Part shown: positions 1-64,000 of the stretch, piece by piece
Layout of the letters: each line of letters starts with the position of its first letter
Numbering within the stretch: the stretch's first letter is position 1
Assembly (NCBI GenBank): GCA_964602915.1
Contig: CAZRTB010000003.1
Coordinates: 146,809-210,808 of the forward strand
Origin: an uncultured Gammaproteobacteria bacterium
GTDB lineage: Bacteria; Cyanobacteriota; Vampirovibrionia; 2-02-FULL-35-15
Direction: 5' to 3'
Length of the DNA stretch: 64,000 nt
Notes under the pieces: generated by a model
What the model was told of the DNA's origin: nothing
Database searches by the model: none
What the model saw: the letters and a program-made list of their open reading frames with translations, nothing else
Translations under genes and position numbers: made by a program

Positions 1-47
1 GATTAAAAAATTTAACTGTCTCAATATCTAGACCTTGATGTGCAATC

Positions 48-461
48 TCAAGCATTTTTTGTACTTACTTGCTCTTTTTGTTGATTTGGATCTTCTTCAT
101 CTGCAAAACCAGATTCTTCTTTTTCATCTATAATCTCAGGTCTATAAACAATATATCCTCTTCCTGCAATGGCAAATGTAATAGTACTAAGTATAAGCAT
201 TAGCCCCCCAGGCATAAAAGCCTGAGTCTCTGCAAATCTAATCAAAAAAAACATGGACAACATTAAACTGGTTGACGCAATAAAAAGATACCCTGCCTTT
301 GGCTTTTTAGAACCTAGCTGCCAAGCAACTAAAACAATTAAACAGCTAAGTGCACCTGTAATTAAGGATGGCTTACTATGTGCTTTTAAAAATCCTATTA
401 AACCGCCAACAAATAAAAGAATGGCATATGAAATACTTATATAATTACTAACTTTATCCAT
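48..461 (-). CDS. TMEM14-family small membrane protein
   Basis: YAILLFVGGLIGF..HSKPSLITG and FMPGGL motifs, about 4 hydrophobic segments, acidic tail. Track ORF runs to 482; ATG at 461 chosen as start. Confidence 0.8.
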   Translation of the reverse strand: MDKVSNYISISYAILLFVGGLIGFLKAHSKPSLITGALSCLIVLVAWQLGSKKPKAGYLFIASTSLMLSMFFLIRFAETQAFMPGGLMLILSTITFAIAGRGYIVYRPEIIDEKEESGFADEEDPNQQKEQVSTKNA

Positions 462-565
462 TACAAAAGAACAACCTCTCAAATTATTTAATACCTTAAA
501 AACATAGCATATAGAGGTAGTTTTTTATTATTTTATTTCAATAAATATATTAGTTTTTTAATCTT

Positions 566-691
566 AAAGTTCAGCTTGTCTAAATATTAAAGAACTCATC
601 AAGCAATTTATAAAAATAGGATTTGTCCGAATTATTCGGCAAATCCGTGTTCAAACATGAAGGCTTAATTTCTGAAAAGTTCAGCTTGTCT
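566..691. repeat. 16-bp perfect direct repeat AAAGTTCAGCTTGTCT (566-581 and 676-691)
   Basis: Exact match read directly; copies are 110 bp apart. Confidence 0.85.
618..647 (-). repeat. 30-bp structured hairpin element, copy 1
   Basis: Minus strand CGGATTTGCCGAATAATTCGGACAAATCCT; aligns without gaps to 817-846 and 48611-48640. Confidence 0.75.
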
Positions 692-698
692 GAACTTT
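676..698 (-). terminator. Hairpin downstream of tRNA-Thr, probable intrinsic terminator
   Basis: AAAGTTCAG-cttgt-CTGAACTTT inverted repeat about 12 nt past the tRNA 3' end; the U-tract is short. Confidence 0.5.
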
Positions 699-709
699 CA
701 AATAGAATC

Positions 710-782
710 AGCCCACCACCGGGATTGAACCGGCGACCTCGTCCTTACCAAGGACGTGCTCTACCAACTGAGCTAGATGGGC
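710..782 (-). tRNA. tRNA-Thr(GGT)
   Basis: GCCCATC...GGTGGGC acceptor stem, anticodon arm CGTCC-TTGGTAA-GGACG, T-loop GGTTCAATCC; CCA not encoded. Confidence 0.97.
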
Positions 783-816
783 ATAGTTGTAGCTTACATC
801 TTTTAATTCACATCTC

Positions 817-846
817 CAGATTTAGTGGACAAACCACACAAATCCT
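817..846 (+). repeat. 30-bp structured hairpin element, copy 2
   Basis: CAGATTTAGTGGACAAACCACACAAATCCT; same outer arms and loop pattern as copy 1, different but fully paired inner stem GTGG/CCAC. Confidence 0.7.
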
Positions 847-926
847 AATATTGAAGAATTCATTATAAATATGCAGAGTACAAAGTTAAAAAGTTAACCC
901 TGATATTTTATAACAAAAGCTAAGTA

Positions 927-2186
927 TCACAAATTATTTTCTTTGATTTTTTTAGCAATACTTATTCCAGCCAGTCTTCCAGTAGCCCAAGCAGATTGTA
1001 AGTTAAATCCACCAGTAAATCCATCGATATTTAAAACTTCACCAGCAAAATATAAACCTTCATTTATTTTTGATTGCATTGTCTTTTTATTTACTTCTTC
1101 TAACGAAACCCCTCCGGCTGTCACGAACTCATCTCCAGGTCTTCTTGAAATTAATGCAATATCTAAGCTTCCTGAAAGTAGGTGTGAAAGTTTTTTTCTT
1201 TCTTCTTTACTTACTTCAGAAGCTTTTTTATCTTTTTTTATATTTGCAAGAATTAAAACCTCTTCGGATAATCTTTTTGGTAAGTAATCGCTTATTATTT
1301 GTAAGATTTGTTTTTTACTGTTTTCCTGAAACATCTTTAAAAGTAATTCATTCCATTTATCAAAATGGAAATTGGATATTGGTAATAATGACACTTTGAA
1401 TTCACAATCATTTGTAATTTTCTGGAATGCAATATGTGAAGATAGTGAAAAAACAGCTGGACCAGATATTCCAAAATGAGTAAATAAGAATGGTCCATTT
1501 ACTCTTATAATCTTTCCATCTTTCAATTTAGCGATCAGTCCAGCATCTTCCAGGCTCAAACCTGATAAATTCTTACACCATTTTTCTTTCACCTCAAAAC
1601 TATTTAATGATGGACCAAGCTCTGTTATAGTATGCCCCAGAGACTTTGCAAAATCATATCCATCACCACTAGAACCTGTATGCTTGTAAGCATTTCCCCC
1701 ACTTGTAATCACAAGGATATTAAATTCATACTCTTGCTTATCAGAGATTAAATAGAATTTGTTGTTTTTAAACTTAACAACTTTGATAGCTTGACTTAAA
1801 TGAGTTTTTATTTTGTTTTTAAAGCATTTTTCAAAGACAGACACAATATCTTTGCCATTATCAGACTTTGGGAACACTCTCAAATCCTTTTCTACTTTTA
1901 GTGGAACTCCTTTATTTTCAAACCATTCAAAGACTTTTTCAGGTGGGAAATTATTTATAGCTGGAATTAAGAATTTCTCTCCTCTTGTATACTTTGACAA
2001 CAATATACTTTTATCCGTTATTCCAGTAGTTACGTTACAACGTCCACCACCACTAATAGCAACTTTTTTACCTAAAACATTGTTTTTTTCAAACAGATGG
2101 ATTTCAGCAGTAATATTTTCTTCAAGAAGTGTAACGGCTGTCATAAGCCCTGCCGCTCCCCCACCAACTATTGCAATTTTTTTCAT
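927..2186 (-). CDS. NAD(P)/FAD-dependent oxidoreductase, HI0933/BaiN family
   Basis: IVGGGAAG, KKVAISGGGRCNVT, LFTHFGISGPAV, VTAGGV, GLYFAGE..DGFTGGFNLQSAWATG. Confidence 0.93.
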   Translation of the reverse strand: MKKIAIVGGGAAGLMTAVTLLEENITAEIHLFEKNNVLGKKVAISGGGRCNVTTGITDKSILLSKYTRGEKFLIPAINNFPPEKVFEWFENKGVPLKVEKDLRVFPKSDNGKDIVSVFEKCFKNKIKTHLSQAIKVVKFKNNKFYLISDKQEYEFNILVITSGGNAYKHTGSSGDGYDFAKSLGHTITELGPSLNSFEVKEKWCKNLSGLSLEDAGLIAKLKDGKIIRVNGPFLFTHFGISGPAVFSLSSHIAFQKITNDCEFKVSLLPISNFHFDKWNELLLKMFQENSKKQILQIISDYLPKRLSEEVLILANIKKDKKASEVSKEERKKLSHLLSGSLDIALISRRPGDEFVTAGGVSLEEVNKKTMQSKINEGLYFAGEVLNIDGFTGGFNLQSAWATGRLAGISIAKKIKENNL

Positions 2187-2239
2187 TTTCTCAAACCCTA
2201 GAGTATTCTATATTAAACTAAATATATTGGAGGTGCTTT

Positions 2240-2542
2240 ATGAGTGGTTTTATGAATTTCATTAGAGAACAAGGTGTAGTTGGATTAGCTGTAGGTTTTA
2301 TTTTAGGAGGTGCAATATCAAAACTAGTTTCTTCCTTAGTAACAGATATTATTAATCCTGTTATAAGTATCGGACTAGGCACTGTTGGAAATTTAAAAGA
2401 AGCATTTATTGAAATAGGACCTGCAAAGATTATGTGGGGTAGCTTAGCCAGTACATTTATAGACTTCATTGTCATCGCAATAGTTGTTTATTTTGGAGTA
2501 AATGCTTTAGGTCTAAATAAGTTAGATAAGAAGAAAGGATAA
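2240..2542 (+). CDS. mscL: Short large-conductance mechanosensitive channel
   Basis: F..FI....VVGLAVGFILGGA..LV.SLV.DIINP and TM2 FIDFIVIAIVVYF; GGAGG ribosome-binding site. Confidence 0.88.
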   Translation: MSGFMNFIREQGVVGLAVGFILGGAISKLVSSLVTDIINPVISIGLGTVGNLKEAFIEIGPAKIMWGSLASTFIDFIVIAIVVYFGVNALGLNKLDKKKG

Positions 2543-2627
2543 CTTATTAAAAGAATATTAAATTTTAGCTTTTAGTCAAAATAACACTAGTTTTTAGCAC
2601 TTAATTAAATAAAACTGATTTTTCTAG

Positions 2628-2636
2628 TGATATACT
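2628..2636 (+). promoter_or_regulatory. Extended -10 promoter (TGaTATACT) for the DEAD-box helicase
   Basis: TGn + TATACT; implies a leader of about 170 nt. Confidence 0.4.
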
Positions 2637-2812
2637 AAAAGTCTGAAAATCAATTTTAATGGATTCTCCATTTGCCCTAAATAAAGGTGCAAAAGTGCAA
2701 GATTTAAATCTACGATAAAGCTTTAATAATCATATAAGAGTTTCTGTTTTAATAATTTTTAAGAAAAATATAATGCAATAGCATTTTTGCTTAAGCAGAA
2801 AAGGAAATATTT

Positions 2813-4033
2813 ATGTACGATAAATCGCGCAAATCTGGGAATTCTTCTAGTAATGGTAAATGGAGAAAAAAAGGCTCTTTTGGTTTTAAAAGAAGATCCT
2901 CAAGTAATAATAATAGAAGAGGAAATAGTCAGAACATTGAGGTCTCAAAATTTATAAAAAAAGCTGTAGTTAAAACTAATACAGAAGAATTTGTCCCTGT
3001 TAATAAATTCTCAGATTTCAATATCTGTGAAAAGCTTAAAGCAAATATTATAAGTAAGAAATTCACAACCCCTACTCCTATTCAGGATAGAGCAATACCA
3101 GCAATTTTAGAAGGGAAAGACTTTCTAGGAATAGCAAATACAGGAACAGGTAAAACAGCATCATTCCTTATACCTCTAATTGAAAAGGCTGTTAAAAATA
3201 ACAATGAGAAGGTTTTAATAATGGCTCCGACAAGAGAGCTAGCTCTTCAAATAGATGAAGAATTTAGAGCATTTTCAAAATTCTTCCCACTTAGTTCTGT
3301 GGCTTGTATAGGTGGAGCAAATATTAGAAGTCAAATCTTCTCGATAAAGAAAAGAAGACCAAGTTTTATCATTGGTACACCTGGAAGACTTAAAGATCTC
3401 ATGGAAAGAAGAGTAATAAATCTTTCAAAATTTAACAATGTGGTCCTAGACGAAGTAGACAGAATGTTAGATATGGGATTCATTAATGATATTAAGGAAA
3501 TAATTTCATTATTACCAGAACAAAGGCAGTCATTATTTTTCTCTGCAACCATTTCTAGAGAAGTAGATAACTTAATCAAAGGGTTTTTAAAAGATCCTGT
3601 TAAAGTGTCTGTAAAATCTGGAGAAACAGCTGAAAACATTGATCAAGATGTAGTAAGAGTTCAAGATAAAAGTAAAAAAATTGATAGTCTTCATGACTTA
3701 TTAATTCAGGATGATTTTAAAAAAGTTCTGGTTTTTGGAAGAACAAAAAGAGGAGTTGAAGACCTATCTACAAATCTTCGTCAAAGAGGATTTAAAGTAG
3801 GATCTATTCATGGTGATAAAACTCAAGCAAAAAGAGAAAAAGTTTTACAACTTTTCAAAGCAAATCAGATTCAAACACTTATAGCGACAGATGTTGCCGC
3901 TAGAGGTTTAGACATAGCTGATATAACCCATGTTATTAACTATGATCTCCCAGCTACATATGAAGACTACATTCATAGAATAGGCAGAACTGGCAGAGCT
4001 AACAAAACCGGAAAAGCTTTGACTTTTGTTTAA
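2813..4033 (+). CDS. DEAD-box RNA helicase
   Basis: TPIQ, TGTGKT, PTRELA, TPGRL, DEVD, SAT, TDVAARGLD, HRIGRTGRA; basic N-terminal extension. Confidence 0.96.
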   Translation: MYDKSRKSGNSSSNGKWRKKGSFGFKRRSSSNNNRRGNSQNIEVSKFIKKAVVKTNTEEFVPVNKFSDFNICEKLKANIISKKFTTPTPIQDRAIPAILEGKDFLGIANTGTGKTASFLIPLIEKAVKNNNEKVLIMAPTRELALQIDEEFRAFSKFFPLSSVACIGGANIRSQIFSIKKRRPSFIIGTPGRLKDLMERRVINLSKFNNVVLDEVDRMLDMGFINDIKEIISLLPEQRQSLFFSATISREVDNLIKGFLKDPVKVSVKSGETAENIDQDVVRVQDKSKKIDSLHDLLIQDDFKKVLVFGRTKRGVEDLSTNLRQRGFKVGSIHGDKTQAKREKVLQLFKANQIQTLIATDVAARGLDIADITHVINYDLPATYEDYIHRIGRTGRANKTGKALTFV

Positions 4034-4126
4034 ATAAAACTAATTCCTTAAAGATTAAAAAGAATTTATCTGGTAAGTATGTATATCACTCTGTAAAAGT
4101 ATTTTTTTCTTTTATAGAATTATCAT

Positions 4127-5299
4127 ATGATTAGAATAAACTTTTCAGAATTAAAATTCCCAGACCCAAGAGCAAGAGAATGCATTCTTAGAGGTGGAAG
4201 CAAAGGTGGCTTCTATGACTTCTTTTCTGATAATTGGAAAGGAACAAAATTTGAAAAACATTTACCCGAAGGAAGGCATTTTTTCTGCGATACTACTGTG
4301 CAAAAAGATCCCAGAGAATATATAGGCATAGTTGAAAAGTCAGATAGACCAAAATTTCTAAGATCTTGCATTCTTCCTAATGAAGAATTTAATTATGCCG
4401 GAGATTTTGCAGGAGCAGTAGACCTACTGCCTTCAGAAGCCATAGAAGATCCTGATTCATTAAGAGAAAAAATTAATCTACTAAAACTATTAGTTCAAAG
4501 TAAAAGTATAAAAGATTATATTAAATGGGATGGCGGTGATCCTGAAAATATAAGGCTAGCATTTGAAATTGAAGATTTTTACACTGGTACAAAATCAAGA
4601 AGAGTAGGTTCAATAGTAGAACATCCACACGATAAAGGTACATATGTTGCAGAAGTGTGTGAAAGTTCAGTTCCCAAAGGAGACATAGGTAGTATAAATA
4701 CTGTTATTGCTGATGAACATGGAGATTCTAAAGAAACTGGTGTTTATCCTGCAGGAATTACACTACAAAACTTTGAGGAAATTGTAGATTGCTATAAAGA
4801 TATAAAAGATTCTGGATTTATTCCAGAAGGTTACACTTTTCAAATGGAATTTGTAATTTATGGCTATAAAAAGTTTAAAGTAGTTCAAGCAAGACTTTTC
4901 AGGAAAGAAGAGGAAAGAGCCAATTTTGATTTTAGTGAAACTAATTATAAAACAAAAACACCTACTTATTCTTCATTTGGAATTACACCAAAAGATGGGG
5001 TAGAAGTAGATATAGATCATATAAATAATTTTTATGGGGCAGGAAGCAGTTCAGCCTTTTACAACTTCTTTAGAAATCATGATTCACTACCTTTAGTTAT
5101 AACCCCTAAAGAAATATCATTTTTTGCCTCAAGCACAGTTTCAGGAGCATTTTTAAATCACGGACCTTATAGATTTTTAATTAAATCTGATTATTTCATG
5201 GGTTTAAATGAAAACAGTGAGTTATTTGTAGATAGTACATTACCAGGCAAAGCAAGATTTATTTCAAATGGAATTAATAGCTGGTTAGTAGCAGAGTGA
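4127..5299 (+). CDS. Hypothetical protein, divergent PEP-synthase-type ATP-grasp (PPDK_N-like) domain
   Basis: GGSKGG, FLRSC......YAGDF and QMEF......VVQAR echo the GGKG / VRSS...FAG / DIEW...LQARP motifs in the right order. Confidence 0.5.
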   Translation: MIRINFSELKFPDPRARECILRGGSKGGFYDFFSDNWKGTKFEKHLPEGRHFFCDTTVQKDPREYIGIVEKSDRPKFLRSCILPNEEFNYAGDFAGAVDLLPSEAIEDPDSLREKINLLKLLVQSKSIKDYIKWDGGDPENIRLAFEIEDFYTGTKSRRVGSIVEHPHDKGTYVAEVCESSVPKGDIGSINTVIADEHGDSKETGVYPAGITLQNFEEIVDCYKDIKDSGFIPEGYTFQMEFVIYGYKKFKVVQARLFRKEEERANFDFSETNYKTKTPTYSSFGITPKDGVEVDIDHINNFYGAGSSSAFYNFFRNHDSLPLVITPKEISFFASSTVSGAFLNHGPYRFLIKSDYFMGLNENSELFVDSTLPGKARFISNGINSWLVAE

Positions 5300-5305
5300 T
5301 AGATC

Positions 5306-5773
5306 TTAATTAGCACCTAAAATACTGATCAGATCAATTTCATGTCCTTCTACTGTACAAAAGGATTCAAGGATTTTCATTATCTGATCATCACTAAGAT
5401 TATTAATTATAGAAAGTACTTTAGAAATATCTTCTTCACTTTCTATAAGAAAACACTCTCTAATTGCGCTCTCAACAGCATCACCAAAGGTTTCACAAAG
5501 TGAAGGTTCTTCCAAGTACCTAGGTTCAGCATATGTACCTTCATGAATTATATATTCTCTTATAGCTTGAAAGAAGTCTGGAGATCTAGCCTCTAATAAT
5601 GAACGTCCATATACCTCAGCAGAAATAATTTCCTTTTTAAAATCTTCCCCAAAAGTTTCAAGATGCTCAAGAATGCGTGAGTTTAAACGTACATCACAAA
5701 GTTTTGCATTACCTGCTTTTAGTTTCTGGAATAAGCCATTTGCTCTTGGTGTAGTAATTTTTATTCTATTCAT
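5306..5773 (-). CDS. Hypothetical protein
   Basis: 155-aa acidic ORF filling the gap; no recognised motif. Confidence 0.7.
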   Translation of the reverse strand: MNRIKITTPRANGLFQKLKAGNAKLCDVRLNSRILEHLETFGEDFKKEIISAEVYGRSLLEARSPDFFQAIREYIIHEGTYAEPRYLEEPSLCETFGDAVESAIRECFLIESEEDISKVLSIINNLSDDQIMKILESFCTVEGHEIDLISILGAN

Positions 5774-5818
5774 ATCTGATCAAGCTTATCTTTGCACTTA
5801 TTAAAAATAAATGAAACT

Positions 5819-5908
5819 CGGAGGAGACAGGATTCGAACCTGCGTGACGACTTTCGCCATCTAACTGATTTCGAGTCAGCCCCGTTATGACCACTTCGGT
5901 ACTCCTCC
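5819..5908 (-). tRNA. tRNA-Ser(CGA)
   Basis: GGAGGAG acceptor, anticodon arm GCTGA-CTCGAAA-TCAGT, long variable arm, GGTTCGAATCC. Confidence 0.97.
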
Positions 5909-5930
5909 ACTCCACAATTTCACAATATGA

Positions 5931-6773
5931 TTATAGATTACAAATCCTTTCTTTTACAAAATTTGCAAAAAATTGATTTTTATTACCTATTTTATTCTCT
6001 AAAAACTCTTTTTCCAGCTTTAATGACATCTCTACAAATTTTTTCAATGAAAGCTCTGATTCTTTCTTTTTAAAACAAAGAGTCCCTATCTTTATATCGT
6101 TTAAGATCTGTTCTTTCGTAGAAACAAAAACTCCTGAAGAAAAATCAGAATTACTTAAAGAGTTTTTATTGTAGTAGCAAACATGAAGAATCTCAGAGAG
6201 ATGATAGATATTATCAACATAATCATAAGCTGACACAACAAAAATCAGATCTTCTAAAACTAAATAATTCTCACTAAACAGAAGAGGAATTTTATTTCTA
6301 TCATAAGTAATTGTCCCGTTTAAAAAGTTCACGAATGGATAAGTTTCAGCAGTTAAAAGCCTATCCTTATCAAATACTCCTATAGTATTTATTATCTTTT
6401 CATTTTCTGCCCTATATTCAATAGCACTACTTACAAAACCATAGTCAATTACTTTTGGAATAACTTTTTCCAGCTTAGAAGGTAAAAGAAAATCATCGCT
6501 ATCTAATAGTGATATTATTTCCCCACTTGACTCTTTAATTCCTAGATTTCTTGCATTTGACACACCACTACCAGATTTTAACGTGCTAGTATATACGATT
6601 CTTTTATCATTGATGTTATTGTTTTGAATAAAACTTTTATAATCAAACAAATCATCAGAAACAATTACTAACTCCCAATTCGTATATGTCTGATTTAAAA
6701 CACTATTTATTGATTTAAGAATAAAATCTTTTGAGTTAAAGCAGGGCATTATTATAGATACTTTTGGACTCAT
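5931..6773 (-). CDS. Family 2 glycosyltransferase
   Basis: VSIIMPCFN, SVLNQTY.NWELVIV, ARNLGI, LDSDD. Confidence 0.92.
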   Translation of the reverse strand: MSPKVSIIMPCFNSKDFILKSINSVLNQTYTNWELVIVSDDLFDYKSFIQNNNINDKRIVYTSTLKSGSGVSNARNLGIKESSGEIISLLDSDDFLLPSKLEKVIPKVIDYGFVSSAIEYRAENEKIINTIGVFDKDRLLTAETYPFVNFLNGTITYDRNKIPLLFSENYLVLEDLIFVVSAYDYVDNIYHLSEILHVCYYNKNSLSNSDFSSGVFVSTKEQILNDIKIGTLCFKKKESELSLKKFVEMSLKLEKEFLENKIGNKNQFFANFVKERICNL

Positions 6774-6791
6774 TATTATAATTATATATCA

Positions 6792-7325
6792 ATGGATTTA
6801 TTAACTGTTAAACTAGATTACATGGAAAAGTTAATTGAAAATATTAGAAACATTAAGCTTATTGCTATTGATATAGATGGAGTTATGACTGATGGGTCTC
6901 TTTTCTACTCAAAGGATGGAGAAGCGATAAAAAGATTCAATGTTAAAGATGGTCAAGGAATAAAATTAGCTCAGCTTTATGGATTAGAACTAGCCATTAT
7001 AAGTGGTAGAGAATGTGAAATTGTAAGAAATCGAGCTATAGAGTTAGGCTTTAAGCACTTATATCAACACTGTCACGATAAAGCAAAAAAAATTAAAGAA
7101 ATTATAGCTGAACTAAAAATCTCTCTAGAAGAAACAGCATTTATCGGAGATGATATTTTAGATGTCCCAGTTTTAGAGATTGTTGGATTATCAGCATGTC
7201 CTAAAGATGCACATCCAAGTGCAAAATCTAAATCTAAAATTATCACTGAGAGAAAAGGTGGCGAAGGTTGCGTAAGAGAATTAATAGATCTTATTTTAAA
7301 AGAACAAGGAAAAATACAAATTTAG
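6792..7325 (+). CDS. kdsC: 3-deoxy-D-manno-octulosonate 8-phosphate phosphatase (HAD IIIA)
   Basis: DIDGVMTDG, FNVKDG.GI, IGDDILD, GGEGCVRE; real start may be the second Met. Confidence 0.92.
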   Translation: MDLLTVKLDYMEKLIENIRNIKLIAIDIDGVMTDGSLFYSKDGEAIKRFNVKDGQGIKLAQLYGLELAIISGRECEIVRNRAIELGFKHLYQHCHDKAKKIKEIIAELKISLEETAFIGDDILDVPVLEIVGLSACPKDAHPSAKSKSKIITERKGGEGCVRELIDLILKEQGKIQI

Positions 7326-8452
7326 TCTCTTGTATAAACTCTAGGTAATCTGATTTTAAGTCTGCACACAAGCTCATAAGTTATGGTGTTTAAGATATTT
7401 GCCCAACCACTTATGCTTAGTTCTTTTTCTCCATCCTTACCAATTAATGTAATCACATCTCCAACTTGTGGGTTATCAAGATCAGAAATATCAAACATCA
7501 TTTGATCCATAGTTATATTTCCTACCTGCTTAACTTCTACTCCTTTATATAAACCAAAAATCTTATTCGAAAGATTCCTATCTACACCATCAGCATAACC
7601 AATAGGGACAGTAGCAATAACTGAATCTTTTTTTGCTTTCCAGGTCCTGCTATAGCTAACTGATTCATCTTTAGTAACAGTATGAATTTCAGTAATTCTT
7701 CCTTTGACAGAGATAATTGGTTCCAGGAAATTAAACTCCTGTCCATATAATGCTATTCCTATTCTAGCCAGATCATACCTCATATCCTCAAAGTTAATAC
7801 CAGCATGACTACTAGCCAAATGTTTCAATACTTTTAAATCTTTATGTGAAGAAATAGCCACTTCAAATCTATCTTTTTGAATTTTTGAGAACTCGTAATC
7901 TGCCGCAGTAGACAAATGAGAAAAAATTCCTTCAAGATTTAAGTTTTTAGAATTTATAATTTCATCAATAACAGATTTTGCTTCTTTATAATTCACTCCA
8001 AGTCTATTCATCCCTGTATCTATCTTTAGCTGGACTGGAATCTTTTTATTTTTCTTTTCCCCTAATTCATTCAAAGATACAATTTGATCCTTCGAGTAAA
8101 TAGTAATTGTTAAATTGTTTTTATCACAGACATCATATGCCCAGAAAGGAGTAGCTCCTAAAATAATAATAGGTACTTTTATATTTGCACCTCTCAATGC
8201 AACTCCTTCATCAACAGTAGCAACACCAAACGAATGAACTCCCAAACTCTGTAAAATAGGCGCAATAGCACAAGCTCCATGTCCATAGGCATCAGCTTTC
8301 ACTACTGCCATAATATTTGTTTTCAAAAGGGTTTTTAATTTTATAAAGTTTCTTTCAAGAGCAGAGAGATTAATTTCTACCCAGGCATCTCTCTGTGTAG
8401 CTGATTGAGTTTGTGATCTATGTGTAACTGTCATATGAATAGTATATAGCAC
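7322..8452 (-). CDS. alr: Alanine racemase
   Basis: AVVKADAYGHG, DTGMNRLG, IGYADG, ITMDQ, TITYE. Confidence 0.97.
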   Translation of the reverse strand: MLYTIHMTVTHRSQTQSATQRDAWVEINLSALERNFIKLKTLLKTNIMAVVKADAYGHGACAIAPILQSLGVHSFGVATVDEGVALRGANIKVPIIILGATPFWAYDVCDKNNLTITIYSKDQIVSLNELGEKKNKKIPVQLKIDTGMNRLGVNYKEAKSVIDEIINSKNLNLEGIFSHLSTAADYEFSKIQKDRFEVAISSHKDLKVLKHLASSHAGINFEDMRYDLARIGIALYGQEFNFLEPIISVKGRITEIHTVTKDESVSYSRTWKAKKDSVIATVPIGYADGVDRNLSNKIFGLYKGVEVKQVGNITMDQMMFDISDLDNPQVGDVITLIGKDGEKELSISGWANILNTITYELVCRLKIRLPRVYTRD

Positions 8453-8526
8453 TCTTAAATATCCATAATCACAATTTCTCTATTAAATGTCTCTACAGCA
8501 AATTACGATATAATAAACCTGTTATT

Positions 8527-10107
8527 TTGGAGAAAGAAATGAAAAAATTAGCATTAATTAGTGTTTATAAAAAAGATGGAATTGTTGAATTTGCAAGTAA
8601 GTTAAATAAAGATTTTGGATATGAAATCTTATCTACAGGTGGCACAGCAGAACTATTTAGAAAAAATGATATTCCTGTTACTGAAGTAAGTGAAATTACA
8701 AAATTTCCAGAAATGTTAGACGGAAGAGTAAAAACTTTACACCCAGTAGTTCATGGTGGTCTTTTAGCCAGAAGAGATAAAGAAGACCACATGCAAACTC
8801 TAGAAAAAAATAATATTAAACCTATAGATCTTGTTATTATAAATCTTTACCCTTTCGAAGAAGTCATATCAAAACCAAATGTTTCTCTTGAAGAAGCTAT
8901 TGAAAATATTGATATTGGCGGACCATCCATGATTAGAAGTGCTTCTAAAAACTACTCTGCTGTTACTGTGGTTTGCGATCCATCAGACTATGAAACAGTT
9001 TTAACTGAGTTAAAAGAAAACAATGGAAAGACTACACTGAAACTAAGAGAAAAGCTTGCATGTAAAGCATTTCAAAAAACCAGTTCATATGACAGTAGAA
9101 TTAATTCTTATTTATCAAAAGTCTCCTCTTCTCCATCTACTAATGGAAAATCAAGCAAATTCCCCGAGAAGTTAGAATTAAAATTAACACTTAAACAAAA
9201 ACTTCGCTACGGTGAGAATCCTCATCAAATGGCAAGTTTATATTTAGAAGAAGGCTCTAAAAATGGACTTGCTAATGCAGAAGTTTTACAGGGTAAAGAG
9301 TTATCATTCAATAATTATTTAGATCTTGAATCAGCATGGAATATAGCTTCAGAGTTTGGAATAGAAACCCCTGCCTCAGTAATTATCAAACATAATAATC
9401 CATGTGGAACAGCTATAGCACCAGATCTACTTCATGCATATATAGAAGCTTTTAACTGTGATTCAGTAAGTGCCTTTGGTGGAGTTGTGGGATTTAATGG
9501 AAAAGTTGAAGCTGAACTAGCAGATGAACTAACTAAGATTTTTTTAGAAGCTATTATTGCTCCTGACTACTCGAAAGAAGCTATTGAAATCTTTAAGAAA
9601 AAACAAAATCTTAGAGTGTTAAAAATTACACCTGAAGAAAATCTCTTAAAAAGATACGACATTAAAAGCATTGGTGAAGGGATTTTAATCCAGGACTTTA
9701 ATGCTTTTACATTAGACTTAAATAATTTAAAAGTTGTAACAAAAAGAAAACCTACTGATCAGGAAATGATCGATCTTATTTTTGCATGGAAAATATGCAA
9801 GCATGTAAAATCAAATGCTATTGTTGTAGCTAAAGAAGGAAAAACACTTGGAGTAGGTGCAGGTCAGATGAATAGAGTAGGCTCAGTAGAAATTGCTTTG
9901 AATCAAGCTAACTTCAATTCAAAAGATGCTGTTTTAGCTTCTGATGCTTTTTTCCCATTTAAGGATAATATTGAAGTCGCTGGTTCTGCAAAAATTTCAG
10001 CCATTATTCAACCTGGTGGCAGTATTAAAGATCAGGAAGTAATTGAAGCCTGCGATAAAAATAATATTGCTATGATATTTACAGGGATGAGGCATTTCAG
10101 ACATTAG
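8527..10107 (+). CDS. purH: Bifunctional AICAR transformylase/IMP cyclohydrolase
   Basis: [40 protein letters not shown]; ATG at 8539 is an alternative start. Confidence 0.98.
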
Positions 10108-10111
10108 GAAT

Positions 10112-10978
10112 ATGGCACTAACATTTCAAGAAATTTATTTAACATTAAATCAGTTCTGGTCTGAACAAGGTTGTGTAATTATGCAACCTTATGATATTGA
10201 AAAAGGGGCCAGTACAATGAATCCCGCTACTTTTTTATATGTCCTAGGAGAAAAGCCATGGAACATGGCATGTATAGAACCCTGCAGAAGACCTACAGAT
10301 GGAAGATATGGTGATAATCCAAACAGGCTTCAAAACTATTTTCAGTACCAGGTCATCATGAAACCTTCACCAGATGATATTCAGGATAGATATCTGGCTA
10401 GTCTTGAAAAAATTGGTGTTAAAACAAAAGAACATGATATTAGATTTGTAGAAGATGACTGGGAATCCCCTACACTCGGTGCATGGGGAGTAGGATGGGA
10501 AGTCTGGTTAAATGGAATGGAAATTACTCAGTTCACATATTTCCAGCAAGCAGGAGGGATTGATTTAAAACCTACTGCAGTAGAAATTACATATGGGTTA
10601 GAGAGATTAGCTATGTACATTCAGGACGTAGACAATGTTTTTGATCTTAATTGGACAAACGATGTAAAATACAAAGATATTTATCACAGGAATGAAGTAG
10701 AGCAAAGCAAATATAATTTTGAAATAGCAAACATCAATGATTTATTAAAAAGATTTGATATGTACTACAATGAAGCAAAATCATGCCTTGAGAATAAAAT
10801 AGTTTTACCTGCTTATGACTATATCTTAAAATGCTCTCATTGTTTTAATCTGTTAGATGCCAGAGGAGCAGTTAGCAGAGATGAAAGAATGGCATATATT
10901 CTAAGAATTCGAAAATTAGCAGAACATACAGCTAGGTTATACCTGGGTATTGAAGAAAAAGTTAGTACTAAAAAATAG
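10112..10978 (+). CDS. glyQ: Glycine-tRNA ligase alpha subunit
   Basis: [39 protein letters not shown]. Confidence 0.98.
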
Positions 10979-10989
10979 TTTTTATACTT

Positions 10990-11292
10990 TTACGCTACTG
11001 CAAGAAGTCTAAGAGTGTAGACCTGACCATCAACCATCACTTCTCTAAATTCATCTTTTTTCTTTTGACTTGGGTCTGATATTAAATCAAGGAATTGTTC
11101 ATTTCTTTTTTCTGATTTTACAAGATTTCTTCTATTAGTTCTTGAAAGTCCTGTTTTCTTTTCTTCTACTTGTTGGTCAGCTTTTGTAAATTGGTTAAAC
11201 GCTTCTTCGCCATTTCCGCTCTGTGGTGGCTGAAGAGAGTTCTGGCCCCCAGTTCCAAAGTTTCTATTAATTGATAAATCTAATATAAACAT
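10990..11292 (-). CDS. Hypothetical small protein
   Basis: 100-aa hydrophilic ORF with an upstream GCCGATAA box; contains EKRNEQFLDL. Confidence 0.7.
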   Translation of the reverse strand: MFILDLSINRNFGTGGQNSLQPPQSGNGEEAFNQFTKADQQVEEKKTGLSRTNRRNLVKSEKRNEQFLDLISDPSQKKKDEFREVMVDGQVYTLRLLAVA

Positions 11293-11312
11293 TTTCTACC
11301 TATCTACTTTAT

Positions 11313-11320
11313 TTATCGGC
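11313..11320 (-). promoter_or_regulatory. Sigma28 (FliA/SigD)-type -10 box GCCGATAA
   Basis: Perfect 8-mer 20 nt upstream of the ATG at 11292; -35 match is poor. Confidence 0.5.
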
Positions 11321-11390
11321 GACCTAAGACATAGCAATATAATGCCCACATAGGGTTAACTCCAGGTAAAGAAGGAATTTATTTATAACA

Positions 11391-12203
11391 ATGAGTTTTA
11401 ACATTAAGGAAAGATTAAAACTGATACAATGTTTCATGATGATAAGCAGATTAAAATCTAAGATTGCCAGGCTCTATAGCAGTTTAGTCTATTTTACTCT
11501 TTGTTCTATTTCATATATTGTTTTTAGATTTCTTTGTATTTTAAAAGTAGAAGGCAGAGAAAATATTCCTAGAAGAGGACGATTTATTTTAGCTTCTAAT
11601 CATCAGAATTTTTTTGATGGGAATTTAATAGCAAGCATCATTTTTCCACAAAGAAGAATGACATTTTTAGTTTCAAAAAGACCTTTAAAGTGGTGGCTCT
11701 GGAAGTATCTTGCAAAGACTATAGGTTTGATTTTAATCGGAAGCAGTATTGAAGAATATCAAAGAGCTTTAAAAAGGCTAAATAACCATTTAACTCATGG
11801 TGGCGTCGTTGGGATTTTTCCCGAAGGAACAGTTACTGGCTTCAGTACACCAATAAAATTTAAAGGTGGCGTAGCAAAATTATCTTTAGATTCAAGAAGT
11901 AACGTAATACCCATTTATTTAAGTGGCACTTTTAATCTTAGAAAATTAAGCTACTTCTTATCACGCCCTACTATCAGCGTAAAGATAGGAAAACCTCTAG
12001 ATTTATATAATTATGCACCTATTTGTGGGAATAATTTAGACAAAATGGCGGCTATTTTAAGAGAAAAAATTTTGGAACTAGCAGAACCAAGACAAATTGA
12101 AGTTACTGAAGATTCTAAATCATTAGTTGATATTTCAAAGAGACAAATAGAATCTGATTTGGTTTCAAAAAATAATTCTCCTCTAGAAACCGCAATAAAA
12201 TGA
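11391..12203 (+). CDS. PlsC-like 1-acyl-glycerol-3-phosphate acyltransferase
   Basis: NHQNFFD (HX4D) and IFPEGT. Confidence 0.9.
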   Translation: MSFNIKERLKLIQCFMMISRLKSKIARLYSSLVYFTLCSISYIVFRFLCILKVEGRENIPRRGRFILASNHQNFFDGNLIASIIFPQRRMTFLVSKRPLKWWLWKYLAKTIGLILIGSSIEEYQRALKRLNNHLTHGGVVGIFPEGTVTGFSTPIKFKGGVAKLSLDSRSNVIPIYLSGTFNLRKLSYFLSRPTISVKIGKPLDLYNYAPICGNNLDKMAAILREKILELAEPRQIEVTEDSKSLVDISKRQIESDLVSKNNSPLETAIK

Positions 12204-12207
12204 AAAA

Positions 12208-12936
12208 ATGATTCTATCTTATTTTGACAATAATAAAAACGGTTATCCAGTTGTATTTATCCACGGTACAGCAAGTGCAAATGATGTTTGGGAAAAACAA
12301 TATAAAGTATTAAGTGATTTAAACTATAGACTAATAGGAATTGATTTGAGAGGTCATGGTAAGTCAAAAAATCCTGGTGGTGTTTGTACTGTTGATAGCC
12401 ATATCCTAGATTTAAAAGAAACCTTTGATTACATTGGACTAGATAAACCTCTAATTTTTATAGGGCATTCCTTTGGTGCAGTTCTTTCTTTTAAGTATGC
12501 AGAAACATTCCCAGAAGAAGTTTCAAAACTTTTATTGGTTTCCCTTCCGCCAAAAATCCCAATGATTTTACATCTGTACTATAAATGGTTACTTGGCAAA
12601 CCAATAGATATTTTTAAAAAGCAAATGGACATAATTTTAAAGCTTCCAGTAAAGAAAAGATATAAGTTAGCTGTATCAACTGACATGGGCATTGTCAGAC
12701 AAATATGGAGAGATTCTGTAAGCTGGGATTTCCTATCAAAGACACCAAACATTTCATGTCCTGTGCATTTCTCTGTTGGTAAGTATGATTATATTGCTCT
12801 AAAAGGTTCTATAGAAAGATTACATAAAAAAATCCCTAACTCTAGTTATAAAGTTTTTGACTTTGCTAGCCACACCTGTATGGAAGACCAACCAAAAGCT
12901 TTTAATGAATGGGTTTTAACAAGCCTACATAAATAG
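12208..12936 (+). CDS. Alpha/beta hydrolase
   Basis: FIHG, DLRGHGKS, GHSFG, C-terminal catalytic His (ASH). Confidence 0.9.
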   Translation: MILSYFDNNKNGYPVVFIHGTASANDVWEKQYKVLSDLNYRLIGIDLRGHGKSKNPGGVCTVDSHILDLKETFDYIGLDKPLIFIGHSFGAVLSFKYAETFPEEVSKLLLVSLPPKIPMILHLYYKWLLGKPIDIFKKQMDIILKLPVKKRYKLAVSTDMGIVRQIWRDSVSWDFLSKTPNISCPVHFSVGKYDYIALKGSIERLHKKIPNSSYKVFDFASHTCMEDQPKAFNEWVLTSLHK

Positions 12937-12943
12937 ATCCGAA

Positions 12944-14086
12944 CTATCTAAGAAAAATCTCTTTAGCAATAATAAGTCTTTGGATTTGTGATGTGCCTTC
13001 ATAGATTTGGAATATTTTTGCATCACGCATAAGTTTGGCTACTGGATATTCATTAGAATAACCATAACCGCCATGTATTTGAACAGCATCAGTAGTTACC
13101 TTCATAGCAGTATCTGCAGCAAATCTTTTTGCAAAAGCGGCAAGTTTAGTGTTTCTAAGACCATTATCCATAGCCCATGCTGACTGCCATGATAGTAATC
13201 TAGCCGCTTCAATTTCACAAGCCATATCTGAAATCATAAAGTTAATCCCTTGATGCATTGCAATTGGCACACCAAAAGAAGTTCTAGTTTTTGAATACTC
13301 TATAGCATATTCCATTCCTGCTCTTGCTACACCTACTGCACCAGCGGCAATTCCAGGTCTAGTATGATCAAAAGCTTTCATAGCAATTTTAAAACCTTCA
13401 CCTTCCTGACCAAGAAGGTTTGCTTTAGGGACTTTCACTTCTTCAAAAATTACCGAATGGGTAGCAGAAGCTCTTTGACCCATCATGTCTTCTTTCTTAC
13501 CAACTTTTACACCAGGTGAGTCTGCATCTACAATAAATGCACTCATCCCTTTATGTGCTTTTGACATGTCTGTTTTTGCAAGTACATAAAACCACTTTGC
13601 TTGACTTGCACCAGTAATCCATTGCTTAGCACCATTAATAATGTATTCATCTCCCACAAGCTTTGCTGTAGTTTGAACTCCTGCAACATCAGAACCAGCC
13701 TGTGGTTCTGTAACTGCATATGAAGCAAATGTTAATTCTTTTGTAATCATGCCTAAATATTTTTTCTTTTGCTCATCATTTCCAGCAACAATTACAGGCG
13801 CAGTAGCTAAGTGATTTGCACCAAGAGCAGTACTAATTCCTGAACATCCATAAGCAAGCTCTTCTGCAATAATTACCTCGTCTAAAACACTTAATTCAGA
13901 ACCATTACAACTGGCTGGAATATTTAAATTCATAAGACCAATTTCAAAGGCTTTTTTAGCAATTCCTAGTGGAAATTTCCCTTCTCTATCATGCTCTTCA
14001 GCATGTGGCCTAATTTCTTTTACTGCAAACTCCCTTGCTAATCTTTGAAGTTCTTTCTGCTCATCTGTAAGACTAAAGCTAATCAT
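12944..14086 (-). CDS. Acyl-CoA dehydrogenase
   Basis: [34 protein letters not shown]. Confidence 0.96.
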
Positions 14087-14235
14087 GTTTTAATAAATCC
14101 TTTATACATTTTTAATAAAGCCACTCATGTATTATATTTTCAGATAGGCAATTGAGCAATAATAATAAAATAAGGCTTAAAATGTCTCTATATAGGTATT
14201 TTGTGGTATTATATTAGTGATAGGCCCAAAATATA

Positions 14236-14808
14236 ATGTCAAAACAAGAAATAGTAAAATACGGCGACCCAGTTTTAAGAAAAGTAACTAGCAGAGTAAT
14301 AAAGTTTGATAAATCCCTCAGAAAGCTAGTAGAGGACATGTTTGAAACCATGTACGCTTCTGAAGGCATTGGTCTTGCTGCACCTCAGATAGGTGTCAGT
14401 AAAAGAGTATTGGTTGTTGATGTTGATTATGCATCTAAAAGATATGTAGATGAAAAAACAAATAAAGAAGAACCTTCTTATAGCCCTATGGTATTAATAA
14501 ACCCAGTAATTATTCAAAAAGAGGGTGAGTTAATATCAAAAGAGGGTTGTTTAAGCTTCCCTGGAGTTTATTTTGAAGTAATCAGACATAAAAAAATAGT
14601 AGTTAGATATCAAGACCTTTTAGGTAAAGAAAGAAGATTAATTGCAGAAGAAGATTTGCTTTGTAGATGCATTCAGCATGAAATAGATCACCTTGATGGA
14701 AAACTTTTTGTTGATAAGCCTGCAAATGGTGAAGAAGTAAAAAAAATATTGTCTGAAAATGGTCTTGGTGATGTCGAAGATCCACAATCACCGATTTTAA
14801 TTGCATAA
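14236..14808 (+). CDS. def: Peptide deformylase
   Basis: GIGLAAPQ, EGCLS, QHEIDHLDG. Confidence 0.97.
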   Translation: MSKQEIVKYGDPVLRKVTSRVIKFDKSLRKLVEDMFETMYASEGIGLAAPQIGVSKRVLVVDVDYASKRYVDEKTNKEEPSYSPMVLINPVIIQKEGELISKEGCLSFPGVYFEVIRHKKIVVRYQDLLGKERRLIAEEDLLCRCIQHEIDHLDGKLFVDKPANGEEVKKILSENGLGDVEDPQSPILIA

Positions 14809-15013
14809 TTTTTTGTTCCAATTGTTAATTAATGTTTTTTACATTTATACACAAAGTATATGTTTATTTTTTTTACTTGAGATTTAGAAAAAATTCCTAG
14901 GATGTTTATCTAATGTAAAAGTTTTATAAGAGAAAAATGAAAATATAATTAATTTCTTTAATTTATCAAGTTTTTCATCGTACGATTTATAACAAGCAAG
15001 AGAAGAGAAAATC

Positions 15014-15223
15014 ATGGCAGTTCAAATACCAATTAAGACAAAAGAAACAAAATCAGTTGATGTTGTAGAGATTACTACTGCTGTACCAAAAGATCAAGCA
15101 AACACAATTAAACAAATGATTATGAGATATATCCTTGACCATAACAAAGAAGAAGTTGCTTTCAAACTTTTAGGAATGACACATACAAAACTTAGAGATG
15201 ATGTCAAACTCTGGGTTAAATAA
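15014..15223 (+). CDS. Hypothetical small protein
   Basis: 69-aa ORF with purine-rich ribosome-binding region, alone in the gap. Confidence 0.65.
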   Translation: MAVQIPIKTKETKSVDVVEITTAVPKDQANTIKQMIMRYILDHNKEEVAFKLLGMTHTKLRDDVKLWVK

Positions 15224-15315
15224 TTTTAAAAGAGAAGTTTTTTATTTTCCTGTGTTACATAATTAACTTATAAAAAACTTAAATCACTTGTGTATAATAT
15301 TTGAAGCCAAAATGA

Positions 15316-15387
15316 GGATCGGTAGCTCAACGGTGGAGCAGAGGACTCATAATCCTTTGGTTATAGGTTCGAATCCTATCCGATCCA
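15316..15387 (+). tRNA. tRNA with CAT anticodon (Ile2 or elongator Met, not initiator)
   Basis: GGATCGG/CCGATCC acceptor with paired 1:72; arm GAGGA-CTCATAA-TCCTT lacks the initiator three G-C pairs. Confidence 0.93.
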
Positions 15388-15390
15388 ATT

Positions 15391-17316
15391 TTATGCCGTT
15401 TTAGCAACTTCCTTATCAAAATCTTTCACTCTTTCACTACTGTTTGGTATAGGTAAAACAAACTCAAATATACTACCTTCACCGAATTTGCTTCTTACAC
15501 TAACTCTACCATCATGTTGTTCAACAGATTTTTTAACAATAGTAAGACCAAGACCAGTACCTTTTACTGTATGCACTTTATTTTCAACTCTATAAAATCT
15601 TTCAAAAACATATGGAAGACTTTCTTCTGGTATTCCAATACCATTATCTATAATTTGGAATATTACTTCGTCTTTGGTTTGCTTAACTACAAGTTTTACC
15701 ATTCCATTTCCAGGCGTGTATTTAATAGCATTTGAAATTAAATTAACCAGTATTCTTTCAAGATTTTCCTGATTTAGATTTAATAATGGAAGATTTTCGT
15801 CTACATCTGCAATTAGTTTTATTGATTTTTTACTAGCTAAAACAATAGTAGACTTTAAAGCGTACTCTATAGATGGATAGACATCCTGGATAGACAACGG
15901 CAACTTCAATGATGGAGATTCTAATCTGGAAAGCTCTAAAACATCATTCACCAGACTACTTAATCTATCTGTTTCTTCATTCACAATAGATAAAAACTCT
16001 TTTCTTGTTCTATCATCTATCTGCTGTTCATGAGAACAGAGCGTATCGACATAACACTTAATGCTAGTTATTGGAGTTCTTAATTCATGACTAACATTAC
16101 TAATAAATTCCTGCTTCATAAGCTCAATTTCTGCTTCTTTTGTTCTGTCATGAATAATAATCAATGCACCTAACTTATCTTCATTTTGATTTATCGGAGT
16201 AATAAAAAATCTTAGATTTCTTCCATTTTTTACTGTTTCAAAAGATTTTTGCTCTAGAGTAATATCATTTAGCTTAATCTCATTTAAATATCCAACAACC
16301 TGATCATTTACAGTAGAGTTTAAAATGCTTTTAATACTTGTACTTATCAACTCATCAGAAGACATATCCAAAAGCTTACATGCCGCTATATTTATTATTT
16401 GGATAACTCCATCTTTATCAATAACTATCACTCCATCAGTTATAGACATAACAACAGATTCAAATTTATTTCTTTCAGAACTTAAAGATGCAATATTTGA
16501 CTCTTCATACTGGGCTAATCTCTTTGACATCCTATTAAATGCTTTCACAAGCTGAGAAAGCTCTTTTCCTAGAAATCCTCTAAGAGGTAACTGAAATCCA
16601 AATCTACCTTCTGTAATAGCTTTAGCACTTTTCTCAAGCTTTCTTAAAGGTCTGGTAATAATTAAAGAATTTACAATAGCTCCAATAACTGAAAGAACCC
16701 ATACCAAAGCAAAAATCTCAAGTAAAAATATTATTAATTCCTTTTTTGAACCCACTATAGTAAATCCAGTATCTGGTAATCCTATCCATGCCCATCCGAA
16801 TAAATTAGAGTTGTATTGAATTGGTTCAGCAAAAGTTAATATTTTTCCACTTTTTGAAAATAGAATTTTTATATATGGCACATGTTTTGGAGGAAGAAGT
16901 ACATTTTTTCCTTTAGTAATTTCATATATATGCGAGAATTCACTTTTAGCAAGCACCCTCCCAGCATTATCTGTAAAAATAACGAATGAGACATCAGGAT
17001 TCTTTTTCATAAAATCCCTAATTAATTCTTCTAGTTTTCTTGTTCTGGATTCACTACTTGAGAACCCCTGTACCAAAACCTGCCCTCCCAGATAAGAAAT
17101 CGTCTGAGATGTTTTTAAATTATGATTTAGTCTTAAAACCTGATTATCAATATTGGATTGAATATTTTGAATTATTATAAATGCACATATTGTAATAAAA
17201 ATTGAGATTCCAAAAACAATAGAAACAATAAGTTTTACTTGAAAACTTAAACTGTTAAATGTTTCTCTTAAATAAGAATATAATTTCCTAATATGAGCAC
17301 TGTTATTGGTTTCCAT
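15391..17316 (-). CDS. nblS: Membrane sensor histidine kinase, HAMP-PAS-HisKA-HATPase, Hik33/NblS-like
   Basis: 2 TM segments, FISNVSHELRTP, ETDRL..LVNDVL.LSRLES, FYRVENKVHTVKGTGLGL. Kinase call is firm; orthology to NblS is from recall. Confidence 0.75.
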   Translation of the reverse strand: METNNSAHIRKLYSYLRETFNSLSFQVKLIVSIVFGISIFITICAFIIIQNIQSNIDNQVLRLNHNLKTSQTISYLGGQVLVQGFSSSESRTRKLEELIRDFMKKNPDVSFVIFTDNAGRVLAKSEFSHIYEITKGKNVLLPPKHVPYIKILFSKSGKILTFAEPIQYNSNLFGWAWIGLPDTGFTIVGSKKELIIFLLEIFALVWVLSVIGAIVNSLIITRPLRKLEKSAKAITEGRFGFQLPLRGFLGKELSQLVKAFNRMSKRLAQYEESNIASLSSERNKFESVVMSITDGVIVIDKDGVIQIINIAACKLLDMSSDELISTSIKSILNSTVNDQVVGYLNEIKLNDITLEQKSFETVKNGRNLRFFITPINQNEDKLGALIIIHDRTKEAEIELMKQEFISNVSHELRTPITSIKCYVDTLCSHEQQIDDRTRKEFLSIVNEETDRLSSLVNDVLELSRLESPSLKLPLSIQDVYPSIEYALKSTIVLASKKSIKLIADVDENLPLLNLNQENLERILVNLISNAIKYTPGNGMVKLVVKQTKDEVIFQIIDNGIGIPEESLPYVFERFYRVENKVHTVKGTGLGLTIVKKSVEQHDGRVSVRSKFGEGSIFEFVLPIPNSSERVKDFDKEVAKTA

Positions 17317-17331
17317 GCCTAAAATTATACT

Positions 17332-18315
17332 TTAAATTTTTTCTGATTTCTTAAAGAAAGTGGTTTTAGGTCTTTTATTGTCTTTCGTGTTGCTAATTAG
17401 TTTTTTGGTTTCAATATTTAATACAATTTCTTCTGAACTTAACTTTTTGTCTTCCTGAGCGACATTAGCATTTCCTTTAAAAATAAGCTTTTTTGGCTTA
17501 CCAGTATTTTTATCTCTTAACAATACACCTTCATTACTTTCGCCTTTTGTAGTTTCATAATCAAGCATAATCTGATTGTCTATTGACCCATTTGCAGTAA
17601 TAGTATTTGTTATTTGATCTACATAAAGCTCATCAGCATCTAAATACATTGGCTTTTGTTGATCTCTTGATTTATCTTTTTCAGGCCATATTACACTCTT
17701 TACATTTCCTACAGCTTTTAGATTTTGACTGCTAATTTCAAAAACAAACTGCTTTGCTGAAGTTATACTATTTGGATCTTCCAGGTTTGCTCTTCTTTCT
17801 TTTCCATTAAATATTGCCTGATAAGGTTTTTTATCTTTATAAATAATAACTGCTGAATCAGAGCTTATAACTGTATCCATGTAAGTAGTTCTTAAATTGC
17901 CATTAGCATTTGCATCCTGGCCACTCCAGTACAATTCCTGAAAATCAGAAGCTATAGTTATAGGGATACCTTTTTTATCTTTCAGTTCAGATATTACATT
18001 TCCATTTGCTCTCATAACTTCTTCGCTCAGAATTACATCTACGGTATCGGCTTCCAGCTTTCTATCTTTCAAACTAATTTTTACTCTTCCAGTAAAAGTA
18101 GCCTTATCAGGTTTCCCTTCTGAATTAGTTTCGACAATGCCATTAGGAGCTTCAATAGAGGCGTCTTTATATTTAATTAGGATATTTCCATTTATAGTTA
18201 TCTTTTCTTTATCAGCTTCAAGATTATCAGCATGCTTTATTTCAAACTGCTCAGCTTTAACAGGAATAAGTAGAGAATTTAGGAGGAGTAGAAGAAAAAA
18301 GATTTTTTTTATCAT
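17332..18315 (-). CDS. LptA/OstA-like periplasmic beta-jellyroll protein
   Basis: Signal peptide; repeated ADxL...A.GNV strands; follows the LptC-like gene. Confidence 0.75.
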   Translation of the reverse strand: MIKKIFFLLLLLNSLLIPVKAEQFEIKHADNLEADKEKITINGNILIKYKDASIEAPNGIVETNSEGKPDKATFTGRVKISLKDRKLEADTVDVILSEEVMRANGNVISELKDKKGIPITIASDFQELYWSGQDANANGNLRTTYMDTVISSDSAVIIYKDKKPYQAIFNGKERRANLEDPNSITSAKQFVFEISSQNLKAVGNVKSVIWPEKDKSRDQQKPMYLDADELYVDQITNTITANGSIDNQIMLDYETTKGESNEGVLLRDKNTGKPKKLIFKGNANVAQEDKKLSSEEIVLNIETKKLISNTKDNKRPKTTFFKKSEKI

Positions 18316-19356
18316 TTATGCTTTATTGTTTGAAACAGAAGTCTTCACATTACCGACGGCTTCAACTTTTCCAGTCTGTAAATTATAAACTATTTTATCT
18401 GCTGAAATCTGGTTTTGACCTTGAAAAGCTTTAGGTTTTCCACTAACCACTATTAAAGATTTATCTTCAAAACTTAAAGCCGCACCTGTGCACCTTGTAT
18501 TACCATGAACAATAATTACATTATTTTTTGCATATACTTTTCCATCAGATTTTAAAAGAAGATACCCAGCTTTAAAAATTTTATCGGCAGAAGTATAAAC
18601 TACATTACCTATAGCTTCAACTTCACCATCCTTAGACCATCTTATTTCTCCAGCAGTTAAGGTTTCTTTTTTATTTTTGTCTTTTTCATTTTTTAGGATT
18701 ACCTTACCACCATTTGAAATTATTGCGTTCTGTAAATCCCCACCTTTTTCTTTTTTTATATGAACTTCTGCTCCAGAAAGAGCAACATTTTTAAACAGTG
18801 CTTCTGTAAGGCTTTTTACAATTATTTCTGTTTGATCATCATTTATAAGAGCTGATTCACCTTTTACACTACCAGTATTTTTTAGGCTTAGCTGAAATCC
18901 CTTCTGTGCTTCAATAGAAGTCCCCATTCCAAGTGCAAGCTGAGTAGTTTTTAAGAAAAAATCTCCTGTTTTATTTTCAGCAGTTACACCCCCTAGAAGA
19001 TAAATTTCTTTAGTGCCATAACTTCCTTTTGCTAAAGGCGCTTGTAAATGAAAAACTACTTCATTATCTTTAAAGACTTCTGCTGTAATACCTTTAATAA
19101 AAGCTTTTTGTAGATTGTCTTCGGTAGTACCTTCTTTTGCTGTCAACTGCCATCTTAAAGCACCAGTCATAGCATCAATTTCTTTTAACTGATACCCAGC
19201 AGTTTGTGCTTCTCCAATCTGATTTCTTACATTAATTTCCTTCTCTGATTTTTTTACTAGACTACTCCCTTTAACATAAGAAAATGTAAAAAACATTACT
19301 AGCCCAGCAATAAAGTATGCTGGTATATATTTTGAAGCGAAGATTTTGCTTTTCAT
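18316..19356 (-). CDS. LptC-like protein with an added OstA-like region
   Basis: N-terminal TM anchor, G.LRWQLTA, C-terminal ISADKIVYNLQTGKVEAVGNV. Confidence 0.75.
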   Translation of the reverse strand: MKSKIFASKYIPAYFIAGLVMFFTFSYVKGSSLVKKSEKEINVRNQIGEAQTAGYQLKEIDAMTGALRWQLTAKEGTTEDNLQKAFIKGITAEVFKDNEVVFHLQAPLAKGSYGTKEIYLLGGVTAENKTGDFFLKTTQLALGMGTSIEAQKGFQLSLKNTGSVKGESALINDDQTEIIVKSLTEALFKNVALSGAEVHIKKEKGGDLQNAIISNGGKVILKNEKDKNKKETLTAGEIRWSKDGEVEAIGNVVYTSADKIFKAGYLLLKSDGKVYAKNNVIIVHGNTRCTGAALSFEDKSLIVVSGKPKAFQGQNQISADKIVYNLQTGKVEAVGNVKTSVSNNKA

Positions 19357-19405
19357 AATTGATAATTAGAAAATGAGACTTATTACAGTGTGAATTCTAA
19401 CAGAG

Positions 19406-19430
19406 AAGGAAGTCTGTAATACACTTCCTT
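19406..19430. terminator. Intergenic hairpin AAGGAAGT-N9-ACTTCCTT
   Basis: 8-bp perfect stem just downstream of the TPR gene; weak U-tract. Confidence 0.4.
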
Positions 19431-19453
19431 TATAAAGATTTCATTCTTTATCT

Positions 19454-20263
19454 CTAATATCCCATTGATCTTAAGAGCAATGCCTGAGAAATCTCCATAA
19501 ATCCTTGCTTTAACTTTCCTTCTTTAATGCTTAATTCCCCTAAGAAAAAGTAAGGTGCAGGATTATTTGGATTTTGTTTTATTACTTCATTCCAAAGAGA
19601 TTTTGCACTTTGTACTTCATCAAATTGTTCTGCCAAAATAAAAGCATAGTAAGTTTTTGCCCACTCATCATTTGGATTATGTTTTAGTAAGTCTTGAAAA
19701 TATAAAACACTTTTTTCTAGATTTTCCTTAATTTCAGGATTGTTGTCTATCTGAATAAGTTTCTGTGATCCTAGCAAATCAATACTTGTTTGTTTTTTAG
19801 ATTTATCTACACTCTTTAATTCATTTTTTTCTTTCTCTAGTTTTTCTTTTTTTTCTATCTGTTTTGAAATGTAGTATGCCTTGAGATAATGACTAAATGC
19901 CAGTCTGTATCTAATGTTATTTACATCAGGAGCTTCAGAATTGTTTTTTAAAATTTCATTATATTCTGTTATCTTCTTTTCAATAACTCCTTCATTCTCA
20001 GGTTTTCTAATCAGTTTCTTAGTTTTTCTTAGCTCTTTAATCGCCTCCTCAACAAGACTCGTTCTCGTTAATGCAATAGCAAGATTAAAATGTGCCTCAG
20101 GATTATCCGGATACTTAACAGCTTGTGCTTTTGCTATTTTTAAATCATCAGTTAATGAAATATCTTCAGTATCAGTATTTATCATTAATGGTTCTTCAGC
20201 TAATGCAAAGTTAAGATTTGAAAGCAATGCAATAAAAAGGACAAAAAAAAGAAATTTTCTCAT
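19454..20263 (-). CDS. Secreted TPR protein
   Basis: Signal peptide; PDNPEAHFNLA and NPNNPAPYFFLG. Confidence 0.85.
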   Translation of the reverse strand: MRKFLFFVLFIALLSNLNFALAEEPLMINTDTEDISLTDDLKIAKAQAVKYPDNPEAHFNLAIALTRTSLVEEAIKELRKTKKLIRKPENEGVIEKKITEYNEILKNNSEAPDVNNIRYRLAFSHYLKAYYISKQIEKKEKLEKEKNELKSVDKSKKQTSIDLLGSQKLIQIDNNPEIKENLEKSVLYFQDLLKHNPNDEWAKTYYAFILAEQFDEVQSAKSLWNEVIKQNPNNPAPYFFLGELSIKEGKLKQGFMEISQALLLRSMGY

Positions 20264-20270
20264 TATTCTT

Positions 20271-21083
20271 TTATCCTTTCCCTAATTGAATAGATCTATC
20301 ATTAGCGGCTTTAATAGCTTTGTATACTATATTTTCAAAGTCATTTTTTTCAAACGTAGTTATAGCAGAGTGAGTAGTACCATTAGGAGATGTAACCATT
20401 TCTCTTAGTTTTCGAGGAGATAGATCTTTTAAAGTATTTAACATTTCAAGTGTACCCAATCCTGTTTGTAGACTTAATAATAATGCAGTATTTTCATCTA
20501 GACCACATTTTTTACCACTTTTAATCAGTGATTCTATTAAGTAACAGAAATATGCAGGTCCTGAACCACTAAGAGCCGTAACAATGTCAAATTTCTCTTC
20601 TTTTAATTCAAGAGTTTTCCCAATTGATGAAAAGATTTTTTTAGTAAATTGTTTTTGAGACTTTGATACATACTTATTAAATGTTAGAACATTTATTCCT
20701 TTACCTATCTGGCAGGGAGTATTTGGCATTACTCGGCCTATAGGAATTTTTCTTTTTCGAAGGGAAGATTCTATTTTTTTTACTTTTACTCCAGCGGCTA
20801 TAGACAAAAGAAGAGTATCATCATCAATATACTCATTCAAATCATTAAGCAATACAGAAATATCTTTCGGTTTTACAGCAATTAAAACTGACTTAAATTT
20901 TACTCTTTTTAAATCTGTAATATCTTTTATTGCCTTAAATCTAGAATGACTTAAATGTTTAATTCTTTCTGGGGATTTTTCTAAGAAAAGGAGATCATTA
21001 GCTAAAAAAACTTTCTTATCAACTATGCCTTTTGCTATAGCATAGCCCATATTTCCTCCACCAATTATTAGTAGCTTCGTCAT
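20271..21083 (-). CDS. proC: Pyrroline-5-carboxylate reductase
   Basis: GGGNMG, AVKP, RVMPNTP, SGSGPAY, VTSPNGTT. Confidence 0.97.
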   Translation of the reverse strand: MTKLLIIGGGNMGYAIAKGIVDKKVFLANDLLFLEKSPERIKHLSHSRFKAIKDITDLKRVKFKSVLIAVKPKDISVLLNDLNEYIDDDTLLLSIAAGVKVKKIESSLRKRKIPIGRVMPNTPCQIGKGINVLTFNKYVSKSQKQFTKKIFSSIGKTLELKEEKFDIVTALSGSGPAYFCYLIESLIKSGKKCGLDENTALLLSLQTGLGTLEMLNTLKDLSPRKLREMVTSPNGTTHSAITTFEKNDFENIVYKAIKAANDRSIQLGKG

Positions 21084-21195
21084 TCGTGATAACTATTAAT
21101 TGTCAGTTATGGCTTCTTAAATGTCAATTAGATTATCTTATATTATTCGCTTTTTCATGTATTTCTGATAGAATATATCTTTCAAAGTCAAAGTT

Positions 21196-22413
21196 ATGTC
21201 AATTAAGTCAGATGAAAAAGCAACCAATTCCACTAGCACTTTTAAAGTAGCAGAAAGACTAAGTTATGTACCTATTTACAGCTTTGCAAAACTCGATGCT
21301 GAAAAACAATCCATAATAAGTAAGGGTGTTGATGTAATTGACTTAAGCTTAGGTAGCCCAAATCTTCCCTCGCCCAAAATAGTAATAGATGAATGTATTA
21401 AAGAAATTCAAAATCCTGTAAATTACAGATATCCACCTTTTAAAGGTAATAAAAATTTTAAATCAGCGGCTGTAGAATGGCTAAAACAAAGATTTAATAT
21501 CGATATTGACCCGGAGAATGAAATTCTTCCACTAACAGGATCAAAAGAAGGAATAACTCACCTTGCATTTGCATTTATTAACCCAGGAGATCTTACAATC
21601 GTCCCAAGTCCATACTATCCTGTACATGCAAGAGGAACACTCTTAGCAGGTGGAAAAATCCATGAACTTCCTCTTAAACCAGAAAACAATTTTCTTCCTG
21701 AACTTGATTCTATTCCTCAAGGTGTCTTAGATAAAGCAAAAATGTTATTTATTAGCTATCCAAATAACCCCACTGGTGCTACTTGCTCTTTTGAATTTTT
21801 AGAAAAAGTTGTTAGCCTATGCAAAAAGAACAATATTATTCTTGTTAGTGATCTTGCATATTCTGAACTTGTTTTTGATGGTAAGAACGTGCACAGTATT
21901 CTTGAAATCAAAGGAGCCAAAGATATAGCGATAGAATTTCACACACTATCAAAGACTTACAGTATGGCTGGATGGAGAATTGCTTTTGTAACTGGAAATA
22001 AAGATATTATTAATGCTTTGTATGAAATAAAAACAAATACTGACTATGGTGTATGTGGAATGATTCAGTCTGCCAGTATTAAAGCTTTTTCAATTCCTCT
22101 TTCAGAGCATAAGAAAACATCAATGATATATCAAGAGAGAAGAGATGTAATGATTGAAAAGCTGGCTAAGCTTGGTTGGAATATTCCTAAACCAGGTGGA
22201 GCTATGTATATATGGTTACCTATACCAAAAAAATATAAATCTGGATTTGATTTTTCTTCTGATCTTCTTCATAAAGCTCACATAGCTACAATACCAGGCG
22301 GATCATTTGGTACTTGTGGAGAAAACTATATTAGATTTGCTCTTGTTGATAATAAAGAAAGACTGGCTGAAGCTGTTGATAGAATGGAAAAAGCTGGCAT
22401 TACTAACCTTTAA
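21196..22413 (+). CDS. Class I/II PLP aminotransferase (LL-DAP aminotransferase-like)
   Basis: GSKEG, YPNNPTG, DLAY, SKTYSMAGWR. Confidence 0.9.
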   Translation: MSIKSDEKATNSTSTFKVAERLSYVPIYSFAKLDAEKQSIISKGVDVIDLSLGSPNLPSPKIVIDECIKEIQNPVNYRYPPFKGNKNFKSAAVEWLKQRFNIDIDPENEILPLTGSKEGITHLAFAFINPGDLTIVPSPYYPVHARGTLLAGGKIHELPLKPENNFLPELDSIPQGVLDKAKMLFISYPNNPTGATCSFEFLEKVVSLCKKNNIILVSDLAYSELVFDGKNVHSILEIKGAKDIAIEFHTLSKTYSMAGWRIAFVTGNKDIINALYEIKTNTDYGVCGMIQSASIKAFSIPLSEHKKTSMIYQERRDVMIEKLAKLGWNIPKPGGAMYIWLPIPKKYKSGFDFSSDLLHKAHIATIPGGSFGTCGENYIRFALVDNKERLAEAVDRMEKAGITNL

Positions 22414-22453
22414 ATAACATCCTAAATATAATAATTGTTATAATTGTCTACGT

Positions 22454-24466
22454 ATGTATTTCATTTTAAGTTTGGTTTTATGCACTTTTCTTTATCTCCC
22501 TTCTTTAGCTAAAGAAGAATTCAATGCACATCTTTTTAATTATCAGCAAGGTGTATCAGCCCATAAAAATGGTGATTTGGAAAATGCTGAACTTTTTTTA
22601 AAGAACTCTTTAAATATGGCTCCTTTAAATACTCCAGCATTAATTGAATTAGGAGAAGTCTATATTGAAAAGGGAGATTACAATTCTGCAATTTCTATTC
22701 TTCAAAAAGCCTTAAACACAAATCAAAATGATGCACTTGTACATGTGCTTTTAGGAACTGCCTATCAGGAAATTAAAAAATTTGATACTGCAATATTTCA
22801 TTTTGGTCAGGCAATAAAACTTGAACCAGAGAATACGTTAATCAGAGTAAATATCGGGCTTGCATGTTCACAAAAAGGTGATAACCAATGCACGATTGAT
22901 AACCTTGGGAAAGTTGTTTTAGCCTATCCATTCCAGCTAAGAGCTAGAACTGCTTTAGGAACTGCATATCATTCATCAAAGGATTATGCACTTGCTAAAG
23001 ACCAGTATAAATCAGTACTTGAATATGAGCCAAACAATTTAAACCTCTGGTACAACCTTGCAAAAGTACAAATTGCTCTAAATGAATATGAAGATGCAAA
23101 AATTTCTTTAGACAAAGCTATTGAGATAGATAGTACTATCGCTGATCTGTTTTTAGACAGAGCAAGCGTTAACTACAAACTAAATAAACATGAGATAGCA
23201 GAAAAAGACTATTTAAAAGCACTTAGTGTAGACTCATCAAACCCTGTCACTCCAGCAGAGTATGCTGTTTTCTTATGGATGACTGGCGCTTATTCGAAAT
23301 CTGCTGAGCAATTCAGTAGAGCTTACGAAATGCAACCAGATGACAAGAGTCTACTTTCAAATAAAGCTTATCTCTATCAGCTATCTGGTGAGAGTGAAAA
23401 TGCTATTTCAGCATGGACTGATGTTTTAAAAAGTGACGCTGGAAATACAGTTGCTCTTTTTAATCTAGGGAAACTTTACCAAGAGAAAGAAGACTACCAG
23501 AATTCCATTCAATACTACAAAAAATTCCTATCACAAAAATCTATTAAAAAAAATGAGGTTCATGAGGTTGAGCTAGCTCTTGCTTATTGTTACCAGCAAA
23601 ACAAAAACATAGAGGAAGCTAAAACTTTATATGAAAAGATTCTTACTGAAAGCCCAGATGACAGTACCAGTCTATTTAATATAGCGATTCTATTAATTGA
23701 AGAAAAGAAATACAAAGAGTCAATTCCATATCTTGAAAATGCAATAAAAAACAATTTTGATCCTTTGAAGAAAGCTTACCAAGCACTTACAGAATCCTAC
23801 TTAAATTTAAACGATACATCAAATGCAAAAACCTCTTACAAAAACTGGCTTGATTTAGACAAGGATAATATAGAGGGAAGAATTTCTTTTGCTAAATTTC
23901 TTGCTATGACTGGCGATTCATTAGCCGCAATTGACCAGTACAGAGTAGCGGCCGCATTAGATAACACAAGTGCCAGCAGATTTAAACTTGCACAGTTTCT
24001 TTTAGAACAAAAAGATCTATACGGGGCTTTAGGACAATTTCAGGAATATTTAAAACTTGAACCAAATGATTTAAATGCACTAACCTTAATCGCAAACACT
24101 TATAGAGACTTACACATAAATGAACAGGCTGAAGAGTACTATAAAAAAATCATTGCACTAAGTCCTGAAAATCATCTTGCTTATTATAATCTTGGTTTAA
24201 TCTATCAAGAGAGCAAGAAGTATGAAGAGGCAATTAACTACTTCTTAAAATCTCTTGAGTTTAATGAGAAGTTTGCACCTTCATACTATGCAATTGGATT
24301 ATCTTATATTTTAAATAACGACAAAGAAAATGCAAAAGATTACTTTGAAAAATATCTTTTAGTAGATCCTGCGGGAGAATATAAAGACAAGGCTGAGTTA
24401 AAGTTAAAAGAGATATTAACACCGACTGAAAATACAAAACCAGAAAAAGGTCAACAAAAAGTATAA
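22454..24466 (+). CDS. Secreted long TPR-repeat protein
   Basis: Signal peptide followed by continuous 34-aa TPR patterns. Confidence 0.9.
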   Translation: MYFILSLVLCTFLYLPSLAKEEFNAHLFNYQQGVSAHKNGDLENAELFLKNSLNMAPLNTPALIELGEVYIEKGDYNSAISILQKALNTNQNDALVHVLLGTAYQEIKKFDTAIFHFGQAIKLEPENTLIRVNIGLACSQKGDNQCTIDNLGKVVLAYPFQLRARTALGTAYHSSKDYALAKDQYKSVLEYEPNNLNLWYNLAKVQIALNEYEDAKISLDKAIEIDSTIADLFLDRASVNYKLNKHEIAEKDYLKALSVDSSNPVTPAEYAVFLWMTGAYSKSAEQFSRAYEMQPDDKSLLSNKAYLYQLSGESENAISAWTDVLKSDAGNTVALFNLGKLYQEKEDYQNSIQYYKKFLSQKSIKKNEVHEVELALAYCYQQNKNIEEAKTLYEKILTESPDDSTSLFNIAILLIEEKKYKESIPYLENAIKNNFDPLKKAYQALTESYLNLNDTSNAKTSYKNWLDLDKDNIEGRISFAKFLAMTGDSLAAIDQYRVAAALDNTSASRFKLAQFLLEQKDLYGALGQFQEYLKLEPNDLNALTLIANTYRDLHINEQAEEYYKKIIALSPENHLAYYNLGLIYQESKKYEEAINYFLKSLEFNEKFAPSYYAIGLSYILNNDKENAKDYFEKYLLVDPAGEYKDKAELKLKEILTPTENTKPEKGQQKV

Positions 24467-24468
24467 AA

Positions 24469-25671
24469 ATGAAATTTGAAAATAAATTTATCGTTTCTGG
24501 AGAAGTTCAATATTTGCCTGGAGGATTTTCAGAGTTAGAGAGATTATTAGCTGAAGCTGACAGTAAAAAGAAAAAGCTTAGAGTTAAATTAGGTATAGAT
24601 CCAACCAGTACTGACTTACATTTAGGTCATACTGTTTGCTTACATTATCTAAGGAGATTCCAAGAACTTGGACATATGCCCATTCTATTAATCGGTGGAT
24701 TCACTGCTATGGTAGGTGATCCCAGTGGAAGGAATGAAGCAAGACCACCACTTACACATGAACAGGTTGAAAGTAATGCAAAAACATATCTTGAACAAGT
24801 AAGTAAGATTTTAGATACTTCACCAGACAAACTAGAGGTGGTAAATAATTATGATTGGCTTAGCAAGCTTTCTTCCACAGAACTTTTACAATTAGCTCAT
24901 TTAGTTACTATAAACCAGCTCGTCGGAAAAGAAGCTTTTGGAACCCGCATGGATAAAGGAGAACCTCTTTATTTACATGAAGTCTTATATCCGATTTTAC
25001 AAGGCTATGATTCAGTAGCTATTAAGGCAGATATCGAACTCGGTGGCATAGATCAAACTTATAATGTGCTTTTTGGGAGACATCTACAAAAACACTTCAA
25101 ACAAAAAGAACAACTAGCAATTCTTCTCCCACTATTAATAGGACTTGATGGTACAAAAAAAATGTCTAAATCATTTGGAAACTACATAGCGCTAAATGAT
25201 ACTCCTGGTGAGATTTTTGGCAAATCAATGAGTATTCCTGATGAGCTCATAATTCACTATTTCAAACTAGTTACAGATTTAGGTTCTGAAGAGATTAAGC
25301 AATATGAGCTGGATTTAAAATCTGGAAAGAATCCTAGAGATATAAAAATGGATTTAGCTTGTAAATTAGTAAGCCAGCTACACGATAAATCATCTGGAGA
25401 TCATGCTAAAGAAAATTTTATTAAACAATTTCAAAAAAATGAGATCCCTGATGATATTGATGAATATAAATTAAATGAGCCTATCAGAGTTACAGATCTA
25501 ATGCTTACAGCCAAACTAGTACCTTCAAAAGGTGAAGCAAAAAGACTTATAGAAGGTGGCGGGGTGAAACTTCAGTCAGAGAGAGTTACTGATCCAAATC
25601 TTTTAATATCTAAAGAACATAAGAATTTGGTTTTACAAATAGGAAAAAGAAAATTTATTAAAATAATCTAA
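24469..25671 (+). CDS. tyrS: Tyrosine-tRNA ligase
   Basis: LGIDPT..LHLGH, GDPSGR, KMSKS, C-terminal S4 domain. Confidence 0.98.
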   Translation: MKFENKFIVSGEVQYLPGGFSELERLLAEADSKKKKLRVKLGIDPTSTDLHLGHTVCLHYLRRFQELGHMPILLIGGFTAMVGDPSGRNEARPPLTHEQVESNAKTYLEQVSKILDTSPDKLEVVNNYDWLSKLSSTELLQLAHLVTINQLVGKEAFGTRMDKGEPLYLHEVLYPILQGYDSVAIKADIELGGIDQTYNVLFGRHLQKHFKQKEQLAILLPLLIGLDGTKKMSKSFGNYIALNDTPGEIFGKSMSIPDELIIHYFKLVTDLGSEEIKQYELDLKSGKNPRDIKMDLACKLVSQLHDKSSGDHAKENFIKQFQKNEIPDDIDEYKLNEPIRVTDLMLTAKLVPSKGEAKRLIEGGGVKLQSERVTDPNLLISKEHKNLVLQIGKRKFIKII

Positions 25672-25679
25672 ATTAAAAC

Positions 25680-27161
25680 ATGTCAGCAAATAACACACAA
25701 AAACCAAAATCAGATTCAAGAGTCAGAGAAATATGTCTCACAAGCTCCTCTTTAAGCGAGGAAGAAATAAGCAGACTTGAAAGTATTACTGATAACTTTC
25801 AGTTTATCTGTGATCTATTAGCAACTGACTTAATGGTTTATACAGAAGCAAAAAAGGAAGACAACTATGTTTTGGTCGATTTAAAAAGACCACACGGACA
25901 TCCTTCTTTATTTTTAGAAAGTTCTGCCGTAGGGAAAACTGTAAATTCAAAGTCAGAACCTTTCGTAAAAAAAGTTTTTGATTCTGGGAAAAAAGCTCAA
26001 GGGGTCTATGGAGTAATGATGGCTGGAAGACCTACCCAACAAGTTATTTATCCTATTTATCACTATGAGAAAATCATTGCCACAATTTGCTTTGAGAAAG
26101 ATTTATATTTAACTGAAAGCTTATTAGGAAAAAACTGGAATAAAGTTGCAGATGATTTAGTAGGTGCTTTAAATCAAAAGAGACACAGGTTAAAACACTG
26201 GCCTCAGCTTACTGGACAAGAGGGTTTCATACTTACTGATAATCAAGACCAACTTCTTTATGTAAGCTATATGGCTCAAAATCTTCTTGTTTCAGTTTTA
26301 GGTGTCAGAGAACAACCTCCTGGAATTAAGCTTTCATTACTATTAAAAGACTTTCATCCAGATATAGTAAAAACCGAACCTGTAATTAATTTAGTAAAAA
26401 GAAGGTATTCTGGCATAGGTGGTACTTTAGAAATTACTAGCTTTGATCTCTCAGACACAAATAAAATCCATGTTTTAAGAGATGTATCAGAGATATCACT
26501 TAAAGAAAAAGAACTAAAAGTAAAAGGTGCTCTTGTAAAAGAAATACACCATAGAGTAAAAAATAACTTAAATGCAGTTGCCGCTCTATTAAGAATGCAA
26601 CTTAGAAGATCTAACAATACAGCAGTTAAAGAAGCATTTCAGGAAGCTATTTTAAGACTTGATAGCATTACTGTTGTTCATGAGTTTTTATCTCAAGCTG
26701 ATAACGTAGAAGTCGTAGGAATCGGGCAATTAATAAAAGATATCGTAAGAAAATTACAGCATGCTCTTGCATATGAAGATAAAACAATAACTGTAATAAC
26801 GAGCTGTCCTGATGACTTGCATTTAAATAGTGAACAAGCTGTAGGTGTTGCTCTTATAATAAATGAGCTTATTTCAAACTGTTATGAGCATGCTTTTACA
26901 GATAAACTTTCAGGAGAAATATCAATAGATATTTCAATTGATAAAAGTAATAAAAGTAATTTTATCTTAACAGTAAAGGACAATGGGAATGGAATGCCTG
27001 ACACTTTCGATCAAGATAACCCAAGTAGTTTAGGCTGGCACATTGTTAAGACCCTTGTGACTGAGGATTTAAATGGTAAAATTTATATAAATAATATGGT
27101 TGAAAATGGTAAAAATAAAGGTACTGAAATAAAAATAGAGGCAAAAGTTGATGTCAAATAA
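25680..27161 (+). CDS. Soluble HisKA_2 sensor kinase, PdtaS/EutW-like
   Basis: No TM; Q.ICDL..TD N-terminal domain, EIHHRVKNNL, NELISN...HAF, DNG.G, SLG..IV. Confidence 0.88.
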   Translation: MSANNTQKPKSDSRVREICLTSSSLSEEEISRLESITDNFQFICDLLATDLMVYTEAKKEDNYVLVDLKRPHGHPSLFLESSAVGKTVNSKSEPFVKKVFDSGKKAQGVYGVMMAGRPTQQVIYPIYHYEKIIATICFEKDLYLTESLLGKNWNKVADDLVGALNQKRHRLKHWPQLTGQEGFILTDNQDQLLYVSYMAQNLLVSVLGVREQPPGIKLSLLLKDFHPDIVKTEPVINLVKRRYSGIGGTLEITSFDLSDTNKIHVLRDVSEISLKEKELKVKGALVKEIHHRVKNNLNAVAALLRMQLRRSNNTAVKEAFQEAILRLDSITVVHEFLSQADNVEVVGIGQLIKDIVRKLQHALAYEDKTITVITSCPDDLHLNSEQAVGVALIINELISNCYEHAFTDKLSGEISIDISIDKSNKSNFILTVKDNGNGMPDTFDQDNPSSLGWHIVKTLVTEDLNGKIYINNMVENGKNKGTEIKIEAKVDVK

Positions 27162-27744
27162 AACTCAAACAAAAACAAAAGTTCTAATTGCTGATGATGA
27201 AGCATTGATTCGTCAGGATATTAAAGAAATACTTACTGAAGCTGGATATGATGTCGTAGCTGAAGCAAAAGATGGGCACCATGCTCTTGAATTAGCTAAA
27301 GTTACTACTCCAGAAATAATGGTATTAGATATAAAAATGCCAAATATAAATGGTTTAGAAGCGGCAGAAGAAATCCAAATTGCATTAAATAAAAGAATAC
27401 CCACAGTAATTTTAACGGCATTTAACCAGCCAGAACTTATTCAAAAAGCTGGTGATATCGGAGCATTTGCTTACCTTACAAAACCAGTAAAACCACAAGA
27501 CTTAATAGCTTCCATTGAAACAGCTAAACACAGAGCAAAAGAAATGGAATCACTACAACAAGATATTTCTGATTTAAAAGAGAAATTAGAAATTAGAAAG
27601 CTTGTTGAAAAAGCAAAAGGTTTAATAATGAAGAAAATGGGATTTGATGAGCCTGATGCAATGCATTTTCTACAAAAGAAATCCATGAATGAAAGAAAAT
27701 CGATAAAAGAAGTTGCTGAAATGGTCATTAGCGAAAACAGCTAA
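27151..27744 (+). CDS. Response regulator with ANTAR RNA-binding domain, PdtaR/EutV-like
   Basis: IADDE, LDIKMP, YLTKP, RKLVEKAKG.IM...EPDA..LQKKSM; overlaps the kinase stop. Confidence 0.93.
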   Translation: MSNKTQTKTKVLIADDEALIRQDIKEILTEAGYDVVAEAKDGHHALELAKVTTPEIMVLDIKMPNINGLEAAEEIQIALNKRIPTVILTAFNQPELIQKAGDIGAFAYLTKPVKPQDLIASIETAKHRAKEMESLQQDISDLKEKLEIRKLVEKAKGLIMKKMGFDEPDAMHFLQKKSMNERKSIKEVAEMVISENS

Positions 27745-27771
27745 TGATTTTGTCATTGCGAACAATGACAA
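27725..27771. repeat. Tandem hairpins between convergent genes; the second is a minimal GTCATTGCG...CAATGAC palindrome
   Basis: TCATTAGC-N7-GCTAATGA (27725-27747) and TTGTCATTG-cgaa-CAATGACAA (27750-27771). Confidence 0.7.
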
Positions 27772-27783
27772 GCCTTTATTTAC

Positions 27784-28902
27784 TTACGGAGAAGGCTTTG
27801 CTTCTATCAGTACAGACTCTTCATCAGGTAAGCTACCTACAGAAATAGCAATAATTTTTACCTGGTTTTGTCTGAGTACTTTAATATGAGCTTTATCTCC
27901 TACCTTTTTATTTCTTACTAATTCAGCAATTTGCCTTGGGTCTGTAATGTCTGTTCCGTCAACTTTTTGAATTATATCTCCAGCAAGAACACCACCCTCC
28001 TGAGCAGGACTTCCTTGAACAACCTCTATTACATAAATTCCTTTTGTATCTTTTGGTACCCCTTCAGCTTTAATTTGCTCTTCTTCTAAAAATGAAGTCT
28101 TAATTCCAATATATGGATGTTTAATTGATCCACTGAAAATTAACTCATCAGCAACTTTTTTTGCATAGTCAGCAGGAATAGCAAAATTTAGATTTTGTGC
28201 ATTTCTTCCAATAATAAAAGTATTTATTCCAATAACTTCTCCAAGTAAATTTACAAGCGGTCCACCAGAATTTCCTGGATTAATTGGTGCATCTGTTTGA
28301 ATATATTTATATGCTCCCTGTGCCGCACCAAAAGTAACTCCTACATGCCTGGATAATGCACTAATAATTCCTAAAGTAACAGTATGCTCTAACCCTAACG
28401 GTGAACCTATAGCTATTACCCAATCACCAGTCCTCAACTCTTTTGTATTTCCAAAGACTGCAGCAGGAAGAGCAACAGCAGGAATTTTAACTACTGCAAG
28501 ATCACTATAGCTATCATGTGAAATTAATTTTCCTTCATACTTTTTTTCATTCTTTAAAGTAACAGTAATTTTATCTGCTTTTTTAACGACATGATAGTTG
28601 GTTAGAATATAACCATCGCTTCTGATAATTACACCTGATCCGGTCCCAGATTCTGGTTGTTGAACTATATCGGGAACTGTAAATTCTACTCCCCCTAAAT
28701 TGAAAGTTTTCTTTTCAGCATTAGTATTTTTTTTTATTTCTACAGATGTATCAATATTTACAACTGATTTACTAACAACTTCTGCAATGTTAGCAATAGT
28801 ATCTGAATCAATTTGTATTTTTGGAAGCTTAGCATTACATCTTATAGAAAATAAAAATACTGACAAGACAAGAAAAAATATCAGATTCTTATAGTTAAAC
28901 AT
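27784..28902 (-). CDS. HtrA/DegP-family serine protease with one PDZ domain
   Basis: GSGVI, LTNYHVV, DLAV, QTDAPINPGNSGGPL. Confidence 0.96.
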   Translation of the reverse strand: MFNYKNLIFFLVLSVFLFSIRCNAKLPKIQIDSDTIANIAEVVSKSVVNIDTSVEIKKNTNAEKKTFNLGGVEFTVPDIVQQPESGTGSGVIIRSDGYILTNYHVVKKADKITVTLKNEKKYEGKLISHDSYSDLAVVKIPAVALPAAVFGNTKELRTGDWVIAIGSPLGLEHTVTLGIISALSRHVGVTFGAAQGAYKYIQTDAPINPGNSGGPLVNLLGEVIGINTFIIGRNAQNLNFAIPADYAKKVADELIFSGSIKHPYIGIKTSFLEEEQIKAEGVPKDTKGIYVIEVVQGSPAQEGGVLAGDIIQKVDGTDITDPRQIAELVRNKKVGDKAHIKVLRQNQVKIIAISVGSLPDEESVLIEAKPSP

Positions 28903-28924
28903 GTTTTTTTAACCTCCACAAATC

Positions 28925-29025
28925 AAATATGAGAGTTTTTTTCAAATTCTCATATTTTTAAATTTCTAAATACTCAATTTGCATTTTACATTAGTTTTTT
29001 CATTTGTGCTTGTATTAATGTAAAA
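28925..29025. promoter_or_regulatory. Two inverted repeats in the divergent htrA/aldolase promoter region
   Basis: AAATATGAGA...TCTCATATTT (28925-28957) and TTTTACATTA-N22-TAATGTAAAA (28984-29025); AT-rich, role unknown. Confidence 0.35.
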
Positions 29026-29156
29026 CAGTCAATACCTCAAACATTTTAATTAAAATGGATTATAGAAAAGTTATAATAGTATATTGAATTTCTTCAATGA
29101 AGATAAATGAAATTTAATTTTAGGAGTTTTGATAGTTTTAAAGAAAGAGGATATAT

Positions 29157-30083
29157 ATGGCAGTGGCAGAGAAAATGGAATTCAAGACAAAAGTAAAAAG
29201 AATGAAACTTGAAGATATGGATATCTCAATTGGTAAAAAAACCAGACTTCATAGAATGCTTTATGAACATGGACCTGGAAATGGAACTCTAATGATTCTT
29301 CCAATTGACCAAGGTATTGAACATGGTCCATTAAATTTCTTTGTAAATCCACCCAGTGAAGATCCAGAATTTCAATTCAAACTTGCTCTTGAGGGCGGTT
29401 ACTCAGCGATAGCAGTGCACATAGGACTTGCTGAAAAGTATTCTAGAAAATACTGTGGAAAAGTACCTCTCCTTTTAAAAATCAACGGTAAAACAAATAT
29501 TCCACCTGACGATGAAGCATTTTCAGGTCTTACATCATCAGTAGAAGATGCAGTAAGATTAGGCGCAGATGCAGTTGGATATACTCTTTTTGTAGGTTCA
29601 CCTAGACAAGATGAAGATATCAGACAATTAAACGATGTTAGATACCAGTGTGAAAAATATGGAATGCCACTAATCGTATGGGCTTACCCAAGAGGTTCAG
29701 CGATTGAAGCTAAAGGTGGGAAAGATTCCCTATATGCAGTTGACTATGCCGCAAGGTTAGCTTGTGAATTTGGTGTTGATGTTGTAAAAATCAATGTTCC
29801 AAAAATTGAAGAATCAAAAATGGATAAATATCCAAAGCCATATAATACTTTAAAGCTTTCATATGATGAAGCTATTGCTAAAGTAGTTCATTCAGCAGGT
29901 AGAACAATGGTTTTATTTTCTGGTGGAAGCAAAGAAAGCGATGCAGACTTATTAAAGAAAGCTAAAGCCGCTATGGATAACGGTGCTACTGGATTAATTT
30001 TTGGCAGAAATCTCTGGCAAAGAGAATACAGTGAAGCACTTAGAATTACTGGTGAGTTAAAAAAATTAATGTTAGCCAGCTAA
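29157..30083 (+). CDS. fbaB: Class I fructose-bisphosphate aldolase (DhnA type)
   Basis: LPIDQGIEHGP, AVRLGADAVGYT, WAYPRG, GLIFGRN. Confidence 0.9.
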   Translation: MAVAEKMEFKTKVKRMKLEDMDISIGKKTRLHRMLYEHGPGNGTLMILPIDQGIEHGPLNFFVNPPSEDPEFQFKLALEGGYSAIAVHIGLAEKYSRKYCGKVPLLLKINGKTNIPPDDEAFSGLTSSVEDAVRLGADAVGYTLFVGSPRQDEDIRQLNDVRYQCEKYGMPLIVWAYPRGSAIEAKGGKDSLYAVDYAARLACEFGVDVVKINVPKIEESKMDKYPKPYNTLKLSYDEAIAKVVHSAGRTMVLFSGGSKESDADLLKKAKAAMDNGATGLIFGRNLWQREYSEALRITGELKKLMLAS

Positions 30084-30099
30084 TAAATTTAAAAACTGA

Positions 30100-30125
30100 A
30101 GAGGGGTTTCAACCCCTCTCTTTTT
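30100..30125 (+). terminator. Rho-independent terminator after the aldolase
   Basis: AGAGGGGT-ttca-ACCCCTCT followed by cTTTTT. Confidence 0.85.
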
Positions 30126-30150
30126 GTATTAAGGTTAAGGAGCATTAACT

Positions 30151-31569
30151 GTGTCAATATCTCGTTTAACAAAAATAATAGCAACTTTAGGTCCATCCTC
30201 ATGGGATCCTAAAACCATTGAGAGTTTAATAAATGCAGGAACAAATGTATTTAGAATAAACTGTTCACACTCTAATATAGATAGCAGAACTGAGCTAATT
30301 AAAACAATTAGAGACATTGCAGGTAAGCTAAATAAAAGAATTGGGATTTTGCTTGATCTTCAAGGTCCAAAAATAAGAGTTGGAAAGTTAACCAATGACC
30401 AGATTACAATCTCTGAGAAGAAAAGACTAATTATTACATCTGAAGAAGTAATTGGCACTGAAGAAAAGTTTCAGGTCGTAAATATAGATGAAATCATAGA
30501 TGATTTAAAAGAAGGTCACAGACTACTTTTAGATGATGGACTATTTGAATTAAAGTTTTTAAAAAAAGTTGATACTAAAAACATTGAATGTGAAGTGGTT
30601 TTTGGTGGAGTATTAAAAAACGGCAAAGGAGTCAACTTCCCAGATTCAGATTTAAAGAATATCAAAGCACTAACAGACAAGGATCTTAGAGACTTAAAGC
30701 ATGGATTAGAAAACAATGTTTCACTTATTGCACTTTCTTTTATAAGATCAGCAAAAGATATAGAACTAATTAAGAGTTATATACCAAAAGAATCAATGGT
30801 GAAAATCATTGCAAAGATTGAAAAGCCACAAGCATTAACTGATCTGGATAGAATCTTAGAAGTAGTCGATGGAATTATGGTGGCTCGTGGTGACTTAGGA
30901 GTGGAGATCCCATACGAAAAACTCCCTGCTATCCAGAAAAAAATTATACAAAGCGCTAACAATAAAAATGTTCTAGTAATTACTGCCACTCAAATGCTAG
31001 AATCCATGATTAATTCCCCCAGACCAACAAGAGCAGAAGTTACAGACGTTGCAAATGCTATATTTGATGGTACAGATGCAATCATGCTTTCAGGTGAAAC
31101 AGCTTCTGGTAAGTACCCAGTCCTATCTGTAAAAACAATGCATAAAATTGCACTTGAAGCAGAAACAGTAGCACCAAGGATTAGGCATGATGGATTTTCT
31201 GTTCAGGAAAATCTTGCAAGAAGTGCATGTGAACTTGCAGACAGAGTAAAAGCCACAGCAATAGTATCTTTTACACTTTCAGGTAAAACTGCTATTCTAG
31301 CCTCTAAACAAAGACCACCAGTAAAAGTAATTGCTCTAACTCAAAAAGAAGTTGTCAGCGGACAACTAAGCTTATACTGGGGAATAACACCTTTATTAAT
31401 GACTGATGTTTCTGATACTGAAACTATGATGAAGCTTGTAGAAAAAGCTCTTTCAGACAATGATCTTGTTAAAAAAGATGACATTATTATAGTCACTGGT
31501 GGCTTACCAATTTCAGCTCGTGGTGAAAGTAATTTTATGAAGATTCACAGGTGTGAAGGGAAATTTTAA
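30151..31569 (+). CDS. pyk: Pyruvate kinase
   Basis: TKIIATLGP, DLQGPKIR, MVARGDLG, ATQMLESM, MLSGETA; GTG start with AGGAG. Confidence 0.98.
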   Translation: MSISRLTKIIATLGPSSWDPKTIESLINAGTNVFRINCSHSNIDSRTELIKTIRDIAGKLNKRIGILLDLQGPKIRVGKLTNDQITISEKKRLIITSEEVIGTEEKFQVVNIDEIIDDLKEGHRLLLDDGLFELKFLKKVDTKNIECEVVFGGVLKNGKGVNFPDSDLKNIKALTDKDLRDLKHGLENNVSLIALSFIRSAKDIELIKSYIPKESMVKIIAKIEKPQALTDLDRILEVVDGIMVARGDLGVEIPYEKLPAIQKKIIQSANNKNVLVITATQMLESMINSPRPTRAEVTDVANAIFDGTDAIMLSGETASGKYPVLSVKTMHKIALEAETVAPRIRHDGFSVQENLARSACELADRVKATAIVSFTLSGKTAILASKQRPPVKVIALTQKEVVSGQLSLYWGITPLLMTDVSDTETMMKLVEKALSDNDLVKKDDIIIVTGGLPISARGESNFMKIHRCEGKF

Positions 31570-31572
31570 TTC

Positions 31573-32562
31573 TTATAATAAGTTCTTCCCTCTATAGAAT
31601 GCTATAGATTTTTTAATTGTTTCCTTAAATGAAATTACTGGCATTTTTAACTCTCTAATTGCTTTTGAGCTATCATAATATATTTTAGGTCCAAAAAGAT
31701 TTAACTGAGAGATAGATGGTTTCGGTTTTATAGGAAGAATTAGAGCAAGTGCTTCCTGAAAATATGTATACGCAACAACTGGATGTTTCGATATTTTAAT
31801 AAAAGGTTTTATCGAGCCGAGTTCTTCAGCAATCATAGAAATGAACTCTTTTATTTCCAGATTTTCTCCACCTAAAATAAAACGATCACCAGATTTTCCT
31901 ATTTCCAGAGCATTCAAAGTAGCTTCACAAACAGCTTCTACATCTACGAAGTTAGTACCAGCATCTATGTAAAATGGAAATCCAAGCTTAATAACTTTTA
32001 AAACTGGTGCTCTTCTTCCTCTAATATCTCCAATTCCCCAAACATTAGCAGGATTTACCATTACTGCATTTAATCCTTTTTTTATTCCTTCATAGACTTC
32101 TTTTTCAGCCTCATGTTTAGTTTCCATATAAACAATTTTAGGGTTTAATTTATTCCAGTTGTATTCAATATCTTCATTTACAGCTTCACCATTTTCTCCA
32201 TATCCAACAGCCGCAACTGAACTAACATGAATAAATCTTTTACAACCAGCTTTTAATGCAGTATTCACAACATTTCTTGTACCAATTACATTAATTTTAT
32301 GAATCTTATTCCATTCACGATTCCAGAAAGATATCAGTGCCGCATCATGGATAAATATTTCACAATCATTCACTTCTTTCTCAAAGGTCTCTGGCTCAGT
32401 TATATCTCCATAAACAATCTCTACTTTATCTTTCCAAGGATGTAAGTCAATTAACTTCTTACTTCTAGCTAAGATTTTTACTTTAAAGCCTCTTTTTAAA
32501 AGACCAGAAACAAGATTTCCACCAATAAATCCTGTAGCTCCAGTAATAAAAACTTTAGACAT
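31573..32562 (-). CDS. NAD-dependent epimerase/dehydratase (dihydroflavonol reductase/HpnA-like)
   Basis: ITGATGFIG, HVSS, YMETK; start placed at MSKVFITG (track extends to 32610). Confidence 0.9.
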   Translation of the reverse strand: MSKVFITGATGFIGGNLVSGLLKRGFKVKILARSKKLIDLHPWKDKVEIVYGDITEPETFEKEVNDCEIFIHDAALISFWNREWNKIHKINVIGTRNVVNTALKAGCKRFIHVSSVAAVGYGENGEAVNEDIEYNWNKLNPKIVYMETKHEAEKEVYEGIKKGLNAVMVNPANVWGIGDIRGRRAPVLKVIKLGFPFYIDAGTNFVDVEAVCEATLNALEIGKSGDRFILGGENLEIKEFISMIAEELGSIKPFIKISKHPVVAYTYFQEALALILPIKPKPSISQLNLFGPKIYYDSSKAIRELKMPVISFKETIKKSIAFYRGKNLL

Positions 32563-32578
32563 ATTATTTATTATACGA

Positions 32579-33424
32579 TTAAAAAAGTTTTTCCATAAGT
32601 AAAAAAACAAAAAATCCTACACTTACCCATCCATTTAGTGTAAAAAAAGCTAAGTCTACTTTGCTTAAATCATTTTCTTTAACAAGGCTTTGTTCATAAA
32701 AAAGCATAACTGAAACAAAAGCTATACCAATAAAATAAAAAAATGAACCATTAATAACTAATCCAAGAAAAATTAAAAGCATTACTGTAATTAAATGAAA
32801 GATTCTAGAGAATAAAAGAGCATTTTTAATCCCGAATTTAGATGGAATGCTATGAAGATTGTTTTTTTTATCAAAATCAAAATCCTGACATGCATAGATG
32901 ATGTCAAATCCAGAAACCCAAAATGCTACTGCCATTCCTAATATATAAGGAATCTGCGAAGTAACACTTCCTCCACATGCAATAAACCCTCCCAGCACTG
33001 ATCCACCAAGCGCAATACCAAGCCAAATATGTGCAAGCCATGTAAATCTTTTAGTAAATGGATAAATAAAAAACCATATAATAGCAACAGGAAAAAGATA
33101 TAAACAAACTCTGGGGAGCTGAAATGCAGAAAATAAAAATATGAGGAGAAAAATTACAGAGAAAGTAATTGCTTGATTGTTTGAAATTAACCCAGATGGG
33201 ATTTCACGATTTTTAGTTCGAGGATTTTTATTATCAATATCCTTATCAATGATTCTGTTTATGCTCATAGCAAATGATCTGCCACCCACCATAGCTAAAA
33301 CAATCCAAAAAATAGTAATGAGTTCAGGAAGTCCTTTATCTTTAACAAGCAAAGCACCTGAAAATGCAAATGGAAGAGCAAAAATAGAATGTTCAAATTT
33401 TATAAAACTAAAGTATTTTTTCAT
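32579..33424 (-). CDS. UbiA-like polyprenyltransferase (MqnP type)
   Basis: IKFEHSIFALPFA, NRIIDKDID..NPRT..REIPSG, GFDIIYACQD; start placed at MKKYF (track extends to 33484). Confidence 0.9.
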   Translation of the reverse strand: MKKYFSFIKFEHSIFALPFAFSGALLVKDKGLPELITIFWIVLAMVGGRSFAMSINRIIDKDIDNKNPRTKNREIPSGLISNNQAITFSVIFLLIFLFSAFQLPRVCLYLFPVAIIWFFIYPFTKRFTWLAHIWLGIALGGSVLGGFIACGGSVTSQIPYILGMAVAFWVSGFDIIYACQDFDFDKKNNLHSIPSKFGIKNALLFSRIFHLITVMLLIFLGLVINGSFFYFIGIAFVSVMLFYEQSLVKENDLSKVDLAFFTLNGWVSVGFFVFLLMEKLF

Positions 33425-33478
33425 TAAATAGATTTTAGCGCAAACCATTAGATTAATAAAACTCTTGACTACAGATGG

Positions 33479-33578
33479 TGTCATTGCGAGCCGAATAAAA
33501 TGAGGCGTGGCAATCTAGCGAACAATTAAATAATTCAATTACTAGATTGCTTCGTCACTTACGCTCCTCGCAATGACA
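33479..33578. repeat. REP-like palindromic element, 100 bp
   Basis: TGTCATTGCGAG...GCAATCTAG-spacer-CTAGATTGC...CTCGCAATGACA nested inverted repeats. Confidence 0.85.
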
Positions 33579-33654
33579 TACCAATGATTTTTCACTGTGG
33601 TATCATTTTTTTATCTAGAGGAATTTACATGGTTGATAGAGGAAAGAATAATCC

Positions 33655-33756
33655 ATGAATTTATCTTATTTACTAATATCACTTGTTTTTATACATGCTT
33701 TAGGTACTGTGTATTTCTTTTACTTTATAGTAGGTAAAAAAGAGAAAGAAAGTTAA
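33655..33756 (+). CDS. Putative 33-aa single-TM protein (not in track)
   Basis: MNLSYLLISLVFIHALGTVYFFYFIVGKKEKES; AGAGGA upstream. Confidence 0.4.
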   Translation: MNLSYLLISLVFIHALGTVYFFYFIVGKKEKES

Positions 33757-33941
33757 CCTTTGAAAAGTGAAAAGGTTAAGAACTTAAACTATTCCTATTA
33801 AAAGAATTTAATATTTTTTCACTTAACCAATTAGGTAAAATAGTCCTATTTTTGATATTTTTGATCAAGTCTTAAGAAATTACCTCTTTCTATCATTGAC
33901 TTTTAATAGTTAAATTGGTTAATGTTGGGTTAAGAGGTTTT

Positions 33942-36155
33942 ATGTTACCTAGTTTAGGTCAAGTAAGAGAAGGTGTTGGTTTCGCTGGTAGATTGCTTAA
34001 CTCACCAATTGTAGAAGGTGTAGTTAGCTATGCTGGCATACCACTTCCTAAAATCGGAGCTGACATAAAAAAAACCCGCAGTGAAGAGGCATTAAAAGAC
34101 CCGACTAAAACACCTAAAGGAATTGTTAATTGGATAAGAGAAAGAGTTCTGACCTATGGAGTTGTTGCTGGAGTTATCACAGGAATTGGCTCAGCTATAT
34201 GTGGAAGACTTTATATTAGTAATCCTGAAGGAAATGGAAGAATCGGCTGGCTTGGAAGTGTACTTAAACTATTTTCACTAGGTAGTATAGCTTCATCAAT
34301 GTTTTCACAATACAAGGGTTGGTATGTAAAAAAAGTAAATGGCGAGCTTGCGTGGCAAAGGTATGTCCTCGGTGGAAAAATCCCTGATCTCATGAAAGAT
34401 CCAGACATGAGTGAATTAAAGAAACATCATGAGACCGTACACCTTTTAAGATATAATCCACAGGAAACTACAGATATTACAAGAGTAGAAAACGATATCA
34501 AACAAGGAAAAAGAGTTAAAGCATTTTTCATAGGTGGTTCAGGTACTGGGAAAACTCATACCATGGATCACGATGCAATGCTAATAAAACTCTATGAAGA
34601 AGGTAAGGCAGAGAGCGAAAAGAAAAAAGAAGTAGTATTAAAAACTATTTCAGGAGGAAAGCTTACTGATGCAGTAGTCGGCAGAGGCTTAGCTGGTCAA
34701 GTATTAGACACTGCAAAACAATTAAATCCAGAGTTAGCACAGCTTGGCGAACAAGCAATGGGACTCTTAAAAGACAATCCTCAAGCCGCACTTCAAACAG
34801 CTATTGCAGGAATGATAGATGAAGCTGAAAAAGCTAAAGAAAAAGGTCAAAGACTAGTAATTTTAATCGATGAAATGGACAAAATCTGGAAAATGGCCGT
34901 GAAAGATGGAAACATAGATCTTAGTATGATTGGGCTTCTTGCAACACAATTCCAAAGACTTCTTGAATACCCAGACTTAGATATTCTCATCACGGGGAAT
35001 GGAACAATTAGAGAAATGTGCTTTCTTGACGAACTCAAAAAAGCTGGTGTTAAAGATGATCAAATTCCTACAGAGTTAATAGGTTTAGAACAAAGACTAA
35101 CTAAAATTAGAGTTCACATGTCTGAACCTACATTTGAAACACAATCAAAAATCATTGCATCCAGACTGATCGAACTTCAAAGCAAATTAAATAAACCTTA
35201 TGAAGAATTTATTGACTCTATTATATTGAATAGATTAAAAACTTCACTAGGAATAGAACAAGCTACAGCACTTACAGTTAGTGACGAAAACAAAACCCAG
35301 GTAGAAACGAAACTAGCTGAAATTATATATAATGATCTCTATGGAAGATTCAGTAACATTGATTACGATAACAGTGAGAAAGAATCTCTCTACTTAAAAT
35401 CTGATCCTGAGTTATATGTAGAAGGCAGAGTATTTCAAGGTTTTAGCGGAAGATTAATAAGCGATGCAATAATGGAGAAATATTGCTCAGATATTACTTC
35501 TGCGTCAGCGAAAGGACAAGATAAATCAAAAATCACAATATCTGGACTTAGACAATATGCATTAGACATTCTTAAAGAAAGAGCAAATGCACTAGGTCAA
35601 ACCTATGGTCCACATCTTAATGCTTTTAGACAACAAAGATATGCACAAGAAATTTCAGACAGTGAGAGAAAAGAAAAATTAAAACAAGCAGAAGATCTAG
35701 ACTCTATAAAAAGTCTAAGACAAAAATGCGAAGAAATATCTTCTAAAATTAGTGAACGCTCTATTCATCTTTCTGAAGAGCAAATCGAATTTATAACTCA
35801 AGTAATAACTTTCCTTGGACCAGAAAGTATTTTAAAGCTCGCTATTAATGAAATCAATCTTCATGCTAATCAATTTTTAAAACTCTGGGATATCAAAATG
35901 ATAGATAAAACTGAAGCTAAGCAACAATCAGTTTTGCCAGAAGGCTCATCGAGAAAAGTTTTAAGAGAAAGACTAGCTCAATTAACTAATGAAGAGTATG
36001 AAACACTTACAAGTAAAATAGATCGTGATTCACTAATGTCAATAGTAAGGTCTATATCAGATGAAACAATATCTAGAGAAATAGATCCAAACAATGCAGA
36101 GATAATCGCAAGAGCAAATTTAGCAACTATAAATAAAGCTCTAAGAACTACATAG
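33942..36155 (+). CDS. Orphan membrane-anchored AAA+ ATPase
   Basis: Walker A GGSGTGKT, Walker B LVILIDEMD, sensor-like ITGN, two N-terminal hydrophobic segments; ATG 33942 has AAGAGG (track start 33915). Confidence 0.8.
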   Translation: MLPSLGQVREGVGFAGRLLNSPIVEGVVSYAGIPLPKIGADIKKTRSEEALKDPTKTPKGIVNWIRERVLTYGVVAGVITGIGSAICGRLYISNPEGNGRIGWLGSVLKLFSLGSIASSMFSQYKGWYVKKVNGELAWQRYVLGGKIPDLMKDPDMSELKKHHETVHLLRYNPQETTDITRVENDIKQGKRVKAFFIGGSGTGKTHTMDHDAMLIKLYEEGKAESEKKKEVVLKTISGGKLTDAVVGRGLAGQVLDTAKQLNPELAQLGEQAMGLLKDNPQAALQTAIAGMIDEAEKAKEKGQRLVILIDEMDKIWKMAVKDGNIDLSMIGLLATQFQRLLEYPDLDILITGNGTIREMCFLDELKKAGVKDDQIPTELIGLEQRLTKIRVHMSEPTFETQSKIIASRLIELQSKLNKPYEEFIDSIILNRLKTSLGIEQATALTVSDENKTQVETKLAEIIYNDLYGRFSNIDYDNSEKESLYLKSDPELYVEGRVFQGFSGRLISDAIMEKYCSDITSASAKGQDKSKITISGLRQYALDILKERANALGQTYGPHLNAFRQQRYAQEISDSERKEKLKQAEDLDSIKSLRQKCEEISSKISERSIHLSEEQIEFITQVITFLGPESILKLAINEINLHANQFLKLWDIKMIDKTEAKQQSVLPEGSSRKVLRERLAQLTNEEYETLTSKIDRDSLMSIVRSISDETISREIDPNNAEIIARANLATINKALRTT

Positions 36156-36244
36156 GTTTTTAAACTCAATGTTCTCCGTAGGTCCAATGTCCCAATTATC
36201 TTTAAATAAATTCTAAAATTAAAATTAAACTTTTAAAAAACTCT

Positions 36245-36271
36245 TAAATTCTGTACTTTTTTTTGCGATTA
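36245..36271 (+). promoter_or_regulatory. Sigma28-like promoter TAAA-N15-TGCGATTA
   Basis: Correct 15-nt spacing, 5 of 8 match at -10. Confidence 0.3.
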
Positions 36272-36391
36272 TAAAAGAAAAGGAATCTGTCCATACTGGA
36301 AAATTATGATGGTTAGATATAAAATAAATACAATTGCAAAATTAAGAATATTTCTAAAAGTAAAAAGGGAAACTAGGATAAAAATTTAAAA

Positions 36392-37402
36392 ATGAGCACA
36401 GTAACTGTTGTAAAAAATAACAGATTGAATCCAGTATTATCTTTTCTTGGGAAAAAGTTATATCGTCCTGTTGATTTTTTAAACACCAAAACTGTAGCAG
36501 GAAATAACAGGTTAACAAGCTCAGAAAAACTAATAAGAACAGCTTTAGGTACTCCTGGAAGAGTAATAGGGACCTTAAGTGGAGCAGGTGCTTTTATAAC
36601 AGGAATTAAAAAGCTCTATGATACTTTAAGAGGAAATGTAGAAACATCTTTATTAGATATAGTAAAGAATTGGTCACCAACAATACTTCTTACACTACTT
36701 TCAGGAAGTACACTAGCCTCAAGTAAATATGCAGAAGGAATAAGCGAATTAACCCCTTCAGTAAGAACAAAAGATAGAGGGTTTGTTCTAGGTGTTATGA
36801 AACACTTTTATAACGCTTTAAAAATAAAAAGAAATACTGACTTAATTCCTTCTACTGGTTTTAGTTCAGAAAGAGCTGAATTTGATAGCTATAAAAACTT
36901 CACTGAGTCTCTGACTAATGCCAGGAACATGAACGGTGAATTTAAAGAATCTTTTATCAAAACAATGTTTGACTATGGATATAAAATAGATTTCAATAAA
37001 GCTACAAATGATATTACTTTTACATCTGTACATAAGAATGAAAATTGTCATTTCTCAAATGTAATCTTAGATGAAAGTACAGGTTCTGTTTATGGGATTA
37101 AATTAGTTACTAAAATTGATCATTTAGTTGAATTGCCTGATAATAAACAAAGTCACGAAAAAAACTTTAATCTTTATATTATTTCAAAACAAGCTAATGA
37201 GCCTGACAGCGCATTTAATGAAGTGACACCAGCGATAAAGCTCAGTAGCTTAGATATTTATAGACTTATTAACCATTTAGGAGGTAATCCTAATGAAGAT
37301 TTCCCAAATAATGATGTCTCTGAAGGGGACAAAACACCTGATCTTGAAGAGGATGATGTGCTGAACAATATTCTACCTTTTGCGACCGGAACTGCTAGTT
37401 AA
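36392..37402 (+). CDS. Hypothetical protein with two hydrophobic segments and acidic tail
   Basis: 336-aa ORF; no recognised family. Confidence 0.8.
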   Translation: MSTVTVVKNNRLNPVLSFLGKKLYRPVDFLNTKTVAGNNRLTSSEKLIRTALGTPGRVIGTLSGAGAFITGIKKLYDTLRGNVETSLLDIVKNWSPTILLTLLSGSTLASSKYAEGISELTPSVRTKDRGFVLGVMKHFYNALKIKRNTDLIPSTGFSSERAEFDSYKNFTESLTNARNMNGEFKESFIKTMFDYGYKIDFNKATNDITFTSVHKNENCHFSNVILDESTGSVYGIKLVTKIDHLVELPDNKQSHEKNFNLYIISKQANEPDSAFNEVTPAIKLSSLDIYRLINHLGGNPNEDFPNNDVSEGDKTPDLEEDDVLNNILPFATGTAS

Positions 37403-37571
37403 AAAATTTATTTTTATATAGACTAAATAAGATAATACATCAATCTTTATTTAAGCTAGCACAGAGATATTTATATACATCTTATATATTAGGTAATTCT
37501 AGATAAATTTAATATTAAAAAAATTACCAGATATAATAATTATAGTATTATAAATTAGTAGAGAAAATCTT

Positions 37572-37751
37572 ATGAATAGAATAACTCCACTAAAAACAAA
37601 ACCACCAGATGCAAATATCCTACGGGTATTACAAATAATGGCTAATGCTAAAGAAGCATTTGAACAAGCTAAATCAGTAACTAAGTCTGCGACTGAGAGA
37701 CCCAAATTTTCAGTAACAGGGTTTTTACTTAACAGTGCAGGAAAGAACTAG
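37572..37751 (+). CDS. Putative 59-aa protein (not in track)
   Basis: MNRITPLKTKPPDANILRVLQIMANAKEAFEQAKSVTKSATERPKFSVTGFLLNSAGKN; TATAAT upstream. Confidence 0.5.
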   Translation: MNRITPLKTKPPDANILRVLQIMANAKEAFEQAKSVTKSATERPKFSVTGFLLNSAGKN

Positions 37752-37814
37752 CTAATTAAGTTTGAATTTTAAATGTTTTAGTTTAATTAGAGAGACCCTT
37801 TAAAGAGGATAAAT

Positions 37815-38840
37815 ATGATTATTATAATGGAGCCAGAATCAAGTGATAAGCAGATAGATCATGTTATTAACTATATTGAAAACCTTGGTATGAAAACCAT
37901 AGTAAATAAAGGTGTTATTCAAACAGTTATAGCGGCTATAGGTGAAACAAACAAATACTCAACTGAACAATTTGAAGCTCTTGATGGCGTAAGAAAAGTT
38001 GAAAGAATTCAAGTACCATTTAAGTTAGCTAGTAGAGATAGTCACCATGCTGATACTATTGTTACAGTAAGAGGAAATATAAAAATTGGTGGTAATAATC
38101 CCCCTGTAATTATTGCTGGTCCATGTAGTGTAGAAAATCAGGAGAACCTTACCGCAATCGCTAAAGTAGCAAAAGAATGTGGAGCAAAGATTATTCGTGG
38201 TGGTGCTTTTAAACCTAGAACTGGTCCAAGAATGTTTGAAGGATTAGGAAAACTTGGTCTTGAATATTTAGATGTAGCAAGAAAAGAAACAGGATTAGCT
38301 GTAGTAACTGAAATTATGGATGCAAGAGACCTGGATATGGTAGCTGAATTTACAGATATTCTTCAGGTAGGTGCTAGAAATATGCAAAATTTCACATTAC
38401 TAAATGAAATTGGAAAAACAAACAAACCTGTTTTGCTTAAAAGGGGTTTATCAGCAACTATCGATGAATGGTTATTAGCAGCAGAAAGAATATTAGATAA
38501 AGGAAACACACAGGTAATTATGTGTGAAAGAGGCATAAGAACTTTTGATTCAAAATATACTAGAAACACTGCAGATATAGCGGCTATTCCAGTTATTAAA
38601 AGACTCTCACACTTACCTATTATTTTTGATCCTAGTCATGCAGTAGGAAAGTGGAATCTTGTAAATCCTATTTCATTAGCGGCTTTAGTAGCTGGTGCAA
38701 ATGGATTAATTGTAGAAGTGCATCCAGATCCAGAAAAAGCACTTTCAGACGGTCCTCAGACACTGAATTTTGATAACTTTAGAAAGCTTACAAAAGACAT
38801 TGAAAGACTAATGAAAGTCATTAATCCCGTTAACGTTTAG
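37815..38840 (+). CDS. aroF: DAHP synthase type I-beta with N-terminal regulatory domain
   Basis: IAGPCSVE, RGGAFKPRT, QVGARNMQNF, CERGIRTF, DPSH. Confidence 0.96.
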   Translation: MIIIMEPESSDKQIDHVINYIENLGMKTIVNKGVIQTVIAAIGETNKYSTEQFEALDGVRKVERIQVPFKLASRDSHHADTIVTVRGNIKIGGNNPPVIIAGPCSVENQENLTAIAKVAKECGAKIIRGGAFKPRTGPRMFEGLGKLGLEYLDVARKETGLAVVTEIMDARDLDMVAEFTDILQVGARNMQNFTLLNEIGKTNKPVLLKRGLSATIDEWLLAAERILDKGNTQVIMCERGIRTFDSKYTRNTADIAAIPVIKRLSHLPIIFDPSHAVGKWNLVNPISLAALVAGANGLIVEVHPDPEKALSDGPQTLNFDNFRKLTKDIERLMKVINPVNV

Positions 38841-39258
38841 TTCTTTTCTTTTTAACTGATACTTTCTTCTTAGATCTTTTCTTAGTAGAAGCCTTAGGCT
38901 TTGATGCCGAAACTGCTTCCTCCTTAATAGGTAACGATCCAAGGATTAAACCTTTAAGATTATCAAAAAGACTTTTACTATTTTGCTTTAATTCCTTAGT
39001 AATTTTTTTCTTTTCTTCTTCTGAGCGTTTGTGAATTTGTTTAACTAAATCTTTTGTTTCTTTAGCTTTTAATTCACCTTTTTTTTCTAATTCTTCGATT
39101 AAATCACTTAAGATATTTTGAATATCATCATAAATTCCTATAATTGCTTTTTTTATAAGCTCTCTTGAAGTAGTTACTCCTATTCCAGCAAGTAAAGCCT
39201 TCTGCAACAACTTTTTATTGTCCCCATGTTTTAAAACTCCATTACCTTCCATAATCAC
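38830..39258 (-). CDS. Phasin-family-like protein with Lys-rich tail
   Basis: KALLAGIG......ELEKKGEL...E pattern; KPKASTKKRSKKK tail. Confidence 0.65.
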   Translation of the reverse strand: MIMEGNGVLKHGDNKKLLQKALLAGIGVTTSRELIKKAIIGIYDDIQNILSDLIEELEKKGELKAKETKDLVKQIHKRSEEEKKKITKELKQNSKSLFDNLKGLILGSLPIKEEAVSASKPKASTKKRSKKKVSVKKKRTKR

Positions 39259-39271
39259 CTCTCCTCTAGAT

Positions 39272-40045
39272 TTAAGACTTTTCTTCTTTTTTTACCATAT
39301 CCCATAAACCATTTAATTCATGCGGTGATACATCTTTGACTTCTTTTGACAAAGAATGAACTTTGTCTTTCACTTTATTGTACCTTTTAATGAATTTTTT
39401 TATGCCGAAATTTAAAGTTTCTTCAGGCTCAATTTTATACCATCTTGCTAAGTTACAAATCATAAATAATAAATCGCCAAATTCTTCTATTTTCTCCTCT
39501 TTATTTTCTGATTTTAAAGATTCTTTAAATTCCTTTAATTCACTGTCAAAAGCTGACCATAACTGGCTCTCGCTTTCCCATTCAAAACCTTCTTTAGCCG
39601 CTTTCTTTGATACTTTATATGCTTTTAAAAGTGCTGGCAATGAATTAGGGATACCATCAAAGATATCCTTTCTTTCAGGCTTTTCCCTCTTCTTTAACTC
39701 TTCCCAATTTTTTAAAACCTCAGTAGAGTCCTTCACTTTCACATCTCCAAATACATGAGGATGACGTGAAATCATTTTTTCATTGATAAATTTTGCTACA
39801 TCATGGATATTAAAGCGTTTTTCCTCTTCTGCAATTTGAGCATGTAAAACTACCTGAAGTAAAACATCACCAAGTTCTTCCATTAACTCTTTAGAACTGC
39901 CGCTATCAATAGCATCAACAGTCTCATAAGTTTCTTCAATTAAATATCTCTTTAAACTTTTATGATCCTGCTCTCTATCCCACGGACACCCGTCAGGAGC
40001 TCTTAACTTTGCAACTGTTTTTATAAACTCTTCAAGATCTTTCAT
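39272..40045 (-). CDS. mazG: Nucleoside triphosphate pyrophosphohydrolase
   Basis: GCPWDREQ, EETYE, EELGDVLLQVV, RHPHVF. Confidence 0.97.
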   Translation of the reverse strand: MKDLEEFIKTVAKLRAPDGCPWDREQDHKSLKRYLIEETYETVDAIDSGSSKELMEELGDVLLQVVLHAQIAEEEKRFNIHDVAKFINEKMISRHPHVFGDVKVKDSTEVLKNWEELKKREKPERKDIFDGIPNSLPALLKAYKVSKKAAKEGFEWESESQLWSAFDSELKEFKESLKSENKEEKIEEFGDLLFMICNLARWYKIEPEETLNFGIKKFIKRYNKVKDKVHSLSKEVKDVSPHELNGLWDMVKKEEKS

Positions 40046-40237
40046 TTTTATAGCTCTTTGGGGATAAACATATATTTTCTAAACAATTTAATTTTCTCAT
40101 TAAAAAGACTAAATTCAAGGTGAAATTCAGTCTTTTTGTTATTAAAATTTGATAAAAGCATCAATTGCTTTAACTTATCATAACCTAATAAGTTTATCCT
40201 ACTAACTAAGCCAAAGAGCTTGTTATAGGATTTCATT

Positions 40238-40999
40238 ATGAGAATTAAGAGATTCATCTTACCAATAATACTAATACTAAATCTAACTCTGCCCGCATTG
40301 AGTGTAGAATCAAATGAACCTGAAACCTCAAAATCAATTGAAGTAAAAAATTCTAATATTCCAAAATTTAATGATCCACTTTGTTTATTAGTAGGTCTAA
40401 ATAATTCTGAGCTTTCATATAGAGAAGTTAATGGTTTAGCAGGGTTTGAATTTCTCTCAGTACCATATAGATCTGATGTAATGGATTTAATTAGTGAGTT
40501 AAACCCATCACAAATTATTATTAAACACCCAAGCGGTTTTGTCGGGCTATATTCTCCAGACGGACAACTTGTCAGAGGAATACAAACTGTAAATGGACCT
40601 GAACTTTCATATCATGGCACAACACCACCAAGCATACTCACACCAACAGAAACAACTTCTAATTATGATTCTATCTATTACCCAGGCACTAATACTGGTG
40701 GAGTCTCACAAGGTGGATTAGGATATAGACCACCACCAAAAGGAAGAAACCTTAGAAGGCATTTTTTAAAATTGGGCTCACTTATTGGAATAACAACATT
40801 TCAGTATCCAGGATATTTCAATGCATACAGTACATATGATAAAGAAAAATTATTACCTTCTCTTCTTATCCCACAAATACCAGCCGCTATCGGTACTGCT
40901 TCTGCATATGCTGATGCCAGACTGGATCAAAGCGAATATAATCAGGCAAGACCACAACCTAGAGATTATATGTTTCAACCAGTTGTAGAAGGATATTAG
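40238..40999 (+). CDS. Hypothetical secreted protein
   Basis: Sec-type signal peptide; Gly/Pro/Thr-rich middle. Confidence 0.75.
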   Translation: MRIKRFILPIILILNLTLPALSVESNEPETSKSIEVKNSNIPKFNDPLCLLVGLNNSELSYREVNGLAGFEFLSVPYRSDVMDLISELNPSQIIIKHPSGFVGLYSPDGQLVRGIQTVNGPELSYHGTTPPSILTPTETTSNYDSIYYPGTNTGGVSQGGLGYRPPPKGRNLRRHFLKLGSLIGITTFQYPGYFNAYSTYDKEKLLPSLLIPQIPAAIGTASAYADARLDQSEYNQARPQPRDYMFQPVVEGY

Positions 41000-41090
41000 A
41001 AGTTTTTATTTATTTGGCGCAAGACAACCCTTAACAGGACAGGGATTTAGCATTCCAGCTTTCACATATTCAAATTCTTTGAGTATAAGT

Positions 41091-41984
41091 TTAATTACGA
41101 TGCTGATCTAAATAACTTTCTAACTTTTCTCTTCCTATTAAATATACATTGTTACAAAAATGGCATCTACCTTCTGCATAACCTACACTCATAATAATTT
41201 TTTGAATTTCCTCTTTGTTTAATGAGCTAATTGCAGACTCAAATCTTTTTTCACTACATCCACAATAAAAACAAACACCTTCGAATTCTGAAATAATATC
41301 AACTTCAAAATCTGCAAGTGATTTTTTAATAATTTGCTCTAAATTTAGCTTTGATCTTAGAAGTATTGAAAACGGATCGAGCTTTGAAACCCTTTCCTCT
41401 ACTTTCTTTAAACCTTCCTCGTCAGCAGAAGGCATAGCCTGAATTAATAACCCACCAGCATATAAAACTTTTCCACTTAAAGGCTCTAAATAAACACCAC
41501 AAGATATAAATGATGGGATTTGTTCAGAATTAGCCAGGTAATTAACAACATCAGTTCCAATTTCTCCATTAACAATCTCTACTGCTCCCTGATATGATGA
41601 GCCATGCTCATTATCATAGCTAACATGAACATAACCCGTTTTCCCTACTGCTTTATCAATGTCGACATAACCCCTATCATCAAAACATTCACAAGAAGGA
41701 TTCGTCACATAACCCCTAACAGTTCCTTCATTACTAGCATCGACAATAATACTTCCAACTGGACCATCACCTTTAATTTTTAAAGTTAAATGACCCTTAT
41801 TTTTCTTTAACGTATTACAAAGTAATATCCCACAAGCAAAAGTTCTACCTAGAGCTACAACTGCTGTATGAGATAAGTTATGCCTTTGTCTTGCTTCCTC
41901 AGTTAGATTAGCTGTTGATACAGCAATTGCCCGAAATTGATTATCTTTTGTTATTGCTCTAACTAAATGGTCACTTTTATACAT
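41091..41984 (-). CDS. hslO: Hsp33 redox chaperone
   Basis: ALGRT, GDGPVG, SEQIPS, CGCS...CHFC zinc motif. Confidence 0.96.
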   Translation of the reverse strand: MYKSDHLVRAITKDNQFRAIAVSTANLTEEARQRHNLSHTAVVALGRTFACGILLCNTLKKNKGHLTLKIKGDGPVGSIIVDASNEGTVRGYVTNPSCECFDDRGYVDIDKAVGKTGYVHVSYDNEHGSSYQGAVEIVNGEIGTDVVNYLANSEQIPSFISCGVYLEPLSGKVLYAGGLLIQAMPSADEEGLKKVEERVSKLDPFSILLRSKLNLEQIIKKSLADFEVDIISEFEGVCFYCGCSEKRFESAISSLNKEEIQKIIMSVGYAEGRCHFCNNVYLIGREKLESYLDQHRN

Positions 41985-42146
41985 AAGAATAAATAATATT
42001 ATAAATCATATGTATTTAGCGATTTAATTCTTATATCCTTATACTTTTTTGGAGATACAATTTTGTATACTAAAAAACATGATAAATTTGAATTGTAGTA
42101 AATAACCTGAATCCTTAAAATCAAATTTGTATTTTCTATATTATAT

Positions 42147-42218
42147 GCGGAAGTAGTTCAGTGGTAGAATGTCTCCTTGCCAAGGAGAAGGTCGCGAGTT
42201 CGAACCTCGTCTTCCGCT
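42147..42218 (+). tRNA. tRNA-Gly(GCC)
   Basis: GCGGAAG/CTTCCGC acceptor; arm TCTCC-TTGCCAA-GGAGA. Confidence 0.97.
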
Positions 42219-42293
42219 TTTTTATAGCCCCAAACAAGTTAAGGCTTTTATCTTAAAAATATTTCGATCAACCGTATTTGCCGAATAAAAAAA

Positions 42294-42434
42294 CTATTTG
42301 CTATTACCTGGTTCCCATTGCTTCAAATCCATCATAAATCTTTCATTTCTTTTTTCCTCTGAAGCTGTTCTAGGATTCTCCATCCTATTTATTTGGTAAG
42401 ATCTTGTTGGCATTGAAACTGGACCTATATTCAT
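42294..42434 (-). CDS. Putative 46-aa protein (not in track)
   Basis: MNIGPVSMPTRSYQINRMENPRTASEEKRNERFMMDLKQWEPGNSK; strong AAAGGAG site; 25 nt after the upstream gene. Confidence 0.6.
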   Translation of the reverse strand: MNIGPVSMPTRSYQINRMENPRTASEEKRNERFMMDLKQWEPGNSK

Positions 42435-42459
42435 ATCTGTCTCCTTTTAATTTAAACTC

Positions 42460-42765
42460 TTATGCTGTTGCGGCAAGTGCTAAACCATTCATTGATTTCA
42501 TCAATTTTTTGTTTTCTTTTTCTCTTTCCATCGCTGATTGGATAAAGCCATATGTTAACCCCATAGCCGCATTTACTTTTGCCATATTTGCAATAGTAGC
42601 GTTAGGATCAATTCCACCACCTAATACACTCATAAACATATCATTTTGTAATCCACTGGCACCACTAGTTAAAGCAGATAAATTTCTAGTCTGATCTTCA
42701 ATATTAGTCATAGGATTTGAAGATGCTCTATATCTTAAGTTTCCTGTTATTTGGTCTAATCTCAT
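42460..42765 (-). CDS. Hypothetical small helical protein
   Basis: 101 aa, Met/Ala/Asn-rich; AAGGGAG site upstream. Confidence 0.75.
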   Translation of the reverse strand: MRLDQITGNLRYRASSNPMTNIEDQTRNLSALTSGASGLQNDMFMSVLGGGIDPNATIANMAKVNAAMGLTYGFIQSAMEREKENKKLMKSMNGLALAATA

Positions 42766-42816
42766 TATCTTATCTCCCTTTTCCCTTGCCAGTAATTTAA
42801 TACTAAAATTTTAAGG

Positions 42817-42903
42817 TTATGCTTTTCTTAAGAAAGTTATTAATCAAAGATAAAAGATTTTTAAAGTTAATTTACTATTAACTAAAGGTTAAGAAAGTCT
42901 TAA
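42817..42903. promoter_or_regulatory. TTAA direct repeats with 11-bp period in a divergent promoter region
   Basis: TTAA at 42867, 42878, 42889, 42900; weaker second phase at 42817, 42828, 42850, 42861. Confidence 0.45.
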
Positions 42904-42967
42904 AAACAGGTGTTTTTATGCCTTAATTACTATAATTAGAGATAAGTTTATTAAAAAGGAGTATCTC

Positions 42968-43618
42968 ATGACATTTAGTAATTTTCTTCAAAAATCTGTT
43001 GATCAGTTCAAACAAGAAAAATCAATACATGATCGAATAATTACTTATTTTGAGAAAAATACATCAGCTAGAAAATATGCTGAGCTGTGTGAAGAAAATA
43101 GCTGGGAGATAATTTATGATCATCTTACTATCAGAACCCATAACGTAGACAAAGCAATTGTAGAATTTGAAAATCTTGGGTTTAAATTTGAGGAAAGAAT
43201 TGATTATAGGAATGAAGGCTGGTATGCAAAAGTACTTAGACACCCAAAATATGGAGCTATGTTTGTTGACCAAAACTATGATGATGCACCAGAATCAAAG
43301 AAAATTATTAAACAATGGGTTAATGAATTTGGAGATAAAGATTTTCATCACATAGCTTTTAGACTTCCAGAAAAAGTAGAAATTGAAGTGGCTATTGAAG
43401 GGCTTAAGAAAAAAGGGATAGAATTTCCAGGATCAATTACTGGCTCTAGAGGCTCAAAACTAAGACAAATCTTCTCAAAAGCAGAATTTATCAATGGTAT
43501 TCCTTACTCAGTAATAGAACTTGCTCAAAGAAATAAAGATCCTAAAACAGGTTTAATCTATGAAGGCTTTATTAATGAACAAGCTGATAATTTAATGAAA
43601 GATAGTGTTTTAAAATAA
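42968..43618 (+). CDS. VOC/glyoxalase-superfamily protein
   Basis: DHLTIRT, FHHIAF, LRQIF, IEL.QR....EGF resemble HPPD-like metal sites. Confidence 0.7.
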   Translation: MTFSNFLQKSVDQFKQEKSIHDRIITYFEKNTSARKYAELCEENSWEIIYDHLTIRTHNVDKAIVEFENLGFKFEERIDYRNEGWYAKVLRHPKYGAMFVDQNYDDAPESKKIIKQWVNEFGDKDFHHIAFRLPEKVEIEVAIEGLKKKGIEFPGSITGSRGSKLRQIFSKAEFINGIPYSVIELAQRNKDPKTGLIYEGFINEQADNLMKDSVLK

Positions 43619-43693
43619 ATTTTTTCTTACATTTATTGATTAAGGTCCTTCTATTATGTAATAATCTTTAGCTAATAGAGACTAAAGGTTTTA

Positions 43694-46600
43694 ATGACTA
43701 TTAGAACAGCCTTATCATCTGCCTTAAGTGTGATCGCTGGAAGAACTAGCCCTTCCAGTCACATAGCTACTAAAGGAGTCCCTGTACATAGAAGAGGGTT
43801 TTTAACCTCATCTGCATTAGCCCTAGCATTTTTTAGCACACCAGGAATAGTTCGTGCAGAAGAATCAACACCCATAACTGCAAAGGCAGAGGAGACTTCT
43901 GAACTAAAGCAAAAAGTAGTAGAGTTTTCATCCCAAGCATTAAATGAGTTAAAACCAGCACTTTTATCAAACAATCACAATGAAATAGTAAAACTTCCAA
44001 ACGCTTCCATGCATTGGAACAATTTAGGTATTGCATTTAATGTCACTGACAATACTGGTGTAGACATTGATGAACATAGAAGACTCATTCTCAAAGCTGG
44101 ACTTACAAATCCTAATATTCCTAAATGGATTTTACATGAAGCGATCTATACTGCGGGGAAAAGAGCAGAGTATTTAAATTCACAACCTCAAACGAAAGAA
44201 CATATAGATAGAGAAACATTAGCAATAGTTTTAGAATATTTTAATAAAAATATCGTTCCAAACGATGTCATTGGATTTTCCGTAGCTCAATTATGTGACC
44301 AAGACTCCCTAAATTCAATCTCAGACATTTTCATTAGCAATAGATCTTCTAACAGAGATAAATATTTTGATATTTTTGCTTATGTCAACCAAAATAGAAG
44401 AGTTAGACTTGCAGAAAAAACAAATTTAGAAATCATTAAAGACTTAGAACAGATACTCAGTGGAAAAGAGAATTTACTGTTTGCAAATAACTCAAATGGA
44501 GAACCTGAATTAAATCTTACAGAGAATAAAGAACGTGTAAGTCAGCTCGAAAAAATGTACTTTGCAAAAGGATTACTATCACTTATAAGAAATGATATAG
44601 ACGCAAAGAAATGTTCCTTATATATATCCAACTATTTCAAAAACAAATCTCCAAAAAGCACTAGTTCAGATGCTGACTATACAGTAATAAGAGCCCTTGC
44701 TGAACTTTCTATAAAACATCCACAAGAACAAAGTCTTGTTGATATTTTAAAAGAAGTATCTACAACACATTCTGAAACATTTTTTAACTCTTACTTCTGT
44801 GCAAATGCAACTCCTCTAAACTCTATACAAAGTGAAGCAGGCAAAGCAATAGCCAGACTTTTTAACTCAAATCAAACACTAGCAGATGTAATCCTTCTTA
44901 ATGCATTATCAGCTCCAAAATCAAAGAGTCAAGCCATTCAAGCTATTGCTTCATTGAACTGTCTTTCATCAAAACCTGGATTTATAAATATTTTACGAAC
45001 AACTGTCACAAATACAGAAGAGTCTCCCCAAGCCAGAGTAGCATCTATGAGAGGATTAGGCAGGATAAAAGATGAAAAAAGCTTTGAGGCATTGCTTGAC
45101 ATAGCAACAAATGAATCAAACCCTGCTTTCCTAAGAGGTGAAGCTCTTTATACAACATTATTAGTAGATGCTCCAGAATTTATACCAAAAGAGTTTGAAA
45201 GGCTTGCTAATGAATCTCGTCCTTATGGACTAGAATTGTTTTTCTTTGGGCTAAATGTAGATGCAGATGTAAAATATATTCCTTGGGAATGTAATCCAAA
45301 TATTTTTTCTACTTCTTCTACACCCACTGCAGAAAATGTATCCTATTTCCTAGATAGATTGGATCAAAAGTATGGTGGAAGCACTGGGAAATTAGCAAAC
45401 TTTTTAAACAGTTCTGACAAATGGAAAAAGTACATAGCATCTATAGCAGACTATTTAAGATCAAAGCATTCAGACATTGCAACTAGCGGTAGTGTTTTAG
45501 ATTTTGATATTGCTATTCCAGCCATATACTTTCTTGGACATACAGGTACTAATTCAGACCTGTTAGCAAGTATTGCAAAGACTCCATGGGATTATGTCTG
45601 CGATTCAAACCCAAAACAAGTTTTCACAGAAGCACGCGAAGATAATGCAAATGAATTTCTTTTAAAATTCGCATCGATACAAGCCCTTGGAGGTGCAGTA
45701 GACATAAATAATTCACATGATGAAGGAGCAAAATTATTATTTAGATTAATCACAAAAGAAACTCACCCTTCACTGTATCAAGAAGCAGTATCATCTGAGC
45801 TTCAAATATCAGAAAGAATTAAAAAATCTCCATCAGCATCAGCAAGAAATGTACATGTAAAAAATCTTCTTAACTTCTTAGAGAAGGATATTTTAACCCC
45901 AAGTACTGAACCAATAATTGATTTAAAATCCATTGAAAGAAGAAGATATTTTGCATGCAAATCATTAGTAAATATGTCAGCTGAAAAAGAGTTAATCGAG
46001 TTGGCTTTCAAGCACAACTGGGTAAAAAAAGGTGATGAAATATTTAGAATCATTGCATATGCACTAAAATCAAATGATTTTAAAATCTCAGATCTTGCGA
46101 ATTTAAATTTGTCTGATACTCAACAAGCTCTCTTTAAAGATTTATATGACTGCATAGCAAGTGATAGATGTTTTGTCGGAGATGCAATTGAAGAGAACAA
46201 TTTAACTGGAGATGGTATAGAAATAGCAATTATAGATGGTGGATTCCCTATGTTTTTTGAAGGGGAGATTAAAACTCCCTATAATATTATTTATCCAAAA
46301 GAGTATTTTGGACCATCAACATATGACTTAAAAAGCAAACATGCAAGAACAGTCACTCATCAAGTATTAGAGAAATTACCAAAAGTTACAATCCATCCAC
46401 TTACATGGGATAGAATTACAGCTTCTCAGGATTCACTGCTTTCAAATGATCGGTTTGATCCAGCAACTCAGGGATTTATTGAACTTTTAAAAGGAAAAAT
46501 AACCGGAAAAAACAATATTCAAGTTATAAACATGTCATTTGGTGTAAAAAGTCCAGGAATGTCAAACAATCAAAAGCACAAAGACTATGTAAATAGAAGA

Positions 46601-47134
46601 GCGGCCGCTGGGCATTTGGCTGTTGATCTTGGGATAGGGTGTAACGTATCAGTAGGAAATGATAGATCTGCAGACCCTGTCACTAGTAGAAATATGGAGC
46701 TTGGAGGAGTAAATGCTCTGCTTGCTTATGTAGGACATGGAAAAAGATTCACTCAACCTGGTGGAGTTTCAAGAGTTGCTTCATATGATAATTTTAGAAA
46801 TCGATTTGTAGAAACTTCCGGCTCACAAGATCCATTGAACTCTTCTAGTATTACCCTTATTGGAGTAAATGGCTATACAAATGTCTGCCATCAAAGAATA
46901 AGAGGAAAAGAAACCACTATTATGTACTCAGCCACTTCATTTGCTGTCCCAAATAAAGGTGTGATCGACATCATGAGTATTGAACTTTTAAAAAGAAAAA
47001 GAATAAAATTTGACCCAATAAAACATAATCGTTTAATAGAACAAACAGCAACCACAGATGAAAACAGAGATCCTCATGAAGGAAATAAAGTTTTTTCTTT
47101 AATCAATTTTCTATCAGCATTAAAAAATCAGTAA
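43694..47134 (+). CDS. Large protein: twin-arginine-like leader, HEAT-like repeats, divergent C-terminal S8 subtilase
   Basis: HRRGFL; ARVASMRGLGRI and LRGEAL; IAIIDGG, HARTV, INMSFG, VGND, ATSFAVP. Confidence 0.7.
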   Translation: MTIRTALSSALSVIAGRTSPSSHIATKGVPVHRRGFLTSSALALAFFSTPGIVRAEESTPITAKAEETSELKQKVVEFSSQALNELKPALLSNNHNEIVKLPNASMHWNNLGIAFNVTDNTGVDIDEHRRLILKAGLTNPNIPKWILHEAIYTAGKRAEYLNSQPQTKEHIDRETLAIVLEYFNKNIVPNDVIGFSVAQLCDQDSLNSISDIFISNRSSNRDKYFDIFAYVNQNRRVRLAEKTNLEIIKDLEQILSGKENLLFANNSNGEPELNLTENKERVSQLEKMYFAKGLLSLIRNDIDAKKCSLYISNYFKNKSPKSTSSDADYTVIRALAELSIKHPQEQSLVDILKEVSTTHSETFFNSYFCANATPLNSIQSEAGKAIARLFNSNQTLADVILLNALSAPKSKSQAIQAIASLNCLSSKPGFINILRTTVTNTEESPQARVASMRGLGRIKDEKSFEALLDIATNESNPAFLRGEALYTTLLVDAPEFIPKEFERLANESRPYGLELFFFGLNVDADVKYIPWECNPNIFSTSSTPTAENVSYFLDRLDQKYGGSTGKLANFLNSSDKWKKYIASIADYLRSKHSDIATSGSVLDFDIAIPAIYFLGHTGTNSDLLASIAKTPWDYVCDSNPKQVFTEAREDNANEFLLKFASIQALGGAVDINNSHDEGAKLLFRLITKETHPSLYQEAVSSELQISERIKKSPSASARNVHVKNLLNFLEKDILTPSTEPIIDLKSIERRRYFACKSLVNMSAEKELIELAFKHNWVKKGDEIFRIIAYALKSNDFKISDLANLNLSDTQQALFKDLYDCIASDRCFVGDAIEENNLTGDGIEIAIIDGGFPMFFEGEIKTPYNIIYPKEYFGPSTYDLKSKHARTVTHQVLEKLPKVTIHPLTWDRITASQDSLLSNDRFDPATQGFIELLKGKITGKNNIQVINMSFGVKSPGMSNNQKHKDYVNRRAAAGHLAVDLGIGCNVSVGNDRSADPVTSRNMELGGVNALLAYVGHGKRFTQPGGVSRVASYDNFRNRFVETSGSQDPLNSSSITLIGVNGYTNVCHQRIRGKETTIMYSATSFAVPNKGVIDIMSIELLKRKRIKFDPIKHNRLIEQTATTDENRDPHEGNKVFSLINFLSALKNQ

Positions 47135-47170
47135 AAATAATTTCCTCTAATTAATTGATATAATACTCTT

Positions 47171-48568
47171 ATGCCTAATTTTGAGTTAATTACAGATCAA
47201 GATATTGTAAAAAGTTTTTGTACTGATTCGTCAAACTATCCCGGATATGCAGAAGCACTTATTCGTCCTAAAACGACACAAGAAGTCTCAGAGATTTTGA
47301 AAGAAGCAAACTCAAAAAAAATCCCTGTAACTACCATAGGAAATAGAAGTAGTTTAACTGGTTCTGCCGCTCCAGATGGTGGCTGGATTTTAGACACAAG
47401 CTTAATGAATAAGATTCTTGATATAAACCATAAAGAAATGTTCTGCATATCAGAACCTGGTTTAATGTTAGTTGATTTTAAGAGAACAATATTTGACCAA
47501 GAGCTTTTTTACCCACCAGATCCCACCAGTGAAAAAGAATGTTTCTTCGGAGGATCTATAGCTACTAATGCTTCAGGTGCCAGAACATTTAAATATGGTT
47601 CTACTAAAAAATATGTTCGAGCTATTGAAGTAGTTCTTGCAAATGGAGATATTTTAAATATAAGAAGACCACAAATTGAAAAAAATACTTTTGGTTATTT
47701 ACCTTTCCAAAGCATGGTAGACATTTTTGTAGGATCAGAAGGAACTCTTGGAGTAATTACTAAAACAGAGGTTGATCTTTTAAAAAAACCTGAGGGTTTT
47801 TTGGGGGGAATGGCATTTTTTAAATCTTTACACGAATGTTTAGATTTTGTTGTAAATGTTCGCAAAGAGTTATTACTACCAAATCCTTCTATATCACCTA
47901 GAGCTTGTGAGCTTTTTGATGTTCATGGAATAAATATTATCAAACCTGATTCCCCGTTTAAGATTCCTGAAAATGCTAAAGCAAGTATATTTTTTGAACA
48001 GGAATATAGTCCAAACGGAGACAACAATTTTGAGAAAAATTTAAATGCTTGGCTTTCATTTCTTGAAAAAAATAAAGCTTTAACTGATGATACGATAATT
48101 GCTGAACAACCAAAACAACAAGAAGAATTAAGAAGACTAAGACATAAAATACCTAGCACCCTCTTTGAAGAAGGTGGATTTCATGTAAAAAATGGTGGTG
48201 GAAAAGTTTCAACAGATTGGTCCGTCCCCATTTCAAGAATTCATGAAATTATTAATTATGCTCAGGATTTAGCTGTTTCAGCAAAATTAGAAGAGCCTGT
48301 TATCTATGGTCATATTGGTAATGGTCATCCTCACTATAACTTTATAGCTAAGGATTCAAAAGAAAAAGAACAGATTTTAAGTGTAGTCCATAAAACATGC
48401 CAGAAAGTAGTGTCCATGGGCGGAACAATTGCTGCTGAACATGGAATCGGTAAAGTAAAGAAAAGTTTTGTTAAGTACCAGTATCCAGAAAGTATTATTA
48501 ATGCGATGAAAGCTATGAAAAACTCCTTTGATCCAAATGGCATTTTAGCCCCTGGAAATATTTTTTAG
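47171..48568 (+). CDS. FAD-binding oxidoreductase, GlcD/D-lactate dehydrogenase family
   Basis: YPPDPTS, GGSIATNASG, GSEGTLG, GHIGNGHPH, AEHGIG, DPNGILAPG. Confidence 0.93.
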   Translation: MPNFELITDQDIVKSFCTDSSNYPGYAEALIRPKTTQEVSEILKEANSKKIPVTTIGNRSSLTGSAAPDGGWILDTSLMNKILDINHKEMFCISEPGLMLVDFKRTIFDQELFYPPDPTSEKECFFGGSIATNASGARTFKYGSTKKYVRAIEVVLANGDILNIRRPQIEKNTFGYLPFQSMVDIFVGSEGTLGVITKTEVDLLKKPEGFLGGMAFFKSLHECLDFVVNVRKELLLPNPSISPRACELFDVHGINIIKPDSPFKIPENAKASIFFEQEYSPNGDNNFEKNLNAWLSFLEKNKALTDDTIIAEQPKQQEELRRLRHKIPSTLFEEGGFHVKNGGGKVSTDWSVPISRIHEIINYAQDLAVSAKLEEPVIYGHIGNGHPHYNFIAKDSKEKEQILSVVHKTCQKVVSMGGTIAAEHGIGKVKKSFVKYQYPESIINAMKAMKNSFDPNGILAPGNIF

Positions 48569-48610
48569 ATTAGGTTCTGAATCTTCTATGTTTAACTTGT
48601 TTCACAAGAC

Positions 48611-48640
48611 CGGATTTGCTCAATAAATGAGAAAAATCCT
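48611..48640 (+). repeat. 30-bp structured hairpin element, copy 3
   Basis: CGGATTTGCTCAATAAATGAGAAAAATCCT; 24 of 30 identical to copy 1 with two compensatory pairs. Confidence 0.75.
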
Positions 48641-48829
48641 TTAAACTTCAAGTTAGTAAAATTTAGATTTAATTGCATCTTAATAAATTTGTTTAAACTC
48701 ATACAATAGAGCTATCAAATTTTATAAGACATTTGTTTTATATGTTTGGTAGCGTAATTCTACTTATTTAAGAATCATATATAAAAGCATTTATGGGGGC
48801 AAGGAAATCAACAGTTTTCTTGTGGGAAA

Positions 48830-50101
48830 GTGCTAAAAATAAATACACACAGCATTAATAGTGCTGTGAAATCAAATATAGAAAAAATCACTTCTGATTC
48901 AAATGAAGCTTCTAAAAGCTTAGATAAAGATACTTTTGTAAGCAGTCCTGAAAATAGCAAAAAAGATACTTCTATCTGTACAGATGTCTGTAACCTTATA
49001 GATCCTGGGATAGTAAAGGCTATAGGAGTTTTCTTCCCATTGATAAAACTTATTTCAGATATCGCCAACAGTTTTGATCTTTCAAATATTAATGGAAATA
49101 CAAAAGAAGAGACTATCTCACAATTGCATAAAACTATTGACTCAATAAAAGATAAAGTTGAACAGAGTAAAGACCAAGATCTTACTAAAAAAACAAGTGA
49201 AACCCTAGAAAGGCTATGTAAGACAATGGAGGCAATTGAAAAAAATAAGAATATTTCAAATAAAGATATAAAAGATCTTATACATGAATGGAGAGAAAAC
49301 AAGGATCACAAAACAATATTAGAACTAGCGATGAGAATAGGTGATGGGAAATGTGAATCTATTAAAAGTAATGAGCTAAAACAAGCTTTAAAAGAAGCAT
49401 TAGAATCATTTGCAACTGCACTAGAAGAAGCAAAAGGACATCCACCTTGCCCAAAAAGAGATAAAGCAATTAAAGCATTAGAACATGGTGCAGGTAAAAT
49501 TGTTGACAATGTTGAAATTATAGATAAAAAAGGTGATGACTCTAAATTAAGTAAAGAAGAAAAAAAGCTAATTTGTAGTAATTTTAAAGCTGCAAAAGAA
49601 AAAGCAAAAGAGGTAATAGAAAATCCAGAACTCTCTGTGTTTGTAAAAAATAGTGCAAACCTTTTACAATCATTTATAGATTATGTTGATTATTTAACAA
49701 AGAAATGGGAGGAAGAAGAAAAAGAGGAAGAGCTAAGAGAAAAAGAAGAAAAAGAACAAAAACTATGTGATTACAGGACTCAAAAAAGAAAAGAAACAGA
49801 TCAACATATAGCAAGATTAAGAATCAAAGAAAAAGAGTCTAGTAATCTGAGATTTTTAAAAGAAGAAGCCAGAAGAAAGCTTTCTAATTTAATGCTTTAT
49901 TATGAGTACAATAAAGAGAAAACAAATTTTAAATCAAGGTTTGAAGATCAAAAGCTTAATGGTGAATCTATAAAAAGAAAATATTTAGATAAGCTAAATG
50001 AAGAGGACTATTATAAGAGCTTGAGCGATATGACAAACTTCCAAATCCAATTATCCTATCTTTTTGATGAAACAGGAAGTTGTGGAAGCTGTAATCATTA
50101 G
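48830..50101 (+). CDS. Hypothetical charged coiled-coil protein
   Basis: 423 aa, K/E-rich, poly-E tract, ends CGSCNH; GTG start uncertain. Confidence 0.75.
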   Translation: MLKINTHSINSAVKSNIEKITSDSNEASKSLDKDTFVSSPENSKKDTSICTDVCNLIDPGIVKAIGVFFPLIKLISDIANSFDLSNINGNTKEETISQLHKTIDSIKDKVEQSKDQDLTKKTSETLERLCKTMEAIEKNKNISNKDIKDLIHEWRENKDHKTILELAMRIGDGKCESIKSNELKQALKEALESFATALEEAKGHPPCPKRDKAIKALEHGAGKIVDNVEIIDKKGDDSKLSKEEKKLICSNFKAAKEKAKEVIENPELSVFVKNSANLLQSFIDYVDYLTKKWEEEEKEEELREKEEKEQKLCDYRTQKRKETDQHIARLRIKEKESSNLRFLKEEARRKLSNLMLYYEYNKEKTNFKSRFEDQKLNGESIKRKYLDKLNEEDYYKSLSDMTNFQIQLSYLFDETGSCGSCNH

Positions 50102-53100
50102 CTTACATTAAAGTATTTAGACTGAATATGATGAACGACTATAGCAGAAGTACTCTGCTCAGGCTGAAGCTGAAAACTTTCAGAAAGTGATATTCCAATT
50201 CTTTCTGGTTTTAAAAGATCAAATATCATTTCCTGATCTTCAAGCTTTGGACAAGCTGGATAACCAAAACTATATCTGGATCCATGATAGCCTTGTCCTA
50301 AAAGCTTTCTAATATCTTTTTGATCTTCATGATGAATACCTAATTCAGTCCTAATTCTTTTATGCGACCATTCTGCTAAGGCTTCAGCAGTTTCTACTCC
50401 AAAACCATGGAAATATAAATAGTCAGTATATTTATTTTCTTCAAATAGTTTCTTTGCATAATCACTGGCTTTTTGACCAACAGTTACTACATGAAAAGCA
50501 ACTACATCGACTTCTCCAGAAAACTTATCTCTAAAGAAATCAGATATACAGAGTCTATCCCTATCTTTTTGTCTAGGGAAATTAAATCTCTGAATCTCTT
50601 TCTTTTTATTTTCATCTAGAATTACTAAGTCATTTCCTTCGCTTACACAATAGTAATAACCATAAACTGTTTCTGGTACTAAAAGATTTTCCTTTTTTGC
50701 CATTTCTTTTAAAGTAGCAAGAACTGGATATGCTTTTTCTTTAAGAAGTTTTTCATGTCCTTCTTTGTTTAATTTCCCTTTTTTAAATTGCCACTGACCA
50801 ACCATCAGAGCAATTTCATTAATAAATGGATAGATTTCATCAAGAGAAATATCTTTTAAAACTTTTGAACCATAGAAAGGAATTGCCGGGATTTTAACTG
50901 AAGGTTTAACGATAGGGCTTTTAATTAGAGGCTGAGCAGTAAGAATCGAAGATTGAGAAGAATCACTAGCGCTAGCTTTAGGGGAAAGTAACTCTTTCTG
51001 TTCCTGAACTCCAGCTTTCACAGAAATAACATCTTTTCGTTTAGCAGTACCCTTTTCACGAAAGATTTTTTCCATAAAATTTAAATCAGAGAAAGCATCT
51101 GATCCATAAAAAACTGTACCTTTATAAACATTTTGACAATCTTCATCTACAAACCTTCTATTTAAGGCCGCTCCACCTAAAATTACGGGTATAGTGATTC
51201 CTCTTTCATTTAGAACTTCTAGATTCTCTTTCATTATCTGTGTAGACTTAACTAGAAGTCCACTCATTCCAATAACATCAACATTTTCTTCTTCTGCTGT
51301 CTTAATAATATTCTCTATAGTCTGTTTTATACCTAGATTAAAGACTCTATATCCATTGTTTGTCAGTATGATATCAACAAGATTTTTACCGATATCATGA
51401 ACATCACCCTTAACAGTAGCAAGAACTATTTTTCCTCTGGTAGTAACATCCTTTTTTTCCATAAAAGGTTCTAAATAAGCCACAGAAGCTTTCATAGTTT
51501 CTGCAGACTGTAAAACAAAAGGGAGTTGCATTTCGCCAGAAGCAAAAAGATCTCCGACAACTTTCATCCCATCAAGAAGAATATTATTAACAATATCAAG
51601 AGGTTTATATTTTTCCAATGCTTTATCGAGATCAACATTTAATCCTGCTTTATTTCCATCAATAATTCTGTTTTTAAGTATTTCTTCAATCTCAAGAGTA
51701 GAATTAGAAAGTGAAGATTTTTCAGCGGAAGATTCTCTAATATTTTCAAAAAGAGACATGAATTTCACCAAAGGATCATAACCCTCTCTTCTCCTATCGT
51801 AAATTAAATCTAAGGCTGTCTCTCTCTGATCTGGTGATATTTTAAATAGTGGTAGAATTTTTTTAGCATTTACTATAGCCAAATCCATTCCAGCTAATAC
51901 AGCTTCATGCATAAAAACTGAATTTAGAACCTGCCTTGCAGAAGGTAACAATCCAAAAGAAATATTACTTACCCCAAGCATTGTCTTCACTTCAGGAAAA
52001 GTTTTTTTAATCAACCTTATTCCTTCAATAGTTTCAATTCCAGCTTTTCTAAATTCCTCATCCCCACTTCCTAAAGTAAAAGTTAAAGTATCAAAAACTA
52101 AATCTTTTCCAGCAATTCCATATTTTTCTACAGCAAGCTTATAAATTCTTTCTGCTATTTCAAGTTTTTTATCAGCAGTTTTAGCCATTCCATCTTCATC
52201 TATAGTAAGAGCAATTAGAACTGCCCCAAATTCTTTAGCCAAAGGACAGATTTTTTTCAGCCTCTCTTCACCATCTTCAAGATTAATGGAATTTACAACA
52301 GGTCTACCAGATATAAGCTCTAAAGATTTTTCAATAACAGGAGTTTCTGTAGAATCTATCATTAAAGGAATATTTACCTGAACATTTAATTTTTTCACAT
52401 ATTCAGTCATATCTTTAGTTTCATCTCTACCAACATATGCAGTACAAACATCTAAGATATGAGCACCTTCTTGAACTTGCTCTTTTGCCATATGAATCAT
52501 TGACTCAAAATCATCTTTAGCCAATAAATCTCTAAAAAGCTTACTACCATTTGCATTTGTTCTTTCACCAACAATGATAGGCGGCGAATCAATTTGAAGA
52601 GGAATACTGCTGTACAAACTTGAAACCGAATTAATATAATTAGCTTTTCTTTTTTTAGGTGATATGCTTTCAACAGTTTCAACTAATTTTTTTATATGAC
52701 TTGGAGTAGTTCCACAACAACCTCCAACAATATTTACACCTAAATCAATAACAAAATGTTTTAATGCATTTGCAAAATCTTCTGGTGTCAAATGATAATG
52801 ACTTCTACCACCTACATTTTCAGGGATTCCAGCATTAGGAATACAAGAAACAGGAATTCTACTTACTTCACAAAGGTGTCTTATATGAGATGACATTTCA
52901 AGAGGTCCAGTAGCACAATTCATACCAATAACATCAATTTCATAGGGTTCAATAGTACAAAAAGCAGAAGCAATATCACTACCAACAAGCATTGTCCCAG
53001 TAGCTTCTATAGTAATTTGAACAATTATTGGAAGCTTTTTCTTTTTTTCCTGCATTGCCTTAAAGACTGCAGAAATTGCTGATTTAACCTGAAGAAGATC

Positions 53101-53580
53101 CTGACAGGTTTCTATGATAAATAAGTCTGCGCCTCCATCTATCAAACCACAAGCCTGAGTATAAAAAGCTTTTTTCAGATCTTGATAAGAAATGTGTCCT
53201 AAAGTAGGAAGCTTTGTACCTGGTCCTATAGAACCTGCAACAAATCTTGGCTTTGAAGAGCTAAATTGTTGAGCTACTTCCTTGGCAATTTTTGAAGCCT
53301 CAAAATTTAAATCATACGCTTTCTCAGCAATATCATATTCAGCAAGAACTATTGAACTTGCTCCAAATGTATTAGTTTCAATAACATCACAACCAGCCGT
53401 TAAAAAAGAAGCGTGGATTTCTTTAATTATTTCAGGCTTTGTACTTACAAGGATTTCATTACATCCTTCTTTACCTGCAAAATCATCAAGAGAAAGAGGG
53501 TAGCCTTGAATTGAAGTACCCATGGCTCCATCAAAAACAATAATTTTCTCTTTAAGTAGATCTAAAAAACTTTTTGGCAT
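50098..53580 (-). CDS. metH: Cobalamin-dependent methionine synthase
   Basis: DGAMGT, NCATGP, GGCCGT, GERTN, TVKGDVHDIGKN, RYSFGYPACP; ATG 53580 (track start 53601). Confidence 0.98.
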   Translation of the reverse strand: MPKSFLDLLKEKIIVFDGAMGTSIQGYPLSLDDFAGKEGCNEILVSTKPEIIKEIHASFLTAGCDVIETNTFGASSIVLAEYDIAEKAYDLNFEASKIAKEVAQQFSSSKPRFVAGSIGPGTKLPTLGHISYQDLKKAFYTQACGLIDGGADLFIIETCQDLLQVKSAISAVFKAMQEKKKKLPIIVQITIEATGTMLVGSDIASAFCTIEPYEIDVIGMNCATGPLEMSSHIRHLCEVSRIPVSCIPNAGIPENVGGRSHYHLTPEDFANALKHFVIDLGVNIVGGCCGTTPSHIKKLVETVESISPKKRKANYINSVSSLYSSIPLQIDSPPIIVGERTNANGSKLFRDLLAKDDFESMIHMAKEQVQEGAHILDVCTAYVGRDETKDMTEYVKKLNVQVNIPLMIDSTETPVIEKSLELISGRPVVNSINLEDGEERLKKICPLAKEFGAVLIALTIDEDGMAKTADKKLEIAERIYKLAVEKYGIAGKDLVFDTLTFTLGSGDEEFRKAGIETIEGIRLIKKTFPEVKTMLGVSNISFGLLPSARQVLNSVFMHEAVLAGMDLAIVNAKKILPLFKISPDQRETALDLIYDRRREGYDPLVKFMSLFENIRESSAEKSSLSNSTLEIEEILKNRIIDGNKAGLNVDLDKALEKYKPLDIVNNILLDGMKVVGDLFASGEMQLPFVLQSAETMKASVAYLEPFMEKKDVTTRGKIVLATVKGDVHDIGKNLVDIILTNNGYRVFNLGIKQTIENIIKTAEEENVDVIGMSGLLVKSTQIMKENLEVLNERGITIPVILGGAALNRRFVDEDCQNVYKGTVFYGSDAFSDLNFMEKIFREKGTAKRKDVISVKAGVQEQKELLSPKASASDSSQSSILTAQPLIKSPIVKPSVKIPAIPFYGSKVLKDISLDEIYPFINEIALMVGQWQFKKGKLNKEGHEKLLKEKAYPVLATLKEMAKKENLLVPETVYGYYYCVSEGNDLVILDENKKKEIQRFNFPRQKDRDRLCISDFFRDKFSGEVDVVAFHVVTVGQKASDYAKKLFEENKYTDYLYFHGFGVETAEALAEWSHKRIRTELGIHHEDQKDIRKLLGQGYHGSRYSFGYPACPKLEDQEMIFDLLKPERIGISLSESFQLQPEQSTSAIVVHHIQSKYFNVS

Positions 53581-53644
53581 ATTCTTACTTTTACAAAGCA
53601 ATTAACAGATCGCAGATAGTATTTTACCAATAAATTACAAATTA

Positions 53645-55135
53645 CTATTTGCTGTCCCACCCTAACGATCTTTTCACTGCCTCTTTCCACATTACATACT
53701 CTTGACTTCTATTTTTCCTTGGAATAAATAGTTCATCTGTTTTCCAAAGTTTTTTTAAATCTTCCATGGAATTCCAAAGACCATGCTCTCCTAACCCGGA
53801 AAGCATAGCTACTCCAATAGCAGTAGCTTCATTTTGTGAAGATCTAGTTATAGCTGTACCTAAAAGATCTGCCTGAAATTGGAGTAAAAAGTTATTCTTT
53901 ACTGCACCACCATCAGCCTTAACAAAAACATCTTTTGGCAAAATATCTTTTACTGGCACAATTAAATCTGCAATTTGATATGCCATTGATTCCACACCAG
54001 CTCTTACTATATGTGCTTTTGTCGTACCTCTGGTAAGCCCAATTAAAATTCCTCTTGCAGACTGATCCCAGTGTGGAGCACCAAGACCAACAAGTGCAGG
54101 AACAAGATAAACACCATCATTAGAATCAATACTTATAGCTATTTTTTCAACTTCTGAAGAATCTTTTATAATTCCAAGACCATCTCTTAACCACTGGATT
54201 ATAGCTCCAGAAATAAAAGTAGCTCCTTCGTATGCATAAGTAGTTTTTAAACCAGACAAAGACCATGCAATTGTCGTTAAAAAATTATCGTTTAATTTAA
54301 ATTCATTCCCAATGTTTATAAGAAGGAATCCACCCGTGCCATAAGTAACTTTTAAATCTCCTTCATTAAAACAACACTGTCCAAATAATGCCGCTTGCTG
54401 ATCACCTAAAATTGCCTTTATCGGAACTTCAGAACCAATTAAATTTTTAGAGCTAAAACCAAACTCAGAATTTGATGGAAGCACTTTAGCTAACATCCAT
54501 TCTTCAACACCAAATATTTCAAGCAATTCCTTGTCATATTTTTCTTCTTTAATATTAAAAAGCATTGTTCTACTTGCATTTGAAGTATCTGTACAAAAAG
54601 ATTTTTGCCCCGTTAATTTATACAAGATCCACGCATCAACAGTTCCAAATCTCAATCTCTTGTTTTTTATTAACTCTTTTGCAGAAGGTACATTATCAAT
54701 TATCCATTTCATTTTTGAAGCTGAAAAATAAGCATCAATTTCTAAACCTGTTTTTAATTTTATTACTTCTTTATACTTGTTCTTCAGCTCGTCACAAAAT
54801 GCAGAAGTACGTCTGCACTGCCAGACTATTGCATTGTGAATAGGTTCTCCTGTTTCTGAATCAAAAGGAATAATTGTTTCTCTTTGATTTGTTATCCCTA
54901 TAGATAAGATTTCATCTGGATTTATTTTTGATTTTTTTATTACATCCTGAATCGTATAAAGCTGAGTATCCCATATCTCATCAGGAGAATGCTCAACCCA
55001 TGATGGTTGTGGATAGATTTGATTAAACTCTTTTTGTGATGAAGATATGATTTTCAAATTCTCATCTAGTAATAAAGTCCTAGAACTTGTCGTCCCTTGA
55101 TCAATTGCTAAAATGTATTTTTTTTTATTACTCAT
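53645..55135 (-). CDS. glpK: Glycerol kinase
   Basis: IDQGTTSSR, GITNQRET, WQCRR, NASRTML, GDQQAALFG; ATG 55135 (track start 55144). Confidence 0.97.
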   Translation of the reverse strand: MSNKKKYILAIDQGTTSSRTLLLDENLKIISSSQKEFNQIYPQPSWVEHSPDEIWDTQLYTIQDVIKKSKINPDEILSIGITNQRETIIPFDSETGEPIHNAIVWQCRRTSAFCDELKNKYKEVIKLKTGLEIDAYFSASKMKWIIDNVPSAKELIKNKRLRFGTVDAWILYKLTGQKSFCTDTSNASRTMLFNIKEEKYDKELLEIFGVEEWMLAKVLPSNSEFGFSSKNLIGSEVPIKAILGDQQAALFGQCCFNEGDLKVTYGTGGFLLINIGNEFKLNDNFLTTIAWSLSGLKTTYAYEGATFISGAIIQWLRDGLGIIKDSSEVEKIAISIDSNDGVYLVPALVGLGAPHWDQSARGILIGLTRGTTKAHIVRAGVESMAYQIADLIVPVKDILPKDVFVKADGGAVKNNFLLQFQADLLGTAITRSSQNEATAIGVAMLSGLGEHGLWNSMEDLKKLWKTDELFIPRKNRSQEYVMWKEAVKRSLGWDSK

Positions 55136-55506
55136 AATTTGCAAATTAAAAACTTCAATAATAAAATTAACTTTTTAATATTTTATACACTTATTAATAT
55201 TAAATTTCTCTCATCAAAGATAAGAATATTTGAGTAAGACTATTCCCTAAATTAAATATGTTTAAGATAGAGAAGGAGGCAAAAGAAAAAATTAAACTAT
55301 ACATACTGATAAATGCCTTATTTTTAAATAATTGAAGATCTATTATAAGCGCAATACAGATTTTTGTTTTACATTATTACCAATTTACTTTATATCAATA
55401 GTATATAGAATTAATCAGAGTATTTCTCAATAAAGTTTTTATTGTGAGATTTAACCTTGAAAACTATCTTATAAAATCGTTTTTAAAAATTTATTTTAAT
55501 AATCGT

Positions 55507-58500
55507 ATGAATAAGGGAACAAAACTAAAAATCTTTAAAGGGATATTAAGCGTATTCTTTATTATCCTTATAAATTTCCCAACTTTTGCACTGTTTGATG
55601 TGAATGTAAAAAATCTCTTTCATATTCCTGGCCTAAATATTACTTTTAAACTAGATGCTCCACAAAACCAACTTGCATATGCCCAAATCATAACCTCAAA
55701 TGCCTGTATCGATGGTATTGACAATGATGGTGATGGTTATATCGACGGAAACGATCCATCATGCTTATCAGTACTAGGAACATCAGAATCACCTGTTAAT
55801 TCTGCACCAAATTGCATTAACAGAGTTTCTGTTCAAGACGAATATTCATTATTAAAAGCAAATACTGATGTATATTTTCACAGAACATCACATCATCCAA
55901 ATGACAATGACTGGGTTATAGCAAGCGATAATAAACCCTGGGGAAATGCTTTAGTTACAGATCTAGATCTTGCCCAATTCCCTCTTCCACAAAATGGTAT
56001 CCCAACAACACCAAAAGCATTAGTAATAGTAGGAAGCAATGTTTACTTACATAATGACTTAAGAGATTTTGTCACTAATGACTGGATAAGTTTAAATTTT
56101 AATAAGCCTTGGGGAAACAGTGTCCTTACCAGCGTAAGCTTAGCGCACTACAATACACTAGCTAACACTTACATAAGGGGCTTAGTATCAACAGCAAACA
56201 TGGTTTATTATTTCACCACTAAACCAGGAACTGCTTATCCAGCAAACACATGGGTTGATGTAAGTGATAATTTACCTTGGGCTTCTGCCATCATCAAAGA
56301 TGCTGACATTAGTGGTCAAGGAAATGCAATTCTTACCATTCCAACTGGAGTTATTTATGTACACGATAATATAGAATCTATAACAACATCAAACTGGGCT
56401 ATCGGCGCAAATCAAGTTTCTTCCAGTGGAGCTCAAAGAATTGATCTAGAATTCAGACCAGGAATAGCATCTAATCAAAGCAATGTTTTTTATAGCCTAG
56501 CTCCTGCATTTCCAGGATATCCTTGGACTAGCATAAACGATAATAAACCCTGGGGAAATAGTTTAATTGATGATGTTTCTGTATTTTTCTGGTCTCAAGT
56601 CGAACCATGGAACACTCCTGCTGTCACACAAATTGTAGCTGGTAATAAGCCTTATTATCACTTAATGCCTGAAGCCATCAGCACTGATAACTGGTTTGAT
56701 GATAGCGACAATCAGCCATGGAACTTAGTAGGCGGTGCATGTAACCCTTGTTCAAATAATCAAATTTATTGCAATAATACCTGTGTTGATGGTAATTGTT
56801 GTAGTAATGCAAACTGTACCAGTGGACAAACCTGTTCAAACTACACTTGTCAATGTCCAGTAGGACAAATTTATTGTGGTGGAATGTGTGTAAATGGTTA
56901 TTGTTGCTCTAATGCTGATTGCCCTAGCGGTACCTCCTGTACTGGAAACACCTGTGTATTAAATACTAGTGGTTCATGTCCTCAAAATACTAATGTATAC
57001 AACTTCTCTGTTTCATGCCCAACATCTGCACAGCTGTGTACTACTCAAGGAAGTACAACTATTAACCTAATAAATTCCTCACCTCTTACATTTACTTACA
57101 CAACACCAAACTCACATTGTTCATCAGTCAGAATATACGTCAGAGTAGATGGAAACCTTATAACTACAAGTCCTTACCTAGGATACCTTGGCGATCCTCA
57201 AAATAGACCAAGAACTTTTGGACCAGTAAATCTAGGTACGTATCCAGCTGGCAATCACACTATAACAATTCAAGCAGAAGGAACTCCAGGTGGCTGTAAC
57301 ACTGGCACTTTAGCTTCATGGGGCGGCACTGCTATAGTTTCTGCTCTATATAATTGTAACTGCCCAGGAGGACAAATTTCTTGTAGTAATGTTTGTGTAA
57401 CTGGGAACTGTTGTACTAATGCTCAGTGCACTTCTGGTCAAACTTGTACAAATAACTCATGCTCATGTCCACCTGGACAGATTTTATGTAATGGTGTTTG
57501 CATGGTAGGAAATTGTTGCACTAATACTCAGTGCACTTCTGGTCAAACTTGTACAAATAACTCATGCTCATGCCCACCTGGACAGATTTTATGTAATGGT
57601 GTTTGTACTTTAGGAAACTGTTGCACTAATGCTCAGTGCACTTCTGGTCAAACTTGTACAAATAACTCATGCTCATGTCCACCTGGACAGATTTTATGTA
57701 ATGGTGTTTGTACTTTAGGAAACTGTTGTACTAATGCTCAATGTACAAATGGACAACTCTGCTTAAATAACACATGTACAAATCCTGCTCCATGTAACAT
57801 ATTAGGCTATTGGAAATATGATGAAGCTCAAACAAATACAACAGCAAGTGATTCATCTACAAATAACAACAACGGCACTTATTTCAATATGCCTCAAACC
57901 TCAACAGATGTACCAGTTTTAATGTTTGCTAACTCGGCAAGCAGAAGATTCTTTGGTTCACAATATGTAGAATTTATTAATGAACCATTCTTTGACTTTA
58001 ATAATCTTGAAGATTTAACTATTTCAGCATGGGTCAAACAAGACACTATTAAGAGTGCTTTATTAAATCAAGTAATTTTAGGCAAAGGTAGAAACTATCA
58101 GTTAAGTATTAAAGGAAACACAATCTTATTTTCTTATAGTTCTAATGGCACTACATTTAATGAAGTCTATACTGCAAACGCTAATCTACAGGCAAATGCA
58201 TGGCAACACATAGTAGTTAAATATAAGATTTGTGATGGTTCTTCTATTCGAGTATTTAAAAATGGTATTTTACAAAGTGGGGCATGGACTACCGGTACTG
58301 GAAGCAATGCTGTGTTCTTAAACAATGATCCACTAGTTTCAGGAGCAAGCAAGATCAGTGGTGTTTTAGCTGATTACTTACAACAATATACTTACTTAGA
58401 TGATATAAGAATCTGGAGAAGAGCTTTATCAGACTGTGAAATCCAATCCTTATCAGCAGGAAATGATATAACCTGCCCTCCAAATAACTGTCCTGTATGC

Positions 58501-61500
58501 CAGTCAGGTCAAATACTATGCAACAGCACTTGTGTCAACGGTAATTGTTGTAATAACAATCAATGTCCAGGGGGTCAAGTTTGTTCAAGTAATGTTTGCG
58601 TACCAGGCACATGCCCTAACATCAATGCATATGCCGATGAAATTACTGCAAACTCACCAGTTGTAGCAAATCTACCAACTGATGTATTAGGTAATCCAAA
58701 CTTAATGTCTGCTGACTTTGACACAAATGGTGCTCAAAATGGTTTTGTCACTGTAATGTTTAATGGAAATCATAAAATTATTGATTTATCAGGAAATGAT
58801 TTAGCAATTCATTTAGTAGACTTCTATACTGCAGAGCCTAGCGAAGGGTTTGAGGTTTTAGTCAGCAACAATGGAGTAAATTTTGTTTCTCTTGGAACTA
58901 GGAATCCGACTCTAACAACATCCCAGCCAACTGTTGAAAGTTTTGATCTTGCTGGAAGTGGATTAACAGAAGCTATATATGTAACAGTAAGAAACCTATC
59001 AAATCAAAATCTTACCCACATAGGTCCTGATATTGATGCAATCGAAGCAATACACACAGCAAGTTGCCAGTGTCTTCCTGGTCAAATAATTTGTAATGGC
59101 TCATGTATAACTGGAAATTGCTGTTCAAATGCTAACTGTACTTCAGGACAAATCTGCTCTAACAATATTTGTACCTGCCCAAATGGTCAAGTTCTTGTAA
59201 ATGGAATGTGCATAACTGGAGACTGTTCGACAAATGCTCAATGTACTTCAGGAGCTACCTGTACAAATAATTCTTGTACTTGTCCACAAGGTACTGTTTT
59301 AGCTAATGGTGTATGTATTCCTGGAAACTGTACGACAAACGCTCAGTGCACCTCTGGACTACTCTGTATTAATAACAACTGTTCTTGTCCTCCAGGTCAA
59401 ATCATTGTTAATGGACAATGTATTCCTGGTGACTGTATAACTCAATCTCAGTGTACTTCTGGTCAGTCGTGCATCGGAAATAGCTGTACCTGTCCATTTG
59501 GTCAAATACTCGTTAATGGTATGTGTATTCCTGGAAACTGCGCTACAAATGCAGATTGCACTTCAGGTCAAGTTTGCATAAATAATATTTGCTCTCTAAC
59601 ATCTAGTGGATGTCAATCCGGACAATTAATGTGCTCAAACTCCTGTGTAACTGGTAATTGCTGTACAAATGCTGACTGTACTTCTGGTCAGACTTGTTCT
59701 AATAATGCTTGCTCATGTCCTCAAGGTCAAATCTTAGTAAATGGCATGTGTATCCCAGGTGACTGTACTACAAACTCTAACTGTACTTCTGGTCAGGTCT
59801 GTTTAAACAATAACTGTACATGTCCTCAAGGTCAGATCCTAGTAAATGGCATGTGTGTCCCTGGAAACTGTGTAAATAACTCTCAATGTACATCCGGTCA
59901 AACCTGTGTAAATAATTCTTGTACGTGTACTTCAGGTCAAATACTGGTAAATGGTGCTTGCATCATTGGAGACTGTACTACCAATGCTCAATGTACCTCC
60001 GGTCAATTCTGTTTAAACAATAACTGTACCTGTCCAAATGGTCAGATTTTATGTAATGGTTCATGTGTAACTGGAACTTGCTGTAGCAGTAATCAATGTT
60101 CAGGGGGTCAGCTCTGCACTAATAACACTTGCGCATGCCCACAAGGACAGATACTAGTCAATGGTGTATGTGTAACTGGTAACTGTACAAATAATTCTCA
60201 GTGCACTTCTGGTCAATTATGTTCAAACAATAATTGTTCATGCCCTTCTGGAAATATTTTATGCAACAATTCCTGTACACAAGGTAATTGCTGTTCAAAT
60301 GCTAACTGTACTTCTGGTTTAATTTGTTTAAATAACTCTTGTACATGTCCTTCTGGAACGATCTTATTAAATGGTGTTTGTATCCCTGGAAATTGTATAA
60401 CCGTAAATGACTGTACTTCAGGTCAGGTTTGTTTAAGCAATAACTGCTCATGTTCTTATGGTCAGATTTTTGTTAATGGAATGTGCATAACTGGTAACTG
60501 TACTACAAATGCTCAGTGCTCATCAGGTCAAGTTTGTACTAATAATATATGTTCCTCAACGACGACCTCATCATCTGGCTCAACAACTTCATCTTCATCT
60601 GGTACTGGTTGTTTAGGTGGACAAGTACTTTGTAATAATGTTTGCGTAAATGGAAATTGCTGTGCAAATGTAGACTGTACTTCAGGTCAAATTTGTTCTA
60701 ATAATTCTTGTACATGCCCTCAAGGTCAAATTTTTGTAAGCGGAATGTGTATAACTGGAACTTGCACAACAAATTCTCAATGTACTTCAGGTCAAATTTG
60801 CTCTAATAATTCCTGCACATGTCCATCTGGAACCATATTAGTAAATGGTATTTGTGTTCCTGGAAATTGCTTAACAAACTCTCAATGCACTTCAGGTCAA
60901 GTTTGTTCCAATAATAACTGCTCATGTCCTCAAGGTCAGATCCTTATTAATGGATTATGTATACCTGGAGATTGTGTAACTCAATCTCAGTGTACTTCTG
61001 GTCAGTCGTGTATTAGTAACACTTGTACCTGTCCTTCTGGACAAGTTTTAGTAAATGGTATGTGTGTTCCTGGAAATTGTGTAACTTCTGCTCAGTGCAC
61101 TTCAGGTCAGATCTGTATAAATAACATTTGTTCTATATCATCGAGCGGATGCCCACAAGGTCAAATCTTCTGCTCCAATTCATGTGTAGCTGGTAACTGT
61201 TGTTCAAACTCTCAGTGTACTTCTGGTCAAACATGCTCAAGCAATCTCTGCTCCTGCCCTCAAGGACAAATTCTTGTTAACGGTACTTGTGTTATTGGAG
61301 ATTGTACATCAAATTCTCAATGTACTTCTGGTCAGCTTTGTACTAACAATAATTGCTCATGCCCTCAAGGTCAAGTTTTAGTTAATGGTATTTGTATACC
61401 AGGTAACTGTGTAAATAATTCTCAATGTACTTCTGGTCAAACTTGTTCAAACAATAACTGCGTATGTACCTCAGGTCAAATACTAGTTAATGGTGTTTGT

Positions 61501-64000
61501 GTAACAGGAAACTGTACGAATAATTCCCAATGCACTTCTGGTCAGCTTTGTACTAACAACAATTGTTCATGCCCTCAAGGTCAAATACTTTGCAATGGTC
61601 TATGTGTAACAGGAAACTGCTGTAATAGTTCTCAGTGTTCTGGTGGTCAGCTCTGTACTAATAACTCCTGTGCTTGCACCTCTGGTCAGATATTAGTGAA
61701 TGGTGTTTGTGTAACAGGAAACTGCACAAATAATTCCCAATGTACTTCTGGTCAAACATGTTCAAACAATAATTGCTCATGTCCTCAAAACCAAATACTC
61801 TGCAACACTTCATGCGTAACAGGTAATTGTTGTTCAAATTCTCAATGTACTTCTGGTTTAACTTGTTCAAATAATTCATGCTCATGTCCTCAAGGTACAA
61901 TCCTCTTAAATGGAACATGCATTCCAGGGAATTGTATAACTGCAAGCAATTGTACTTCCGGTCAAATCTGTGTAAGCAATAACTGTGCTTGCCCATCAGG
62001 TCAAGTGTTAGTAAATGGTACCTGCGTCCCAGGTAACTGTACAACTAATGCTCAATGTACATCTGGTCAGATTTGTACCAATAATACTTGTTCATGCACT
62101 TCAGGTCAGATTTTAATTAATGGTACTTGTGTTGCTGGATGCACAACAAACTCTAACTGTACATCTGGTCAAATATGCACAAACAACATTTGCCAATGCC
62201 CATCAAATCAAATTCTCTGTAACAATGCATGCTTAAACGGTAACTGTTGTACCAACTCACAATGCACTTCTGGTCAGATTTGTACAAATAACTCATGTTC
62301 ATGCACTTCAGGAACAGTTTTACTAAATGGGGTTTGCCAAACCGGAAATTGTATAACTAATGCACAGTGCACATCAGGGCAAATCTGCATCGGCAACTTA
62401 TGTACAAACCTTATCCCTCCAGTAATCACTTCACCTTCAGATAACTCCTCTACAAATGACAACACTCCAAATATATCTGGAATAGCACTCCCTGGAGCAA
62501 CAGTAAATGTATATGATGGAATGACATTACTAGGAACAACAATAGCTGACGTAAATGGTTCATGGACATTTACTCCATCGACACCACTACCTGATGGTGT
62601 TCATCAATTTAGTGCAACTCAAACAGTAAATCCAACAAGTGGATTTTCAAATGTAGTTAATACTACAGTTGACACTTCTTCACCAGCACCAACAATTACT
62701 TCACCTGTAAATAATTCAACAACAAATGACAATACCCCTACAATTACCGGAATGGCTGAAGCTAATTCTACAGTTCAGGTTTTTGAGGGAGTAACTCTGC
62801 TAGGATCTGTAATGGCCGGAGGGGGGGGTAACTGGTCATTAACTCCATCATCAGCACTATCAGATGGAAGTCACACAATATTTGCTAAAGCTACTGATGT
62901 TTTAGGTAACGTAAGTCCAAATTCTTCTAACACTACATTTAGTATTGATTCAAGCGCTCAAGCACCAACAATCACTTCACCTTCAAACAATTCAACAACA
63001 AATGACAATACCCCAACAGTCTCTGGTATGGCTGAAGCTAATTCTACAGTTAACATATACGATGGAATGACATTGCTTGGTATGACTACTGCAGACAATT
63101 CTGGGAACTGGTCATTCACCAGCGGTATTTCACTCGGCGATGGTGGACATCCTATCTCAGCAAACTCAGTAGACATTGCAAATAATACAAGTCCATTTTC
63201 TAATACAGTAAATATTATTATTGATACAACTCCACCTATACCCCCTGTAATTACTTCACCTACAAACGGCTCAACGACTAATGACAACACTCCAACAATT
63301 ACCGGAAATGCAGAAGCTGGATCAACTGTTCAAATCTTTAATGGAATGACATTAATCGGAGCTACTACTGTAGATCAAAATGGTTCATGGTCATTTACAC
63401 TAACAAATCCTCTGTCCGATGGAACCTATACATTTACAGCCACTGCAACTGACTCAGCAAACAACACCAGCGCTTCATCAACTGCAGTGACATTTACTAT
63501 TAACACTACTGTTTCAGCACCAGTAATCACTTCACCTTCAAACAACTCTACAACCAATGACAACACTCCAACAATTATGGGTACATCACAACCAAATGCA
63601 TCTATTGAAATATTTGATGGGGCAAATTCTCTTGGTATGACAACTGCTAACGGTTCAGGAAACTGGACATTCACGCCAGTCTCACCACTTGGAGATGGAA
63701 CTCATCAGTTCATTTCAAGAGCAACTTTCAACTCAGTTCTCAGTCCATTCTCTAACATTGTAAATGTAACAATTGACACCGTAATTCCAAATCCTCCAGT
63801 AATTAATTCTCCATCTAACAACTCTATTACCAATGACAACACTCCTTCAGTATCTGGAATAGCTGAAGCCAACTCTACAGTAACCATTCTTATTGACGGA
63901 AACAATCTATTTGGAACGACAATGGCTGATGGAAGCGGGGCATGGTCATTCACTCCAATTAATCCATTATCAGATGGATCACATATATTCTTAGCAATAG
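55507..64000 (+). CDS. Giant secreted Cys-rich, LamG and Ig-repeat surface protein (3' partial, over 2830 aa; not in track)
   Basis: Frame +1 is open from ATG 55507 to the window end; signal-peptide-like MNKGTKLKIFKGILSVFFIILINFPTFA; CIDGIDNDGDGYIDGNDPSC loop; domains listed separately. Confidence 0.95.
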   Translation, partial: MNKGTKLKIFKGILSVFFIILINFPTFALFDVNVKNLFHIPGLNITFKLDAPQNQLAYAQIITSNACIDGIDNDGDGYIDGNDPSCLSVLGTSESPVNSAPNCINRVSVQDEYSLLKANTDVYFHRTSHHPNDNDWVIASDNKPWGNALVTDLDLAQFPLPQNGIPTTPKALVIVGSNVYLHNDLRDFVTNDWISLNFNKPWGNSVLTSVSLAHYNTLANTYIRGLVSTANMVYYFTTKPGTAYPANTWVDVSDNLPWASAIIKDADISGQGNAILTIPTGVIYVHDNIESITTSNWAIGANQVSSSGAQRIDLEFRPGIASNQSNVFYSLAPAFPGYPWTSINDNKPWGNSLIDDVSVFFWSQVEPWNTPAVTQIVAGNKPYYHLMPEAISTDNWFDDSDNQPWNLVGGACNPCSNNQIYCNNTCVDGNCCSNANCTSGQTCSNYTCQCPVGQIYCGGMCVNGYCCSNADCPSGTSCTGNTCVLNTSGSCPQNTNVYNFSVSCPTSAQLCTTQGSTTINLINSSPLTFTYTTPNSHCSSVRIYVRVDGNLITTSPYLGYLGDPQNRPRTFGPVNLGTYPAGNHTITIQAEGTPGGCNTGTLASWGGTAIVSALYNCNCPGGQISCSNVCVTGNCCTNAQCTSGQTCTNNSCSCPPGQILCNGVCMVGNCCTNTQCTSGQTCTNNSCSCPPGQILCNGVCTLGNCCTNAQCTSGQTCTNNSCSCPPGQILCNGVCTLGNCCTNAQCTNGQLCLNNTCTNPAPCNILGYWKYDEAQTNTTASDSSTNNNNGTYFNMPQTSTDVPVLMFANSASRRFFGSQYVEFINEPFFDFNNLEDLTISAWVKQDTIKSALLNQVILGKGRNYQLSIKGNTILFSYSSNGTTFNEVYTANANLQANAWQHIVVKYKICDGSSIRVFKNGILQSGAWTTGTGSNAVFLNNDPLVSGASKISGVLADYLQQYTYLDDIRIWRRALSDCEIQSLSAGNDITCPPNNCPVCQSGQILCNSTCVNGNCCNNNQCPGGQVCSSNVCVPGTCPNINAYADEITANSPVVANLPTDVLGNPNLMSADFDTNGAQNGFVTVMFNGNHKIIDLSGNDLAIHLVDFYTAEPSEGFEVLVSNNGVNFVSLGTRNPTLTTSQPTVESFDLAGSGLTEAIYVTVRNLSNQNLTHIGPDIDAIEAIHTASCQCLPGQIICNGSCITGNCCSNANCTSGQICSNNICTCPNGQVLVNGMCITGDCSTNAQCTSGATCTNNSCTCPQGTVLANGVCIPGNCTTNAQCTSGLLCINNNCSCPPGQIIVNGQCIPGDCITQSQCTSGQSCIGNSCTCPFGQILVNGMCIPGNCATNADCTSGQVCINNICSLTSSGCQSGQLMCSNSCVTGNCCTNADCTSGQTCSNNACSCPQGQILVNGMCIPGDCTTNSNCTSGQVCLNNNCTCPQGQILVNGMCVPGNCVNNSQCTSGQTCVNNSCTCTSGQILVNGACIIGDCTTNAQCTSGQFCLNNNCTCPNGQILCNGSCVTGTCCSSNQCSGGQLCTNNTCACPQGQILVNGVCVTGNCTNNSQCTSGQLCSNNNCSCPSGNILCNNSCTQGNCCSNANCTSGLICLNNSCTCPSGTILLNGVCIPGNCITVNDCTSGQVCLSNNCSCSYGQIFVNGMCITGNCTTNAQCSSGQVCTNNICSSTTTSSSGSTTSSSSGTGCLGGQVLCNNVCVNGNCCANVDCTSGQICSNNSCTCPQGQIFVSGMCITGTCTTNSQCTSGQICSNNSCTCPSGTILVNGICVPGNCLTNSQCTSGQVCSNNNCSCPQGQILINGLCIPGDCVTQSQCTSGQSCISNTCTCPSGQVLVNGMCVPGNCVTSAQCTSGQICINNICSISSSGCPQGQIFCSNSCVAGNCCSNSQCTSGQTCSSNLCSCPQGQILVNGTCVIGDCTSNSQCTSGQLCTNNNCSCPQGQVLVNGICIPGNCVNNSQCTSGQTCSNNNCVCTSGQILVNGVCVTGNCTNNSQCTSGQLCTNNNCSCPQGQILCNGLCVTGNCCNSSQCSGGQLCTNNSCACTSGQILVNGVCVTGNCTNNSQCTSGQTCSNNNCSCPQNQILCNTSCVTGNCCSNSQCTSGLTCSNNSCSCPQGTILLNGTCIPGNCITASNCTSGQICVSNNCACPSGQVLVNGTCVPGNCTTNAQCTSGQICTNNTCSCTSGQILINGTCVAGCTTNSNCTSGQICTNNICQCPSNQILCNNACLNGNCCTNSQCTSGQICTNNSCSCTSGTVLLNGVCQTGNCITNAQCTSGQICIGNLCTNLIPPVITSPSDNSSTNDNTPNISGIALPGATVNVYDGMTLLGTTIADVNGSWTFTPSTPLPDGVHQFSATQTVNPTSGFSNVVNTTVDTSSPAPTITSPVNNSTTNDNTPTITGMAEANSTVQVFEGVTLLGSVMAGGGGNWSLTPSSALSDGSHTIFAKATDVLGNVSPNSSNTTFSIDSSAQAPTITSPSNNSTTNDNTPTVSGMAEANSTVNIYDGMTLLGMTTADNSGNWSFTSGISLGDGGHPISANSVDIANNTSPFSNTVNIIIDTTPPIPPVITSPTNGSTTNDNTPTITGNAEAGSTVQIFNGMTLIGATTVDQNGSWSFTLTNPLSDGTYTFTATATDSANNTSASSTAVTFTINTTVSAPVITSPSNNSTTNDNTPTIMGTSQPNASIEIFDGANSLGMTTANGSGNWTFTPVSPLGDGTHQFISRATFNSVLSPFSNIVNVTIDTVIPNPPVINSPSNNSITNDNTPSVSGIAEANSTVTILIDGNNLFGTTMADGSGAWSFTPINPLSDGSHIFLAI
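55840..56730 (+). repeat. About 6 W-x4-DNKPWG repeats, probable beta-propeller
   Basis: WVIASDNKPWGN, WISLNFNKPWGN, WVDVSDNLPWAS, degenerate WAIGANQV, WTSINDNKPWGN, WFDDSDNQPWN. Confidence 0.65.
56749..58602 (+). repeat. Three short blocks of 35-aa 8-Cys repeats
   Basis: 2 units at 56749-56958, 4 at 57361-57780, 1 at 58498-58602; unit CPPGQILCNGVCTLGNCCTNAQCTSGQTCTNNSCS. Confidence 0.95.
57793..58470 (+). other. LamG-like jellyroll domain within the giant protein
   Basis: GYWKYDE...ASDSS, TISAWVK, WQHIVV, FKNG, LDDIRIWRRALS..EI. Confidence 0.9.
59071..62406 (+). repeat. Array of 31 Cys-rich 35-aa (105-bp) repeats
   Basis: Hand translation: 9 eight-Cys and 22 six-Cys units, three Ser/Thr/Gly linkers; unit 29 is 34 aa. 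Confidence 0.95.
62413..64000 (+). repeat. Bacterial Ig-like repeats (Bap/SiiE type), 5 complete plus most of a sixth
   Basis: P.ITSP.N.STTNDNTP...G.AE..STV.I.DG...G...A...G.W.FT....L.DG.H units of 90-93 aa. Confidence 0.92.

Follow-up and report, generated by a model that had tools for sequence, protein, structure and literature searches.

What kind of element is the short hairpin that recurs in this bacterial DNA, and what does the covariation in its stem mean? A preliminary description of the 64,000-nucleotide stretch analyzed here (the window) had listed three copies of a 30-base hairpin and read its pairing as selection on a folded shape. The three 30-mers lie at the positions and on the strands reported, and the unit is real, but it is not the whole element: it is hairpin B, the 3′ half of a two-hairpin repeat that we call the A-B repeat. 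Hairpin A had been missed, as had the polarity of the repeat toward tRNA ends and start codons and a fourth copy in the window, at 42214-42309 (+). The A-B repeat is real and apparently previously undescribed; no description of it was found in a literature search that covered titles and the openings of abstracts, mostly outside subscription papers. It has the look of a bacterial mini mobile element of a new kind. Interspersed bacterial palindromes usually carry a known tag and have a flanking enzyme, whereas the A-B repeat has neither and yet has been kept family-wide. The copies in the window and their parts are given below, with tRNA calls from ARAGORN and Rfam and the gene product at 47171-48568 from NCBIfam.

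710-782, minus strand: tRNA-Thr(GGT) (ARAGORN, Rfam), with copies on both sides, their A ends facing the tRNA
604-709, minus strand: complete A-B copy directly after tRNA-Thr (covariance-model alignment)
698-709, minus strand: T-rich leader between the tRNA-Thr 3′ end and hairpin A (sequence; model alignment)
677-697, minus strand: hairpin A of the complete copy, a perfect 8-bp stem with loop ACAAG
648-676, minus strand: linker of the complete copy, 29 nt
618-647, minus strand: hairpin B of the complete copy (first reported 30-mer)
602-617, minus strand: tail of the complete copy (column frequencies; filled/empty comparison)
567-581, minus strand: exact 15-nt repeat of 677-691 (hairpin A loop and 3′ arm), 110 nt on (sequence)
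759-860, plus strand: copy at the 5′ side of tRNA-Thr, hairpin A lost (33.9 bits, E 4e-5)
790-816, plus strand: decayed linker of the tRNA-Thr 5′-side copy
817-846, plus strand: hairpin B of that copy (second reported 30-mer), with two broken pairs
42214-42309, plus strand: decayed full copy directly after tRNA-Gly(GCC) 42147-42218 (41.2 bits, E 9e-7)
48560-48654, plus strand: copy after the stop of an FAD-linked oxidase gene, hairpin A collapsed (covariance model)
48567-48584, plus strand: collapsed hairpin A, which shares bases with the stop codon of the FAD-linked oxidase gene 47171-48568 (sequence; ORF; NCBIfam)
48585-48610, plus strand: linker of the copy after the oxidase gene, 26 nt (sequence)
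48611-48657, plus strand: hairpin B (third reported 30-mer, 48611-48640) and tail

DNA folding z-scores of the three reported copies are -5.8, -4.3, and -5.5, and the 15-nt repeat at 567-581 is the stump of an A-B-A duplication. At 5760-5817 (-), a T-rich leader and a possible hairpin A stump follow tRNA-Ser(CGA), below the model threshold.

Flank alignment delimits an A-B repeat of ~100-110 bp, composed of a T-rich leader of ~10-14 nt, hairpin A, a linker, hairpin B, and a short tail. Hairpin A has an 8-bp stem and a 5-nt loop, which is ACAAG in 208/216 copies, and the linker is 26 or 27 nt in 204/216. Hairpin B consists of 7 bp, a bulged A (A22), 4 bp, and a 5-nt loop, followed by a weakly conserved tail of ~16 nt, the boundary of which is approximate (column frequencies; comparison of filled and empty sites). 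The two hairpins differ from each other and carry their loops on the same strand, forming a direct head-to-tail pair, and column frequencies in the 216 copies reveal no U-tract 3′ of either. The stems of the repeat vary freely while its loops and spacing are fixed. In one subfamily a second small hairpin lies inside the hairpin A loop (source genome C1:613532, C2:69872-70099, C2:291216-291527, and C1:564867). Elsewhere the repeat lies in frame within the first codons of longer ORFs (L094/L227 and L078/L267), a placement inside ORFs comparable to that of the Rickettsia palindromic elements.

The spacing of the arms stands out in the genome as a whole: GATTT-N16-AAATC occurs 71 times, vs. 14-41 times for each of the 25 other spacings tried between 5 and 30, and a weight matrix from 27 seeds finds 84 sites in the genome and 1 in one block-shuffled genome. 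In 40 copies from the source genome, 96.4% of paired cells are complementary, vs. 76.2% in shuffles that ignore relatedness and at most 52.5% in slid pairing controls, and 18 of the 19 stem pairs have changed on both sides. The changes extend to all 11 pairs of hairpin B, so the outer arms, previously taken to be conserved, are not. Nor is there a 1x2 internal loop: what had been drawn as one is a covarying base pair at positions 8/23, broken in two of the three reported copies, next to the bulged A. Among 201 copies from many genomes this pair is complementary in 97%, vs. 53% expected, and the 15 most strongly covarying column pairs are stem pairs only; the 201 copies were picked by a pattern that demands good pairing, which inflates their pairing rate and leaves the covarying columns unaffected. 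In the same set there was no covariation between A and B, and an outer helix of linker with tail had neither excess pairing nor covariation. A conserved folded shape is thus supported. Palindromes can be re-perfected when one arm serves as template for the other, and because of this covariation alone is no proof of selection. Across the stems, 3832 Watson-Crick pairs stand against 33 A-C and 17 G-T mismatches, which are as rare as in DNA palindromes.

The source genome comprises 2.39 Mb in 24 contigs with 32% G+C. Its owner is a Melainabacterium: the Hsp33 encoded in the window shares 67-71% identity with five matches named Candidatus Melainabacteria and 43-45% with named oxygenic Cyanobacteria. 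Our family sample consists of 12 genomes (79-98% complete), the source genome and 11 relatives from eight other genera. The genome scan with a covariance model that the preliminary description had proposed returned many further copies, 92 in the source genome and 12-86 in each of the 11 relatives, all of which carry the repeat. With the same model, 29 genomes from nine further families of this class gave no match. Among 150 genomes sampled from the phylum, with strict filters and 26 candidates scored per genome, the one family member and one weak match (E 0.008) came up. A metagenome scan added at least 120 A-B loci, and viral contigs held no match to the A-B pattern. At gathering thresholds Rfam 15 recognized only 4 tRNAs in the window, and for 10 of the 40 fetched copies its best score was 19.3 bits (E 1), with no family match. 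For comparisons between genomes we used 180 distinct full copies in 204 loci of the relatives, 176 of them with enough flank; these loci are the best-scoring or pattern-matched ones rather than all copies, so the set favors intact repeats. The repeat is mostly extragenic, with 6 of 79 copies overlapping an ORF call (five of these ORFs being 76-106 aa), and lies between convergent genes in 19/76 cases, vs. 7.4 expected. Orientation is mixed, no cassette arrays occur, and the neighbors are unrelated housekeeping genes that differ from genome to genome.

Several observations bear on whether the repeat moves. Occupancy of its sites differs between genomes, and filled sites gain about one element net. 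When 64 copies in four relatives were followed to the source genome, most of the orthologous neighborhoods had no copy nearby. In 33 cross-genus pairs of a filled and an empty site, with flanks too diverged to define junctions, the median net gain was 113 nt (quartiles 93-128); these remained from 134 pairs, 58 of them filled on both sides, after restriction to differences of at least 40 nt and removal of repeated comparisons of one site and of pairs with a second element in between. One clear exception aside, the two residents of each of 20 shared sites resemble each other no more than randomly chosen copies do (linker identity 0.54 vs. 0.52), and 360 pairs contain 95 compensatory and 11 single differences. 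This divergence fits repeated insertion or replacement and also long divergence in place, since the compared genomes belong to different genera and saturation could account for it. The doublet is the intact form of the repeat: hairpin B has on average 0.61 broken pairs beside an intact hairpin A (n = 54) and 1.47 without one (n = 17; p 0.008). A copy resembles others of its own genome hardly more than those of other genomes (nearest neighbor 0.67-0.86 in the source genome), so no recent burst is seen. Window positions 1-739 are unchanged in a strain from another study, and no empty allele appeared in four DNA sequencing runs over window positions 1-20000; a single contig of one run, possibly a paralogue, jumps back 49 nt, from 697 to 649.

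Target duplications are rare and vary in length, and duplication of a gene start on the B side is at most occasional (4/97 scored high, vs. ~0.8 expected). In the source genome A-B-A units form tandem arrays with a period of 86-200 nt, and tRNA fragments are repeated in tandem beside A ends. A few half copies begin at a loop. Taken as a whole, the A-B repeat is very probably an interspersed mobile repeat. Among the tandem repeats, those at C1:155850-156400 and C3:10290-10530 of the source genome have periods of ~79 and 111 nt, respectively; each unit takes in the 5′ end of the tRNA-Pro or tRNA-Ser next to it, and the repeats stop at the A side of a copy.

The most unusual property of the repeat is its polarity: on the A side it stops sharply at tRNA ends and start codons. 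Among the 176 copies of the relatives, 65 have an outward-pointing start codon no more than 18 nt from the A end, nearly always at 6-14 nt, 19 have a tRNA end within this distance, and 5 a stop; the B end meets a boundary of any kind in 14/176, one of them a start. Measured on the source genome, the background rate of such an ATG is 4.1% for free positions in general and 6.1% for A-tracts, and the A end meets start codons and tRNA ends far more often than the frequency of A/T tracts predicts. In the source genome itself, 100 full or partial copies divide into 15 after a tRNA 3′ end, 2 facing a tRNA 5′ end, 18 after a stop, 9 facing a start, and 56 with none of these within 21 nt. The 15 occupy 15 of 38 tRNA 3′ ends; counting both ends, 17/76 tRNA ends are occupied, vs. 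27/4170 ORF ends defined by a simple ORF caller. The 3′ ends of tmRNA and terminator-like hairpins, the latter recognized by eye, also adjoin A ends. Because both strands of tRNA genes are used, the common factor would most simply lie at the level of DNA.

Our data lean, at somewhat better than even chances, toward a model in which the A-B repeat is a nonautonomous hairpin doublet moved in trans as single-stranded DNA. In this model the doublet would be recognized in its folded, single-stranded form by a small stand-alone nuclease that acts in trans and binds the constant loops; the nuclease would nick the T-tract 5′ of hairpin A, and repair would then place a copy of the doublet at a new A/T-rich boundary, at times with duplication of flanking DNA to give A-B-A arrays and repeated tRNA fragments. 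The stems would drift freely, as nothing but their pairing is read and either arm can restore the other by templating. The main rival, though unlikely, is a domesticated RNA element, in which B′, A′, and the A-tract on the opposite strand make up a structured 5′ leader, placed directly upstream of a start codon or tRNA, that protects or processes the transcript, the copies being held by selection and spreading rarely. It explains the 65/176 copies of the relatives that precede an ATG in the matching orientation and the slight lean of the mismatches to G-U on the leader strand (33 vs. 17, p 0.03), and it is in keeping with the compensatory differences at shared sites and with conservation of the family across 9 genera. 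Yet in the source genome tRNA 3′ ends (15/100) and stops (18/100), where the transcript reads the other strand, exceed starts (9), the neighboring genes are unrelated and differ between genomes, neither a U-tract nor an Rfam match was found, and frames across the repeat are no more open than with a shuffled linker. Were the RNA leader nevertheless correct, the repeat would be a family-wide signal for translation or processing in an uncultured sister group of Cyanobacteria. A coded leader peptide was rejected as a separate candidate, open frames being equal to the shuffled-linker control; ATG-started frames cross 31/214 copies on the minus strand and 13/214 on the plus strand. A sigma-70 promoter within the repeat was rejected because its TTGACA-like and TATA-like words, noted by eye, are ~26 nt apart.

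The remaining readings differ from trans mobilization by a small nuclease in the enzyme that they invoke. Ends of IS200/IS605 elements have two subterminal hairpins, a bulged base, and an A/T-rich site at one end, and their right ends carry a short conserved motif ~8-10 nt past the second hairpin. The A-B repeat resembles them in its two hairpins, bulge, A/T-rich end, and motif past B, and it might be a REPIN or an IS200/IS605-derived miniature moved by a Y1 HUH transposase, with A and B as left- and right-end hairpins and with B preceded by a GAY guide and followed after ~8 nt by a CAAG cleavage motif. A GATC-like foot does precede B, CAAG peaks at tail position 8 (32/214), Y1 genes occur by Pfam in 6/12 family genomes and at two loci of the source genome, and doublets outlast singlets as they do for REPINs (Bertels and Rainey 2011, PMC3116915). 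However, none of 9 Y1 loci in the relatives carries the repeat (best E 0.24; genomes incomplete), no GTAG-type tag is among the eight commonest feet of either stem, and REPINs are inverted pairs of one REP whereas A-B is a direct pair of different hairpins. Moreover, no covariation of foot and tail of B was seen among the top pairs, TnpB is absent from the source genome, the only one searched for it, and a parent element carrying TnpA or TnpB between the two hairpins did not turn up. The empty sites are too diverged to supply junctions from which precise, duplication-free ends could be read. This origin is quite improbable, and of the earlier comparison with REP and HUH-transposase hairpins only the general REP-type resemblance survives. 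Group IIC introns insert behind hairpins, and retroposition, in which a reverse transcriptase copies a structured RNA while jumping behind hairpins or onto RNA ends such as those of tRNAs or the starts of leaderless mRNAs, would suit an A end that abuts tRNA and tmRNA 3′ ends, terminators, and gene starts; with no RVT_1 match in any of the 12 family genomes, it is very improbable. Integron attC sites keep structure while sequence varies and have an unpaired base in the stem, as the repeat does, and in some places copies enclose one or two small genes, for instance what is likely a toxin-antitoxin pair at tRNA-Met. The analogy with attC, drawn in the preliminary description, is nevertheless effectively refuted, and sites read by a tyrosine recombinase can be given almost no weight, because the R boxes (RYYYAAC and GTTRRRY) are present at both ends in 0/221 copies; in addition, the hairpins are two and separate rather than one long one, orientation is mixed, there are no arrays and no linked integrase, and none of the 6 tyrosine-recombinase matches has a copy within ~1.5 kb. 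The islet after tRNA-Met (source genome C2:291847-293803) holds two genes like an AbiEi/AbiEii pair, judged by eye, and has a repeated 3′ fragment of the tRNA and two related A-B copies at its borders. Equally remote is a role in antitermination, as dual-hairpin sites of the ANTAR response regulator whose gene lies at 27148-27744 in the window: the repeat does have two tandem hairpins, but its stems of 8 and 11 bp, its 5-nt loops, and the lack of a following U-tract differ from the 3-bp stems, hexaloops with A1 and G4, and downstream terminator of ANTAR targets (PMC3369931).

If the A-B repeat is moved in trans by a nuclease, where is the nuclease encoded? No enzyme could be tied to it in searches for Y1, TnpB, reverse transcriptase, tyrosine recombinase, DUF559, IS110, and GIY-YIG proteins. 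The linked tyrosine recombinase or Y1 nuclease that the preliminary description had proposed looking for was sought at recombinase and Y1 loci, none of which carries the repeat. The two RAYT-like/Y1 loci of the source genome, found by tblastn and missed by Pfam, have no copy in their 260-nt flanks by eye, and two IS200-type TnpA loci in relatives are without A or B hairpins. One clear IS110 match in the 12 genomes has no copy nearby, and DUF559 occurs only inside proteins of 640-1550 aa. Clustering of 643 ORFs from 144 A-B loci revealed no recurring enzyme, 20 paired or partial A-B loci have no recognizable transposase between their copies, and across the 204 loci the GIY-YIG and Y1 profiles each matched one.

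Small GIY-YIG genes are common in the family, and a tRNA-associated, Ssn-like protein of this kind, the one lead and an indirect one, is a candidate mover at rather less than even chances. No nuclease gene bracketed by the A-B repeat was found; the 19 small GIY-YIG loci taken from relatives include two with a copy close by, each beyond a tRNA-Ser gene or fragment. At loci L273 and L276, a small GIY-YIG gene lies directly after tRNA-Pro and is preceded by a sister hairpin module, which at L276 also follows the gene. The module consists of an A/T leader, a hairpin with loop ACAGG or GCAGG, a 21-24-nt spacer, and a second hairpin whose loop is the reverse complement of ATAAA, so that its loops fall in the ACARG/ATAAA set of the A-B repeat; it is an inverted pair with loops on opposite strands and mismatched stems, and a related single hairpin follows a tRNA-Pro fragment in the source genome. 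The L276 nuclease clade is present in 2/12 family genomes, vs. 12/12 for the A-B repeat, and viral contigs held no relative of this nuclease. More generally, small GIY-YIG genes with hairpin modules of their own lie after or inside tRNA genes for Pro, Ser, and Gly (L273:1321-1800, L276:1311-2650, L287:1343-1860, L288:1353-1700, and L291:1430-1594); at L287 a duplicated tRNA 3′ end follows the gene, and at L276 the module is present three times.

The closest described system is that of SsnA, a small GIY-YIG protein that cuts single-stranded DNA just upstream of its hairpin repeat, termed NTS, and requires the sequence of the stem, not of the loop (Chenal 2025, PMC11893778). As in that Ssn/SRM system, the A-B repeat shares its genome with small single-domain GIY-YIG genes, and its boundary is sharp just 5′ of a hairpin, where SsnA cuts. 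A CAAG-type loop is common to the A-B repeat and to CGTC-type repeats beside a GIY-YIG gene of the source genome. The differences are that in the A-B repeat the loop is fixed and the stem free, the reverse of what SsnA reads, and that no gene is flanked by it; the published degenerate SRM pattern matches 0/216 A-B copies and 6 other places in the source genome. REP, BIME, and REPIN sequences (PMC3116915; Di Nocera 2013, PMC3733652) are likewise short extragenic palindromes in tens to hundreds per genome, with doublets better kept than singlets, an excess between convergent genes, and tandem clusters. They differ from the A-B repeat, which joins two different hairpins head to tail at a fixed 26-27 nt, has variable stems and fixed loops, is pinned by one end to tRNA ends and start codons, recurs as the same family across nine genera, and flanks no RAYT. 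Of the eight 5-nt feet found most often at each stem, counted on both strands in 216 copies, none is a GTAG- or CGTC-type tag, and the comparison with the CGTC families of PMC3733652 covers this foot tag. The A-B repeat works like REP/REPIN and SRM repeats and is a member of neither. If a small GIY-YIG protein moves it, the Ssn single-strand nucleases would gain a loop-reading branch, and the spread of RAYT-less REP-like repeats would become testable with short oligonucleotides.

A more speculative extension, which we regard as doubtful, is that a boundary-seeking enzyme reads both the doublet and a feature of gene starts and tRNA ends, inserting within about ten bases of it, this shared feature being either DNA that is transiently single-stranded where transcripts end or the fold of the tRNA on one or the other DNA strand. 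If so, the leaders of hundreds of unrelated genes would have been replaced, family-wide, by one structured leader, and the underlying reaction would be a programmable-looking single-strand insertion by a loop-reading, stem-blind nuclease of a kind uncharacterized so far.

Other observations were made along the way. Small GIY-YIG genes with inverted CGTC-type repeats were found at C8:50841, C1:35890, and C7:135588 of the source genome and at L275, L279, L280, L281, L292, L293, and L294, and these bracketed loci fit the published Ssn/SRM system (PMC11893778), here in Melainabacteria. A palindrome, TGTAAC-N5-GTTACA, stands upstream of RAYT-like and GIY-YIG genes (L051-L056; source genome C7:79650-80696 and C7:135400). 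We take it to be possibly a shared repressor site, LexA-like being a guess. Within the window, an open frame of more than 2850 aa at 55444-63999 (+), with many cysteine-rich 35-aa repeats followed by ~92-aa repeats, likely encodes a giant surface protein. Finally, three runs of one other study skip 1295 nt at 4034-5330, leaving 28 other letters in their place; the skip removes the ORF at 4127-5299 (390 aa, no family match), which is thus a strain-variable gene.

Follow-up and report, generated by a model that had tools for sequence, protein, structure and literature searches.

A giant cysteine-rich modular protein with a family-specific leader, probably an exported fibre, in an uncultured relative of cyanobacteria

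The question raised by this locus is what a bacterium would do with a very large protein in which about one residue in ten is cysteine, and by what route such a protein would leave the cell. The window, meaning the whole stretch of 64,000 nucleotides that was analysed, corresponds to positions 146809-210808 of contig C3, in a genome of 24 contigs that is 94.8% complete. On the + strand, a frame that can start at 55444 (GTG) or at 55507 (ATG) reaches 63999 without meeting a stop, as an earlier note made by a model from the sequence had observed, and it remains open to the end of the contig. Counted from the ATG, which is favoured because 20 homologous leaders begin at the same point, the product has at least 3629 residues, 369 of them cysteines (10.2%). 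The gene is real and very large, and its owner is an uncultured freshwater bacterium related to cyanobacteria. A single marker was used to place this organism: the nearest named match of its MetH protein, with 76% identity, carries the label Candidatus Melainabacteria bacterium.

The end of contig C3 cuts the gene inside a repeat and has neither a suffix-prefix overlap nor a shared 25-mer with any other contig end. This break is one of two observations in favour of a mis-assembled or chimeric array, or of a decaying gene interrupted past the contig end. The other comes from contigs of public sequencing runs, which stop at repeat borders, including those of the near-identical cysteine units 3-6 (57361..57777), and which contain short-sided joints, such as that from 59672 to 62166 in runs X2 and X5; the sides of these joints are only 21-35 letters long and may stem from repeats or paralogues. 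However, the frame stays open for 10.9 kb in a genome of 32% GC, and near-identical sequence recurs in three studies, whose contigs cover all 30 bins of 55400-64000 with six single-letter differences and no insertions or deletions. The repeats have diverged, three-unit windows being 56-82% identical, yet every core cysteine is kept, and related genomes have whole genes of this type, among them two of 2982 and 3790 residues in genome G004. An artefact or a decaying gene is therefore very unlikely. No single public-run contig bridges the repeat array, so the number and order of units rest on the present assembly. The public runs carrying the gene are freshwater and drinking-water metagenomes, and no RNA run is listed among them.

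The chain begins with a leader of 45 residues (aa 1-45, 55507..55641, + strand), delimited by reading the translation and by family comparison. A Lys-rich start is followed by the hydrophobic segment ILSVFFIILINF and then by the conserved motif NFPTFALFDVNVKNLFHIP, for which the consensus of 21 aligned sequences is NLPTLxAFxINYxNLFxIP. The 21 proteins come from 12 genomes and have open frames of 235-5127 residues, 16 of them exceeding 1000. Of genomes from the same family, 11 of 11 carry the leader, as against none of 29 from other families; in the search of 41 genomes it turned up in one Vampirovibrionia family only. An AxA-Q/E-like site often lies 23-41 residues after it. No Pfam or NCBIfam model matches the leader, which, to judge from the sequences, is a new feature of this family, carried mostly by open frames of over 1000 residues. 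It is probably a Sec signal, recognized by inspection, combined with a family-specific sorting or processing motif, and most likely serves as an export signal on many giant proteins of this bacterial family. The earlier proposal that the protein is Sec-routed and not type I secreted thus gains support from its N-terminal signal segment.

The genome is of the diderm type, with LpxI, three secretins and four TolC-like genes, and encodes an exported DsbA-like protein with a CPFC site. Neither DsbB nor VKOR was found in the 94.8%-complete genome, which leaves the DsbA-like protein with no partner for its re-oxidation, and no exosortase was found in it. The flanks of the gene, and those of a candidate C-terminal piece described below, hold housekeeping genes; no dedicated transporter, ABC/MFP or Dsb gene and no adjoining anchor was found in the flanks examined, in agreement with the earlier note, which could assign no route over the outer membrane.

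The leader is followed by a cysteine-closed acidic loop, CIDGIDNDGDGYIDGNDPSC (aa 67-86, 55705..55764, + strand), of the DxDxDG calcium-binding type by its pattern; this order, as the earlier note gave it, is seen directly in the translation. The loop is modelled by AlphaFold2 at a pLDDT below 50, and no Pfam family was found for it, even in the most repetitive library match. When 1.84 billion representatives were searched, 142 of the best 150 library matches touched only the surroundings of the loop, often many times per protein, and the remaining eight covered the domain that comes next.

This domain (aa 100-412, 55804..56742, + strand) was also predicted in advance to be a propeller, and the AlphaFold2 model and Foldseek bear this out. 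It has about six blades, each with a DNKPWGN-like motif. The model, built from a ten-sequence alignment, has a mean pLDDT of 76 and a pTM of 0.74, and is all-beta from residue 75 of the construct. The top Foldseek rows are propellers, namely UVR8/RCC1, WD40 and Pizza6 (TMt 0.70), with a best E of 1.2e-9; the TMq values are 0.36-0.48, except for two haemopexin rows at about 0.26. There is no Pfam match, and the assignment as a beta-propeller is one of modelled fold. That the head is very rare, covered by only eight of the best 150 library matches, is a new finding. Its eight relevant clusters of homologues are generic metagenome singletons or without a name, and a search of genome contigs with the single head sequence found no relative. 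The same head stands directly after the signal peptide on metagenomic surface proteins with DUF11 repeats, and in one of these an LPQTG motif and a hydrophobic segment at the C-terminus can be recognized by inspection.

Three further domains are interspersed among the first cysteine units. A domain of 135 residues with four cysteines (aa 484-618, 56956..57360, + strand), delimited by its position between units and called a beta-sandwich in the earlier note, has no Pfam family at E up to 1 and a best PDB sequence match at E 0.23. The LamG, or concanavalin-A-like lectin, domain that had been read in the sequence (57778..58497, + strand) is recognized by Pfam Laminin_G_3 with E 1.5e-18 and 67.8 bits against a cut-off of 27.6 in a search of the region, and with E 1.4e-16 and 61.4 bits in the whole protein. 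The last domain (157 residues, aa 1032-1188, 58600..59070, + strand), likewise placed by its position between units, ends in GPDIDAIEAIH and is the DIDAI domain of the earlier note. It has no Pfam family and a best PDB sequence match at E 0.53; its nearest named language-model clusters, F5/8 type C, Sad1_UNC and DUF5000 at 0.75-0.77, are a lead only. The propeller, LamG and the two other domains are probable heads placed N-terminal to a cysteine-rich and Ig-containing stalk, in agreement with the arrangement of ligand-binding heads on a stalk that was first envisaged.

A census by regular expression finds exactly 38 cysteine units in the window, 16 with eight and 22 with six cysteines, or 260 cysteines in all. 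They lie on the + strand in groups of two (units 1-2 with eight cysteines each, aa 415-483, 56749..56955), four (units 3-6, again with eight each, aa 619-757), one (unit 7, aa 998-1031, 58498..58599) and 31 (aa 1189-2299, 59071..62403), the last being an array of 34-residue units in which the two types are mixed. These counts and their order match the earlier reading exactly. The array contains an internal duplication of about 500 residues, with 76% identity between the two copies. The whole of contig C3 holds 50 units, of which 21 have eight cysteines and 29 have six. Cys8 and Cys18 are both present in the former number and both absent in the latter, with no mixed unit, and both are present in five further units on contigs C1 and C5. 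This covariation, which extends to 55 of 55 units, amounts to as few as three switches on the unit tree, or one to three independent pairs. Together with the exported DsbA-like protein, it makes the proposed dependence on disulfides plausible.

A model of three units has a pLDDT of 90 and two beta-hairpins per unit. Nothing significant was found for it by Foldseek, where the best E was 0.055 (EGF domains of uromodulin and NELL, Pfs25/28 and TNFR repeats), or by VIA, where the best Z was 2.8 (Pfs25) and nine of 48161 chains had Z of at least 2; the unit profile gave no match to PDB sequences at E up to 0.01. Pfam EB (PF01683) matches the whole protein with E 2.1e-94 and 309.9 bits against a gathering cut-off of 24.3, in 14 stretches. 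In a search of the genome, 14 of 16 PF01683 matches were over the cut-off, five of these only jointly with neighbouring matches in frame. Thirteen of the 16 run from profile position 20, 21 or 26 to the last position, 52, and the other three cover 1-52 by spanning about 1.4 units. NCBIfam TIGR04201 (Myxo_Cys_RPT) gives 61.7 bits against a cut-off of 25, in eight stretches; its 17 matches in the genome comprise 14 in this gene, two in a giant gene on contig C2 and one on C10.

Cysteine-free Ig-like repeats of about 92 residues follow (62404..63999, + strand). Six begin in the window, the sixth being cut by its end, and seven in the contig. They were identified by Pfam Big_13 (six stretches, E 6.3e-73) and by the Ca_tandemer model NF033510 (167.3 bits against a cut-off of 50), so that the at least six Ig repeats noted from the sequence are confirmed by profile. 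The protein also has long Ser/Thr linkers, and the genome contains 11 matches to PMT_2-type GT-C glycosyltransferases, ten of them over the cut-off.

A candidate C-terminal piece lies on contig C1. The join from C3 to C1 is based on linker similarity only, and a second N-terminal fragment, on contig C5, could own this tail instead. The candidate tail has no hydrophobic end, matches no NCBIfam family at E up to 0.01 and nothing in Pfam, RTX included; a language-model lead from its domain to IPT/TIG, at 0.92, is weak. Neither the gene nor the candidate tail gave any sign of a membrane anchor, a sorting tag or a domain that binds the cell wall.

The match of the Ig repeats to Ca_tandemer NF033510 and the presence of the four TolC-like genes would fit an adhesin that leaves the cell by type I secretion, like Bap, SiiE and LapA, in which the hydrophobic segment would not be a Sec signal, export would use an ABC/MFP/TolC channel and disulfides would form outside. 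Nevertheless, the Lys-rich start and hydrophobic leader are kept at the extreme N-terminus of 21 proteins, the flanks examined have no ABC/MFP genes, and the cysteine content of 10% is unlike that of the class as generally described. The hallmarks of type I export, namely a missing Sec signal, an RTX tail and adjacent ABC/MFP/TolC genes, are not seen here, the tail being a candidate only and matching no Pfam or NCBIfam family, RTX included. Such a secretion mode is highly improbable.

A different possibility is that the protein belongs to a matrix, sheath or coat, released or loosely attached, and that the heads serve self-assembly or cross-linking and do not bind foreign targets. No anchor was found, and the genome holds at least six giant mosaic genes. 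Furthermore, the unit array finds its nearest sequence relatives among extracellular proteins of nematodes with EB domains, 36 of its 54 matches carrying PF01683, and cysteine-rich proteins are described as typical of extracellular matrix in a paper on the myxobacterial protein TraA (PMC3325183). The layout, however, is polar: different heads are gathered at one end and followed by a uniform stalk, as is typical of adhesins and not of coats that form lattices. The propeller head also occurs on proteins that look surface-anchored, and the Ig repeats come from an adhesin repeat family. A structural role in a matrix or coat is thus an unlikely reading.

The reading preferred here, with somewhat more confidence than doubt, is that the product is a giant, modular extracellular fibre which a diderm Melainabacterium (Vampirovibrionia) exports by the Sec route, and which would serve in multivalent adhesion or recognition in the manner of a much enlarged TraA. 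The leader would carry the chain over the inner membrane. Either in the periplasm, where conditions are oxidising, or beyond the cell, the at least 50 EB-like units of 34 residues would then lock into two-hairpin modules with three or four disulfides each. Together with at least seven calcium-type Ig repeats and Ser/Thr-rich, probably O-glycosylated linkers, they would form a stiff stalk, estimated to be well over 100 nm long, that would project the N-terminal cluster of heads (the rare six-bladed propeller, LamG and the two further domains) away from the cell. Against this reading it counts that no anchor, exosortase or nearby transporter was found, that the DsbA-like protein lacks its partner, that the contig break leaves the join to C1 uncertain, that few independent switches lie behind the covariation, and that no single public-run contig bridges the order of the units. 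The attachment to prey or host suggested in the earlier note is without evidence; the gene occurs in freshwater and drinking water, with nothing showing predation.

A bolder extension of this scheme is that the leader is the address label of an undescribed, dedicated pathway, present in one family of non-photosynthetic cyanobacterial relatives, that processes very large, disulfide-rich, glycosylated proteins and moves them across the outer membrane, and that the stalk is made from a compact bacterial EB module sharing descent with the module of nematode extracellular proteins. Taken as a whole, this extension is speculative and rather doubtful.

In related genomes, mosaic giants of a similar kind occur in clusters, with propeller heads different from this one. 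The window heads and the candidate C-terminus gave no match to the giants of G004 in BLASTP at E up to 1e-3. A homologue search with the whole architecture (region 45-1215, candidates of 1568-4991 residues) gave two weak matches among 8000 scored. The earlier note had considered that the same architecture might already be characterised; the design does have a precedent in TraA, whereas no protein of the same architecture was found among candidates of 1568-4991 residues.

The surface biology of Melainabacteria is almost unstudied, and the way in which giant proteins that are folded and disulfide-bonded in the periplasm pass the outer membrane of diderms is poorly understood. One leader shared across a whole family flags candidate giant export substrates and offers a handle for comparative genomics and reporter fusions, and the giants are likely targets of the periplasm-facing glycosyltransferases, in which this genome is unusually rich. 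EB, regarded as an animal module, would have a compact bacterial counterpart, which bears on the origin of extracellular-matrix modules. The TraA principle of a lectin-type head on a cysteine-rich stalk would be extended to another phylum, in a tenfold larger, multi-headed format.

Several known systems can be compared with this gene. ESPR in autotransporters and TpsA proteins, and YSIRK and KxYKxGKxW in Gram-positive surface proteins, are motifs in or beside the signal peptide that mark very large exported proteins. The present leader resembles them, as they are commonly known, in having a conserved motif in or beside the signal peptide of giant proteins, and differs in that the conserved block is placed after the hydrophobic core. 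Bap, SiiE, LapA and MpIBP represent a class of type I secreted giant adhesins, fibres with binding domains that are built from calcium-stabilised tandem Ig repeats. The cysteine-free Ca_tandemer/Big_13 repeats and the size found here are similar to what is familiar from this class; unlike the general picture of the class, the present protein has an N-terminal leader, 10% cysteine and heads at its N-terminal end.

The giants of Omnitrophota, which are likewise uncultured bacteria, are encoded by very long genes and have N-terminal signal peptides and sometimes an S8 subtilase domain near the N-terminus, according to a preprint, which also places them beside a conserved secretion locus (10.1101/2023.11.21.568195). 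Leader-bearing giants of the present genome and of G004 also carry S8 domains, whereas no conserved secretion locus was seen beside the present gene. The words "cysteine" and "Melainabacteria" do not occur in that preprint, and "disulfide" occurs once, in the title of a reference (10.1101/2023.11.21.568195). Literature searches on bacterial EGF-like or disulfide-rich adhesins brought up nothing closer, among the matches listed, than a preprint on CglD, and those on cysteine-rich or giant proteins or adhesins of Melainabacteria and Vampirovibrio brought up nothing relevant among the matches listed.

The likeness to nematode EB proteins, such as the C. elegans "EGF-like domain-containing protein" P0166, lies in PF01683, which scores the bacterial units above its cut-off. 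The array aligns to nematode giants with 25-30% identity over 71-100% of its length and E down to 1.5e-61, a similarity that is dominated by Cys, Gly and Asn and hence does not demonstrate common descent. The nematode module has about 50 residues, whereas the bacterial unit has 34 and in most cases covers positions 20-52 of the 52 in the profile; the full module also has an eight-cysteine pattern, a number of cysteines found in 21 of the 50 bacterial units. Among the literature matches listed for the EB module or PF01683, those on the protein module concern animals.

The closest precedent is TraA of Myxococcus xanthus, the receptor for outer-membrane exchange on which TIGR04201 was defined (Pathak et al. 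2012, PMC3325183). According to that paper, TraA is Sec-routed, and its cysteine repeats are proposed to form a rigid, disulfide-bonded stalk presenting a lectin head. As the present units match TIGR04201, the design principle has been in print since that proposal of 2012 (PMC3325183). The order of signal sequence, head and TIGR04201 cysteine repeats is alike in both proteins, the signal in the present case being judged by inspection. There are also differences. TraA, as described there, has one PA14 head and nine repeats, whereas Pfam finds no PA14 in the window protein, and the host of TraA belongs to another phylum. TraA ends in a MYXO-CTERM sorting tag; on the piece of C1 that is a putative C-terminus of the present protein, neither this nor any other tag was seen. 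Against the single head and nine repeats of TraA stand a propeller, LamG and two further domains, at least 50 units, Ig repeats and Ser/Thr linkers in a protein of at least 3629 residues. Judged by its domain content, the gene appears to be a far larger, multi-headed variant of the TraA design.

The giant cysteine-rich gene reported by the earlier note is real and was accurately described. On the plus strand its frame opens with a GTG at 55444, contains the ATG at 55507 and is free of stops to 63999. The source genome is 2.39 Mb in 24 contigs and 94.8% complete, the window being C3:146809-210808. The frame reaches the last base of contig C3, which gives 3629 amino acids from the ATG, 369 of them (10.2%) cysteine. 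ATG 55507 is the homology-supported start, because twenty related leaders start at the equivalent methionine. GC along the gene is 0.38-0.39, up from about 0.30-0.33, a rise probably due to coding rich in Cys, Gly, Ser and Thr. The 5' neighbors are housekeeping genes (glycerol kinase, MetH, FAD oxidase, Hsp33 and DAHP synthase). Elsewhere in the window, 43694-47134 (+) encodes a 1146-amino-acid protein whose only Pfam signal, HEAT repeats, is weak and under the cut-off; a contig search with six peptide patterns found no relatives of it.

The region 55400-64000 is covered in 30 of 30 bins by contigs of four public runs, with six single-letter differences and no indels, showing that the sequence is real and intact where visible. 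Between 0.56 and 0.96 of the sampled words of the head region occur in eight runs from three studies, labeled freshwater and drinking water. The public pieces are 61-2160 bases long and end at repeat borders, with few joints, whose sides are 21-35 letters; the order and number of the repeat units rest on this assembly. We consider it very unlikely that the gene is an artefact or is decaying. One study has, in two of its runs, a contig that links 59672 to 62166, so that 2493 bases are missing and 15 other letters stand in their place. The shorter side of this joint is only 21 letters; a variant in repeat number, a paralogue and a repeat artefact are all conceivable explanations.

The N-terminal head (residues 100-412) has no Pfam match. 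Its AlphaFold model, computed from a 10-sequence alignment, is all-beta (pLDDT 76, pTM 0.74), and the top Foldseek rows are propellers: UVR8/RCC1, WD40 and the designed Pizza6 (best E 1.2e-9). A six-bladed form is suggested by six DNKPWGN-like motifs. The Cys-closed acidic loop falls within the first 70 residues of the construct, where pLDDT is below 50. Residues 484-618 (135 residues) and 1032-1188 (157 residues, the "DIDAI" segment) have no Pfam or PDB sequence matches; for the latter, language-model similarity points weakly to galactose-binding-type sandwiches (0.75-0.77). Three Pfam families are found on the protein, namely EB, Big_13 (six stretches) and Laminin_G_3, and NCBIfam adds NF033510 and TIGR04201. 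The Ig repeats, with seven starts along the contig, six of them inside the window, match the Ca_tandemer model NF033510 with 167.3 bits (cut-off 50).

The cysteine units are 34 residues long and follow the pattern C-x6-[C/x]-x3-C-x4-C-[C/x]-x4-C-x5-C-x4-C. Within the window this expression finds 2 + 4 + 1 + 31 units, 16 with eight and 22 with six cysteines, reproducing exactly the 38 units and 260 cysteines counted previously. The contig-long frame has 50 units; farther 3' of the window there are 12 of these, an odd 10-Cys module and six Ser/Thr/Gly linkers (233 residues in total). Positions 8 and 18 are both cysteine in 21 of the 50 units and both something else in 29, with no mixed units; cysteine fills both positions in each of five additional units, which lie on two other contig ends. 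This all-or-none occurrence is the outcome that a Cys8-Cys18 disulfide would produce. In a tree built without columns 8 and 18 the flavor switches only three times, corresponding to one to three independent pairs, and the nearest neighbor has the opposite flavor for 9 of 54 units of 34 residues. The support for the putative pairing is modest.

The units match EB (PF01683; E 2.1e-94, 14 stretches) and TIGR04201, Myxo_Cys_RPT (61.7 bits, cut-off 25). The EB matches span mostly profile positions 20-52 of 52, suggesting that the bacterial unit is a compact version of the EB module. A three-unit AlphaFold model, based on 25 aligned three-unit windows, is confident (pLDDT 90) and has two beta-hairpins per unit. 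It has no significant structural neighbor: the best Foldseek E is 0.055, to EGF and TNFR-type repeats, and the best VIA Z is 2.8.

Contig C3 breaks off within a GSTTSS-type linker. The only contig end with a frame-compatible entry is that of C1, on the reverse strand, where 1515 residues of open frame separate the contig edge from a stop. This piece starts with linker types like those of C3, and its units follow the same "...SSSSGSII-CGSGQIV" junction. It contains Ig-like repeats, a LamG domain (E 2.2e-19), four units and two odd Cys modules, and its last roughly 270 residues give only an IPT/TIG lead. A join would yield a protein of about 5100 residues or more. The two ends have no DNA overlap, and a second N-terminal fragment, at the start of contig C5 (L003:2-1978, minus strand), also lacks its tail and could own the C1 piece, so that the join is only inferred. 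This fragment, the N-terminal 659 residues of a secreted paralogue, has a signal peptide, carries two LamG domains and a single 8-Cys unit and is cut by the contig start; it adjoins flagellar genes. The candidate C1 end has neither a hydrophobic segment nor a known tag. It is adjoined by LpxI, cytochrome c peroxidase, a nuclease and others, with no transporter or Dsb gene beside it.

The first 45 residues (55507..55641) form a leader, probably a Sec signal followed by a conserved motif. It occurs at 32 places in 12 of 41 genomes searched, the source genome included: in all 11 same-family genomes and in none of 29 from other families of the class. The majority of these places are starts of very long open frames. 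Twenty were fetched, and 19 plus the window sequence were positioned by a motif anchor, which missed L040 though its motif is visible by eye. The consensus is M.K..K....K...SL..IFL.NLPTL.AF.INY.NLF.IP; identity reaches 80% or more at ten positions, mostly after the hydrophobic core. An AxA-Q/E-like site lies downstream of the motif in many sequences (8 of the first 10 measured, at +23 to +49). No Pfam or NCBIfam model covers the leader. In principle it may resemble ESPR and YSIRK, special signal peptides found on large surface proteins. The leader makes the export route testable.

Four proteins of the source genome carry the leader: the window protein, giants of 3918 and 4211 residues, and a 741-residue subtilase. 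Besides the window gene, the genome has at least four giant genes, these two included, at L051:243-11999 (-; 3918 residues), L052:66-12701 (+; 4211), L053:536-16936 (+; at least 5467, off the end of contig C2) and L054:241-8850 (+; at least 2870, off the end of C6). Among their domains are propellers of the Vgb-lyase and Kelch types, TIG and PKD repeats, a LamG domain and an S8 subtilase at the N-terminus. The relative G004 has a roughly 60-kb cluster (C1:387382-449348; L016-L019, L026-L028) of about ten mosaic giants of 609-3790 residues, seven with the shared leader. These contain FG-GAP, Kelch and Vgb-lyase-type propellers, S8 subtilase, LamG, EB units, Ser/Thr linkers, He_PIG and Lcl_C, and have no common C-terminus.

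The head is rare. A search of 1.84 billion representatives with the head construct gave 494 proteins at E up to 0.001; among the best 150, eight cover the propeller, all metagenome singletons, and the other 142 align solely near the acidic Cys loop. Two of the eight are about 1350 residues long, with DUF11 repeats and the head directly after the signal peptide, and one of these has, by inspection, an LPQTG motif and, at the C-terminus, a hydrophobic segment. Only one of 40 relatives (G009) has the head, at 51% identity and likewise at a contig end. Four of 11 same-family genomes have the Cys-unit array, as do 2 of 189 others of the class. Among proteins of 1568-4991 residues 54 match the array: 36 carry PF01683, the named ones all nematodes, and the others are one from Phytophthora, 13 with carboxypeptidase-regulatory domains (two named Archangium), three of this lineage and one other bacterial protein. 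With a C. elegans protein the array shares 27% identity (BLASTP with composition adjustment, E 1e-31). By inspection, the myxobacterial matches P0181, P0184 and P0188 have lipoprotein-type signals (…AASC, …AAGC, …VAC), and P0206 ends in a cysteine and a hydrophobic, Arg-rich tail. Arrays elsewhere in bacteria thus seem to be paired with recognizable membrane anchors, whereas the window protein has none at its N-terminus.

Three secretins, four TolC-like genes (nine domain matches, four full-length frames; one weak match in a fifth frame) and LpxI indicate a diderm envelope. Two DsbA-like Thioredoxin_4 proteins are present, one with an N-terminal hydrophobic segment and CPFC, the other with CPFS; DsbB, VKOR and exosortase were not found in this 94.8%-complete genome. 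Directly 3' of a DsbA-like gene on contig C7, a small frame (L020:2231-2831, +) has a signal-like start and GEGKCGADKKAGEAKC-type repeats, the stretch reading partly X or N. Its predicted product is an odd Lys/Gly/Cys-rich exported repeat protein adjoining a thiol oxidase. Of 11 PMT_2-type GT-C matches, 10 are above the cut-off and none lies beside the window gene; that the linkers may be O-glycosylated is a reasonable idea.

On balance we favor a Sec-exported, disulfide-locked, probably glycosylated fiber that acts as a multivalent adhesin or recognition fiber. Its binding heads, clustered at the N-terminus, would be displayed on a long stalk, built of EB-like and Ig modules and estimated from typical module sizes at over 100 nm. 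A matrix or coat protein is unlikely. A type I secreted adhesin is very unlikely: such adhesins have Ca_tandemer repeats in common with the window protein, but their export features are not found in it.

The closest characterized protein to this putative fiber is the outer-membrane-exchange receptor TraA of Myxococcus, for which TIGR04201 was created. In the model proposed for TraA (PMC3325183), a signal sequence precedes a lectin head of the PA14 type, the Cys-rich repeats form a rigid stalk, and the protein bears a MYXO-CTERM tag. The signal, the order of head and stalk, and the repeat family are alike. However, PA14 is absent from the window protein and the tag was not found on the candidate C-terminus, so that the protein would be TraA-like in its working, yet is no TraA. 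The available text of the preprint on giant genes of Omnitrophota (10.1101/2023.11.21.568195) mentions neither cysteine nor Melainabacteria. The design principle of the window protein is already in print; new are the rare propeller head, an EB-like stalk of such scale beyond animals and myxobacteria, and one leader common to giant proteins across a whole family.
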